Part shown: positions 1-64,000 of the stretch, piece after piece | How positions within the stretch are numbered: position 1 is the first letter of the stretch | Layout of the letters: the number at the start of each line of letters is the position of its first letter | Source of the DNA: Antedon mediterranea | Taxonomy: Eukaryota; Animalia; Echinodermata | Assembly (NCBI RefSeq): GCF_964355755.1 | Contig: NC_092670.1 | Span: 16,788,795 to 16,852,794, forward strand | Length of the DNA: 64,000 nucleotides | Direction of reading: 5' to 3' | Position numbers and translations under genes: made by a program | Notes under the pieces: model-generated | The model's input: the letters and a program-made list of their open reading frames with translations, nothing else | The model's database searches: none | Told to the model about the DNA's origin: nothing

Positions 1-1770
1 TGACCTCTTGTTTACATAAGATAAGATAACTTTACTTCGTCCACAAAACAAGTGGAAATAATGGTGCTTGTCTCATACAAAGATAAAACATAACGGAAAA
101 ACAAATATCAAACAATTCTATCCTAAAGTTATTAACATCAATATCAAGTCATAAAGTCAATAATAGACATCATATAATAGAATTATTTCACTTTACTATG
201 CCACTGTTGAATTTTGCCCAGAAAAGTAATTAAATTAGCTCTTGGTAAAGTGTATGAACCAATGAACACCAACCCACAAGTTTACATCATTAAATTTGCA
301 CCTTTGTTCTCTTCTAGTCTTTGGCCGCTGCTGCTGGGTTCTTCTACAGTAACCATCTTCAACTTGAATGGCAGTTGTTAATACTGGTGATATCCGGAAC
401 TCTTGGAACGATCACTTTCTTTATGGTTGAAAGAATTGCCAGCGAGGCTTCAAGAACATGCTATCGCAAAATTTAACTTGATAGACTATAACATCGAAAA
501 TAGACAATGCAATAAGGGTTCTTGCTAAATATGCTACCAGAATACAGTTGTACAAGATGGAGCCTATTTTTCATTGACTTGTGCCAGTGTCTCCCTCTTA
601 TGGCGGCATATTGGAGCGTTACTAACCTTTGGTGGTGTCTGAACCTTAGAATTAATTAATAAAGGCTGAATAAAATCGTGCTACTGTACTTAATTATCGA
701 CCTTATCGATAGGATATTCTTTAAACAATTTAGACAATGCTTTTAAAGGTGATGACATTTACACATAGGCGATCAAAATTAAGAGTATTACAGTAAAAAA
801 ATGTACAAACTGTTATATTGATAAAAATGTTATGTATATTTTAAAAATTATTTATGTAAAGTAATTATGATTATTATTTACAGATATTTATTAATTGTCT
901 GAATAACACTGTATCATGTTAATTACATTTGTTATTTAACTGTACTATATTGTAATTTGGTGATGATAACAATGAAAATGCAATAAAGTATATATGTTGG
1001 TTTATTAAGGCTTTTCCATGTATTATATCTATTTCAACAGCAAACCACTGTGCAAGCTCTCTTGAAGGCATGTTTACTCTCTCATGGGAACCAAGCTTAA
1101 GTGTATTTTGGATGCATTTGGTGGTGGATTTGTATTCTGTATAGAGACATATCTCTACCAGGTGTTCAGACTGATCAGTTAGTACAAAGTGCAATGATGT
1201 GGTCTATATTGTAGGTAGATGTAAGTTTAAAGCCTCCATGATGCATGTTGAAATACAAATCAAAACATTAAATCCATCCATCCATGACAGCATCTCATTT
1301 TCAACAAAGCCAAAAGCCTTTTTGTAAAACATTTTTAGATAAATGATAATATTTTACCAAGCACATCACCATTTTCTTTTTACTACGGCAGACAACATGT
1401 GCATTCATTGATCCGAGAACATTAATGTGTGCCAATTTTACATCACAGTTTGACTTATGTGAACTGAAAGACAATGATTTGATTAACACAGCAGCAATAG
1501 CAACAACGTTTTAAACAAAGTTTGACATGTTTTTTATTTTTCTAATTACAATTTTAACATTTTTGAATCACAATTTCAGTTTTATGCTATGATACCAAAA
1601 TATTCATAGCTCTCTACAAAGCAAATAAAAAGAACTTAAAAGAAATTACATTTTGTTTACTTTGCTTATATACTTACTCAGTTTAGTTTTGATACCTTTG
1701 TCCTGCAAAATGAAACTAATCATCGGATATACAAAGCAAACGTGCTCAAATGTATTGCTGTGTCAAAGTA

Positions 1771-1962
1771 ATAATAATAATAAATGAAAACTTATATAGC
1801 GCCGGTATCCTCCACCCATGTGGCGCTTTGTGCATTAACAACGTGCGAGAACATCAGCGAATAGCGACGTCTTTAGGTTGGTCTTGAAACTGTTTAGACT
1901 AGTTGAGCATTTAACTGTTGCTGGTAAGCTGTTCCATACACTTGCGGCCGCAACGTAAAAAA
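1771..1962 (-). mobile_element. 3' end of CR1/L2-type LINE
   Basis: Minus strand translates FYVAAASVWNSLPATVKCSTSLNSFKTNLKTSLF, followed by an (ATT)n tail. Confidence 0.75.
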
Positions 1963-3566
1963 GTGAAGTGAATAAAAAGTGAATGTGGTGCTTAATTAAT
2001 CTAAGAACCTTTCTTAATTACAAATATGTCTTTGTCATCTTCATGTCCAGATACAATATATTACTTTGGATATTCTATAATTAACTATAGAACTTTGCAA
2101 CAGTCACCGTCATAAACTATATATTAATAAAAAGTAGTATATATAAATTCTGTAAATGTGTATATAATGTTATCAAAAGAATAGAAATTGATAAATTAGG
2201 CAAAATATTAAATTTATCACAATTCATAATTTTTATACATTTAGTTATTATTGTTTTTAATATAAACATAAAGTTAATTTAATTAAATTCATGTATTGTA
2301 CTGCACTGCAGTATGGAGACAGACTCCATGAATAGTTACAATATACTCTTACCCACATTTTAATTCATTGTATTCAGCTTGCTTCCCAAAATGTACCCAA
2401 TTATGTGCATGCCTAATGAGTCCGTGCAGGAATTATTCAGTTAGATAAATGGCAACCAACATAACTAAACAGCACAACACAACATTTAATTGCATAATTG
2501 TATCAAACTTAAATTTCTACATATTATATCTCAACAGAATTTTATTTAGCTCCTTTATTTAATGACATTTTTTGGTGTGAAAATTCAAAAAATATACGCA
2601 AGTTGTCCAAGTAAGTACCTCCATTTTAACACTGTTCATTAATACAAAAAATATATTTAAAAATCAATTCAGAACAGTTTGATTTGATGGCATGTGCACC
2701 TCATTTCTTATTGGAAAGCCTGCAGAGCTTGGCCTATAGTGTAAGTTACTACTTAAAATTATGTGAAACAATACACAGTGCTATAAAAAATGTGTTTTAG
2801 GAAGATTTCTTATGTTATTTATGAATTATTATTAATAAAAAAAAACTTAATTTAAAAAATTACCAAATAAAAAAGTGCATGCGATGTTTTAAATAAGAAG
2901 GTATGTAAGAATACGTCTGAGACTAAAATGCTATTTGTATTGTCTCCTTGGAAATGATATATACATCACTGTTCCCAGCAATATAAAATCATTTTATCCT
3001 ATGTTTGTTGTTTACCCTTGTATAATAGTGAAATTGCAAAATGAAAAGACTGTGCATTATTCAAACAAATAAGAACATTATTCAAATTAATTGAAATAGA
3101 ACAAAAAATTAAATTAAATTTAGTGAATAAATTAAAGAGATACTTACATTTTCATTATAAATACATTATATATTTGAATATAATTAAAATATAATTAAAA
3201 ATATTAAAATATAATTAAAAACATAAATAGAAATTCATTTACTTATAAATAGTTTTTGTTTATATCTTATTTATAATTTTAAACTAGAAATATTAAAAAT
3301 TAAAATTATATATAGATTTAGTGAAGCATGAAAGGTAGGTTTTAAAAGTAAACAATTTACAATTGCACAGTTTCACTAGGATTGGGTTTGATTTTTTAAA
3401 CTGTAACTCATAATTTTTACAGGAATTGCCTAATTTTACCTATATATATGGCAGATAATTTTTAACGACTGAATGTTAAAGCGTACTTTACAATTATTTT
3501 AATGGTTTATTCATAATTATTTTATTATAACTATCCATTTCTACTATTATAGTTGGTGTATCTGTT

Positions 3567-4867
3567 TTATATATTCTGTGAGCCACATTCCTCCACTTGG
3601 ACTATTGGTAACCATATAGGAGTAGATAAATGTTCATCATTATCAACTGGAGCAACAGGTTTACTAGGCTCTTGGCAGTCAACATTAGAAGGCCTAGAAG
3701 TTGTTTCTGTTGCAGCTGTTTTACTAGGCTCTTGGTAGTCAACCTTAGAAGGCCTAGAAGTTGTTTCTGTTGGAGCTGTTTTACTAGGCTCTTGGTAGTC
3801 GACCTTAGAAGGCCTAGGAGTTGTTTCTGTTGGAGCTGTTTCACTAGGCCATTGACAGTCCTCGGAAGGCCCAAGAGTTGTTCCATTTGGAGATGGCATA
3901 CTAGGCCCTTTGCAGTTATTATCCTTGCTAGAGTTTTCAATGTCATTATTTTGTATCTGTTCTTTTCTTGGTTGCCTAGGTCTTGTTCCTCTGCGAATTA
4001 ATTTAGGTGACTGAAAATCAGTGTTGTCAGACTGATTTGCCATTTTGTTTTTCTGTATCTGTTCTTCTTTCGGAGGGGTCGGCCTCGTCGTACTATTGTC
4101 ACTACAATTAATTAATTCTGGTGATAAACAGCCATTACTTTTTTCTAGTTCATTGCTAGAGTTCATAGTATCACTATTTATCAGTTCATTTCTTAGAGGC
4201 CTAGAATTTCCGTTAAAAACTATGTTAGGCGATTGGCAATTATTGTCCTTTTCTTGCTCATCACAAGAGATCACCAATCCACCATCGCTACTATTCACCT
4301 CATCCTTCTGCGTAGGTCGTGACCCCCTGGCTACCCGTATCGGTGCTGGACTGTCTTTAATCTGTAATTTTTCTTCAGAATTTGATTTCTTTACTTTATC
4401 ATCCTCTGTTTCATTCACAGAAAAAATTTCATCACTGATTGAAAAGGCAGCCAAGGGAAGGATTTCGGTTTCGTTTCGAACATTTTTTTGTTCCGTTTTA
4501 CTATTTTCTGGTGAAAATACTGGCATATTTTCATCGTCTAATTCTATCAATTTTTCGTATGAACTATCTAACTTTGGATCCGCTAATCGAAGTGTATTTG
4601 AAGAACTAAGTCTTGTTCTATCGTTTGATTCGTCCGCAGACAACTCAAAATCAGGTTCATCGCTTAACACAATTGCAGGCACCGGAAGAAAGGCATTGTT
4701 GTTAATCAACTTTTGTTCAGTCATTGCCTTTAGGTCAAGAGATTCATTCGATTCATCATACGATTTCATTTTTTTCCTAGCTACTGGTGTAGGAGACCAG
4801 TGTCCTCTAAATGGGTTAGAGTGACGAGCTTTTTTCCGTAAAGATCGCTGCCTTGGTTTTCTGGTTT
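3567..4867 (-). CDS. Cav3: Cav3 terminal exon: long low-complexity C-terminal tail to stop
   Basis: ORF 3567..4901; ctttcag acceptor in phase 1; assigned to Cav3 by phase and position rather than homology. Confidence 0.78.
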
Positions 4868-7800
4868 CTGAAAGATTAAAAATACACATTTTCCAAGTCA
4901 AAAATATCTTTAATTTTCAAAATATAGCATAAATGTGTTGTTGTTGTATTTCAACTCAGTGCCAATGTGTGATATCATAATTGCATTTAAATTTGATTGT
5001 ATCATTCCTTTCTATTTTATATTTGTAATGTTTTTTATGTGCATTATGTATTTTTATACAGCTTTATATAGTTCTATAGTATTTTTATACAGCTTTATAT
5101 AGTTCTATAGTATTTTTATACAGCTTTATATAGTTCTATAGTATTTTTATACAGCTTTATATAGTTCTATAGTATTTTTATACAGCTTTATATAGTTCTA
5201 TAGTATTTTTATACAGCTTTATATAGTTCTATAGTATTTTTATACAGCTTTATATAGTTCTATAGTATTTTTATACAGCTTTATATAGTTCTATAGTATT
5301 TTTATACAGCTTTATATAGTTCTATAGTATTTTTATACAGCTTTATATAGTTCTATAGTATTTTTATATTTGAATTTCTTAGTTTTGACTGTCAGGCCTG
5401 CAGGCTGAAGTAATTGAGTTTATTTTGCCATCCATAGCCGGCCGATGACAACATTCTTTTTCTTATCTTGTTTTTAACTGTATATATTTATGAATGAATG
5501 AATGAAAAACACTTGCTCTTTGGTTAAAAGGTCAACCTCCAAACTTTGCAACATTTCATATTTAAAGCCCCCTTCACTACGTTTTTTAGATCTAATTTAA
5601 GATCACAAACTATATTTAATGTAAAAATAATACTATATGGTCCTATTGCGATAACTTTTTTCGTCTTTAAACGGTTAAAAATGTGAAAAATAAGTCGATT
5701 CTAATAATTATAGCGGCCCGCTATAAATCCCAAAATGCATTGCGCGCGGATTGATATTTTTGTTTTTCACCTGTAATTTGCCCACTTTTCTATCGATCGT
5801 GAGGCCAAAACAAATGGAAGACTCCTAACTTTTCAGCGAAAATACCGGGTTTTCCCCAATTTGTATTAACGGAGTCTGGCAAAAATAGAAAGACAATTAA
5901 TGCAGCAACTATACAACGTCAGGCTAGGTATATAGCTAGCGTATGATGTTCGTACGTTACCGATGTTTACCAGCTAGGCCTACAAAACTAAGCCTAGCTA
6001 GGCTAGGCCTAAGACCGTCCACGAGAGGTCGATCGCCGCGAGCTACTTAGGTAGTGCATTGTTTCTCACTTTTTATCATAATTTACCATAAAACGTACAT
6101 TTAAGACAAGAAATGACATGGTTTAATGTTTTTAAAGTGATATATATGTATTATTTTCCAAAAAACGTCCAAAATTGCAGGGAAGGGGTCTTTAAGTAAC
6201 TAACCTGCATTGATCTCTGCTTCTGTAGTTGAGCTGTCATTTTCACAATACGGTTTAAAACTAAATGGTAATGACTGAACACGGGAGACGGGTTGTTTCT
6301 GACCATAGAGTCTATGATCCTGTAGATTTTCGCTATGACAACTGTAGCTGGTCATACCCATTTCCATACCCTCATTTTCAGTCTAAAATAAAAAAGAAGA
6401 CAAAAAAGGTAATTATAAGAATGTAACAAATATGGTGATAACAAACATCCACAATTCTTGAGGAAAATGTTTGTGTGAAGTGGGCTCATTTTTACCAACG
6501 TTAGAACAAACACATTAAGCTCTGTCTACATCAAACTTTATGTGACAAAAAATGTGCCCTTATATGGACATGATGATGTCATATCACTACCATATTTGGG
6601 CACATCACACATTATTTTTGTCAAACTAGTTTGCTAGTGTAGACAGAGCTGTAGACAAAAGATGTGACAGTTTCACATTCACTCCTTCATCAAATTTTGA
6701 AGCGGCATGACGTTTTTAGCTATTTAAAATTGTTTTCCATAGTTCAGTACAAAAAAAAATCGTCTGATGTTTCATAAATATTGCATGATTATGATCTTGT
6801 TCCTATTGGTGCGTAAATTTCGAATGAACTTTTAGATTATCGTCCTCATGTCTGGCATGTCACAGTAGCTAATAGTAAAGCCTTTCATCTATAGATTTCA
6901 AATCTCAGTTGTGAAACTTTTAACAATTTAAAATTGTTGCCATAAATGAATTGGTAAAGTTATAAACAATTTAATAGTGCATTGCTAAGCTTAAAGTAGA
7001 TATACAATGCATTAATATCATCTATGAATACATATTATTATTATGAATATAGATCACAAATTATGACTATAATTATTTTGCATAGCAGACATGCTAATTA
7101 TGTTTTGCATTAGCTTGAAACAATTTATAATATCAAGAAAAGACTATACACTAAAGATACAGGTTATTGAATGTGAGCTTATACAAATAAACAATTTGCT
7201 GATATTAGAACTATAATAATATGAAAAGTACTATATTATAATACAGTAGTAAAGAAAAATAATATGTATTACTTTTAAGTTAATATATTTGTGCATAGGT
7301 ATAAAATATACACAAGGTGTGTATAATCTATTAGTGCATGCAATTGATTTGAACAAAAAATGTTAAAAAAAATGCATTTTGAAAAAAAAAATCATCTAAT
7401 AAAATGAAATTCTGTTAAGAGTATATAAATAATTTTTTTAATAAATTGGTGGAAAAGGTGAAAGATATATATAAGAGATAAACTAAAAGTATTATATGAT
7501 GACATAGGTGCAGATCTGTAACTTAGAGTACAGGTCAGAGGTTATAAGATGACATGGGTGCAGATCTGTATGTTAGAGTACAGGTGAGAGGTTATATGAT
7601 GACATGGATGTGGATCTATATTACTAGGGTACAGGTCAGCTATATATCAGACAAGCTTTATTGGGTTTTGGCACTGACCATATGTGCACCCGCCAAAAAT
7701 TGTATTAATGAATAAAAATAACATGTTTTACCAAATGTTTTCTATCATAACCCAGAGAGAGAACGACTTCGGCTGGTGATATAAGCTAATGGACAGAACA

Positions 7801-10800
7801 AAATAGGGAGAAGGCAAACAAAAAACATTAAACAAACATTCATTCATCATTAAAACAATTTAATAAAGGTTAAAGGTTAATTATTAATACTAAAAATAAA
7901 GTACTCATTTTTCATCAATGTTATTTGTCGAAATTGTTTGTTTACTGTTATTAATAGTATCAACTGATTCATTGTGGTTAGGTTAATTAATGTTCTCTCA
8001 AAAAATAAATGTTATTTTTTCTATCAAAGTTGAGCTAATTTCACTCTTCCTTGGTTTAGTGTGTAAACAGTAAAGAGTGAAACATACTCTTTTTTGGTTG
8101 AGTGTGTAATCAGTAAAGAGTGAAACATACTCTTTCTTGGTTTTGTGTGTAATGAGTAAAGAGTGAAACATACTCTTTCTTGGTTTTGTGTGTAATGAGT
8201 AAAGAGTGAAAAATACTCTTTCTTGGTTTTGTGTATAATCAGTAAAGAGTGAAACATACTCTTTCTTGGTTTTGTGTGTAATCAGTAAAGAGTGAAACAT
8301 ACTCTTTCTTGGTTTTGTGTGTAATCAGTAAAGAGTGAAACATACTCTTTCTTGGTTTTGTGTGTAATCAGTAAAGAGTGAAAAATACTCTTCCTTGGTT
8401 TAGTGTGTAATCAGTAAAGAGTGAAACACACTCTTTCTTGGTTGAGTGTGTAATCAGTAAAGAGTGAAACACACTCTTTCTTGGTTTTGTGTGTAATCAG
8501 TAAAGAGTGAAAAATACTCTTCCTTGGTTTAGTGTGTAATCAGTAAAGAGTGAAACACACTCTTTCTTGGTTGAGTGTGTAATCAGTAAAGAGTGAAACA
8601 TACTCTTTCTTGGTTTTGTGTGTAATCAGTAAAGAGTGAAACATACTCTTTCTTGGGTTTGTGTGTAATCAGTAAAGAGTGAAACATACTCTTTCTTGGT
8701 TTTGTGTGTAATCAGTAAAGAGTGAAAAATACTCTTCCTTGGTTTAGTGTGTAATCAGTAAAGAGTGAAACATACTCTTTCTTGGTTTTGTGTGTAATCA
8801 GTAAAGAGTGAAACACACTCTTTCTTGGTTGAGTGTGTAATCAGTAAAGAGTGAAACACACTCTTTCTTTCTTGGTTGAGTGTGTAATCAGTAAAGAGTG
8901 AAAAATACTCTTTCTCGGTTTAGTGTGTAATCAGTAAAGAGTGAAACATACTCTTCCTTGGTTTTGTGTGTAATCAGTAAAGAGTGAAACATACTCTTTC
9001 TTGGTTTAGTGTGTAATCAGTAAAGAGTGAAACTTACTCTTTCTTGGTTTAGTGTGTAATCAGTAAAGAGTGAAACACACTCTTTCTTGGTTTAGTGTGT
9101 AATCAGTAAAGAGTGAAACATTACTCTTCTGTAGTATAATCAAATATAACAAACATAACAATAACAATGAGACCTAAAAATTAGATGAAAAGATGAGTTT
9201 AAGAATTAGAAGAGAAGGATAAAGTACCTTAAGGAGTGGAGTAAGAGCTGAAGCTTCTTCCTGCAGAAGAAAAAAAGAATTGTGCACATAACAACAACAG
9301 TGAAAATAGTGGAGAGAATTATATGCTTCTCATACTAACTTAATTATTGTATAATGCTAGCACACAGGGGTGGATCTAGGATCAAATAGGGCTGCGCTAA
9401 TAGATGCTACTAATTAGTCTGTCAAAAAAAGTAGTTAATTTTAGGTAATCAAATTAAGGTGTTTATATGACAAGTTAGAACACCTCTTTTTGTTCTTTAG
9501 GAACACAGTTATTTATATCTTTTTCTATATTGAAATCAAAATTTAATTTAGCCTACAAATCCTATTTGAACTAAAAGATTATACAGTACAGATTGTCCCA
9601 TGCAAACCTTTATTGTTAAAGTAGGTACCCACAACACATGGGAAGGCATTCCTCTAAAGACATATAGGTAAGTTTACTTTTTTACATTACACACTTACAT
9701 ACTTGATGCTAAATTGACTACAAATACAAAACATCCTCATTTCGGGGGGTGATTAAACTTGCAAAAACAAATGTGAAATATTTGATAGAAGAATGTAGAG
9801 TGGAGAAATAAATAGATGACGAAAATAAAGAAGTGACTTGGAGTCTTGACAAGATATTTGTTTAACATTCACACAAGAAAAACAAATGTGCATACAGTAG
9901 GTCAAAGCTCATTGTGCAACAGTGGTGAAATGTACATCTGAATATACTTTAAGTGCATCATTGAGGAATTCCAACATTCCCCACAATAACTATTATGACG
10001 TTGGCTGTACCTAGTATAGATTGAATTTTTCTATATAACTTTTTGGTTTCAACCAAGACACAACACATGGGACATACTGTAGGTGTAACTCATGTAATTT
10101 GACCAACCATTGATCAATAAATGATGTATTTTTTATCATAATTTATTGTATTAGCAAGCAACTTATAAGCAATACTTAACCAAGTATTATTTAAAGCTTT
10201 TATAATAAATACAAAATCACATAGTTTCTGCCACCATACATAAAGAGCACCAAAATAAATACAGGGCAAGCTTACAGGAGTATTGAGTGCAAATATCGAC
10301 AAAAAGGAATTTTCATTTGTAAATGTACTGTATATGGAGTTATTATAATTTTTATTTAAAAATTCCTTTTTATATAAACAAAATTCAACCAGGGGTGCAT
10401 GTGTGCTCTGTACATCATCATATTTATTATACCTTTTTGCTTTGTTCAGAATTATTTTGCGCATCCTCTGCCTGTGATAAAAAGATATTTACAGCATAAT
10501 TTAACGAACAAATATTGAGGCACCATGCCAACATGTTTCAGCATCCAACAGATGTTACAATTGTGTTGATAATTTTTTTAACATTAATTAATTTTGAACA
10601 AAAGCTAGTTCACACAGCCATACTTCTGACTGCACATATCGTCAGCACCTATCTTGGTATTCAATATGTTTGTGATAGTAGCATGGTTACTCCTAAACAG
10701 TATCAGTTGTAACTTATCTTAGTGACAGAGGATTTTGAAATAGAATTGTAAAATGTACTGAACTTTAAGCCAATGTCCTATGTGCATTGCTGGATTGAAT

Positions 10801-13800
10801 CTATGGGTTGAAGTAACTTTAATACAGAACATGACCAACTATTGAGGGCTACAAATAAACTAAACTTCTACTCCAAGTTTCTATCGTGTTGGAAGATTAA
10901 AATAACAATGTTCCTTTATGATTGCATGTTGCTGATGTTAACTTACTTCACTTTGGGCAATTGCCTCTGCCAGATCTTCCTCTTCTTGAATAGTTTCATT
11001 CTCTAATTTATGCGCTTCATCAAGATGTTTCATCAACACTGCCACCACTACATTCACAAGGACGAATTGCGCCATCAGGACGAACGATACAAAGAACAAC
11101 GGAGCAATTACTGAATTTGCACAACAGTTCTGTTTGCAACTTGCCGATGAATCACACCCATCTGACCTAAGTGTGTCCTGCAAATCAATGAATATGTAAA
11201 TTAGCATATGGATATGCAAATTAGAATATGAGTATGTAAATTAGCATATGAATATAGAAATTAGCATATGAGTATGAAAATTAGAATGAGTATGTAAATT
11301 AGCATATGAACATATAAATCATATGGTTATGCAAATTAGCATATGAATATGTAAATTAGCAAGTATAAATATGTAAATTAGCAAATATTTTTGTATAAAT
11401 AATATTTGTTGGCATGGCATCTTTTGGAAAAGAGTACATACTACTATGGCAATCTAGTCCTTTTTAAGCTCTGTCAATATTCAATGCTTTGGTCTAACAA
11501 CACTAAAAGTTGAATCAATAGTGATGAAAACTGTTCATAATTCCTTATACTCTTGTCTTTGTGTTTAATAACACTCTCATTTTACTATTTACACAGGTGC
11601 TGGAGAGTCTCTTTGTTTTCATCTGTACACTAATCATGCCTTACCTTCATAATACCATTCCAATTATCACCAGTCGCAACACGGAACAGTGTGAGGAAAG
11701 CAATAAAAAAGTTTTCAAAAGAAGCATGCCTGCCAAGACCTTCACAAGGATTGTCTTCAGAACAACCTATGTGTTATATAGAAACGAATAAACAGTATAA
11801 ATAATGATTTTGTTTAGAAAGATGCTCCCTAGTACCATCTGCCATGTTGATTTTATCCCCACCAATCATCATTGCCATCACTGTATTATAAGTCATAATA
11901 TTTAGATAAAATACGGTTCAGTATTACTTCTTACCTAATCGTCCAAATAACTCAACTCCCAAAGCAGCAAATATAAAAAATAAAAGAAAGAAAAGAAGAC
12001 CAAGGTTTCCAACCTGTTGGGAAAAAATTATAAATAAATAACTATCTCATAAGAACATATAAGAAGAAAAACCTGCATTTTTAGGCTAATTTGATAGTAT
12101 GATCAACTGGGCACCCTTGGGCTGGCATTTTGAAAAATAAAACAAATTTGGATGATTAAAAAAGTGAATTTTATTGAGCTATATAATTAGTTTAATTTGT
12201 TACAGCTGGCTGTAATCCCATAGTTAAATATACACCATGTTGTATACAAATTATTTTTAAATATGTCTATATATAAACTGAATTTTACAGTATACAAGTT
12301 AAAGTTATTCCCACGCATTTCTAAAAGCAGATTTGACTTACTATAATTACTACAAAGGTAAAATCTATATATAGCAACAGTATAAAACTACAAAAACAAT
12401 ACTAAAAAATAATACTAAGAAAATAATACGCAACTATATAAAAATGTTATTTAGGTTTTGTTGATGAAAATCATCTGACAAACAAAAATAACTATTATGT
12501 CATGGATGATGTCATAGATTCCAACAGGCTGTGCCAATTACAGCACTTTCAATCACTAAATACGTATACTGTATGGTCAAATATTTATTACTATATTTTG
12601 TAAAATTGAAATGAATACTCCACAATGTTTACCTGAGGAAAAGATTTCTGTACAGTGTACAAAAGGGTACGGATGCCATGAGCATACCTTAACAACTTGA
12701 GAACTACAAAAGACATAACATGCAAAGAAAATGGAGGGAAAAAGCAGACAATAACACTATTAAACAACATGCAACATCAAAAAAATCTATACTGGTAGTC
12801 TATAAACAACATTCAATCTCACGTTCTCAAAAGCATTAAAAAAATTTTAAACAAATGATTATGTGTTTGAAACAAGAGCATCCAATTGATTGTTTTTCTA
12901 TGTTTTGAGAACATGTGTTTGAAGTTACATACTACAATAAAAGCTAGTACAATTACATTTCAATTCAACATTGATGTTTGATGAAATATCCAGAAATTTA
13001 AAGCCATAAGTCATCAAGCAACAGTTTGTCATAATTGTAACTAAGATTGAGGTCAACAACGGATCCAGCTGACCTACTTTTTTATTGTTGAATTGTATCA
13101 CATTGTATGTGACATACATCAAGATCAATTCAAGAACATGTATGCATTTCAATAATGGCATAATAACAATAAGCATTTGATTTTAACATTTAAATACTTG
13201 TCTCGTGCAAGATCCCATGGAAATGTACATACAAGTGACAAGGTACAGGAAATAAACATTGACTTGGTGCTGCATAAGCTTCTTGATGTCAACAATATAC
13301 AGTACGACAATCAACATACATTTCACTACATTATCAGTACATTCATGCACTGTATAGCTAATATGCAAGTGGCAACAATACATCTCTAATGTAAACCATC
13401 TTTATGGTGTAAATACAGTGAGCACAGCATGCTAGGAGGAATGGGTAATGGGTATTAAAATACATGCCAAATTTATGCCATGTACTCTCGACATTACCTG
13501 TGGTATCGCACCCATCAATACACCCAACAGCTCACGTAAACCTTTCATAGCTTTCATTATTTTTAACACTGTAGTGTCAAAGGTCAGCGTAGAAAAAACA
13601 ATATATTATGAATATTAAAAGTAAGAGGAGAAGAAATTGAATTTGTAAATTAAAGAGGTGTATATAGACAATAAAGAATTAAAGCTTTTTCTGTTACTAT
13701 AAACATACTGTATGATATTCAATATATCACTGTACTAACTTACCTCTAGCAATTCTTAAAACCCTCATAACACGTATAATGGTTGGATTAATTGGAATAA

Positions 13801-16800
13801 CATCGCCTTCTACTTCTTCTAAACCAATTCCAATAATTGACAATATTACAATCATCATATCAAGTTGATTCCATCTATAAATACATAAAGAATAATCAAT
13901 ATTAAAAAACAAAATTTAAATTAATATAAGAAATATGAAGGCAAAACTATTCTGGGACTTTGATATGGATTGTAATGATGATGATGATGATGAGGATATT
14001 GGTTATAATAATAATGATTAGCAATAACAATTCAATGACAAAATGATGATTATATATGAATATTAATAATTGGGATAAACTTACTTGTCTTTTATATAGC
14101 GTTTAAAACTGTAGGCATATATCTTCAAAATGGCTTCCAGAACGAATACAACCGTAAACACATAATTAAAATAGCGTAGAACTTCAATTAGAAGCTATAA
14201 AAGTAAAAAAAAATTAAATTTGAAAATTGAAAAAATGTGAAATATATATATATAGAGGTTTCAATTAACAAACAAACCAACCTGTGGCATATCATAGAAT
14301 TCCATTCCCATGGTGATGACATTTAGAAAGATTATAGAAGCAATAATAAGGTCAAAGTATTTGCTTTCAACCATAGCATGACATCGCCGTCGTGTTCTTC
14401 CGTAATCATCCCAGTAATTCGGCTCAAGCCTTCCTAAAATGGGATTAAACAATAATCTATATATCAACATAAATATATTTAGAACAATAAATGTTGAAAT
14501 GAGTGAATAATAATAAATGGTGATGAAGGGAAATGTGCTTGTTAAAGGTCAAGTGATTGTTTTGATTATTACCAATCTGTTTCTTTGTTTATCTTACATA
14601 GCTAAATATCATATGCAATCATGCTATAGTATAAATAGCTGCAAGCAAATTCATACAATTTATGTAACATTGTGCTATTAAATATTATCATATATAATAT
14701 TTGCAGACTTTAATGAATATCATTAAATAATTATTAATAGAAATCAGAAAATAAGTTAGTAAACACCCCAAATGCCTAGTACCTTCATAGATAATTCCAC
14801 CACCAAAATTTCATTAAAAAAAATAGTTCACAAATGTTTAGTGTGTTACTTTGATTGTATTTTCTAAGAGTGTAAAGTGAATTGTGAACAAGCCATAAGG
14901 CAAGTTAGTTATATAATTTAGCTTTGTTGAAGTAAACAAATAGAGAGTAAATAATGAGAATTTAAATTTAACAAACACAGCATAACCATTATAGGCAGGA
15001 TTTAAACTACTAGATTTTGTTATATGTTCAAGCAAAATATTCTTTATAATTACACAAATTTCAACAGCAAACAACAAGTTAAAATCACAGCAACAACAAA
15101 GAGAAAACAAAAACTAACATATGCAAAATTGTTATTTCATTTTAGTGAAGCATATGCGTGGTGTATTTTAACAAATAGATATATGTTTAATCATCCACAC
15201 ATTACAATAAAACAGAAAACAAACAAAAAACAAAACATAAATTAAATGGTATGAGAATAAATTTATGAAGTAATTCAAGTGTCATCAAATTTGTAGCTGC
15301 GAATGTGCAATTTGAAAAATTTGAAATAAAAATGATGTTTCTGATTGGTTGGTTTGTGGACAATTCAGGTGAACTAGACAAAGATGGTGATACAAACCCA
15401 GCTCTGGAATTTGCATACTAAGTCTCAGTTTCTCAATGCGACGCAATCGTTTAAGTTCCCGCATCTCGGCTTCTTCAATTGCCTGTTTTTCTTGACATTT
15501 ATGAAAGTTCTCCACGACAACTCCGACAAACATGTTAAGGACGAAGAAACCAACGATCAGAAGGAATGAGATAAAGTAGATGATTAACCATTCATTGTTA
15601 TCTCGAATAGGCTGAAAAATAAAAACAAATTCATTATAAACCACAACTGAATTTATTATGCTCAGAAGCTTTCAATAAAAAGTTGAAATACATATTTATA
15701 CATTTTAATTTATCTAGAAAGTTTGATTCGTAAACATGTTAATCAAAGGTCAAATGTCAAAGGCTTAACAAATTTACATACTTGTTGATCGATACCAACT
15801 GAATCAATGCCATTATACATAATTTCTACCCATCCATCTTTTGATGACAACACAAATAATGTCATTAAAGCCTGCAAGAAAAAATTGAGATGTTTAAAAT
15901 GATGGTAAAAGAGGTTTGTGATGGTTACAGCAACTGCTCTATTTGTACTTTGGTAATAAATGTTTGTTATGGAGATAACTGCTCTATTTGTACTACGGAT
16001 GTAAAACATGCCTACAGCTACTTCAGCACATTTTTCTGTATTGCAGTAAAAATCAACACAATACTAACTAGAAAGCCACTCCGAGAGTGCATACCTCCGC
16101 CTACTGTAAAATTCTCCTACATAAGATTTCTCCGGTAAAAAAAAAATATATATATATTTGTGTGTGTCTTAATGCTGTTTGTGATTTAGGCTAATTTCAC
16201 TACAAGCATGTGTATGCGAGTTTGGTGTAATGGTTATATAACAAGCCTTTCAATTAACAATGGCTTCAGTTGACTAACAATAGAACAGCAACGCGAAAAT
16301 CAAACGAGTGAATTTGAAAAGAAAATAGGTTTTTTAAACTACTGGCATCAAAAAACGTGAACATTAAATCAAATTATGTTTTAAAATTACAAATTATAAC
16401 TCTTGCCTCTTGTACAAAAATGAAGTTTTTTGGACAAGTAGTTCTCGAGAAAATGCAATTTCAGTATACTTGTTACTTTAAGACTGCTCGCTGTCCTATT
16501 TATGTCCTATCTTTTAACACTAGCAGGTCTGAAAAGTATACTAAAAAGTGGTCCAGAATTGGGACAATGGTCCCAAAATTTAATGGAATGGTCCTTGACC
16601 ACATATCTATCTGTATATTCATTTTGGTAAAGATCTTGTAATTACTTTTTGAGTAATCCTGCTAACAAACAAACAAACACACGCTACCGATTACATATAC
16701 CTCCTTGGCGGAGGTAAATAATAATATTCTGCATTTATAAAACACGTAAATTTGTAAAACCTCCAAACTCTGTACATATTATCACCCAAGTCATTTTTGG

Positions 16801-19800
16801 ATCAAACACATATGGAAACATACTGTACTCCCATAATGTAGCTGGAAATCAGCGCAAAGTTGTGTCTTTACCTTACCAGGTATCACTGTATGAAAACTAA
16901 CCGAAAAACCAGGATAAAAGATAGTCTAAAGCCCTGTCTACACTATCAAACTTCATGTGACAAAAAATGTGATGTGCCCATATATGGACATAATGATGTC
17001 ATACAACTACCATATTTGGGTACATCACACTTTTGTTGGCAAACTAGTTTGATAGTGAACACAGAGCTTAAAAGGAAAGCAGCTATGACTTACCTCTCCA
17101 ATATTGTCAAAGTTATACTCTTGGTTTATCCAATGGAAGCCCATATCCTCACATTGCGTTCTGTTTCGTATATCTCGTATATCTTTTCCAACACAGTGGA
17201 AGAATTTACCTTTAAATAACTACAAGAAATACGAAAGAGACATTAAATATACTTGGCTAAATTGGTGCATAGCTACCGTAGAGCAGAAAAATATGAAAGG
17301 GACATTAAGTAAATTGGTGATATAGCTACCGTAGAGCAGAAAAATATGAAAGGGACATTAAGTAAATTGGTGATATAGCTACCGTAGAGCAGAAAAATAT
17401 GAAAGGGACATTAAGTAAATTGGTGATATAGCTACCGTAGAGCAGAAAAATATGAAAGGGACATTAAGTAATTTGGTGATATAGCTACCGTAGAGCAGAA
17501 AAATATGAAAGGGACATTAAGTAAATTGGTGATATAGCTACCGTAGAGCAGTAACATATGAAAGGGACATTAAGTAAATTGGTGATATAGCTACCGTAGA
17601 GCAGTACATTAATTAAATTGGTGATATAGCTACCGTAGAGCAGTACATTAAGTAAATTGGTGATATAGCTACCGTAGAGCAGTAACATATGAAAGGGACA
17701 TTAAGTAATTTGGTGCTATAGCTATAGTAAGGAAAAATATTTGTACAAATAGATATATTACCTGAATTCCTAGGATACCGAATATAATGAAGAATGTACA
17801 GCAAATAAGCACAATGTTGCCAATGGGACGTAGAGAGGAAAGTAATGTCTGTACTACTAGTTTCAAACCTGGTGCTCTGCTTATCACTCTGTTTATGAAA
17901 ATAAAAAACATACTTAGAAAGATTATTTTAATTGTTTGAACCAAATTCTTTGGGACCTTGTTTTCTAAACATAATTTCCAATTTAAATCATCCACACAAC
18001 TTACTATGACTATATAACTAAGCTCCTTGTACTATCTGTCAGATATGTTCAAAATAGACCTCAAAGTCACTATTGTACCTGCCACAGTTTCCTAATGGTC
18101 TTGTACTGTATTGACAGAGTACAAAACAATCAGTCATTGTATTGTACCATAATGGTCTAAGAGTACTTACCTTAATGGTCTAAGAGTTCGTAGAAGTCGA
18201 AAGATTCTTAAAATTCCAAAAATATCTGGGCTAGATTGAGATGCTAGAGATATGCAAATGTCAAGCCAAGAAATGAATACAAGAAAACCATCCATGACGT
18301 TCCAACCACTCCGCAAGTATGCATGCTTTCCGATTGCAAATCCTTTTGCTACGATTTTCAGAAACATTTCAATCGTGAATAAAACTGTAAAAATGTAGTT
18401 GGTTATGGTTAAAAATGTGCGTTCCTGAAAGAAAGAAAAGAAAATGTCAATGATACTGACAATAGACAACGTCAATAATGATGGTGACAGTGAAGCTGAC
18501 AATGGTGACAATTATGTAGATGATAATGATGTTGGTGACAATTATGTGGATGACAATGATGTTGTTAAAATTGATGTTGGTGACAATTATGTGGATGAAA
18601 ATGATGTTTATGAAAATGATGTTGGTGACAGTGACAATTATGATAATTGCGACATGATGCTTATGGTAATGAGGTGGATGTTGATGTTGGTGACATTGAT
18701 GTTGATGACATTGATGTTGATGTTGGTGACATTGATGTTGATATTGGTGACATTGATGTTGATGTTGGTGACATTGATGTTGATGTTGGTGACATTGATG
18801 TTGATGTTGGTGACATTGATGTTGATGTTGGTGACATTGATGTTGATGACATTGATGTGAATATTGGTGACATTGATGTTGATGTTGGTGACATTGATGT
18901 TGATGATGGTGACATTGATGTTGGTGACATTGATGTTGATGATGGTGACATTGATGTTGGTGACATTGATGTTGATGTTGGTGACATTGATGTTGATGTT
19001 GGTGACATTGATGTTGATGTTGGTGACATTGATGTTGGTGACATTGATGTTGATGTTGGTGACATTGATGTTGATGATGGTGACATTGATGTTGATGATG
19101 GTGACATGATGGTAGCACATATGCTAATTATAATGACAATGATGGTGATAATGATAACAGTGATGTTGATGATGGGAACATGATGCTCATGATAATGATG
19201 GCGATAGTGACAATGATGTTGATGAAATTGACAATAATGATGATGACAATGTTGTTGCCAATATTGCATATAATAACAAATATTGTGGTTGTTTCCATAC
19301 CCAGTCATCATCTTGAATGGAAGGTCGTTCCATGGCCAGAGTAATACAGTTGAGAAATATAACAACTAGCACCATGTAGTCAAACCACTTCTTATTGATC
19401 AAGTACTGAATATTATGACGGAACCTGTGAAAACAACAAAAAAGTAATAATTACACATATCTATAAAAAAAAAAGAGCATATCTATTGTACATACCTATT
19501 TAGTCCTTTAATTTTTAAAATTAATTAGTGGGCCTATAGTGTATCACGGTGCTGACGTCACGACAGTAGGTGGCGCTGCGTGGTTGCTAGCGCACCCAAA
19601 AATGCGTTCAACCTGCCTGAGTGACTTTAAGGTCACCAATGGTTTGGAATAGGCTTATTGAAGTAGTCATTTTAAAACTTAATCATTTTCAATAAAAACA
19701 AACTAAAATTTCAAAAGATCACTAAATATTTGTTTTTAATAATCTATTTATTCTTCAACTACCGTTTAAGTTTAAAAAAATCAAGCTAAGATAAATAATT

Positions 19801-22800
19801 TGATAGAAATACAGATCTGTACAGTTTATCAACATAGTAGCGTTGAACGCATTTGTTGGTTGGCTAGCAACCATGCAGCGCTCTCTATCGTTGTGACGTC
19901 ACACCGTGATACTCTATATTGTGGGGGATTAAATCTGACTATAAAATTAATAACATAATACTCGCTTGTTTTTTGGTGACAGAAGATAGAGGGAGTATTC
20001 TTGTCTTGTGAGAAAGCACCCATGTGGCTCTGGTAAACACTTGCCAATCATTGCAAACAAGTCACAATCCTACAAGAAAAAATAAGTATATAAGAAAAAC
20101 ACAGATACATACCTGTACTTACTCACTGTACTAAGTACTTAAGATTTAATTAAGATAATATAATTACACGTGAATACAACAGTTTAATTATTATAATACA
20201 AAAATTAACACCAATGAGAATTTGTTATAACATTGATCTCGGATTAAAATCTAAGAAACGTAAACTTGTTTACAAGGAATCAATCTGGAATATAGAAATG
20301 TTATTATACATATGTTTCATAAATTATTACATACTGTATGACAAGGCGATCGGATGAAACATGATACTATGATTAGTAAGCATTATAACAAATGCACACC
20401 TTACTTGTTATTAAGGAGTTTTGAATATCACTAGACGCCATTCTAGACTACAAGCATTAGAATGAACATAATGAAAATGTGCCACAAAACCTTACTGACT
20501 CAATCAGCACAATTTGAAAATTGGGTATTCATGTCGTAAACATTATTGTGAAATTTAAAACTCGATAATCAAAATCACTAAATTAACATACTACACTATT
20601 GTTAATACAATATCATTAATTAACATACATTATACAGTAGTCTGGAATATAAATTATATTGTAAATATTAGTGTTTAAACAACAACTAATTATTATTACC
20701 TGTACTCTCTCCTACGGTAATATAATAATTGTAAAATAAAAATTAAAAAATAATATTATGTATCACGAAGGAATAAAGTAGGGTAGTTTAAAAAGTAGAG
20801 ATGGGAGACGATCTAAGAATGTTAAGGGGAAAAGATTTAGTTTATACATGGGAAAGAATGTATAAAAAACAAATTGTTAAAAACAAAGTAATTTTTCCCC
20901 CAGTCTCAAATGTTATTTGTTCATAGTTTGATATTTAAACATTCATTACTTGTGTTGATCTATTTCACCACCTGTTTCAACAATCTATTTAATTCACATT
21001 GTATATTCGACCAATCCATTAAACCCCTCATACTCTGATGACATTTTAAGTAAATCTTACTGTGCATTCTTAATAATGGAGAACATCACAATGTTATTAC
21101 TATGAATGTTATTGTATTATTAGTCAAAACAAGATAATCTTTTAATAACACATTCTATATAATAAACTTAAATTGCAAAAGCACAATTCTTGTTTCTTAT
21201 TTGAATTTGAATACATCAACATTTTTCAATAATTTTAATTTTGTTGTTTATTTAATGCACACTGCCAATAAAGATAAATAAAGACTAGAGCCATAGGTTG
21301 AGATATTGTCAAACCTGGAATTACCATTCAGGGTAACCATGCCTATTACAATATGTTATGCTAATATAGTGCAACTTGAATAATATGTGCAAGGAGGCCT
21401 AAATATAGGGCAATAACATTCATCATATTTTAGCATTGTTAGGAGGCCTATGTTCTTGTGTGCATTAGGAGAAGGACCTTGATTACCCCACAACAAATAC
21501 TGCAGCAATAGTCATCGTTGAACTGTCTGGATGAAGAGGCTATAGTGGACATGTCAGGCGATACTGGAGCCTTAGAGTCAGAAAGAATAAGATCACAATA
21601 TGACAGGATTATCACACATAAAACTCATGCGTCATTAAATGGCATAGCATAATAATACAGTTATAAGTACAATTTTAACCGAACCAAGATAAGTGGGGTC
21701 TTCTTCTGTGAATAACTTTGATGTACAGTAACATGGGTGCAAAGTAGGCTGACAACAATCTGACAGCATGACAAGCTGACAAAAAAAATGTAATGTAATG
21801 AAATTTATTTATTTTTTTTACTTACACCTTCATCTATAGCATCAGGATCTTCAATATCGGCATCATCTGCTTGATTTAACTCTTCGCTTGGTCGAATCAT
21901 AGAGTTATCCTTTGTAGGCAATGACATTGGACGAACTGTCTGACTGATCGGTGGTGCCAGTCCATTACATGAACAAAAGGAAACCCGTCTACTGTCTCCG
22001 TTGCAGATGGAAGACCTACGACTGCTCTCGTTGTCAGGCACGTAGCCATTGTGACTGGAAACATCTTGAGATCTAAAGAAATATTTTTAAAATATTGGTT
22101 GTGTAACATATTGTTATTAAAAGTAGTGGATTACCAACATCTTTGTAAACTTGCAGTTTAGTTAGAATAACTTCAACTCGGTTATAATATAAATTCATTT
22201 TCACATCTCACCTGCATATACTTAAATGACTGCCGTCACTGTCGTACATCCTAAATGGACTCAAGAAGTTTCCGTTGATTGGCTTAGACTGAATGGCGCC
22301 CTCACTTTGTACACTTCGAGCACTCCTGGCACTTCCAGACCTCCGCAATCGTGGAGAACCTCGTAGAGATTGTGTGTTCTATTGTGAGACAAATATAATT
22401 GTTTTATTACAGCAAAAGAGTAATTGTCCAAGATATATTTTTGCCTTACAGTAACATATTATGCTATACATTATCAGTTTAAGTTGAAGATACATCTATC
22501 AAAGATTTCTGTGTTGTTGTGATACCTGTATAAAATAAATGTATGTCACTTACCACTGAGAGTGTATCGATTTCTGCATCTTTGATATTAATTACTGGTT
22601 TAAGCTCATGGCTGTTTTCAGAATGTGGGGATCCTTGTGGGGTGGCCTCTGTGTGGGTTATCATTGGAGGGCTTTGGAGTTGGTTGCCTGTGTTTGATGC
22701 AAGTATCGAAGATGAAAAAACTAAATAGAAAAGAAATTACATATAGTAAAAGGGCAGAAAAAAAAATATAAAAAGTCACAGAAAATTCCGAGAACAGTGA

Positions 22801-25800
22801 TAGTGAATTTGCAGAAATGTAGGTAAACAATCTTGGGGATAAGAATTGGTGTGGGTGGCAAGAACAGTCAAATGGAGGATATACTACTGTGTATACAGAG
22901 GAGTCATTTTGTATTTATTTCATACTATCAACAGTTTTCCCCGAGACCTTACTAATACATGGATGGAAAAATGTGAGCACCAGAGCTGTTTGAATCTCAT
23001 TTCAATTATAATCTTTACCATTATTCTTATGTGCTTCTTCCATACAACAATATTCTTGGTTCAATCTGTTCTCATCTGCTTCCATCTCAAAATCACCTTC
23101 ATACTGCTCCTCCTCCTCATCGGTCTCAGAGTTTTCCTTTTTCTGATCACCCTATTCATACAAAAACAAATGTGTAAATGTCCTCATTAAAGTTAAAAAC
23201 AAAATAAAAAAATAACAAAAATATTTATAGTAAACATGACCTGGTCACAAGCACATTTATAGATAGCAATTTAGGTATAAATATTCATTTGAAAAAAAAA
23301 GCATTTTGGCATTCTTTCTTCTTTTTCCCTATTCATACAAAAACAATGTTAAAACAATGTCAAAATAAAAAAATATAAAAAGTATTTATTGTAAACATGA
23401 CCTGGTCATAAGCACATTTTTAGATAGCGATTTAGGTATAATTATTCATTTGAAAAAGAAGCATTTTGGTAGACTAGAGCGAGAATCTAGTTACGAACAA
23501 AAAAAAGCACCTGCTGGCAGTTCTTACAAAGGAAAACTAAAGAATAATTAACAATATGTTGTAAACCTCAGTTTCGCCTCAACATCTTTTAAAGATTTCT
23601 GTGTAAAATATATATGATTATTTATTGTTAGATTCCAAAATGTATTTTAAGTGGAGAGAGGCACTCTATGTCAACAGATAATTCTTAGTCATCTCTCTAT
23701 GACGGTTGTCACATAATGCTTTGTACTTCTTTCTATTTAAAAAAATTGTATTTATATATTATATATATATTCACGGACAGTTTGTCTGAAAGTTGAATTG
23801 AATTATTACTATGAATAACAGAATTGTTTTGGCTTTTACTAGTAAAAAACATAATTTATTTAAGTGGTAAAGTTTTCCCTTTCAAAGTATCCTATTATTA
23901 GTTATACTGTATTTGAAATCTTTTCATTACAGCATTCAAGTTTTCTGATCAGTCGTTACTATGGCAACTGATGTTAATAATGTTTTGACGTCAAACTGAT
24001 CATTTTGCTCCGGTTTTAAACAATTAACCAGACAGGTATCATCTTTCTTTCATAGCAGCTTAATTAATGATAGAGAAACACATTCACGTGTCAAAACACA
24101 GTATATAGGAATGGTTAGTTCAAACCATCTGTTAAGATAACAGATATCTATCTATTTAATCTATCAAAATAATAAACAAGTTTATCAGTCATTCTATGAA
24201 TTAATTAAGTGAATCTTTCTTAATTTAACAGCATTTTGATTGGTTTGTATTTGGATCCTAAAATCCAATATTGCATTTTCCGATTTATTTTTACATAGTA
24301 GTAACAAGCCTCTGTCATGCTCAGAAGCAACACACACGTTCAACTTTGACCTGAAGTTATTGGAACATTGGACATTTAGACAATATGACATTTACAGACA
24401 ATACTATGGGTGACCAGATGCATGCAACTACACATTCAATTACACAATGATGTTGAAAAAGCAGCTATGAGATTTTACAACATTAGCTATTAATACAGAC
24501 CAGATAATAAAATGGTTACAAAACAATTTAACAAGGACAAACAATTTTAATTTATGATTAAAGTTTGAATGTTATTTGACATTGACAACAACATATAGTT
24601 TGGGTTAGAACATAATCCTACAGCACATTAGTTAGTGGTTTAAAGTGGTATAAAAAAAATCAGCACTAATAGAGTTGTTAAGAAATTAAAATAATTAGTT
24701 TTCAAGAAAATTAAAACACAACTTATGTCAGTGACAGATCCAGGTACAGCATGCCTATCTCCCATCCCCTCCCCTACCCATTTCATTAACACTTTGAATA
24801 TAAATACAAGTAGTTGAGCATTAACAACAGTGGATGGACATGGCCCTACTGGTGGGTTACCCAGCATCACCTCTCTAGTTAACTTACGACAGTGAGTACC
24901 CATGATAACAGACCCAGTCAGCTCTCTATTTGAGTCAAAACAGTGGATGGTCAGGCCCCAGAGTTGATTTATTCTGTACCACCTCTCTGAGTCACAACAG
25001 TGGATGGGCATAGTACTAAAGGTGCGATACCCAGTATCACCTCTCTAGTTAAGTCACAACAGTTAATACCCATGGCCGCAGACCCAGTATCACCTCTCTA
25101 CTTGAGCCTAAACAGGGGATTTTCAGGCCCCAGAGTAGCATTTTCCAGTATCACCTCTCTATTTGAGCCACAACAGTGGATGGTCAGGCCCTAGAGTTGC
25201 GTCACCCATTATAACCTCTTTATTTGATCCACAACAGTGGATGGTCACGTCCCAGAGTTGCGCTATCCAGAATCACCTCTCTATATAAGCCACGCCTGCA
25301 GATGGTCATGGTCCCAAATACCCATTAATAACTTTCTGAATCTGCCACTATATATATCAATGAACATCTATATATACATTATCACATGTACATATATCAA
25401 TACAACAACTTACCCAGAAGGTTAAAATAATGTTGGAAGATACAGCAATACAAATGATATATTTGGAAGCAATGAAAGAATATTAAATTATTAATATAAT
25501 GATTCAAGATGTTATTAATGTAAACTTATTAGCGATCAAGGTTGCCACATTATTTTCACCTCACATCATTATTTTGTTTTAAATTGAGACAGTTAAACAG
25601 TTTCGTGCCATGGTCTCAAAGCACGATTTGTGAGAGTAAATAAATCAAAAATAATTTGAAAATTCACTTTGTTATATTGATTTATTAATGATAATTAATA
25701 AAGCATAACCACATATACTGTTGTTAAAGCATTAATGTTGTTGGCATTTAATATCAATACAACAGCGAGGAGCACAATGACATTTTTATGAGTTTGTGAT

Positions 25801-28800
25801 TCTCCAATGAGTAATTTAATTGATAAATGAAAATGTTATTTGGACAAAAAATGCTAATATGGGCTGTATGAAGTCCCTGAATGTTAAGTTTTGTTGTATT
25901 TAAAACGCGCAAGACAGAAAACTGCATTCATCTCTTCTAAAGACATTTCATTCATTAAATATTTTGACTTTGTAAATAAGAACAATATCTCTATTAATGT
26001 CTTTATCAAGAGAGCACTATAAGAACACATCTACATGTAAGGCTCTCATGTTTTACAGGATGGGGCTTAATACGTTTCAGTTGTGATTTATTTTCATATA
26101 AAAACAATAATATTAACATTAATATAATAAATAAAAACATTAATAATCTTGCAGCATATTAGCAAATGTAGAAATACCTCTTAATTAATCTTACAATAGC
26201 ATTACTAGTATATTAAAAAAAGTTGTAAAAATAGTACTGCTTATATTAGTATTGCTTGTGTATATCTGTGATCCACTTACGGTATTAACATCAGTAATGC
26301 TAATATTAAACTGAAAGTGTTATCACATAAAAGACAAAAGTAAACGAATATTAAATACAAATTGTAACTAATACTAAACTAAAACTAAGTTAAACAAAAA
26401 TAATATCATTGCCTCACAAACATGTACAATGTTCGTATTTATGCATATAGCAGTAGTTGCTACAGTATGAAACTCTCGAATCAATGACAGATGGAGAGTA
26501 TTATAGCTGCCAACCAGGAGATAAATAGCTGATATCGAACAGAAGAAGTTACATTCATACAGTTAAAAGTACTTTAATTAGAATAACTATTTATTTTATA
26601 CTGTACTTATTGTTAAAGTTATTTTTAATGTTGTTATTATTATCATCATCATCAAATCAATTTACAAATATTGCACATACAGTATAATATTACTTTTCTA
26701 CAAAGTTAGAGAAAATTATTACCGACAGCATTGCTTATTCAGACAAAGTTAAAACAAAAGGCGTACAACAAAAATGAAACCAACAATTATATTTGTAATA
26801 TTTTAAAAACTATCTAAATTAATGTAAAAGCTATCATATTGGCTTTTGGAGGTTAATCTGCAATTGACCTATTTTTTTTTGGTAAATTGGAAATTAGAAA
26901 TTGGAATACAAATTTTGAAGTGTATAAAGATAATGTTACAGCGGTTGATGTATTTCCCATATTAGTAAAATACATTGAACATAAAAGCTACAGCAGATAT
27001 TCACTTGCAGAGCCTATCAAAGTAATGCATACATTTTATTCTTAAATTCAACAGTTTTTTTTTTTGCTTCAGTTTTAAAAATTACATGTTCTACCTTGTT
27101 TTTGTCTTCTGTTCGAAACTGTAGACAAAAAACTTGTTGAAATTAATAATTTTGCACCAGAGTTAGGATGAACATAGATGGTTAAATATTCAAATATTCC
27201 ATTTAAAACAAACAACTAAATGGTAGGACGATTTGGTGCTACTCGAACAAGCTGAAATGAGGTCACCAAATCTAAATTTCTGAACAAATTTATGGACAGG
27301 ATGATGTCATATCACCAAATTTAAGCATATCACTACCATATTTGGGCACATCACACTTTTTTGTCACATAAAGTTTGATAGTGTATTGATGTCGCTGTTG
27401 GGATAAGACGTACTCGACGCGAACTCCTGGTTAACCATTAAACTCTGTATGCTACAGTGAACACGATATGTTACCGACGTCGAAACGAAGCACACGTGCT
27501 AAGGCTACCACTCCAGCCAGCCCAGACCCGCCAGCTCTACCTGAACAGGAGATGGAGTTGCTCGGCCTAGACTTTTAAAAATTTGTTCAGGATTCTTTTA
27601 AATCTGTCCTACAAGGCCAAGCTCAAATAAGAGAAGATCTAAGCAAATCCATTGAATTTAATTCTGAAAAGATTGCAGTGCTTGAAACGAAAGATAAGGC
27701 GAGAGAATCAACGCTAATTAGCATTTCAGCTGATGCGAGAACAACTAACTGGCTGCCATCTTGAAATTAAAAGAGCCGAACGTTTTTCAAGACGAAATAA
27801 CATCAGGCTTGTTGGCCTTGAATTAAATCCTGGCGAAAATTGCATCTAGATTGCAAACAGTATTTTAAAAAAACATTTCACGCTGTCAACTATCCCTGTT
27901 ATTGAACGAGCGCATCGAGCTGGACGGGGAATGAAAGGTAAATCACCTCATATCTTGGTACGTTTTTTATCTTACGTAACTAAAATTGAAATCATGAAAC
28001 AACGACATGATGCTCTTAAAGATGAAGTGTTCTATATTATAGACGACCTCACCCCAAAAGATCTTGCAGAAAAAAAGAGATGGAAAGACCGAGTCAAAGA
28101 GCTATACAAGGAAAATGGCGATCAACCATCAATAACCTTTTGGTATCACAAAACTTAAATACATAAATTCAACTTTAAGCAGAACGCCTATAGTATATAG
28201 TACACCAACAGACGAATTTCATTTACTAACATGATTATTTATTGATAATCATCTTATTTTTTAAATATTTGAGTCATTTCCAAAAACATATGTTGAATAA
28301 ATACTACAGGACATAATTTTCTCAGAAAACAGCCTTTAAATCAATTAATATGACAGATCTGATAGCAAATATGATTATTTATTCATAGGATCACACATTA
28401 ACTAAAATGAAATGATGGATTCTTATCAAATGTGTTACTACACAGACCTGCTTTAAATTAGTATTTATTTACTCTGTGCGCCCTAGTGTAAAGTGGGTGG
28501 TAAGTGGTAACACCTTTTACGAATGTTGTCATTTTGTCAGTGTACATAATTTACAATTAAAATATTTCTAACCAAGTTTAATAAGACTGAGTACCAATAT
28601 ATATATACTGTATAAACTGGAGTGAATTGATATCAAATGACACTTTTCAGTAATTTGAATAATTAGAAGGTTTCTAGCCAAGTTATAATACAGTACCAAT
28701 ATATATATACTGTATACTGTATATACAAACTATAGTGAATTGATATCTAATGGCAATTACGTTCTGAATAATAACTATTTTTCAAATTGTATATACTACA

Positions 28801-31800
28801 GTGTGTACTCAAATCATGCATTACTAATCAATTAAATGTCATAGTAATTGTATGATGAATCTGGGCAGATTAGAACACATGACCTCAGGGTTAACATCTT
28901 AACCATAGGTTAAATAGCCATATAAATCTCTGTCTACATTATCAAACTAGTTTGACAAAAAAGTGTGATGTGCCCAAATATGGTAGTGATATGACATCAT
29001 CATGTCCATAATATGGACACATCACATTTTTTTGTAACATAAACTTTGATAGTGTAGACAGAGCTTTACACCATCATGAGTACATAGATTTAAAAAAATA
29101 AACGTACCTCAGCAGCAAAACCTTCAACCAATATTGCCACAAGAAGGTTGAAGAGAACATAGTTACCAAACGTCATGAGGGCAATAAAATACAAGGCAGC
29201 CCAGGCAGTGGTTTTGGACATGCCATTATAAAGCACAATATTCCAGTCCTCTTGGGTTAAAATCTAAATAGAAGAAGTCAGAATAAAATGAATCAAATGT
29301 GTGTGCGTGAGGTGCAGTGTGTTGAACGTGATCATGAGTTAGAATCTCAAGCTCTTCGCATTGCTTGTATCCTTAGGCAAGATACTTTTCTTACGTTTGC
29401 CCCTCTCCACCAAGGTTTACAAATGGGTACCTGGCAAAGATCATAAACCAAAAGTGCTGATTAATTGCTTCAACATCCAAAACATAACCAAGGTAAAAAT
29501 GTAAAGTGCTTAAAGGCTTTATGCATTTAATATACGCGCTATATAAGATTGCGCTATATAAGATCGCACTATATAAGATCGACATATATTGGTCTACACA
29601 GTCCCTCCTGTAACAGGAGTACAGTAAACTTTCCTAAACTGGTCTCCTTCCAAATAAAAAAACACCTTAAAACCAGAATCTGAAGATCGCAAATTATAAT
29701 GAAAGTCGGCGATAATATTTCTTACTTGGAAGACAGTCACAGTTGCCCATAGCAAAGAGTCAAAGTTTTTGCGATCACATTCCTGGGTTCCATCATCGAG
29801 ATCGTAACAGAATTTGCAACCAAACAGATGCATGCCCAAAATACTGCAATAAAATATTCAAAACATGCTCAACAACTAGTTCGCCATTTAAGTACAATTT
29901 CTTTCGTATACAATTTATGTTTGTAGTTTAGGTAAATAACAGCTAGTTTTCCAAGAAAGTAATAATACAGTATCTTGTGTAAAAAAGTTCTAGAGTTCTA
30001 TTAATAAGAGTTGAAACCTTTTAACTTAAATAATGTGGTTGTTGTTCTTAGATCGATACAATACCAATGTTAATATTACAAGAAATTTACGATCTAGGTT
30101 ACACTTACAGTCTAACATCTCCCAATGCTGTAAAAAGAATATTTAAATCTATAACATTTAACCTAACCTATATATATATATACCAACCTAAAAATGAATA
30201 TAAATAAGGCCAGGAGGGTGAAGAACGTAGCAACATTATCCATCGTTTTCAGCATAATAAGAAGTTGACGACGTAACGCTGGCATAAACCGCACCAACTT
30301 CAGGATTCGGAGAAGTCTGAATGTTCGCAACACGGTAAGACCACCCTCACCATTTTGAGCAATCTCAACCACACTGAAAACAATATTTGTATAGTTAAAT
30401 TAGATTACTAACCAATGTTAATGAAATGTTGAAAACTCAACCGTGGACCTCTAGTCTAATTCAAATTGTTTCAACTTATTGGACACAGCTTTCTTTTTTA
30501 CAAATATTTTCAAAAAAATAACTATGCATATCTTTATTTAACTACAGACTTTTAAGTGATTTGTCGTCTCCCACTAAAGGTGCAATGTCTATCGATTATT
30601 TTAGATACAAATTAATCCAGAATTTTCATAAATTTAGCATTTAGGCTCTACTACATTGGCGACACACATACAGCTCACTATGACGGTCGGATGGTCGGTC
30701 GGATAACACTAAATGTGAGCATGCGACTGCACCAATGTATATGGCCTTGTTTACTAAAGAATACTGATGAACAAGAATTAGCCGCTCTCTAATTGAATGT
30801 ATTTTAAAACAAAAATACCTGATGATAACTATAGTTCCATCAAACACATTGAAGCCATTGCTAACATAACCTATCAAGCCATAGGCTAAAATCTTCAGAA
30901 TCATCTCCAATGCAAATATACTGGTAAAAATAAGGTTGCTTATTTCAATAGCCTGCGTCAATTCCTCTGGCTAAAAGATACAAATATACGACGAATTTAA
31001 ATAACTTTATAACATACAATGATACAAAATGCTTATACAGTAGAGGTAAACAGGGAGCAGTAAAAATGTGTGAAGGGTAGGTTTATAGAGTTTCATAAGA
31101 ATTTGTGGAATAAGAATCTTTTCTTCCTATTACAGGGTATTTTGCCATGGTCTAATGGTATTCATAGGCAGTTCCAGGGGGAGGAGGAGGCAGTCAGTCA
31201 GATCACTTATTCCCTAACCCTTAACCGTCTCCGTCAACCTAAATTTGGAAAATTAAAATGAAAAATGTAGTACATAAGGTTAAGTTCAGCTTATTTTACA
31301 ATTGTTAGGGACTGTTCCAGCACTGTATCTGTATCCTTAACATACAAACACCATTTCTGGTGATCGTTGGTCAGGAGTCAAGTGCAAGAAGATAAATTAA
31401 TAGCAAAGTGCACTTTGTATTTTCAATGTCAATGGGGCTCAATTTATTCTTAAAACTGGCTAGGTTTGGTGCCATTCTTATTCATTCATTTTACTTTTAT
31501 TTCGGAAACGGACGTCAATATCTACAAAATCAATTGCAGAAATAAGTTTAAATAAAATAGGCAGACATGTACAATAGCAGTCATAGGTTCTAATCCTACA
31601 AAAGATCAAGTTTTCATACAAGGGAAAAAATACAATATTGGTTGATGAGGTAATGTTTAATACAAGTGTGTTATTTACAATTAGTATAGAAGGCATTAGG
31701 TACGTTATCTAATCATAATAATTTGTCTGAAACCTTTTGAGTTGATTACTCATTCTCAGCCAGTTTAAGATTACGATATGAAAACGATTGCGAAATAGCA

Positions 31801-34800
31801 TTTTATATGATATTGCCTTAATCACGTTGATCACTTATATTATTGTTTGGAAATACGAGAGTAAATTATTTCTGGCTGGAAGTTTTTCAATTTCCAAAAC
31901 CTTGATGATGCTCTACTTAAATTAAGTGGTTTTCTATCACAATGATTGAACAACTAATTTCCAAATTATTTTGAGAAAAAACAAGTAAGGGACTATGTCT
32001 ACTGACTGACAACAAAAGTCTCATTTCATTTCCTAAAAATCAGTTTTCACATAAAACTATGATTTTTATGATGTATTCTCTCTTTAATGTTTTTAATGTG
32101 CGATTCTTCATACATACAAATTGAGAAGACTGTAACGTGTAGCGAGAAGTAGAACACAATTCAGACGCACCGATAACAATGCTTCATCAACATCATTACG
32201 ATGGAGAATTTTAATCAAGTACAGAATTGTAAATGACTAGCTATCAATTCTATATGTCAGATAGTCAAGAATAAAGAAGAATGTATGATTCTTGGTAAAT
32301 TAACTGTGTGAAGAATTGTTCGTTTGTTAGATGATAAATTTACTGGTTTTAAGAAATATCAAATAAAGTCGTCTTCTTCATAGAAATTTGTCAATGTTTC
32401 TTAGACTTTAAGATTACTTAAAGTTACTTTCTAGAAATGATAATTGTTTTTATTATTTTGAAAGGAATTCATGATCAATTGAAATGATAAAGATAAAATT
32501 TGAAAAGATTTCACAAACATTATTTGATCGACGAAGTAATTAGTAAATAATAAAATTTAAAATAGTTTTGTATCAGTTTTCTAAGGGGGAAACACCAATT
32601 TGATGATTAAGTTTTGGATACGTTTAAAAATAAAGTTGTTGTTTAATATTATATTATCACATTTGAAATGTTTGTAAATGTGATATTCACATGAAACAGA
32701 TGTACAGATTTTCCCTTTTACGTTGGGGTCAAGAAAGTCCTAAACTATTCAATCTAAACAACTAATTATACAGAATAATTGATTTGTTTTTTATCTAAAA
32801 AAAAAAAACCAAAACAATTTACAAAATGTTACATAAAAATGACAATGTAAATGGAGGATTGCGTGCGACTTGTTTTATACTACAGACGACTCATTACCAT
32901 AATTCTGTGACAGTTTAAAAACAGCCGTATAAATCACAACTAGAAAATTTGAGATGTTATTAACGATGCTCCATCACAGCTACAATTTGCCACCTGGACA
33001 AATACTCTTCAGGCTATATGTTTTCATTTACTTAGGTTAATTAATGTACAATGTATATCCAAGCACTTTATAAAATAATAAATTCTAAAGTGCCCATATA
33101 TATAATCAATAATCTATTTTGCAACACCTGTTTTTACCTCAAAATATTGTCATTGATACAAAAATCAAAAAAAAAAAAAAAAAATTACTTAAGTATCTAC
33201 CAAGAGTTAAGGAATTGGTGCGCACACACCAAAACTCCAAGTTACTTAATAGGGAACTTTTGATTTGCAACGATATCGACGACCTAACTATGTCATGCGG
33301 GGAAGTTGGTACGTGCTTCCTTGCTCTCTACCTCGACACTGTATTGGTGGTTTCTAAGTTCAGAACAGAACCGATGAAACATCAACTAACTTGTTCCATT
33401 GCAAATCGTAAGCTAAAGCTTTTTCTTACTATGGAGTTTTAGGTATTAACAGAACATCTTTAGGAACTTGAAAGAATCGCGGGAAAGAACGCGTATGACA
33501 AACAATAGAATTTCCAGTTTTGCTGAAACCGTAATCAATCACAAGATGATATTGAATCTAGTAGAAACCTTTAGGGCATGTCTGACATAGCAGCTGGAAA
33601 TTTATCCGAGTTTGTTCACGTATGAGTAAACTAAACGCAATCTCCATTTCCAGAGAAATAATTGCAATGTATTGTTCGCAGTCCAATAGAACTGTACAAT
33701 AACCGGATATGATTGACATAATAGAATATACCTACTCGTAATACATTATATAATTAATTGATATTGGATACTAGATACAAATCTTCTCGAATTATCTTTC
33801 AATACAGACCTAGTGGTCTCCAAACATGTGTTTCTGCTTGAATGATAATAGTATAGTTCTGATCTCAACATGCACTTGTAATAGATTCCTTTAAAGAAAT
33901 CTATTACAAAATATATTCTGTCGACATTCATTTATTATGATCATAACGAAAAATAAAGAATATTTATATTTTGTCTGAGGTTCTGCTTGAATTATTAAAA
34001 TAGTTTTGTTCTTAATAACATTATAACGGAGGTGCATTTATAGATTTATTTATTCTGGGATATTTTTTTATTATAAGGAAAGGATCATAAGGAACCATAA
34101 TGACTATTATACAGATCTCTGGTTTCCGAACCTAAACGTTATGTTTGAATTATTAGTCTTGATCTTAATGACATTATAAAAGAGGTGTATTTTTAAAACT
34201 ATTATGTCATATTACATACGCAGGTACACTTATAGATTTTCTATTCTGGAACATTATTTTATTAATTATTAGCGGGTTTAAAAAACAAAAGATTAGTAAG
34301 CACCATTTCCACTTAAACTCGACCTGTGATTTCTCATTTAGTAGCTTCAAAGTACTGGAAAACAGTGAAAATGGTTCCTCTGTATCATCTTTTTTTTTTT
34401 CATTTTCATTTCAGATAATTATTTATTATTTATTTAGATAATAATGAATAAACATATACAAAATAGAAAAAAGATATTAAAGTGAACATAGATAAAGCAG
34501 TAATTGGTAGTCATTATTATCATGGATCCCTTCTAGAAGTTAAAAACTTGTCTCGCAGGGACCCACAAGAAAACACATTACTAACAAAATAAAAATAAAC
34601 CTAGAGTATATAATTATATAATTAAGGATAAAAATGACAGTATAATAACACAACTAACATCTTCTTTATCAAAATTATTTAAATTATATTTCTATATTTT
34701 ATATATCTTCAATATGCTTTAGTGACTACGGTATGTGAGGATTTTTTTAATATATATATATATTTGTTTCTTTATGTTTATAATAATGTAGACACTAATT

Positions 34801-37800
34801 TGTTCTTGAGCTATGAAGAATTTTGTATTTTTATTATTTGTATTATTTGTTCCGAAATAAAAGATGAAATGAAAATGAAATTAAAGACTTGGAGACCAGT
34901 AGGTCTGTATTGAAAGAAAATTCAAGAAGATTTGTATCCAGTATCCAATATCAATTAATTATATAATGTATTACTAGTAGGTATATAAGTACAATATATT
35001 GTCAATCATATACGGTTAGTGCACCTAATTTGCATTAGGTTCTATATAATACAACTATTATTATTATTACAGTTGAGCAGTAGATATTATACTAATCTTC
35101 AGAGAAAAAAAAATTATTATATTTTAAAAAGTTTTTATTTCAATAAACATAATGCAACATACAATTATTTATTGAAGTACACTTTTTGTGTACTGAAAAT
35201 TCCATTTATCACATTTGTACAAAATACAGGATATTCCACCTGACATTTTAACAGAGTGTAAAATTGCCTACCTATAAATTTAACAACTTACACTTATAAT
35301 AACACATTAAAATGTTATGTCTGATAGAAACACATTGAAATGTTGCATATGTATTAAAATCAATATATTCATAATCAACAATATGTTGCATTTATTATAA
35401 CAAAAGCCAAGTCATTTTCTACCATCATATAGTAGCAATAATAAATTACATGAATAAATTATATTATTCTAAATGTCAATATATCTAGTAGTGCTTTATA
35501 TTGCAAATTCGTTATTAATTTTCAGTGGCAACAATGATCACATGGCCGACCAAATGTCAAGTACTTTAATACACTGGTAGGGATTTAGAAATTGGGGTAA
35601 TTGTGGCAACTATCAGTACCGTGGATTGCTTTATTAATTGGCATGGGCAAAGAAGAACCTCTAAAATTTAGTGTCAGTAGGTATCCTTTGATATATATAG
35701 AAACATAATAAAAAGCATTGTATTCATCTAAACTTAAACTCATCATCTATATCATTTTATGATTTGTATTATACACACCTAATTGGTGACAGTGGCTTAG
35801 ACTGCTTTTGTGCTTTACTGGCAGCTAGTCACTATGTGGAGGTACACACCTAATTGGTGACAGTGGCTTAGGCTGCTTTTGTGCTTTACAGGCAGCTAGT
35901 CACTATGTGGAGGTACACACCTAATTGGTGACAGTGGCTTAGACTGCTTTTGTGCTTTACTGGCAGCTAGTCACTATGTGGAGGTACACACCTAATTGGT
36001 GACAGTGGCTTAGACTGCTTTTGTGCTTTACTGGCAGCTAGTCACTATGTGGAGGTACACACCTAATTGGTGACAGTGGCTCAGTCTGCTTTTGTGCTTT
36101 CCTGCCAGCTAGTGACTATGATTTTATATTTTCTTCTTGCGTTGTGTTTGTTTAATTTGTTGATTTGTATTATATTTTATAAAATGTATCTTTTGCCTGA
36201 ATAAATAATAATAATAAAACCTATAAAATCATCGTTTAATCCTCCAATCGGTTCAATCAAGTACTTGCGCATTTAATTATGTTTAGCCTACAACTAATCT
36301 GTAAAAGGTCATTGACCGTCCAGACTAAACACTGTACAGTTATGTTTTAGTTTTCAATCGTACATTATGACCATAAATCTCTACCTATCTGTACCTCGTC
36401 AGTCGCATTTGAAGATGTTCCATGAATTATTCCGTGCGTTCATTGACCCTAAAGTCACATGACTATTAAGTAAATGCCAGCTGTATAAATCATAATCCAC
36501 ACAAATATCCGCAATATAAACAAACAGGCTATTTTCAGTATTATTTCAAAGAGTTTAAGCTAAAAATAATCAATATATATATATACAATTTCTAATGTGA
36601 ACACGGAGGTATTTTGAACATCATCACAGTTCTCAATAAGGTTGTGTGTTATTGTCTTTTGTTTGTTAGTAATTCTGCAGCCGTTTTGATATTTTACTAT
36701 TCCACTCCAAGTATATGTATGACATGCCATATGTGCCAAAATGAACCTAGACTAGTTTTTCACATATCTATTTGTCTTAAAAAGCATACATCCACCTACA
36801 TACATGTAAATTGTAAACATCAATACAATATACAGTACACAGAAGAAAACCCTATTAAATTATTTTTTGAGAAGCGCCCTCACTTTTTATTTATCAATAA
36901 TTAATGAATAAGCTTCCAGATCAAAAATAACCTTAATATAAAATAATGTATTCTGCTCTAAAAGTCTTTATCTGAATTCATCATACAAACGTCAATGCAT
37001 AATTAAGCTGATTTTTAAATCAAACTTGTCATATTCGTAATGTTGATGTGTTTTATTTCACATTTTACGCTGACTTTTTTATGCCCTGTTGCCATTAAAT
37101 TTGCCAAGTAGATTTTTACGATTTGAAAATTTGAAATAAAATCACTAGTTACGAAAAAGACTGATATGAACCAGTTGTACAATAGTCATTTATATTTGTT
37201 TGTCAATGATTTTAAAGAAAACAAAATTAGGAACAGATGCTGGTTTCTATTTGTGATGACCTATGACCTAGAAGGTTCTGTCAAATCTTATTACTGTGTA
37301 ATGAATCGATTGAGGAAACACATCCCAATATCTGCGCATACGCACAATGAATCAACATCAAGTAACTACTTCCTAGGTCATAGGTTGTCAACAAGTTGAA
37401 AGCTCCCTATTATCAAAAGCAGAAACATTGCTGTATGCCTATTAAGCTAAACATTTTAAAGAAATCAAGGCTTTAAAATATGATTTAAAAAAAGTGTTAC
37501 ACACCTGCTGATGATATTCAATACCCATACTCAAAGTGTTGATCAAGATACACACTAGAATTCCTCGCATAAAAAAGTCACTCTCAATGATTCCCTCAAG
37601 TTTGCGTTGAAACGATCGGCAACGGTTCTTACATCGCCAACAACGTTGTTTGCGTCCAGTGATACATGTCTCCTCGGACTGATTCAATGCAGACTCGCTG
37701 TTGTCTGAATCCGAGTCGGTATACTCGTACTGCAAGGTGTGATGTTCGTCACAGGTATGGGGACAAGATTGGTTACGATACGACGGTTTGCAGTGTGAGG

Positions 37801-40800
37801 GGCAAGGCTTGTGAAGGGGACATGGGTTGTGAATAGGGCACTTTGCTTGGGTTGATAGGCAAGCTTGATTACGTATAGCTGGTAAGGGGGACGGAGGGTA
37901 GTCACGAACTAGAGAGCAAGGGGCAGAAAGTCTCGCGGCAAGTGGCTGGTGCTTCGGAGGACGTAGAGATTTTAAGGCTGAAGGATAAAAAACAGTATTA
38001 AAAAATCTATAAAAATATATATAAAATAAATATATTGTCAAATTAAAATGTTGGTAAGTTACTAAGTTCTAATTTTTTTTTGGATATCTATAGCTCTACG
38101 AATGCTATCAAACATTGTAAAATACATGAATATAATTTTAGAATAGAATAATGATAATGAACTAATTTAATATAATTCCACCTCCCCAACATCATTTGTT
38201 ATTATAAAAAAAAACAACATATTTAGGAAAGGTGAACTTTAAGGGTGATCATATATAGTTGAAGAAATATGTTCAAGATGGTTAAAAATTGATGATCAAA
38301 AACAAAGCAAAGAAAAATTAAATACAAATTTAGTCTCAAGTTATTTAAAATAGCAATATTGCTTTGCTCTTTTTTGTGTGTATTTTGTAGGAATATTAAA
38401 CAATTTTTTGGAAATATTTGTTTCTTCTGGAACAAGCAAGTTAATGATAGTGATCCTACCTGAAGTATCTGCAGATGTGTTAGATATGGCAGGTAAACGG
38501 GCTAAAGGCTTAAGGGACAAGTCTGTATCCTTAAATCGCTGCCACTCCTCAGGGAGCTTATTTGATGAATCAATGTTAGCGCCCTCACTAGCATTAGGAT
38601 TAGCCGCCACCGAAGCCTGGGTTTTATCCTTTGAGTTCGTATTTGGGTAATTAATAGATGAAGCACGATGAATTGAAAGTGTTGTAATAAGGTGGGTACG
38701 GGGTGACCTAACTGGTTCTGGTAATTTCTTACTTTTTTCCGCATCCACGTGAGCAATTCTTTCTGTGCAATATGTTATGGAATGCAACGAGTCTGAGCTT
38801 GGCATTAGATTGTTCGTGGGTGGAACTAAAAAACGATTTTGACGAGTCGGCGACGATCCAATGTCACTGCTCTCTGGGCTTGCATGAGGTGGTACAGGAG
38901 TACAGTTACCAAAATGATAGTGATGATGGTGGTGATAATGATGATGATGCAGATGCACTGACTTTTTTCTCTTTTTTCTACGAAGCGATAATGCAGGAGT
39001 AATTTTGCTTTTACCGTCCATACCTTTGCGCCATTGTCTTAACTTACGTCTACCATGACGTACAAGATGCGCGATGTATTTCAATATTTCTCCGTAACAG
39101 CTTCCTTGTTCGTACGTTGATAAAGTACTTGTCGATTTAAATCGTCGCCGATTTTCCGCCATTAAACGGTTTTCCCTCTGCTTTGTCTCAGAAAACTGTG
39201 TTGCTATGACAACAAGGCAGAGATTTATCAAGAAGAAGGAACCAATCTGCAAAGGAAAATAAATTAATAAAATAATTACTTTATGCTTTAATTGAAGTAA
39301 CTGGCATTCTTTAATTAGGTTCATTAGCAATCCTAATGTAAACACATTTATATTTAACTGGTAATTGCAAAATCGTAGAATACTTATTGTACAATACAAA
39401 GTTTAAATGCATTCCATTATACAGGTACTGTAAATAAATTGGTAGTAATATTATAATACACTATAATATTTTATTCTATTTCAATTGCAATGTAAATTTT
39501 TTATTAACAACCTTAGTTAAAGTTTGTTTGTGATAATAACATATTTTTATATGTATTTGTTTTCTTTTGAGCAAGGCCTTACTGTAAAAAACAACTTACA
39601 GTAGAGTTAAGTTTCAGTAATAAATTAAGCTTTATAATTGATATTATTTGTATTAATGTTTGCATCATTTAATATTGCATTTATATTCACGCATTTCAAT
39701 TAATTATTTTGTAGTTTGAATTTCTAAATGTGTATATCAAACCATGATTGTGTATTTATTTTAAATCTGTCTGAAAGTGGTTTAAATAATTGAATTAGAG
39801 ATACATTATTCCATGATATTTACAGTATGAGAATGGCAATATTATAAAATGAGAAAATATACATAGGTATGATTAATATATTTATTATATATAATTAATA
39901 TTATTAGATAATATCCTGCCATATATAAGCTACATTATTAATATATTTTGACATGAATACAAAGTATTTAAGAAACTGTTATGCAAATAACAAATTAATG
40001 TGTGCATTATTTTAGCAAATTCATAAACAGTGCTGTTTAATGTACATAAATCTAAAATGTTCAATATTGAACAATGAATGATAATTATACATAGAAATGT
40101 TACATATAATGTATGAAAACCTGTTGCATATCCAGGAACTTAGATGGGTATATCCAGGAACTTAAAGATGGGTATATCCAGGAACTTAGATGGGTATAGC
40201 CAGGAACTTAGATGGGTATAGCCAGGAACTTAGATGGGTATAGCCAGGAACTTAGATGGGTATAGCCAGGATGCGTCCAGAAATGACCAAATAAAAGGTA
40301 GATAAAATAAAACTAGACAAATTTAACCCAATAACCAAATTATAATAGATTCCAAATTAGCATTTGTAATAATTTTAATACGGTATTGGAAAATTATAAT
40401 TTTAAGCTTTGTCTACACCATCAAACTTGATGTGTCAAAAAAATGTGATGTGCCCATATATGGATGATGATATCACTACCATATTTGGGCACATCACACT
40501 TTTTTTGTCAAACTAGTTTGATAGTGTAGACAGAGCTTTACAACCAGCCAGTAAGCATATATTATCATTTGATGTATATATTGTGTCCAACATAAACTCC
40601 AGTATTGAATTTAGTCTTTAACTTTCTGTATGAACCTCTCGTTATAAGCAAGTTCCTGCATTTTAGAAGAACCAATATAGTATTCATTTATAAGTTGACC
40701 ATTCAGCATTTATCAAGTCAGTACAAATGTTATTTCTGGACCACCTTAGGTAACCCCTGGATATGCAACTGAAAACTGAATTATACTTACCATACATCAT

Positions 40801-43800
40801 CCTATGCACAGAAACTTAACTTTTTTTCTAATAGCATAATAAGCATAGAATCACAAAGCAAGTTTTATTAAAATTAAGGTATTAATTATCCCTTAGGTTT
40901 ATGAGTGAACATGGGTTTAGCAATGTTGAGGTTTGATTCACTGTGTGGTTGAACACAGTAAACTTACGGCCAACTCAGACAGCGTCGTACGACGAGGCCT
41001 TGTTTAACTTGTTTAAAGTTCTCCTGACGACCTAATACTATGCACAACGTTATCTCTAGACAACTCGCCTCTCGGAATTCAACTCAGATAGTAACCGACG
41101 AGTCAAGACATTTCCTCGTACGATGCTGTTTGAGTTGGCCATTAGACTACAAAGCAATAGAGCGTCTAATACATCTGCACATGCTCACCAACACGTACCG
41201 ACTTTAATGACTATGTCCGTAAACATGTGCAGGTGTTACGCTCTAATGCATCATAGTATTCCGTATAGTGTAAGCTTTGAAATACTTACTACAATAAGAA
41301 CAACAAAGTATGTCCAGTTCCAAAAGCTATGGACATCCTGAACATAATACATTAGTTCACTCCAACCTTCCAGGGTTATAACCTGTCAGATAGAAACAGC
41401 GATGAAGTGAGTCCTCTAAATCAATGGACTACATTGTGGTGGAGGAATGAAATGTGTGCGGTGCATACAATGATTCTAGCAGGATAGATATTGTAAACAG
41501 ATTTTTTCCACCGAATTTACAAATTAACTATTTTATTGTCAATTTTTTTTCAATCGTTTCCACAAAATTGTTAAATTATATAGGGTATACATTTATTTAT
41601 TATCATACAGTTATTTTTAATAGATTATAGCATTACCATAAATAAAGTTCTTTACTCCATGGTTATAAGCACAAACTTTAGGCCAACAAAACCTCCAGGA
41701 GCTATGTTTTCTTAAAATAACCGTATCAAGCATTCAATGGAAATTTGAATGAGAAAAATCTGTTTAGAATATTGAAACAAATAATGCAACCAAAATATAC
41801 CATTTGAAAAAAAGTTAGCTGGGAGTTAATATGCATGAATATGGTAATGCATGATACAAACCAGGAATTGTCACGTGCAACTCATTACTTACTACAATCA
41901 GAAAAACGAAATAGATCCAATCCCATTTTGAGTGACTGTCTTGCAGTTGGTACTGTATATCGACCCAGCCCTCAAGGCTGATGATCTAAATTACAAGCAG
42001 TAAGCAAACTCATGGGTTGACTAACTGTTTATAAAACAGGGGATTAACAGTGTTTGATCATCCAGGTAGGTATAGGAAAACAGGATTATCCAATGAAAAG
42101 GGGGATTAATATTGGATCATCCAAGGTAATCAAAATAATCATATAGTAGCTCATTCAGAGATAAAAGACAAAAATTGCACTTGAACTAATAGTGGTGTTA
42201 GTAGACTACAAGTGCTGCTTAGCTGGATTAACGTTCTCACGTTTTGAAAATGATGTTTGTACATAGGGGTGCCCAGGTGTGGATTTAGCTTTAGCCCCAC
42301 TCCCTAAAATTTAATAGCCATGTCTTTTTAAAATAAAATAATGACTATTTTTATTTTGTCAACCATAATCTATAATGCTGGATCCACCCGTGATACCAAT
42401 GTAAGGGTGTGGGTGACAGAATAGTCTGTTATGGTAGGGGTACTCTAGAAACTTGAAGTTATTTGTATTGTAGCCCTTCCTTGGAAGACCATAGGTCATT
42501 GTCGGTTTATCCAGGTAAGCAAGGCACTCAAAATGAACTTCATTTATATTCATCCATATACTGTAATATCTTATTAATTGTTTTCACTTTCTAATCTGAA
42601 TAAGCTACTGAGTCAAGCACCAAAATCATAGGTGGGAATAGAAACAAAATAGTGAGGTTTTAATAAAATATGTCAAGCATCAAGGTATATCATCAACATT
42701 ATTGATGGGGCAAATTATAATGTGAACATCAATTCATATTGAAATCATTCTTTGCAAGCACCAGTGAAATAAGCAAGTATAAAATAATAAGTGATTAAAT
42801 ACATTATTTAGTTTATCTGTTTTTAATACAATGTACATATATACACCAGGACAGCAGTATTAAAGAGTTGCTATCCAATTAAATTTGAACCGTATCTGAT
42901 CAAGAAAGTAGTATTTTACAAAAGCTTGCCATATTCTTTCTGGCTGTTTTACTTCATTGTTTTGATGTAGATTTCTGATTATTTTATTTGAGATCCATCG
43001 ATCCACACAGCATTGTAATTTGTTTCAGCATTTGGCTTTATATACATACATATGTAAAAGGCATCACATGAATAATAATAATAAGTATTTGGTTTTAAGT
43101 AAAACAAATGAGAACTCAAGTGATGATTAAGTCAATTTGAATTGGAGTGTTGCTTCTTAAAAGACACAAATGTATCTCTTGTAAAGGCAATAATCGACTT
43201 CGTTTTTTGATGTCTCAATCCATAAAGACCAATTTGGTTTCTATTTTACTAGAGTGGAAATAACATATAATAAGCGGTGTGAACAGCTTTGAACATGCCA
43301 CTACCAGTAGACAAACAGTCTACTTAAAACATGCTATGTACTTAATTTCCTTTCCAAATTTCTATGTATTGAAGTTGATAATTGCAATTAAATTATAATA
43401 GTGGCTATCATTGCATTATTATTCAATATACCGGCATTACATGCACCTGTAATACACTTGAAACTTGCCAAAACATATAGAGAACAAAATAGTCATCAAT
43501 TTTGCCCCATCTCCTTGGAATATATAACAAATAATCTAATATTTTTAATCTCATTCCCCTTATTTTTGCCAAATTATGTACCCTCCTTCCCCGGCATTTC
43601 CTGGGACTATATAGTCATGTAAAGATTTTAAAATCAATATAATATTGAAGAAGTAAATGGCCCGATACAAGTTCAAAGGCATCTAAAAAGTCGATAGTGT
43701 GGTTAATATTACTGGTGAAAATATAGGGTCAGTGTGGGCCATTGGAGAACATTTTTGATAAAGGGTTTGCAAAATGCATAATGAGCTATATATCTTTAAT

Positions 43801-46800
43801 TATTATTTATAATTTATAATAAACAAAGCTGGCCATTGAATTGGAGATATATTGAAATAATTATATAGAAGGAAATTAAATTAATAAATGTAACTAACCT
43901 GAAAGATTGCTACCCATGCGTATAAGATGTTATCAAATGAAATTGAACCTAGAAATGGGTTGAACGAACTAGTTTCACAAACAGTATAATATTGGTTCCA
44001 GTTTGTGCATTGTCCATCATCAGACCCATTGCCTATGAACATGGTGTTATTGCAAATAGTATCATCTACTGGATAGGACGGCCTAATATCATCAGTGCAC
44101 TGCAGCATCCCCTTGTCTCCTTCAAGGCTGCACACAAAGTCCTCATACACGTCATCAGGTCGATAAAAATCGGTCAAATTTCTGTAAATATGAATAATTT
44201 ATTGTCTATATTTATTTATGGTAAATTGCACATTCTTGATGTTTTTTATTATGAATTGCAAAATGTCACGTCAAGGCTTGTGCATATAAAGCACTATATT
44301 ATGTGTTTCCTATTTAATGCGTTTTAAATGTTATAAGTACTTGTTTTAATTGTGTTAAGTTACTATTTTGTACAAGAACACTTGAGGTACCTTGAGAGTA
44401 GTGAATAAAATCGATAAAAAGTTATTTTTAACTTCAGATTTAACAATTAGGAATCAATCTGATATTAAAGACAACATCTTAATGCAGACATAAGGTAGCA
44501 TTGACGTCATCAACATTATGTGCTTATTGAATTGAGAAATGAAGGACCTTTTGATAAGCACATTTGCTCAAGACATTAATGTGGATTTATTTTTATTTAC
44601 TTTGATATTCTGTATAATCAATTGACATTTAAATACATTTATCTAATATTAATAATAATTATGACAATAGCACTTTAATTACTTTAGTTTATTTCCTTGA
44701 TCTAATTGCGTAATTGAAATATAAGAAAACAAGATGAATGGAAGGGATGACAAAAAAATGCAAAGCTCATACACAGTGGAGGATGATGTTCAGTTTCCCC
44801 TCCTCAAAATTGCAAACTTTACAGGTTCATAGGGAATTCTACAATGTCTGCAATAATGTTTAAGTTTATATGAGATAGTCACTGCGATAAAAACAGTGTA
44901 TGATTATGATAATGGCATAAACTAGGTGTACAAAATCACTAAAAAAGAAGAATATACAAAATGTAGTTACTGCAGTAACTGCAGTAGAGTAATTTTTACA
45001 TGGTCTATAATGTACTTATTGAATAACAGTTAGGTGATCTTGTCTCATCTGGGTGACAAGTTCTAATTGTTGCTTCTGATTGAAACCTATCCAAACTAGA
45101 GATACCTTTGACATAGTATAATCGGTCTACTACCAGTATGCACACAAACGTTCTGTTTATGCTGACACTGACTGCATCTCAATAATAATAATGTATTAAA
45201 TATGATTATATATTTCACGGTGTTAACGACAATGCTAATGTGAGCTAATAGTGCATTAAATGTCATGAGGTGTGTAACGCAACCAATCAGAATGTTCGTA
45301 AGTCAATCAATTCAACTACCATAGGCAACATCTACTTTCAATCCCTTTTTTAGAGCATGGTCAATTATGTGATTTACTGCGTATTTACGTAGATCACTGA
45401 ACACGAGACAAAGTATAAATATTAAGTGAAACTGCTGTGCAATGCTATCTAGTTAGACCTTGTTTCTACAGAATTATTTTACGTTTATAGAAAAAATATA
45501 TTGATAGTTTTATCGTAAATTGTTGAAAGGGTTCAATGATGTAACAGCTAAAGGGTTTACATTTGAGATTCAATTAGGAATGTGATACATGTGTTCAAAA
45601 CTAAAAATAACTTTATTCTTAAACGTTTAATCCAACATTATCTGTCATGTTATATAAAATTAATCATCTTTTAATACACACAAAAAGTGTCTTAGGAGTT
45701 GGTTGTATAATGTTAAACTCTGTCTACACTATCAAACTAGTTTGACAAAAAAAAGTGTCACATGCCCAAATATGGTAGTGATATGCTAAAATACGGTAGT
45801 GATATGACATCATCATGTCCATATATGGGCACATCACATTTTTTGTCACATGAAGTTTGGTAGTGTATACAGGGCTTCAAAACATATTGCCCCTCATTTG
45901 TTTTATAGAAGAGTGTCCTTTAATAGGGCTGACTCTAAATAAAGTTTTTCATTTTAACTGTATTTATTATGAGAATGGTCTTTACCAATCATACCCAAAG
46001 CCTGGTTTCCATAAAATCGCCACACCGTCGCTACAGCGTTTCCATTAAAATCGCTACACGCGCAGATGTCGCTGCGCAATTGGGAAGGCTCCCCGATTCA
46101 TCGCAGTTCAACTTTGCCTATTTTGTCGGCGATGAATCGTATATACGTACCAAAGAATATTTAGCGCTCGCGTACTAGATTCCCGATAAATTTTAGCATT
46201 TCCATATAATCGCTATGCTGTCGTGTAGCGATTTTTATGGAAACCAGGCTTCATATTCTATATTGCCTGTATGCTATTTATATATATTTGTACTATGAAG
46301 TATACAAAAGCTGCCTCAATATAAATACTTGAGAAAATTCTTGATTTTTGAAGCGCCTCTGTACAAACATTAATTTCTACATACACTTCTTGCATGTATT
46401 AATGGTATTTGCTGTCAAGAAATGACTGAAGAATATATTAAATATTAAAATATACAACACTATGGCCTAAAGTTTTGGATATAAAAAAAACATATTATAA
46501 GATATAATAAACTCCCAAATGTCATGTAAATTATTTATAACTTAGGGCAGAAAAGTAATAGGTTGATCTACAGTTTTGCATAACACGTAGGTGGACGGGC
46601 TCTTACACGCAGAAAACCCACAATGTCACCTGAGCATCATACATGAAATTTTGCTTATGCCCTCAACTAAAACTAATAATCCCACATGACTGAGGTAGTT
46701 GACATGCGAATCAAACTTGTTTTATTGATTTATCAATAACGACGGATGTGTTGATTGGCTTATTAATTGTTCGCACGCAAGGCAAAACACAATCTTGTTT

Positions 46801-49800
46801 TATTTATCAGCAAATCAACGTAATTGAAATGAAGTCACACAAGTGAAATGTTTCACATAAATTATTCATTTTTTATTTTATGGATTACCGCCTTTTTTCC
46901 GGTTCTAAATCTAAAATCTCAGTATTAATCTCATCAATAAATTAACAAGTTCTAATTAACGTGAAACATCCGCAGCTTACAAATTGCTCTTTAGAAAGTC
47001 ATTAAAATGTTGCCACCCTTACGATTTCTACCAAATATTAACGATACTAGGTCGGAATTGTAGGGTCTAAAGACAGGTGCTACTGAAAAACAAATTTGTT
47101 TAAATGTCTATATTTTTAATTTTGACAGGTTTGTTTAATGAGTATGAGACTCAGTGTGGCCGTACATTTGCTGTACATAACTTCCCATATTAAGCAAACA
47201 TGAACATCAGCCTTCCCTTTTTGCAAAATTTATTTGATCTTGTTTGCTAAATAATAACACATATCTTCCTTCATCTAAATCCACATAGCTTACATAATTC
47301 ACAGCATATAGCATACGATGAAATATGCATTGAATAGAACGATACTGCATTAATGCACTGTCTTTTACAACATAACATTTATCATTCATTCATTATGAAA
47401 TTGTTACTACAGTACTTCGGTTGCAGAAATGAAATTATGATACCTGTTACTATCTTGTCAATTTTCATAAACTATAATTAATTATAATTAGTTATACTGG
47501 TTGGAGGTACATACCTAATTGGTGACAGTGGCTTAAGCTCTCTCTACACCATCCTGTGACAACAAAATGTGATGTGCCTATATGGAAATGATGTCATATC
47601 ACTACCATACTTGGGCATATCACTACCATATTTGAGAACATCATAATTTTTTGTCAAACTAGTTTGATAGTGTAGACAGAGCTTTAGGCTGCTTTTGCGT
47701 TTTCCTGGTAGCTAGTGACTATGATTTTATGTTTTCTTGTGTTGTGTTTGTTTAATTTGTTGATTTGTATTATATTTTGTAAAATGTATCTTTCGCTTGA
47801 ATAAATAATAATAATAAAATTATGTGCATTAAATAACTAGTTACTGTGATCATTAAAAATAAATAAATTCTATTTTAATTGTCTGTATTTAACATAAGGA
47901 TAAGCCTTGAATAATAATCCTAACTCTTAGTTTATTGTCAAATATAATCCCACTCCTTAGATTTGCTCAAATGTAATCTCATTTCTTAATAGTTTATTTT
48001 CAAATACAACACAACTTCCTAAAGGCTTAAGTGTATCCCACGCTCTAATTATCGCTCAAATAAAGTCATTATAACGTTATACTTACTCAAATGTTGTTAA
48101 GTTCGTCGGAAGATCTAAGAAACACCTATTTCGAAGCAATCCATTCCATAGTTGAACGCCAATGATACCAAAGATGAAGAAAACAAAGAAACACAAAAGA
48201 AGAACATTCCCCAACATTGGTAATGTGTCAAGCAACAACATTACAAGAATACGTAAACCTATATTGAAGAAGTATAAAAAAAGGAATGGTTTATTACATC
48301 TTTTTGAAATATACCACACACTGAGCAGTCTCCAACCTGGCATAAATATTACAATAAAAAAATACATATAAACTACAAAGAATTGTGGACAAGGCATTGT
48401 AGATCCAAAACCCAAGTAGAAAAAATGAATTAAAACTTACTTGGAACCCTGTTAATTGCACGTAGAGGACGAAGCACTCGTATTGTACGTATCGCCGATA
48501 AATTCACACCATCTAAATCTAATGAATATTCAAGTGTCCTGAAAGAGAATAAGAAATTTATAAATTGATTAACTTTTAAACAAAATAATATTATATTAAA
48601 GTTGATATAATAATAATTTGGATGACTAAATACGTATAGCAGTTTATAACTAGAATATTAGCATATCAGATACATACACAATACAAACTCAATTCAAGAT
48701 TTATAATATTCTACTGAAGTTACTGCAGTAACTACATTTTTACTGTAATAACTTTATGGTGTTTTTTTAAATTTAGAAGTTATTGAGGCATGGACTCTAA
48801 TAAACAGTATGTATGATCACACAAAAAACTAAATAATTACATATTATACCAGGTTAAACAGCACAGCAAAAAAAGTAGTTACTGCAGTAACTGCAGTAGA
48901 AAAATATTGACATGGTCCCTAATATTATTAAACTAAATTGACATTTCAGCAATGAAGTCACTTTTCTTGGGAATAGCAACTGCAGAAGTAAAAATATAGT
49001 ACACAAAATGGTACCTGGTGGTAACACAATTACATGGATACTTTATATAAAATACAAATAATTATATAAATGAGTATATTTATGAAAATGATGGATAAAC
49101 ATTCCTCTATTAACCTCATGTTGTTGGTGACTTTAACATGACTTTAAAAAAATATTATTAATATTTACATAATAAATTTGGTATTCTTTCATTTAAAAAC
49201 ACCCTTTCAAATTTCCAAAAAAGAATGGACTTCATTCTTGAAATAGGATTTTTTAAAAAAGAGTTATAAAAGTGCAAGTACAAACTATACACACATATGT
49301 TGCATGCTTTGTTAGTTATTAAGTTCAAAATCAAAATCATAAAAATTAAGCAATAAGGTACAAAACATTTTCAATAGGTTTTTTTCTGCAATAAACTTCT
49401 GAACTTAAAGTGAAATATATAAATGAAATTCAATGCGAGTTTGAAATGTTAATATATTCTGAGTATGTTAGAATGACATTGAACAGAATTAATGCAGAAT
49501 CGTTAAGGAAAATTATCAACAGTTATGTCATTAATGAGATTATTAAGTAAGAAGAATCTATACTGTACATGTGATATGGTGTAGAATACTTGATTCAATT
49601 CTAACTAAAAATGCAAACGATGAATGCAAATACAGAAGACCTACAGAATGTCCATCATGAATAAATAAAGAAACATGTATCTTATAACACAGTTACTGCA
49701 GTAATTTTCCTGTAAATGTTACATAACATGATATGGCTATGAGTTGCATCTTGAACACACACATAATTTTTTAGCATTACATTTTTACTGTCAACGCTTA

Positions 49801-51633
49801 AAACTGATATTTTAAGAGGTGGTTTATTTAGTGGTATAATTAGAGGATAGCAACAAAGTGTTATCTTAATAGCAGTGTCCCCTTAATAGGAGTGACTCCA
49901 TAATAGGAGTGACTCCATAATAGGAGTGACTCCATAATAGGAGTGTCCCTGTAATAGGAGTGTCCCTGTAATAGGAGTGTCCCTGTAATAGGAGTGTCCC
50001 TGTAATAGGAGTGTCCCTGTAATAGGAGTGTCCCCTTAAAAGGAGTGTCCCCTTAAAAGGAGTGTCCCCTTAATAGGAGTGTCCCCTTAATAGGAGTGTC
50101 CCCTTAATAGGAGTGTCCACTTAATAGGAGTGTCCACTTAATAGGAGTGTCCACTTAATAGGAGTGTCCACTTAATAGGAGTGTCCACTTAATAGGAGTG
50201 TCCACTTAATAGGAGTGTCCACTTAATAGGAGTGTCCATTTAAAAGGAGAGTCCCCTTAATAGGAGTGTCCCATTAATAGAAGAGTCCACTTAATAGGAG
50301 AGTCCATACTTAATAGAAGTGTGCCGTTAATAGGAGAGTCCATACTTAATAGAAGTGTACCCTTAATAGGAGAGTCCATATTTGATAGAAGTGTGCCCTT
50401 AATATGAGTGTCCCCTTAAAAGGAGAGTCCATTTAATAGGAGTGTCCCCTTAATAGGAGTGTCCATATTTAATAGAAGTGTGCCCTTAATAGGAGTGTCC
50501 CTTAAATAGGGAGTTGGCAATAGTGTTTAAACATTTCCCGTCACTCATTTCACCCTAATTTGTACCCTTAATATTATTCTACTGTTAAGTGTTCTTCCAG
50601 CATCACTGCTGATGTATCTATTTTCTAATGAACTTGATGGATTCTCATTGATTCTAGCCTAATTATGTCTAAATGTGCTGTGGTAAACATGCATTGTCAG
50701 TAGAGTGTTTCTGATAATGGCTGATGAGGGGTCAAAGGTGATCAATATATAAAGATACATTCTTTCTATACAAGCATCTATTTTGGAAATATACTGCAAA
50801 AATCCTTACTGCATTATAAACTCAGTTAACCTTTGACCCAGAGAAAGAAAGAGAAAAAATAAATTTGCAAAAGATGATAGATTGATTTATTAAGAATTTT
50901 TTAAAAATGTAATAATAAAATAGAATAGAAAGTCATGTTAAGGTCACCAATGGCAATGAATATATTTTAGAGAATTGTGATGAATTATCCGTCAGCCACA
51001 AAAATACGAATGAAAAATAACAAAATTGATAAAAATTCACATTGTGATGTAATAACTGTAATTACATCAATAGTATTAAAGTGAACATGACGGCAACAGT
51101 AGGCTACTGATGATGGCACCGACAATGAAAGGAACAATGATAGTGGCACTTGGAAAATGATATGGCAAGAAAAGTAATGATGACCAGAATCAAAAAATTA
51201 TGCTGACAACGGCATTAATGATATTGATTGATGATGACAAATGAAATGATGATTTTCATGATGATGGCAGATAGCAATGACAATGACACATTGGCGTAAC
51301 TGCTATGAGCCCTCACTGGCTAAACCCAGGGGCCCCAGATCTTATGGGGGCCACTGAGGAAAACATAAAATATGTCGAAAAAGGCTAAAACCACCCGAGG
51401 CCTCCAGCGTTGGAGGGCCACTTGTGGTTCCTAGGCCAGGGGCATCAGTGCAATGACGGCAATGTGGAGGAAACTGATGATAATGATCATGATGATGATG
51501 ACAACATTGTGGAGGAAACTGATGATGACGGCAACATTGTGGAGGAAACTGATGATGATCATGATGATGATGACGGCAACATTGAGGAAGAAACTGATGA
51601 TGATCATGATCATGACGACAACATTGAGGAAAC

Positions 51634-51669
<36 letters not shown>

Positions 51670-54600
51670 CAACATTAAGGAGGAAACTGATGATGATGAT
51701 GATCATAATAAAATTAATGATTATTTTGTTGGAATGGATAGCGATTCTTTGCCATTAATTAAATTAATTAAAGTCACATTTTGGTGTTTTTGTACAAAAT
51801 ATAATAAGCATTTTATACCTAGTTAGGGAAAAATAAATGCTATTATAAGCATTCAACAAAAAGGAAATTGAAGAAAGAATAAATGAAATATAAATACAGG
51901 AATAAAAAACCAGATAATAACAAATAGTGAATCGAGTAATACAAAATCTTCTATGCGTTATTTTTATTAAAAGAACAAGATTCGTGTGAAGTCATATGAT
52001 TATTATAATACGGTATTTTATTCTTCACTTATTATCAAGGAGTCTAAGCGTTATCACTATGGTAACAGTTAGTTTGATGAGATGAGAACCATTTTGGAGA
52101 AGCTTGTTGAATAATTACTAAAGGCATCAACTTTAAAATGAGATTGCCTGCCTGAAGGTGCACAGGCAATCATAAGTGCATGAAATGCAATCTAAAAATA
52201 CGAACATTCAGTATTCCGAAATGACATTTATATATTTGACAACATCAAGAACCATCGTTATCGACATGCATAGAAATATTTTTCATATAAACACATTGTT
52301 GCCGCTGTTTGTGATCACGATCCTCTTGAATGTAATTTACATAAATAAATTGAGAAAGGTTTTTCAATACCTGGTTATTCTTTGAGAAAAAGGATAACAA
52401 TAATTTTGTTGAATTAATCTGATTATAAGATAAAAAAGGCTTTTTTTTAAAAGACGTTACTAGTTATAATACATAAGTTATTATATACATGTGTGGCAGC
52501 TATCCAGATATTAATGTTTGTTTTAATGTTTAGTGTACCATAGATTGTTAGTTCTATAGTTCTTGCAAGTCAATAGGATTTCATTGAATCTTTCTACCGA
52601 ATATACGATAATAAATTTAACCTGAATCTAAATTAGACAAAATATTATTATTATTTGTGATTATCGTACCTGTATGCAACAACAAAAAATCCATTGTAAA
52701 TTTTAAATCAACTAATATTGATTTTTATAGCATGACCTTTTTTAATAAGTGCTGACAATCTATATTTTTACAAGCAATTTGCTGTTTTATGAGATACAAA
52801 TGCACTTTGAGACTGCTGCCATACTTTCTCATGCTTGTTTCAGTGTGAACAAAGAAACCGATTCCAGGTGTTTTATTTGTTAAATAATCTTTAATTAGTC
52901 AAAGAATTTGGTGGTAGCAAGTGAAAATTAGCTGCCTGAACTCATTGGAATCAAAGATCCCTCTTGAGGTATCGGTCTCAGATGTTTCTGAAGGCTCCGA
53001 ATATTTTATCATCGTTATTCAGGTGATGAAATATGTAAAGTATCACCTGCAGGAACTATCACTTTATTTTGATATCATTGCACGGAGTGTGTGAAAGACT
53101 ACCGACTTTAACAGGTTTGTACTAAATGTGATAATTACATATTCTTATCATTAGATCAGAACAGAGTGAAGTCACATATTACACTACAGCCATAACGCAT
53201 ATAAACAATTAAGATTGATAAAGACAATACTGTAGATGATCTCAGACAAATGTTTATGTATAAAAGAAATTCTTAATGGTAATTATTCGCATGGATTACT
53301 ATAATTATTCAAATATATACAGTACCTAAGCAAATAAAAACAGTGATTAGAGGTATAATATGGATTTTATGTATTGAATATCCCTATAGGCATAGTCTTC
53401 TCAATAAACTAGTTGTTTTAAAAGCAAACCTTTTAGATTTAAGCAAATGTGAGAAAACAAGAGCGACTTTAAATTGCTGAAATAGCAAGCATTAAGTTTA
53501 ATACATCTAATTTCACAGTTGGTCTGATTTCCTGTATTTCTTTCTTACTTATTATAGTCATCGTATTAGAGTGTACTGATAAAATAACAATTTAAAAATG
53601 CAACAAATTTGGTACCAAAGGCTTAATCGTATACTGTGATATGAATTAGATTTATAATAAATAATGTAATCTTTTAACTTTTTAATTAAAAGATACAAAG
53701 TTCATATTTAAGAGTTAGTATTATAGTCTCTTGGGTATATCTTGTTAGCAGTACCTGGCCGACTTCTTCTTTTCATTTTTTTTTAACACTGCTGAATTTG
53801 AATTTGTTGAAAATAAATTAAAATCAGTGGCATAACAGCTATGAATGCTCACTGGCTAAACTTAGGGGCTTAAGGGGCCTCAGAGCATGAACAGTCCAAT
53901 GCAACTCCCCAGCATTGGAAGGCCCCTTAGGAGTGCTAAACCAGGGGCCTAATTTGCCCACTGTGTTTACGCCAGTTACTGAACATAGTGCTCATATAAA
54001 CATTTGAATACCCACTAGTTACACTATTCAAAAACAATTTCAAAAACTATTTTTTTACACAATTTATTTTACAGAGTATATCTTTTGTACAGGAATATTA
54101 TATTTACTATGATGCTAATGTTTTAATACAGTTCCAATAAATTAATTGGCCTTCACTTAAGACCTTCCCATATTGTATGCTAGTGCCATATTGTTGAATA
54201 ATATAATAATATAAAAAATCTGTTCAATTTAAAAACAAATCCAGTCCAAATAAGACATAATTATAATTTTCTAATGTGTTTACTACTGTTAGTATAGACT
54301 TTAGTTCCAGCATTTAGTCTTCCTAGATTCTTGATTTCAATTTGAATCATATCCAACCAATATTATCCCACTGCATAAACATTAAAAAAATTGCCTGCAC
54401 CAATTAAATAAAATAATGTAATGACCGAATTTTGAAATAAAAACACAAATAAAGTGAAAAATAAATTGGAATAGGTGTTGCTAATAAAAAAGTACTAATT
54501 AGGCTGTGTTCATTAACATAATGAGTAAGGACTTATCGGTGATGACTTAATTACCGTTTTGTCTTTGTTCAGTTTTCATGCAAGCCATATGATGAAGTAA

Positions 54601-55299
54601 ATTGATTACATGAAACCAGTACAACAACAAAGTGTTATGAATATTGCAGACAATACACCAAATGTAACAATAAAATAGCAACGATGAAAGAAAGATTGCC
54701 ATCTCTTTAACTGTTTACTTTTACATTTTGATTTCAATTTTAATCATATCCAAAAAATATTATCCCACTGCATAAACATTTAAAAAGTTGCCTGCACCAA
54801 TTAAATAAAATAATGTAATGACCGAATTTTGAAATAAAAACACAAATAAAGAAAAACAGAAAATATTTTTTAAAAAACTGAACATTCTTTAGCACTGTTC
54901 ATTGTCAAAATTAGGGCCTAAATATCACTTTTCCATTTTAATAGTAGAATTATTAAACGGCATGTGATACGCAATCAACCAATCACATGGCAAAGATACA
55001 CCCAGGTTAGTTTATAACAGACTAGAATATTTTAAGTATTTAAAATTACTTACCCTGCTAATACTATGAAGAAGTCAAGTTTGTTCCAAGATTCCGTCAA
55101 ATATCCATTTTTCCCTTTAATTCCCATCGCAGTCATTTTGATCAGCATTTCAACAGCAAAAAATCCGAATATAAAATGATCAAATCCTGCTAGCACCAGG
55201 CACCTAGTTGAGTCGCACGTTGTGTCCTCGCACGGACGATACATCCCCAGCGTAACACAGTTCAAGATAATTATTAGCATACTGACCCTCTCAAACCAT
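3567..55299 (-). CDS. Cav3: T-type voltage-gated calcium channel alpha-1 subunit (Cav3), multi-exon, 5'-incomplete (first coding exon outside window)
   Basis: About 33 exons join in frame at splice sites read from the sequence. Four S1-S6 repeats with R/K-rich S4 segments, EEDD filter, gating-brake region and poly-His tract in the I-II linker. No AID or IQ motif seen. Confidence 0.98.
3640..3910 (-). repeat. Coding 60-bp tandem repeat (about 4 units) in terminal exon
   Basis: Repeated ttactaggctcttgg...gaaggcctagaagttgtttctgttg; peptide [20 protein letters not shown]. Confidence 0.9.
5048..5367. repeat. 31-bp minisatellite, about 10 copies
   Basis: gtatttttatacagctttatatagttctata repeated. 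Confidence 0.95.
5562..6195. mobile_element. Non-autonomous DNA transposon with TTAA ends (Kolobok- or piggyBac-like)
   Basis: ttaaagcccccttcactac ... gcagggaaggggtctttaa imperfect TIRs flanked by TTAA; CpG-richer interior. Confidence 0.6.
6205..6382 (-). CDS. Cav3: Cav3 C-terminal exon (TENEGMEM...[13 protein letters not shown]...INA)
   Basis: Open frame, strong acceptor, G|gttagt donor in phase with the terminal exon; RxxSLP motif. Confidence 0.8.
6518..6650. mobile_element. MITE family A copy (PIF/Harbinger-like)
   Basis: TIR agctctgtctac.../gtagacagagct with shared internal sequence. Confidence 0.8.
7490..7640. repeat. Degenerate tandem repeat of about 50 bp, 3 copies
   Basis: gttatatgatgacatgggtgcagatctgta...agagtacaggtcag repeated. 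Confidence 0.7.
8045..9128. repeat. 42-bp minisatellite, about 25 copies
   Basis: ctctttcttggttttgtgtgtaatcagtaaagagtgaaacata repeated. Confidence 0.97.
9228..9260 (-). CDS. Cav3: Probable small C-terminal exon ([11 protein letters not shown])
   Basis: 33 nt, phase 0/0; strong ttcttctgcag acceptor, AAG|gtactt donor. Confidence 0.6.
10433..10471 (-). CDS. Cav3: Probable small C-terminal exon ([13 protein letters not shown])
   Basis: 39 nt, phase 0/0; tttttatcacag acceptor, AAG|gtataa donor. Confidence 0.6.
10947..11177 (-). CDS. Cav3: Cav3 exon: DIV P-S6 loop, S6 and proximal C-terminus
   Basis: [24 protein letters not shown] in ORF 10938..11219. Confidence 0.96.
11188..11385. repeat. Degenerate ~20-bp tandem repeat
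   Basis: atgaatatgtaaattagcat repeated. Confidence 0.8.
11645..11766 (-). CDS. Cav3: Cav3 exon: DIV turret and filter ([16 protein letters not shown]...[13 protein letters not shown])
   Basis: Manual translation; TGDNW signature. Confidence 0.96.
11935..12013 (-). CDS. Cav3: Cav3 exon: DIV S5 ([26 protein letters not shown])
   Basis: Manual translation; canonical Cav3 sequence. Confidence 0.96.
12633..12703 (-). CDS. Cav3: Cav3 DIV S4-S5 linker exon variant B ([24 protein letters not shown])
   Basis: 71 nt, phase 1/0, ttgtag acceptor, gtaaac donor; paralogous to variant A. Confidence 0.88.
13498..13568 (-). CDS. Cav3: Cav3 DIV S4-S5 linker exon variant A ([24 protein letters not shown])
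   Basis: 71 nt, phase 1/0, tacag acceptor, gtaatg donor. Confidence 0.88.
13744..13874 (-). CDS. Cav3: Cav3 exon: DIV S3-S4 (WNQLD...[17 protein letters not shown])
   Basis: ORF 13727..13912 plus splice sites. Confidence 0.96.
14085..14194 (-). CDS. Cav3: Cav3 exon: DIV S2 ([36 protein letters not shown])
   Basis: Manual translation; ag/gtaagt. Confidence 0.95.
14282..14433 (-). CDS. Cav3: Cav3 exon: III-IV linker and DIV S1
   Basis: [28 protein letters not shown]. Confidence 0.95.
15419..15611 (-). CDS. Cav3: Cav3 exon: DIII S6 and III-IV linker; alternative donor at 15398 (25c-like)
   Basis: [18 protein letters not shown]; two phase-1 donors 21 nt apart. Confidence 0.95.
15782..15871 (-). 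CDS. Cav3: Cav3 exon: DIII filter ([30 protein letters not shown])
   Basis: ORF 15743..16009; SKDGW Cav3 signature. Confidence 0.96.
16066..16717 (-). mobile_element. Non-autonomous Helitron/Helentron-like element
   Basis: Subterminal inverted acctccgcc/ggcggaggt; palindrome acctccttggcggaggt at one end; cactc-gagtg hairpin then CTAG at the other; aaac microsatellite. Confidence 0.55.
16930..17068. mobile_element. MITE family A copy
   Basis: Same TIR and core as other copies; lies about 25 nt past an exon donor. Confidence 0.8.
17094..17219 (-). CDS. Cav3: Cav3 exon: DIII turret ([11 protein letters not shown]...[13 protein letters not shown])
   Basis: Manual translation; 126 nt, phase 0/0. 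Confidence 0.95.
17268..17722. repeat. ~53-bp minisatellite
   Basis: gctaccgtagagcagaaaaatatgaaagggacattaagtaaattggtgatata repeated. Confidence 0.95.
17762..17888 (-). CDS. Cav3: Cav3 exon: DIII S4-S5 linker and S5 ([30 protein letters not shown]...)
   Basis: ORF 17669..17995 plus splice sites. Confidence 0.96.
18171..18424 (-). CDS. Cav3: Cav3 exon: DIII S2-S4
   Basis: ERTFLT...[16 protein letters not shown] in ORF 18167..18511. Confidence 0.96.
18470..19255. repeat. Low-complexity GAT/GTT repeat with a 21-bp unit
   Basis: ggtgacattgatgttgatgtt repeated; source of several spurious ORFs. Confidence 0.95.
19301..19424 (-). CDS. Cav3: Cav3 exon: DIII S1 ([36 protein letters not shown])
   Basis: ORF 19187..19402 plus splice sites. 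Confidence 0.95.
19535..19917. mobile_element. MITE with ~60-bp imperfect TIRs
   Basis: tatagtgtatcacggtgctgacgtcac...ggttgctagc versus gctagcaacc...gtgacgtcacaccgtgatactctata. Confidence 0.75.
19966..20069 (-). CDS. Cav3: Cav3 exon: pre-DIII ([34 protein letters not shown]); probable GC donor
   Basis: SLYL.SP.N.FR motif conserved before DIII S1; AA|gcgagt is the donor that keeps frame. Confidence 0.88.
21487..21570 (-). CDS. Candidate cassette exon, II-III linker ([28 protein letters not shown])
   Basis: 84 nt, phase 0/0, pyrimidine tract plus ag, gtaatc donor, more GC-rich than flanks. Confidence 0.55.
21826..22072 (-). CDS. Cav3: Cav3 exon: II-III linker (SQDVSSHNG...CSCNG...DAIDEG)
   Basis: ORF 21805..22041; ctttag acceptor, gtaagt donor. 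Confidence 0.87.
22212..22378 (-). CDS. Cav3: Cav3 exon: II-III linker ([19 protein letters not shown]...)
   Basis: Open frame, aatag acceptor, AG|gtgaga donor, phase consistent. Confidence 0.85.
22554..22720 (-). CDS. Cav3: Cav3 exon: II-III linker ([15 protein letters not shown]); alternative in-frame acceptor at 22687
   Basis: ITHTxATP motif typical of the Cav3 II-III linker; gtaagt donor. Confidence 0.85.
23019..23151 (-). CDS. Cav3: Cav3 exon: acidic II-III linker ([44 protein letters not shown])
   Basis: Open frame; phase 0/1 matches flanking exons; purine-rich on coding strand. Confidence 0.8.
24825..25290. repeat. Degenerate ~60-bp tandem repeat
   Basis: Recurring caacagtggatgg...ccagtatcacctctcta. 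Confidence 0.75.
26281..26310 (-). CDS. Candidate 30-nt microexon, II-III linker ([10 protein letters not shown])
   Basis: ctttcag acceptor, gtaagt donor, phase 0/0, open frame. Confidence 0.45.
27095..27118 (-). CDS. Candidate 24-nt microexon, II-III linker (FRTEDKNK)
   Basis: ttttttgtctacag acceptor, AAG|gtagaa donor, phase 0/0 in a phase-0 intron. Confidence 0.45.
27290..27385. mobile_element. MITE family A, partial copy
   Basis: Core sequence ends abruptly at gtttgatagtgta next to the LINE relic. Confidence 0.7.
27386..28158 (+). pseudogene. Decayed LINE ORF1 (coiled-coil plus RRM/CTD, L1/Tx1-like)
   Basis: [14 protein letters not shown]...IERAHRAG...PHILVRF...YIIDDLT motifs with in-frame stops and a frameshift. 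Confidence 0.75.
28926..29065. mobile_element. MITE family A copy
   Basis: TIRs and shared core. Confidence 0.8.
29108..29263 (-). CDS. Cav3: Cav3 exon: DII filter and S6 ([15 protein letters not shown]...[15 protein letters not shown])
   Basis: Manual translation; 156 nt, phase 0/0. Confidence 0.96.
29726..29843 (-). CDS. Cav3: Cav3 exon: DII turret (exon-12 equivalent; [39 protein letters not shown])
   Basis: ORF 29594..29839; three-cysteine loop. Confidence 0.96.
30188..30373 (-). CDS. Cav3: Cav3 exon: DII S4-S5 ([27 protein letters not shown]...)
   Basis: ORF 30163..30372 plus splice sites. Confidence 0.96.
30819..30970 (-). CDS. Cav3: Cav3 exon: DII S2-S3 ([26 protein letters not shown]...)
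   Basis: ORF 30641..30961 plus splice sites. Confidence 0.95.
33695..35025. mobile_element. Fold-back element or inverted duplication, ~130-bp arms
   Basis: About 33695-33822 is reverse-complemented at about 34890-35025. Confidence 0.65.
35773..36217 (+). repeat. 71-bp tandem repeat (about 5 units) ending in an (AAT)n retroelement-like tail
   Basis: acacacctaattggtgacagtggcttag... repeated; a single-unit copy of the same tail is at 47500-47818. Confidence 0.85.
37505..37977 (-). CDS. Cav3: Cav3 exon: distal I-II linker and DII S1 (...[20 protein letters not shown])
   Basis: ORF 37442..38041; phase-1 acceptor ccttcag; gtgtgt donor. Confidence 0.9.
38460..39246 (-). CDS. Cav3: Cav3 exon: DI S6, gating brake and proximal I-II linker (poly-His, PHASPE motif)
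   Basis: [25 protein letters not shown] in ORF 38341..39399; G|gtagga donor in phase with next exon. Confidence 0.92.
40128..40270. repeat. 20-bp minisatellite
   Basis: tagccaggaacttagatgggta repeated. Confidence 0.85.
40405..40537. mobile_element. MITE family A copy
   Basis: TIRs flanked by TTA on both sides. Confidence 0.8.
40968..41140. mobile_element. Small inverted-repeat element (MITE-like)
   Basis: ggccaactcagacagcgtcgtacga versus tcgtacgatgctgtttgagttggcc. Confidence 0.55.
41290..41382 (-). CDS. Cav3: Cav3 DI pore exon variant B ([31 protein letters not shown])
   Basis: 93 nt, phase 0/0, gacag acceptor and gtaagt donor; paralogous to variant A. Confidence 0.92.
41893..41985 (-). 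CDS. Cav3: Cav3 DI pore exon variant A ([31 protein letters not shown])
   Basis: 93 nt, phase 0/0, tttag acceptor and gtaagt donor; carries the DI filter Glu. Confidence 0.92.
43899..44181 (-). CDS. Cav3: Cav3 exon: DI turret and P1 helix (...[11 protein letters not shown]...[14 protein letters not shown])
   Basis: ORF 43881..44177; tacag acceptor, gttagt donor. Confidence 0.95.
45716..45876. mobile_element. MITE family A copy
   Basis: TIRs and shared core. Confidence 0.8.
45999..46250. mobile_element. MITE family B (Harbinger-like TIR)
   Basis: agcctggtttccataaaatcgc ... gcgatttttatggaaaccaggct. Confidence 0.75.
47536..47683. mobile_element. MITE family A copy with TTA target-site duplication
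   Basis: ggcTTA[agctc...gagct]TTAggctgc; the empty site ggcttaggctgc is present in the 35773 repeat. Confidence 0.88.
48087..48258 (-). CDS. Cav3: Cav3 exon: DI S4-S5 linker and S5 ([37 protein letters not shown]...)
   Basis: ORF 48083..48415; ag/gtaagt boundaries. Confidence 0.96.
48441..48538 (-). CDS. Cav3: Cav3 exon: DI S3-S4 ([32 protein letters not shown])
   Basis: Manual translation; ttcag acceptor, gtaagt donor; phases 2/1 match neighbours. Confidence 0.96.
48710..48905. mobile_element. Inverted-repeat element with ttactgcagtaa palindromes (related copies near 44960 and 60490-60645)
   Basis: ctactgaagttactgcagtaactac ... gtagttactgcagtaactgcagtag. Confidence 0.55.
49875..50510. repeat. 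17-20-bp minisatellite
   Basis: taataggagtgtccactt variants repeated more than 30 times. Confidence 0.95.
51290..51445. repeat. Dispersed GC-rich repeat (related copy near 53825-53975)
   Basis: Shared ctcactggctaaa...ggggc...cagc.ttgga.ggcc core. Confidence 0.55.
51450..51710. repeat. (GAT)n-rich low-complexity repeat
   Basis: gaggaaactgatgatgat... units. Confidence 0.9.
55054..55299 (-). CDS. Cav3: Cav3 exon: DI S1-S3 ([18 protein letters not shown]...[12 protein letters not shown])
   Basis: Canonical Cav3 sequence; AC acceptor with U12-type branch point; GG|gtaagt donor. Confidence 0.95.
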
Positions 55300-55318
55300 G
55301 TAAATATATTGTTAAGAA
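55300..55318 (-). other. U12-type intron 3' end: branch point TTCTTAAC and AC acceptor
   Basis: Minus strand reads TTTTCTTAACAATATATTTAC|ATGGTTTGAG; no AG at the junction expected from homology. Confidence 0.88.
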
Positions 55319-57181
55319 AAACATTTTTTAAAGAATACTGCATATATCTACAAAACCATTTTATAAGATAAAACAATTATAATTTATCAAGATAATATAA
55401 AATATGAGTGGAAAAATTGCGATATATTTATACTGTGTTATATTGCATTATATCTTAGTATATTGTTTCTATGGATGGAAAAATTCTATCATGCTTATAA
55501 TCTAAAGACATAACGTGACTGAAAGCATGGAAGAGTGGGTGTTTAGACTATAAAATATGTTTTAGTAATTGAACAATAATACATACTATTGAAAATACTA
55601 ATATTCTTTTGGTGAAATTATAATATTTTTCAGCAAGATAAAAAAAAGGATTAAAAAAAACAATTAGTTAGAGGCTATGTTATGTCGATGTATAAAGTAT
55701 AATGCATTTGTGATTTCTGTATGAGATTAGATCACACCTTTACATTTATCTTTAACTTGCTTAATTGATCTGGAATTGATTTTAATTTGGGAGAACAGTG
55801 TAATCTCCAATCTTTAATTTTCCACAAATTATAACATTACTATGAAAACAGCCAATACTTGAACAATTAATTTAAAATCTGTTCTTTACTGACTATGTTC
55901 CAATCATAAACTCTGTGCGAAAACCTGACACAGCATGGTATAAACAATAATAATTTAATATCTGGCGAACCGTTGCAACTTTATGTTAACCTAAATTCTA
56001 CAGCATTGATAGCCGAGTCCAGTCTCTGGGGAGTCGTGCCCAATGCATTGAAATTGTATTAAAAAGCGATCTTCACACCAATGCAGTGGTTAATAGCATC
56101 AGAAAGTTTATGCGTGTCTAGGCGCATTGGAATTAATCACGCGTAAATCGTGTGATAATCATGTATGGTTTATGTAGTGGAAGAGATGGATATAGGGTGA
56201 TGATTGAAGAAGAAAAAGTACAAATTCCAAGTTAGTATTTAGAAAGTTAGTTGTAGTCGAAAAAAAAAAAAAAAATATTTGGTACTTTATGAACTTTTAA
56301 AATTTACAAATCACAGTTTTAGTTGAACTATAATAAAATTATCGAATAAATAACCTTTAATTATTATACAAACATTGACGGAGTAAGAGCAGTTTTTAGT
56401 TTGGGCTCGTGCCTATTACTTGCTCCTGGCAAGATGAAATGTAAAACTTACTTTTAAGAACTTTTGCCAAATAAGTATTATTAAACATTGCAATAAAAAA
56501 AAGTTTAAATTGCATTGATCAGATAATGTAATATAAAAATCACTTTAAAGTTCAGTGGAGACATTTCATTAATATATTTTATGTGTTCCAAAAGCTAATG
56601 TCAAATAATTAACATTTATGCTTTGTACTGTAGCTTGTAACACAACAACATTACAAAAAGAAATGATGACGGCTATTTGTGGGTGGGGGGGGGGGGGCGT
56701 CTCCATGTGTGGCCATGGTCTTTTGTCTTTTCATATTATCACACGCTCTCTCTCTTCCTCTAATCAAGTAAAAGCTAGGCATGAATTAGAATATAAAATA
56801 ACACATTTCTATACTAGTATGCATATATAAATAATAATAAAATGTTATGGTTTTAAAAAGATCATAATAATTTCATATCAAATTAATTCAATAGTAATTT
56901 TTTGCAGAAATGACGAACTAACTTTAATGTCTATCGTAATTAAATTATTTCGAGTTTTCACATCGTTTTACTATTAATTCTTTAAATCAAAGTCAATGCT
57001 GTCAAAGTTATTGTTTGCTTTGACCATTAATTTCCAATGTGACCTCAACCTAGTAATGCAGTGCACACTTTACAGATACAACAGATTGCCAAAGCAAACA
57101 TAGCTACAGATCACATTTGTCAATCACAATACAGAATGTTCATTAATATCATGTAGTAACATTAAGTACAAGAGACACTAA

Positions 57182-57390
57182 AGCTCTGCCTACACTACGA
57201 AAGTATGATGTGGCCAAACATGGTAGTGATATGACATCATCATGTCCATATATGGGCATATCACATTTTTTTGTCACATAAAGTTTAATAATGTAGACAG
57301 GGCACACTATCAAACTAATTTGACAAAAAAAGTGTGATGCATCCAAATATGGTAGTGATATGCCCAAATATGATAGTGATATGACATCTT
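57182..57390. mobile_element. MITE family A, two fused or rearranged copies
   Basis: One near-complete copy followed by a second partial copy. Confidence 0.7.
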
Positions 57391-57547
57391 AAGCCATATT
57401 TGATAAATATTTCTAGACCATGTTCTTCTATTCCACCACGTTTCACCAGATTTCCTGTACTGTATCTCTACATATGGCATGTCTAGTATCATAGAAAAAT
57501 TCTGTATACAATGCCACAATGGTGCCTATAGGGTTACGCAGGCATCA

Positions 57548-57870
57548 GATGAGTCTCATGCATATTTAGTATGAGTCTCATGCATATTTAGTATGAGTCT
57601 CTGTTCTCATGCATATTTAGTATGAGTCTCGTGCATATTTAGTATGAGTCTCATGCATATTTAGTATGAGTCTCATGCATATTTTTAGTATGAGTCTTAT
57701 GCATATTTAGTATGAGTCTCATGTATATTTAGTATGAGTCTCATGCATATTTAGTATGAGTCTCATGTATATTTAGTATGAGTCTCATGTATATTTAGTA
57801 TGAGTCTCATGCATATTTAGTATGAGTCTCATGCATATTTAGTATGAGTCTCATACATATTTAGTATGAA
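57548..57870. repeat. 22-bp minisatellite
   Basis: atgagtctcatgcatatttagt repeated. Confidence 0.95.
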
Positions 57871-58431
57871 TGCTTATTAATTATGAATCTCATATTTATG
57901 AGGCAAAACTTATTTTCCACATCTGGTGTTTTGGTGGTTTTCTATCGAAAAACCACAATGTTGAAATATAAAGAAGATAGTTATTATATAAAGAAAATTG
58001 GCAGAAATTGTTTCATTTTTGTAAGGATGTGAGATACATAATACCGTATTAAAAGAAAATGAAACAATGTCAAGTCATATTACATTATAAGTTCAAGGTA
58101 CATTATATTATTATCTAATATAAAATATATTAATATAAATGTATAAATCTATTTTCTAAGAAATAAATTGGCAAAAAAGGCACAAGAAATTCTTTATCAA
58201 AGTTGAAGTGAAGTAAAAAGAAAATGAAACAAATCCTACGCGGAGACGATTCAAATTTACCCATGGTCAATAAACATGCTACCGTATGTAATTTTCATGA
58301 ACTTTAAACATACCAAAATTGTTCAATAAAACAATTTATTATGTATTATTGATTTACTATATTTAAATGATTTAATAACATCTATCTTTTAACACAAGTA
58401 GTGTCAAAGCATGTATTCTACTTGCTCCTAA

Positions 58432-58593
58432 AGCACTGTATACACTATCAAACTAGTTTGATAAAAAAAGTGTGATGTGCCAAATATGGTAGTGATATGC
58501 CTAAATATTGTAGTGATATGACATTATCATGTCCATATATGGGCACATCACATTTTTTTGGCACATAAAAAGTTTCATAGTGTAGACAGAGCT
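58432..58593. mobile_element. MITE family A copy
   Basis: TIRs and shared core. Confidence 0.8.
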
Positions 58594-61500
58594 TAAACTC
58601 ATGCAGTTGGCACACTCCTCCTGACCTATGTGATAACGGCAATTTTCCACAAAACATGTGTTTTTCAGACAAATTTCTTTGAAACATGTGAACAACTCAT
58701 ACATTCAACTTGCATAGAGATTATGAATTAATAAATACATGTTGAATAAAACATGCAACCTGTCATTTTGTCTGGGTTTGTTCATAGAACTTGCTTATTT
58801 GGTAAAATGTATTACATGATCATTTTAATCACAGAGAGAAGAATAAGTTAACTGCCAACGGTCATTGGCAATCATCGAACAATAAATTATCACTGCACGC
58901 ACACACGTATGGTAATATAATATTTCCATCGTTCAGGACAAAAATAGAAAGCAAAGGCCTATCTGTCAAGCATTGATGGAATTCTAAAATTGCCAGGTTA
59001 TCTATCTACCAGTCCAGCACGTGTTGCTAAGTTTGAAATATTTGAAGCAGTAGATGTTCTTGATCGATGAGACAATTTAGCCTAAGCAGCCAGATATTTC
59101 CTGCCTACATTCTTGTACGATGTCTTTTTTTTAAACCACATACAATGTTTGCGTATAAATCAACCATACCTTTATAATACTGTTGCAACTCTGTACAAGT
59201 AGACTGTAGCTATAAAACAGTCATACAGATTTCTTTAAGATTTAAAAGATTTAAACAAAATTTATGGATTTATAATTTTGTTGCAATGACTCGACACATT
59301 GAACTTTTGTGAACTAGATATAGTAGAACTCCTCCTTTGGTGGTAGTGGGTGGGGTGGGGGGGGGGGGGGGGGCGGCAGGAAACACCTTCCTTTGAAATG
59401 AATGTGGAACAACATATTTATTAAAATAATAGCTAATCTCTATTCAGGGGACTTGGGTTACTGTATGAACATCAATACACTGTTTGTTCATTGTGCATTG
59501 AAATAAGAGGGTATAAAATTATTAATTATATATCAGAAATAAAAATAAAGAGTGTCATCTACAGTTTGACGTTATCAGGTAATGCTCAAGAATTACAAGC
59601 ATATACATGGTTTATATCAACTCTACGTTCCATGTTTATCTTCACATGGTAAGCATACTTTTACTAATGGCACCCAACATGGATCACAAACTTTCTTAAT
59701 CAGTTTAGTGACTCTTGAAAATTGATAAAAGAAGAAACAACAGATCAGTTTAAAACTAAGAATCTAGAGGAAACAGATTAAAACCTTATAATTAATTCCG
59801 ACTCTTGATATTATTAAAAGATAATGGGGTACTACCAAATTACACAGAATGGCCATCATCTCAGTCAGAAACATTCCTCCAGAGATTAAATACATTGAGG
59901 ATGATGGCATCAGAAGATGCGGTCATCGTAAATGTCATCTCATCTAGACAATTCCCACAGGTTTTGAAACATGAAAGTCCATTATTTTTCTAACCAAATT
60001 ACTTTGAATGTTCACTGTCGTTACACAATTGAAATACCAACAAAACAACTTCTTGAAGAAGAGATTATAAGAATTTACCACAAATTTTGCATATTAACAT
60101 TTTGACATTTATTTATATTGAAAAAAAAAAAATTCTACTAATTTGAAGTCTGACATGAATAGATTGACTGCTATATTGATAAATCAAATTTAAATAATGT
60201 TTGAAAAGCTAACAATCTTAATTCAAAATCTTCATTCCTAGATTACTTTAATAACAGTCGCCCTCATCTACGGTGGTACATCACGTTCTCAAGTTGTCAC
60301 TCGTCTCGATCCTGAAGCCCTAGCGTTGCGCTCTACTTACATCCAATCATCATAACACTGATTTATGTAATCCAATATTCAAGATCAATTTGATATAAAA
60401 TTGTATTAAACATGTTTATATAAAAGAATTAACAAATGTAATGTTCAGTGAAATTAAAGTCATTAGGAGTTTGACGTAAATAAAACATTTACTGCAGTAA
60501 CTACATTGCATTTAATTTTTAAACCATGTTTATGTAATTTTTTTCTTTTATATATAATCACACACACACACTGTGTTACTGCAGTGACTGCCTCATATAC
60601 TTTTATAAATTGAAACATTAAAAAATGTAGTTACTGCAGTAGAATAATTTGATATTTTCCCTAATTATACCTTTAAATATAACCAGGTATTCAAATTATT
60701 AGTATTATAATTATGCAACATTTTATTATTAGCACCACGGTTATCAATTAGCAAATAAAAGCATTGTTTATACATATCTTAGGTAATACAATTCAGTGTT
60801 TACACTGTTGAATGTGTAAATACTGATACGTAGTTATATTAAATTAAATCAAATCTACGCATACTCACTTCATTTAATTATTTAGCTTTATATTGAACTG
60901 TAAACTATATAGCCATCATAAAAAAATTAAAATATGATCTAAATAAAACATGATTGATAAGCATAGTGCAATATGAAAAGCATCTTTATTCAGACAATTT
61001 AAATTTCAAAATCTAGTTGACAGAATAATCCATGCAAGGCAGTGTGCAGGTATAAACGCTCATTACTACAAGAACAGGAAATACGTAAAACACTGTGCTT
61101 TTGCGTCAACAAACGATCTTTCATTGTCTGCTGTTGTGCGGATAAACCGTTAGTCGAAAGGTTTTTTTGACTCTGTTCGGCTAACTGAACGTGGCCACAG
61201 GCACGGCTAATTAACGATCTCTAGGGATTGTATGTATTTAATTCCTGCATCAAATAACAACATTTATTTCTATGATGATGAACCTGCATGAAATCAAAGT
61301 CGGCCTTAAGGAGAATCCTTAGAATTTGTTATGGATCCTTTACGATTAAAATGCATAAACTACTGTAATAAATAATGTATGTTTAACAGCACTGTCTGTT
61401 AATATTCATGTAAAAAACACTTTCATTCGTTAATATTTTGATACATTTAATATAATTAATAACGGTGGAATATTATTGTACATTCATGTAACATTTATCA

Positions 61501-62319
61501 TACAACATTTTTAATGTATATAACAGTTGAATACCAGATATTCATGAAAATAACTTTTGAATCAGTACATTCGTGTAAATAACATTATTTATGTAATAAT
61601 TTGGTATTTTACCGTAGATAGTACTACTGTGGGATGTACAAAAGGTTGCTGGAGCATTGTTATGAATATGATAAAAATATTGAATATTACAAAACCAAAT
61701 CATTTCTCGCCAACCAATCTTTCCACAAAGATCTCCCTGTTGTGTGAATATGATTATAATAAAGAGTGGAAAACTTGTTTTTTCCTACGGTAGATAAAGA
61801 ACTTTTTGTTGTGAATTACTTTTTATTAAATGGATGAAATATGTCAAATACTAAATAAAATTCAATTCTAAGTAACATTTTTTTTCTTCAAATTAAAACA
61901 GTATACAAAATGGTGTAAAAGAACTAATAGATAATAGATTTGATTATATTTAGCAAATTCTTAAGTCAATGTCAACAAGTTAAGTACACATACTCAACAT
62001 ATTTGCTATCTATGGTAAATAAGTCCAACAGTTCGTTTCCACCCATTAGAAATAATACATAAATGTATGACTATAGGCTGTATTGTAAAATCACTATATT
62101 GCTACTCAAGAAATGGGCTTGCCTTTTTACGCAGGTTGAGTCATTGTGTCCACATACTACTGTAATACAGTAGTATGTGGTATATTTAAATAATCAACAA
62201 GAAAGCTAAAAATTATATTTCAGATATATCTGTAAGCATGTTTTCATTGCTATATAAAAGCTGTGTTTACACTGATTCTGTGTGGTGGCTGGAGAAAGCT
62301 ATGTTACGTTTTTTGTTTA

Positions 62320-62762
62320 CATACATACTGTACGACGTTTTGTATGGAATCGTACTGTACGTTTTGTATGGAATCCTATTATACATTTTGTATGGAATCG
62401 TTTTGTACTTTTATATGGAATCGTACTGTATGGAATCGTACTGTATGGAATCATACTGTACGTTTTGTATGGAATCGTACTGTACGTTTTGTATAGAATC
62501 TTACTGTACGTTTTGTATGGAACCGTACTGTACGTTTTATATGGAACCAAACTGTACGTTTTGTATGGAATCGTACTATACATTTTGTATGGAATCATTT
62601 TGTACGTTTATATGGAACCAAACTGTACGTTTTGTATGGAATCGTACTATACATTTTGTATGGAATCATTTTGTACGTTTATATGGAATCATACTGTACG
62701 TTTTGTATTGAATCTTACTGTACCTTTTGTATGGAATTGTACTGTACGTTTTTTATGGAATT
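62320..62762. repeat. ~25-bp minisatellite
   Basis: tatggaatcgtactgtacgttttg repeated; explains the overlapping ORFs here. Confidence 0.95.
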
Positions 62763-64000
62763 CAAAATGAGTTAGTGGATTAAGCACTACATTTCATTTT
62801 TTATCCACTACCTGTGTGTGTATAGACAATGTAATAAAAGTCTGTTACTATGGAGTAGCAAAACATAAAGTGGTAAAAATGACAATTGAAAGTGACAATA
62901 GCTTACAAAATAATAATATAATATAGTCTTATTATTATAATAATAAAGAATAGGGTTATAGAGTTGAAGGCTCTGTGCGTCTCACAATAAAAGTACATCC
63001 TATACAGGAATTCTCATTCTATGGGGTTCTTGGTACTAATACTTAAATAGCAATCTGCTTTTAAAACTTGTTTTTAGTTCAGGTATTAAGTACATACTGT
63101 ATAGCACAATGGCAAACCAAGCATTCTACAGGGATATACAGTTTGCATTATAACTTCAAATCCAATAAATATGTCTTCTTATATGTCATATTTGGGGTAT
63201 AGCACATTATGTATTACACAAGCACTAGTAGCCTAGCTGGGATAGTAAGCAAATTGCACTCAAATATGCTGATTATATCTGCACGTTAAAAAAAACACTG
63301 CAATAATGTACGTACAGTAGCATAAATAATAATAATAAAAACTTGTTATAAAATAATATCAGAAACCATAGTTACAATAGCTATATCACACATACAGAAT
63401 ATAGAAAATACAGTGTTCAGTTAAAATCAATTGAAAGAAAAATGAAGATATTGAAGAGTTAAATCAGCCATGTTTAACGGCATTGTGGTATAAGGCCGTC
63501 ATTGATTATTGGTTTGTGTATGCCCTACTAATCTAGACTATGATATCAAATAAATACTGTTAAGAATTAATCACATGTGCTAATACAGAGAATACCGCCT
63601 GACAGTGAAGCCGTCTTATATGTACTTTAAGTGCACAAATTAAGATACAACACATTAATTTGTCCTAGGGTCAAATGAACAGGGACGGATCCAGCATTAT
63701 AGATTAAGGGGGGGCTAAATATTTCATAGATGATAAAAACAATTTGTCGGGTTGCAGAAAATAAAAATAATCATTATCTTATTTTAAAGACATGGCTGTT
63801 TCAGAGGGAGGTGGGGGGGGGGGGGATGTAAAGCTTGTTTACCTCCCTGTCCAAGTCTGTGCCTGATGAACTTCCTTCCCCATTCAAACTAGTGGTTATA
63901 TTCTTCGAAAGGCTTGATCTTTGATTAAATCTAAATTTACCTTATTTAATATACTGTATTACCATTATGAAATCAAATAAAGTCTGATGTTAAGAATGCT

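Follow-up and report, generated by a model that had tools for sequence, protein, structure and literature searches.

The Cav3 (T-type) channel gene of the echinoderm Antedon mediterranea carries two adjacent, alternative versions of one short exon. This locus raises the question of whether both versions are used, whether they are used one at a time, and what the choice between them would mean for the channel. The window analysed here is a stretch of 64,000 nt from contig NC_092670.1; the exon that comes first in the direction of transcription is termed exon A and the following one exon B, and the features are collected in Table 1.

Table 1. Features of the Cav3 gene in the analysed window
Feature	Coordinates	Strand	Remarks
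Host gene, four-domain Cav3 T-type channel	3570..55298	minus	approximate span of the coding exons seen; ends provisional
Domain I pore-loop exon, copy 1, 93 nt	41893..41985	minus	
Domain I pore-loop exon, copy 2, 93 nt	41290..41382	minus	
Constitutive upstream exon, 131 nt	13744..13874	minus	S3, the S3-S4 loop and the bulk of S4 in domain IV; donor in phase 1
Alternative exon A, 71 nt	13498..13568	minus	derived domain IV S4 end and S4-S5 linker
A-B intron, 794 nt	12704..13497	minus	five GCATG; candidate Rbfox-type switch, function inferred
Alternative exon B, 71 nt	12633..12703	minus	derives from the canonical Cav3 linker of domain IV; highly divergent in Antedon
Constitutive downstream exon, 79 nt	11935..12013	minus	domain IV S5

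The host gene encodes four domains of six transmembrane segments, its closest relatives are Cav3 channels, and its pore-loop exons give E, E, D and D at the filter position, the EEDD selectivity ring that serves as a criterion for Cav3 (PMC4436565). In a maximum-likelihood tree of 14 proteins (of 22 rows; LG+G4, 1467 columns, A/B segment omitted from the window row, no crinoid or ophiuroid in the set), the window gene is placed within the echinoderms (100/99) and outside the asteroids plus echinozoans (89/93); an AU test rejected its grouping with Saccoglossus (p 0.0002) and did not reject its grouping with the two asteroids (p 0.09). Such a placement agrees best with a crinoid and would also be compatible with a brittle star. 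Judged by its sequence it is an echinoderm Cav3 (T-type) gene, for which a low-voltage-activated, transient current is predicted from its family. As the upstream exon matches domain IV of the human Cav3.1, Cav3.2 and Cav3.3 chains (E 3e-12 to 6e-12), the A/B pair encodes the end of the domain IV S4 helix and the S4-S5 linker. The window also holds an open frame inside a Cav3 intron (27850-28155, plus strand), which by eye looks similar to part of a LINE-type ORF1 protein, a short dispersed repeat with several intronic copies (about 58700, 57400, 45900, 29050, 27400 and 17050), and tandem arrays at 17700-17220 (unit of about 53 nt) and 9000-8240 (unit of about 43 nt).

The two exons are homologous and equal in length and phase, and each is preceded by AG and followed by GT. 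Their positions on the minus strand, intact splice sites and 24-residue peptides had been proposed in an earlier note made from the sequence, and all of these were verified. Placed singly between the upstream and downstream exons, either A or B keeps the domain IV S3-S4-linker-S5 frame continuous; when both are skipped a stop follows at 63 nt in the next exon, and when both are included at 15 nt in exon B, just as expected from the note's claim that both-or-neither inclusion breaks the frame. The premature stops of these double and empty products precede several exon junctions. A profile built from 35 distinct non-A Cav3 segments and scanned over the 1730-nt intron between the constitutive exons scored 65.5 for B and 59.7 for A, and the next frame reached 15.5, a value also attained by shuffled sequence (best scores in 200 shuffles with a median of 10.1 and a maximum of 27.8). 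Since A and B score far above chance and the next frame remains within the shuffle range, a third copy is absent from this intron, in agreement with the earlier statement that no canonical one is found there. An assembly artefact, either unmerged haplotypes or a misjoin, was considered as a source of the pair and rejected: the two copies share 9 of 24 residues and just 29 of 71 nucleotides, and both types occur in single-gene isoforms of three other species.

Besides the A/B pair and a pair of domain I pore-loop exons, no duplicated exons were found in the gene. The domain I pair preserves the frame and spans the selectivity-filter glutamate together with the acidic residue four positions later; its two types are either/or in isoforms of Lytechinus variegatus, Patiria miniata and Acanthaster planci, with 11 differences in each species, and the first type is present in the Strongylocentrotus purpuratus models. 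One Saccoglossus model is devoid of the domain I pore-loop exon and another has an intermediate form, and hemichordates might have a duplicated version of this exon. The domain II turret exon (29843-29726, minus strand) is single and has three cysteines (12a type), and no 12b turret copy was found in the window gene.

For the use of both linker exons, the evidence comes from predicted gene models of other echinoderms. Among the first 339 proteins retrieved, 272 of them with the segment, A. planci XP_022091428 was the sole representative with a linker close to exon A of the window (22/24 identical). Within the isoform sets, one protein with the A form and 11 with the B form were identified among the 12 isoforms of L. 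variegatus, and the same numbers among the 12 of P. miniata; A. planci has nine A and two B isoforms out of 11, and L. pictus contributed one A protein and two further fragments without the segment. Isoforms X1 and X3 of L. variegatus, X1 and X2 of P. miniata and X1 and X2 of A. planci are equal in length and differ at 13-14 positions, all of them inside the 24-residue segment. Comparison with X1 in these three species, all represented by predicted RefSeq models, showed no isoform with both exons or with neither. Examples of the event are XP_041474171, XP_038064368 and XP_022091426, which are unlabelled and carry isoform numbers only; RefSeq isoforms are usually backed by RNA alignments. Mutually exclusive use, as proposed in the note, thus has its counterpart in same-length A-or-B isoforms predicted in three echinoderms. 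The A form was found in none of the 15 S. purpuratus proteins listed (17 in the cluster) and in none of the two Diadema and three holothurian proteins with the segment, and in these animals it may have been lost or may be unannotated.

For exon A, disuse or disabling mutations in relatives had been named as grounds for doubt; its use is annotated in relatives, no disabling change was seen, and its form is identical at all 24 positions in 12 proteins from four species and two classes, comprising an urchin genus and sea stars. Exon A of the window matches the A form of Lytechinus, Patiria and Acanthaster at 22 of 24 positions and, with 92% identity to urchin and sea stars, is among the best-conserved exons of the gene, compared with 62-67% for exon B; the downstream exon is 100% identical to those of four other echinoderms over 26 residues. 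The sequences therefore indicate an old pair that is real and conserved, whose tandem-duplicated copies are alternatives to each other in the gene models of urchin and sea stars. A conserved A versus a drifting B across echinoderm classes is a pattern that the earlier note did not contain.

To place both forms, 584 proteins were reduced to 402 with both flanking anchors at a 24-residue spacing, of which 346 were non-echinoderm (48 distinct segments). In these 346 proteins, from cnidarians to humans, 17 of the 24 segment columns are at least 98% constant. The A form changes six of the 17 constant columns (positions 4, 5, 8, 17, 18 and 22) and five variable ones, and the window B changes six of the seven variable columns as against three of the 17 constant ones (6, 21 and 22, all conservatively; Fisher p 0.0037), with no stop and no indel. 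Identity to the protostome form is 15/24 for the window B, 18-22/24 for the B forms of other echinoderms and 13/24 for A. Since the changes in B avoid the constant columns, B appears to descend under constraint from the ordinary linker, and A to be a derived form that was subsequently frozen; at the protein level both copies appear to be under purifying selection. The suggestion that both exons diverge from the Cav3 consensus needs to be refined in one point: B descends from the canonical linker, and A is the derived form.

Outside echinoderms, the A form was absent from the 346 proteins with the segment, where the best match was 13/24 and most gene models represent one isoform. Among representatives at 50% identity, each of which represents a whole cluster, none of 140 new proteins (150 of 211 matches listed) had it, with a best match of again 13/24, and metagenome contigs scanned for exon A relatives yielded 521 pattern matches, none of which was confirmed. 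Five non-echinoderm clusters with multiple members contained a single form each among the members with the segment (cephalopod 3/13, coral 12/15, spider 11/15, Macrostomum 3/4, hagfish 6/7). The retrieved Saccoglossus proteins covered the N-terminal half only, and the domain IV comparison included no hemichordate, crinoid or ophiuroid. A Cav3-like protein from Logan has a strongly divergent domain IV linker that resembles neither A nor B. It is plausible that the exon was duplicated before the split of echinoids and asteroids, about 480 million years ago. Copy A would then have gained approximately 11 substitutions before its sequence stabilized, and copy B would have drifted within the ancestral pattern.

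The drift of B could be read in another way, namely that in this species B is decaying or rarely used and A is effectively constitutive. Among the B forms compared, that of the window has indeed diverged furthest (15-16/24 identical to those of other echinoderms), and seven of its residues do not occur at their positions in any of the 346 non-echinoderm proteins; however, it retains an open frame, the exact length and canonical splice sites, its changes spare the constant columns with three conservative exceptions, and both forms are annotated in three relatives, and such a decay is considered very improbable. Among solved structures, exon B is matched best by the domain IV linker of Cav1.1 (13/21, E 0.4-0.8, not significant), ahead of the Cav3 chains, and no match to exon A was obtained up to E 10. 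Residues T13, K20, S21 and F22 of B and its aromatic residue at position 16 follow an L-type pattern that is rare or absent in the 346 proteins. Convergence of exon B toward a linker of the high-voltage type is possible.

With regard to the channel, both forms retain the last two basic residues of S4 (positions 3 and 6), together with Gly10, Arg12, Leu14-15 and the Pro-Gln end. In A, Asp16 is lost and Glu13 gained, by which the acidic residue is moved by one helical turn, and Met8, Val17, Leu18 and Gly20 are added; A is also more hydrophobic (0.47 vs 0.23-0.28), and its amphipathic moment is 0.43-0.44 vs 0.51-0.57 for canonical forms, with a similar direction. The relocated acid, the hydrophobicity and Gly20 would be expected to alter the pull of S4 movement on S5/S6. 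The segment corresponds to residues 1725-1748 of human Cav3.2 (offset 237 from the 9AYG chain, with V1689 and A1705 landing on Val and Ala), and Table 1 of PMC6929700 lists the Cav3.2 variant T1733A, at segment position 9, as gain of function. The variant A1705T was likewise considered and set aside, as it sits in the S3-S4 loop outside the segment. In human Cav3.3, replacement of the domain IV S4 and 5-8 linker residues by those of Cav1.2 shifted half-activation from -45.4 to -29.6 mV and accelerated deactivation; this chimera altered S4 plus part of the linker, and the share of the linker was left open by its authors (PMC5825144). Because changes in the same segment shift the gating of human Cav3 channels, the A and B forms, with 13-15 differing positions, are likely to differ in gating as well, in a direction that is not predictable.

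A different role for the pair would be that both exons are real and used, but that A mainly changes modulation by lipids or partners, or trafficking, or makes the channel silent or poorly coupled. The simultaneous alteration of six near-constant positions in A exceeds what fine tuning needs, the invariance of A from urchin to sea stars could reflect a binding surface, and the linker is located at the inner face of the membrane. All changes in A nevertheless fall within the coupling helix and the S4 end, where the chimera and the single substitution shift human Cav3 gating, and A keeps the S4 charges and the amphipathic axis of the helix, so that a role of this kind appears unlikely. The preferred reading, which is considered probable, is that the two exons provide two used isoforms that differ in gating, in voltage dependence or kinetics: the choice between A and B would swap the domain IV helix that joins the voltage sensor to the gate, giving two differently gated channels.

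For the control of exon choice, the A-B intron contains five GCATG motifs (starts at 13467, 13432, 13348, 12772 and 12723), of which three are TGCATG. Of the five, the first three follow A at distances of about 30, 65 and 150 nt and the last two precede B by 69 and 20 nt; the introns flanking the A-B stretch have none. Five motifs in 794 nt compare with 0.61 expected at the gene-wide rate and form the densest cluster in the gene; this number was reached in one of 510 sliding windows and in 0.85% of 2000 dinucleotide shuffles, and the three TGCATG were matched by 5.8% of shuffles. GCATG was first noticed by eye and is the third-ranked 5-mer in this TG-rich intron. Rbfox binding downstream of an exon usually enhances its inclusion and upstream binding is associated with repression (PMC11874969), although effects in paralogues can go in either direction (bioRxiv 10.1101/2025.08.16.670673). 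The layout follows this position rule, with sites after A (activated) and before B (repressed), and an Rbfox-type protein bound to these GCAUG elements would in some tissues favor the inclusion of A and repress B. Such a switch in favor of A at the candidate sites is put forward tentatively, as a possibility that falls somewhat short of an even chance.

In the earlier note it was suggested that NMD could enforce exclusivity, and the corresponding rival for the splicing step is that the choice of exon lacks regulation, or is dictated by RNA structure or steric constraints, with exclusivity arising from NMD alone. The frame arithmetic behind this proposal is right: double and empty products both stop early, upstream of several junctions, and under the 50-nt rule NMD would clear them. 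Exon A and its downstream intron can also pair (-37.2 kcal/mol), but this fold is not clearly unusual (z -1.71, equalled in 11 of 200 shuffles), and intron-intron duplexes were no stronger than those of shuffles in a coarse single-species test. NMD was reported to play no leading part in the exclusivity of human SCN exons 5a/5b, which have the same frame logic (bioRxiv 10.1101/2025.08.16.670673). From this analogy and the candidate Rbfox switch in the intron, NMD is probably a back-up only, and the rival as a whole is regarded as doubtful. Several specific mechanisms found no support: steric hindrance, given the 794-nt intron and an AG just 54 nt before B, which leaves no room for a far-upstream branch point; minor-spliceosome incompatibility, as all donors are ordinary GT types when set against the U12 consensus; and a weak A acceptor, whose pyrimidine share of 0.61 falls within the 0.56-0.94 of 20 constitutive acceptors.

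If the preferred reading of two differently gated isoforms is correct, exon A would represent a natural and viable redesign of the helix coupling sensor to gate, one that breaks six near-invariant columns. What underlies low-voltage gating was described as elusive to date, and the domain IV linker was singled out there as untested (PMC5825144); a swap of 11-13 residues into human Cav3 would be a direct test of this linker in low-voltage gating. The pair also bears on the excitability of echinoderms, which were reported to be without Nav1 (PMC6259924) and whose starfish eggs gave early recordings of T-type current (cited in PMC5379919). A more far-reaching scenario, for which the odds are low, is that A is an echinoderm invention that creates a second channel class, e.g. 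higher-threshold, fast-closing or slowly inactivating, switched on by Rbfox in neurons or muscle and combined with the domain I choice to give a spike current in a phylum reported to be without Nav1. Were this so, the 11 substitutions of A would pinpoint the linker basis of low-voltage activation and slow closing.

Among known systems, the A/B exons belong with the tandem, and in their case probably mutually exclusive, exons of four-domain channels, at a position and in a lineage for which no report was found. Exons 5a/5b of the Nav channels are located in domain I. These vertebrate exons resemble A/B in being duplicated, equal in length, not a multiple of three and accompanied by clustered TGCATG, and they are under Rbfox control; however, they belong to sodium channels, and their motifs follow the second exon and act with an RNA bridge, whereas in A/B the motifs lie between the exons and no bridge was found (bioRxiv 10.1101/2025.08.16.670673). 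The NALCN pairs 15a/15b and 31a/31b are likewise duplicated, mutually exclusive exons of a four-domain channel and are present in echinoderms, but they are part of another gene and, unlike A/B, change a selectivity-filter residue (PMC4436565). Within Cav3 itself, the splicing described in the available portions of PMC5379919, PMC4436565 and PMC7382465 consists of 12a/12b, 8b, 25c and 26, none of them in the domain IV linker, and a pair in this linker goes unmentioned in the available portions of PMC12149502, PMC8373072, PMC6259924, PMC10761187 and PMC13095418. Full-text searches of mainly open-access papers returned no published description or functional study of the pair. Exons 8b, 25c and 26 similarly tune T-type surface expression and gating through splicing, but they are optional insertions in cytoplasmic loops and, unlike A/B, are neither duplicated nor in the coupling helix (PMC5379919). 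The closest parallel in the family is the 12a/12b pair of Lymnaea LCav3 and other protostomes, in which tandem mutually exclusive exons give two channel types from one Cav3 gene (PMC4436565, PMC5379919, PMC7382465), as is probable for A/B. The Antedon pair lies outside this group, being situated in domain IV of a gene with a single turret exon: 12a/12b encode the extracellular domain II turret and affect Na/Ca permeation, whereas A/B encode the intracellular end of S4 and the S4-S5 linker of domain IV. Thus the known invertebrate Cav3 pairs change permeation, and the A/B pair would change coupling.

Follow-up and report, generated by a model that had tools for sequence, protein, structure and literature searches.

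Tandem domain I pore exons, apparently spliced one at a time, in an echinoderm Cav3 calcium channel gene

Tandem exons that are used in an either/or fashion are common in voltage-gated channels; the accessible text of PMC9741552 counts ten independent events in human and fly calcium channels, among them a single T-type event, which is conserved across protostomes. In that pair, exons 12a/12b of protostome Cav3, the exchanged module is the domain II turret, which ends before the selectivity filter, comes in versions differing in length and cysteines, and acts as a Na+/Ca2+ switch via a Lys (accessible parts of PMC4436565, PMC7382465, PMC9694082 and PMC5379919). NALCN has duplicated exons that carry the filter residue itself, 15a/15b and 31a/31b, the former being reported in echinoderms (PMC4436565, accessible text). 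Exons 8/8a of Cav1.2 (CACNA1C), and a similar pair in Cav1.3, are tandem either/or exons of the domain I pore-to-S6 region; according to the accessible text of PMC3060452, the Cav1.2 pair yields channels with similar electrophysiology and different drug sensitivity, is controlled by PTB and shows leaky double inclusion.

The window analyzed here, by which we mean the whole 64,000-nt stretch of Antedon mediterranea DNA, holds a gene spanning approximately 55300-6200 on the minus strand, with the four channel repeats in order by tblastn. The filter motifs of repeats I to IV carry E, E, D, and D (an EEDD ring), the named top homologues of the protein are annotated T-type channels, and in the PDB it matches Cav3.1-3.3 best. 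In a quick tree of 20 proteins, built from Cav3 sequences only and from a homologue set without a crinoid or ophiuroid reference, it groups with echinoderm Cav3 (support 99), outside the clade of sea urchins and sea cucumbers and with no resolved branch relative to sea stars, a position that probably reflects a crinoid or brittle star. By homology, the gene is thus a Cav3 (T-type) calcium channel alpha-1 gene, and the ring, the homologues, and the tree agree with the preliminary description on this point.

Its domain II turret exon (exon 12; 29726..29845, minus strand, approximate ends) is single, and a duplicate-exon scan over 24 exons found no 12a/12b pair. Two pairs of duplicated exons were found among the 24, one in the domain I pore and one in the domain IV S4-S5 linker; two further weak matches (E 0.005-0.006) were rejected as chance. 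Published Cav3 pore splicing centers on protostome 12a/12b, and echinoderm Cav3, with its single exon 12, has these two other conserved pairs.

The domain I pair consists of exon 7A (41893..41985) and exon 7B (41290..41382), both on the minus strand. Each copy is a 93-nt open frame between an AG acceptor and a gtaagt donor, and the intron separating them (41383..41892, minus strand; 510 nt) has GT-AG ends and a branch-point-like CTCAC at -26 from B. The preliminary description had given the same coordinates and peptides. Both exons encode the end of P1, the filter Glu, the P2 helix, the L6 loop, and the start of S6; exon 7A has Gln at exon position 11, and exon 7B has Met there and Phe at position 20. 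Upstream, the exon at 43899..44181 (minus strand; exon 6 by inferred numbering) encodes the domain I turret and P1 helix and ends at 43899 with a phase-0 donor. Downstream, exon 8 (38485..39246, minus strand; its 3' end is that of the aligned range only) begins at 39246, also in phase 0, and encodes the rest of IS6 and the start of the I-II linker. Exon 7 received its number by counting back from the domain II turret exon 12. In human Cav3.1 it corresponds to residues 350-380, and the domain I filter Glu354 (PMC7382465, accessible text) falls within this range. A degenerate motif for Cav3 exon 7 matched the window exactly twice, at A and at B, and never in 100 shuffles.

Exons A and B share 18/31 amino acids, 54/93 nucleotides, and 10/31 third codon positions, and 12 of the 18 identical residues are written with different codons; the low third-position identity and the differing codons point to an old duplication. 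An assembly artefact and an allelic duplication were both rejected on the grounds of the saturated synonymous divergence, the conservation in other species, and the DNA contigs of three runs. Between them, these contigs extend over the two exons and the larger part of the intron, with no one piece running through the full stretch.

In a second haplotype, found in runs X2-X4, 15 other bases stand in place of a 55-nt stretch of the A-B intron (41649-41705). Downstream of exon B, the intron holds a 22-nt tandem repeat of about six copies (40120-40275) and two inverted-repeat elements with 60-nt and 38-nt arms (40404-40538 and 40958-41150). Short contigs of high depth from the DNA runs overlap the latter, which is therefore probably a genomic repeat.

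The echinoderm pair resembles 12a/12b in channel family and in offering either/or exons for a pore module, and differs from it in lying in domain I, including the filter, having copies of equal length, and lacking a conserved charge change. With Cav1.2 8/8a it shares the tandem either/or arrangement in the domain I pore-to-S6 region, an intron of a few hundred nucleotides, ordinary splice sites, and the lack of a distal branch point (PMC3060452, accessible text). The Cav1.2 exons, however, are 104 nt long, encode IS6, and shift the frame when included together, whereas A and B are 93 nt long and encode only the filter, P2, and the start of S6; the channel family and the exon borders also differ, and the two pairs are independent events. 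In NALCN the swap puts Lys in place of the filter Glu (PMC4436565, accessible text), whereas both copies of the echinoderm Cav3 pair retain Glu.

Among 48 echinoderm proteins that cover the region, 11 carry the A-type segment and 37 the B-type segment, while none carries both and none neither. Isoforms of both types are predicted in Lytechinus variegatus (1 A/11 B; e.g., XP_041474169.1 vs XP_041474170.1), Patiria miniata (3 A/9 B; XP_038064367.1 vs XP_038064369.1), and Acanthaster planci (1 A/10 B; XP_022091426.1 vs XP_022091428.1), with B as the majority RefSeq form in all three; their same-length isoforms differ in the A/B segment alone. For Strongylocentrotus, six current models are of type A and an older partial model is of type B. 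In searches confined to proteins, the six Diadema and holothurian sequences were all B-type (A-type 0/6), and no second version of the exon was seen in the fetched amphioxus, tunicate, vertebrate, mollusc, or arthropod proteins, including 21 Branchiostoma proteins with one version (15 of the 61 main-cluster members among those listed). For Saccoglossus, the exon is skipped in an older model and present in a single version in a newer one. Repeated domain I segments in Pollicipes and Zophobas proteins consist of identical long blocks and were set aside as artefacts of assembly or annotation.

In the literature searched, mostly without subscription papers, a domain I exon pair of echinoderm Cav3 is not described; in the one supplement searched, that of PMC7382465, the spacing of the alignment text could have masked matches to the motif. 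The splice site had been put forward as novel, which holds for the Cav3 splicing literature searched and not for sequence databases, where the swap already stands as alternative RefSeq isoforms in sea urchins and sea stars. As judged from these comparisons, the A/B pair is real and conserved and, in the sources searched, was known before as automatic RefSeq isoforms only.

A metagenome scan covering 30/64 parts yielded at least 119 exon 7 loci, and one of those listed, L038, has an A-type followed by a B-type exon, in the same order as in the window and with a 480-nt intron; this contig is the one exon-order comparison outside the window. Between the window and L038, the A copies share 25/31 and the B copies 23/31 residues, and cross pairs share 18/31; synonymous sites are saturated, with dN of 0.19 for A and 0.13 for B. 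The orthologues and dN/dS contrast that the preliminary description had proposed looking for were thus found for both exons, and by their substitution pattern both copies are conserved under purifying selection across echinoderms. In a 31-column exon tree, the copies cluster by type and not by species (0/500 label shuffles were as clustered), each type on one side of a branch: B with nine rows and support 95, A with six rows. It follows that the pair predates the split of sea urchins and sea stars. That split lies about 480 million years back.

An exon of the jellyfish Rhopilema falls among the A-type rows of the same tree, so A may be the older form. A may preserve an older loop, with B carrying the common bilaterian one. 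The Rhopilema esculentum sequence (P0214) has an L6 loop like that of the echinoderm A type and a Lys at filter+4.

A 2766-nt contig from run X1 aligns exactly to exon A and contains none of B, and its loose ends match the upstream exon where it ends and the downstream exon where it begins. The junctions 43899>41985 and 41893>39246, two of those by which the preliminary description had suggested checking the pair, are accordingly real, with B skipped. This splice evidence in the window species comes from one contig of one run whose record bears no RNA label, within an alignment of sequencing runs that covered 41100-42200 only. Exon B had no cover from X1, which, as contigs drop rare variants, speaks neither for nor against its use. 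The junctions seen in the window species are those of A; both B-type and A-type isoforms are predicted in four other echinoderm species, and B would probably be used in the window species as well. Double inclusion was found neither in the 48 echinoderm proteins nor in the X1 contig, which has A alone, and these contigs and predictions, in which a rare double inclusion could be missed, support the proposed either/or use.

Since both exons are 93 nt long, a multiple of three, nonsense-mediated decay cannot act on A+B or skipped products and cannot enforce exclusivity, as had been pointed out. Steric exclusion was rejected, the branch-point-like site at -26 from B giving no distal-branch-point geometry, and AGs at -33 and -35 upstream of B leave no long AG-free zone. 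Incompatibility of U12 and U2 sites was likewise rejected, as the four flanking donors all begin with GT and the acceptors all end with AG. Docking-site duplexes in the window and in L038 stayed within shuffles in all four tests of a crude design (6, 10, 19, and 18 of 20 shuffles as low), and no dock-selector arm layout was seen among the best 25 of the 118 inverted-repeat pairs listed in the window. By default, and by likeness to Cav1.2 8/8a, which is under PTB with some leak, exclusivity would arise from regulated splice-site competition under splicing-factor control. Any leaky A+B or skipped product would presumably be removed at the protein level, because both exons keep the frame.

Exon position 11, which is Met360 in Cav3.1, is Gln in 6/6 A and Met in 9/9 B exons, and Gln11 is absent from the other 123 of the 129 distinct peptides gathered; the remaining fixed differences are Leu vs Ile/Val at position 14, a non-aromatic residue vs Phe/Tyr at 20, and Ile vs Ala/Thr at 24. 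The filter Glu, said in the preliminary description to be kept in both copies, is present in 15/15 A and B exons, and among these 15 exons there was no changed filter residue, conserved Lys, or conserved charge change between the types. Exon positions 5-23 sum to a net charge of -3 in 6/6 A exons and of -3 or -4 in 9/9 B exons. The Lys and the extra Asp described for A do exist in the window sequence; they are not conserved among A-type exons, Lys20 being P, P, P, Q, and P and Asp22 being I, V, V, V, and T in the other five. At filter+4, the acid is D in A and E in B in the window and the reverse in sea stars. This is the same D-to-E change that was made at the DCS locus of Cav3.2 (DVNG to EVNG), which the accessible text of PMC2151654 describes as without marked effect on mole-fraction behavior, selectivity profile, reversal potential, or gating. 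The proposal that permeation is tuned through these particular residues is therefore not supported: Lys20 and Asp22 are specific to the window, the charges are about equal, and the D/E swap made no marked difference in Cav3.2.

Helical spacing, the only criterion used here, would place positions 7, 11, and 14 on one face of P2 and positions 20 and 24 on one face at the top of S6, from which we infer a repacking of P2 against S6. As the conserved change is the P2 Met-to-Gln exchange with a probable repacking of the loop and S6, tuning of gating or pharmacology is likelier than tuning of permeation. The explanation we lean towards is that of an old, conserved domain I pore pair, spliced singly, whose swap repacks P2 and S6 and tunes gating or outer-pore block with Ca2+ selectivity unchanged. 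Mature transcripts would carry one exon at a time, the swap would repack the P2 helix against the top of S6, and the repacked P2-S6 contact would shift gating or outer-pore block and pharmacology while Ca2+ selectivity is kept.

Mutation of the domain I filter of Cav3.1 alters activation, inactivation, and recovery kinetics (bioRxiv 10.1101/626069, accessible text), which suggests that this pore segment is coupled to gating. On the other side, the similar electrophysiology of the Cav1.2 8/8a forms (PMC3060452, accessible text) suggests that gating may barely change in an A/B swap. Also on that side, the two residues described as lining the IV-I drug fenestration of Cav3.2, Leu377 and Ile403 (PMC11143251, accessible text), correspond in our alignment to exon positions 4 and 30, both of which are identical between window A and B. 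The two exons are natural variants with which the influence of P2-S6 packing on T-type gating can be studied. Echinoderm eggs and sperm have T-type currents, on which the A/B swap may bear.

That the swap instead alters permeation, either Ca2+ vs Na+ or Ca2+ block, and so substitutes for the protostome 12a/12b switch, we consider unlikely. A polar Gln at this place in P2 might displace the filter Glu or the adjacent domain II beacon Asp, and Gln11 is indeed unique to A in an exon that includes both the filter and P2. The window gene has one exon 12 only, Strongylocentrotus is listed with the 12a form only in a published alignment (one matching row, PMC7382465 supplement, accessible part), echinoderms are stated to lack Nav genes (PMC9694082, accessible text), and the same exon has a filter change in another lineage (Glu/Ala, below). 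Set against this are the filter Glu kept in 15/15 exons, the absence of a conserved Lys, and the nearly equal charge, besides the lack of a marked effect of the D/E change at filter+4 in Cav3.2 (PMC2151654, accessible text). The outer ring is much less consequential than the beacon site (PMC10120453, accessible text), and starfish egg T-type currents are reported to be mostly Ca2+ (cited in PMC5379919, accessible text).

It is also rather improbable that A and B are near-equivalent and that the pair is kept for folding, surface delivery, or a tissue-specific amount of channel via unproductive forms. Cav1.2 8/8a differ little in electrophysiology (PMC3060452, accessible text), and the in-frame by-products (A+B, or the skip) would be non-functional, so that regulation of amount could work; the type-specific residues, however, stay fixed from class to class at saturated synonymous divergence, which argues for separate selection on two proteins. 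Very unlikely is the reading in which the window species uses A only and B is a silent remnant of an ancestral pair, for although the lone spliced contig has A and window B has Ser-Glu-Leu at positions 8-10, differing in all three residues from the Thr-Asp-Ile of the other eight B exons, B retains its open frame, its two splice sites, and every B-diagnostic residue, has a dN of only 0.13 at saturated synonymous sites relative to L038, and is untouched by the six differences of the second haplotype (X3, X4) in 41100-42200, all of them intronic, a small number of sites that makes this last point a weak one.

The same exon has been duplicated in another way in what seems to be a protostome lineage. 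A search with an A-type profile found three reading frames (P0360-P0362) with two tandem copies of the exon, the second of which has Ala in place of the filter Glu; the intron between these copies is 42-60 nt and, by its length, is short enough to hinder double inclusion. In the metagenome scan, a Glu copy followed by an Ala copy occurs at no fewer than 16 of the 119 or more loci (including L003, L007, L015, and L032), representing at least 12 distinct pairs with introns of 78-149 nt. The other loci comprise at least 43 with a single Ala copy, at least 52 with a single Glu copy, at least one echinoderm-type pair, and at least one with two Ala copies, and six were not parsed. At L083, two Ala-type copies are adjacent, and the first of them lacks a donor and is broken at its 3' end; a recent partial duplication could account for this, as could an artefact of assembly.

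An open frame with AG/GT ends is found in 60/61 Ala copies among the loci listed. The distinct Ala copies, at least 50 in number, use all four Ala codons and have Asn instead of Asp at filter+4 in every case; among the loci listed they differ pairwise by a mean of 11.7 synonymous vs 3.4 non-synonymous codons, a pattern indicating that the Ala exon copies are under purifying selection. In all five loci checked that have both flanking exons (L004, L005, L006, L017, and L069), the Ala copy is the sole exon between the flanks, which suggests several Cav3 paralogues, each keeping one exon. Neither echinoderm A nor echinoderm B groups with the Ala-lineage copies, which makes a separate duplication likely. 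A 106-column tree places the Glu/Ala loci, with weak support, among protostomes and outside the arthropod and mollusc rows; an Atlas search returned no taxon for the Ala-exon lineage, and our guess is that it might be annelid.

We regard it as fairly probable that the Ala exon is real, used, and permeation-altering in this protostome lineage. If the other three filter residues are standard, the Ala form would have an AEDD ring. The Cav3 filter ring is always EEDD according to the accessible text of PMC10120453, a statement that a conserved Glu-to-Ala filter change in the same exon would contradict; no description of an AEDD Cav3 was found in the literature searched, mostly without subscription papers. 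This Glu/Ala pair is a closer parallel to NALCN than the echinoderm pair is. In a broader proposal, exon 7 would be a second selectivity-switch module, duplicated at least twice; its echinoderm part, in which the A form alters Ca2+/Na+ permeation in place of the absent 12a/12b, appears doubtful.

The second pair of the window gene consists of two 71-nt exons on the minus strand, copy C (13498..13568) and copy D (12633..12703). Both encode versions of the end of domain IV S4 with the S4-S5 linker; copy C runs from phase 1 to phase 0, and copy D stands in the position of the canonical segment; double inclusion of C and D would shift the frame. In copy C, 23/25 residues match the alternative segment of Lytechinus, Patiria, and Acanthaster isoforms. 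Among sea urchin and sea star isoforms the C-type segment hardly varies, and in Acanthaster most RefSeq isoforms carry it (9/11). With two either/or pairs, one gene could give up to four channel types.

Short frames at 27579-28158 on the plus strand, inside a Cav3 intron, resemble what we take to be a retroelement ORF1 fragment. In Branchiostoma, isoforms of several species (P0311 vs P0313, P0319 vs P0316, and P0325 vs P0208) exchange a pair of homologous versions of the domain IV turret and P1, 31 vs 33 residues long, which appears to be another either/or pore exon.
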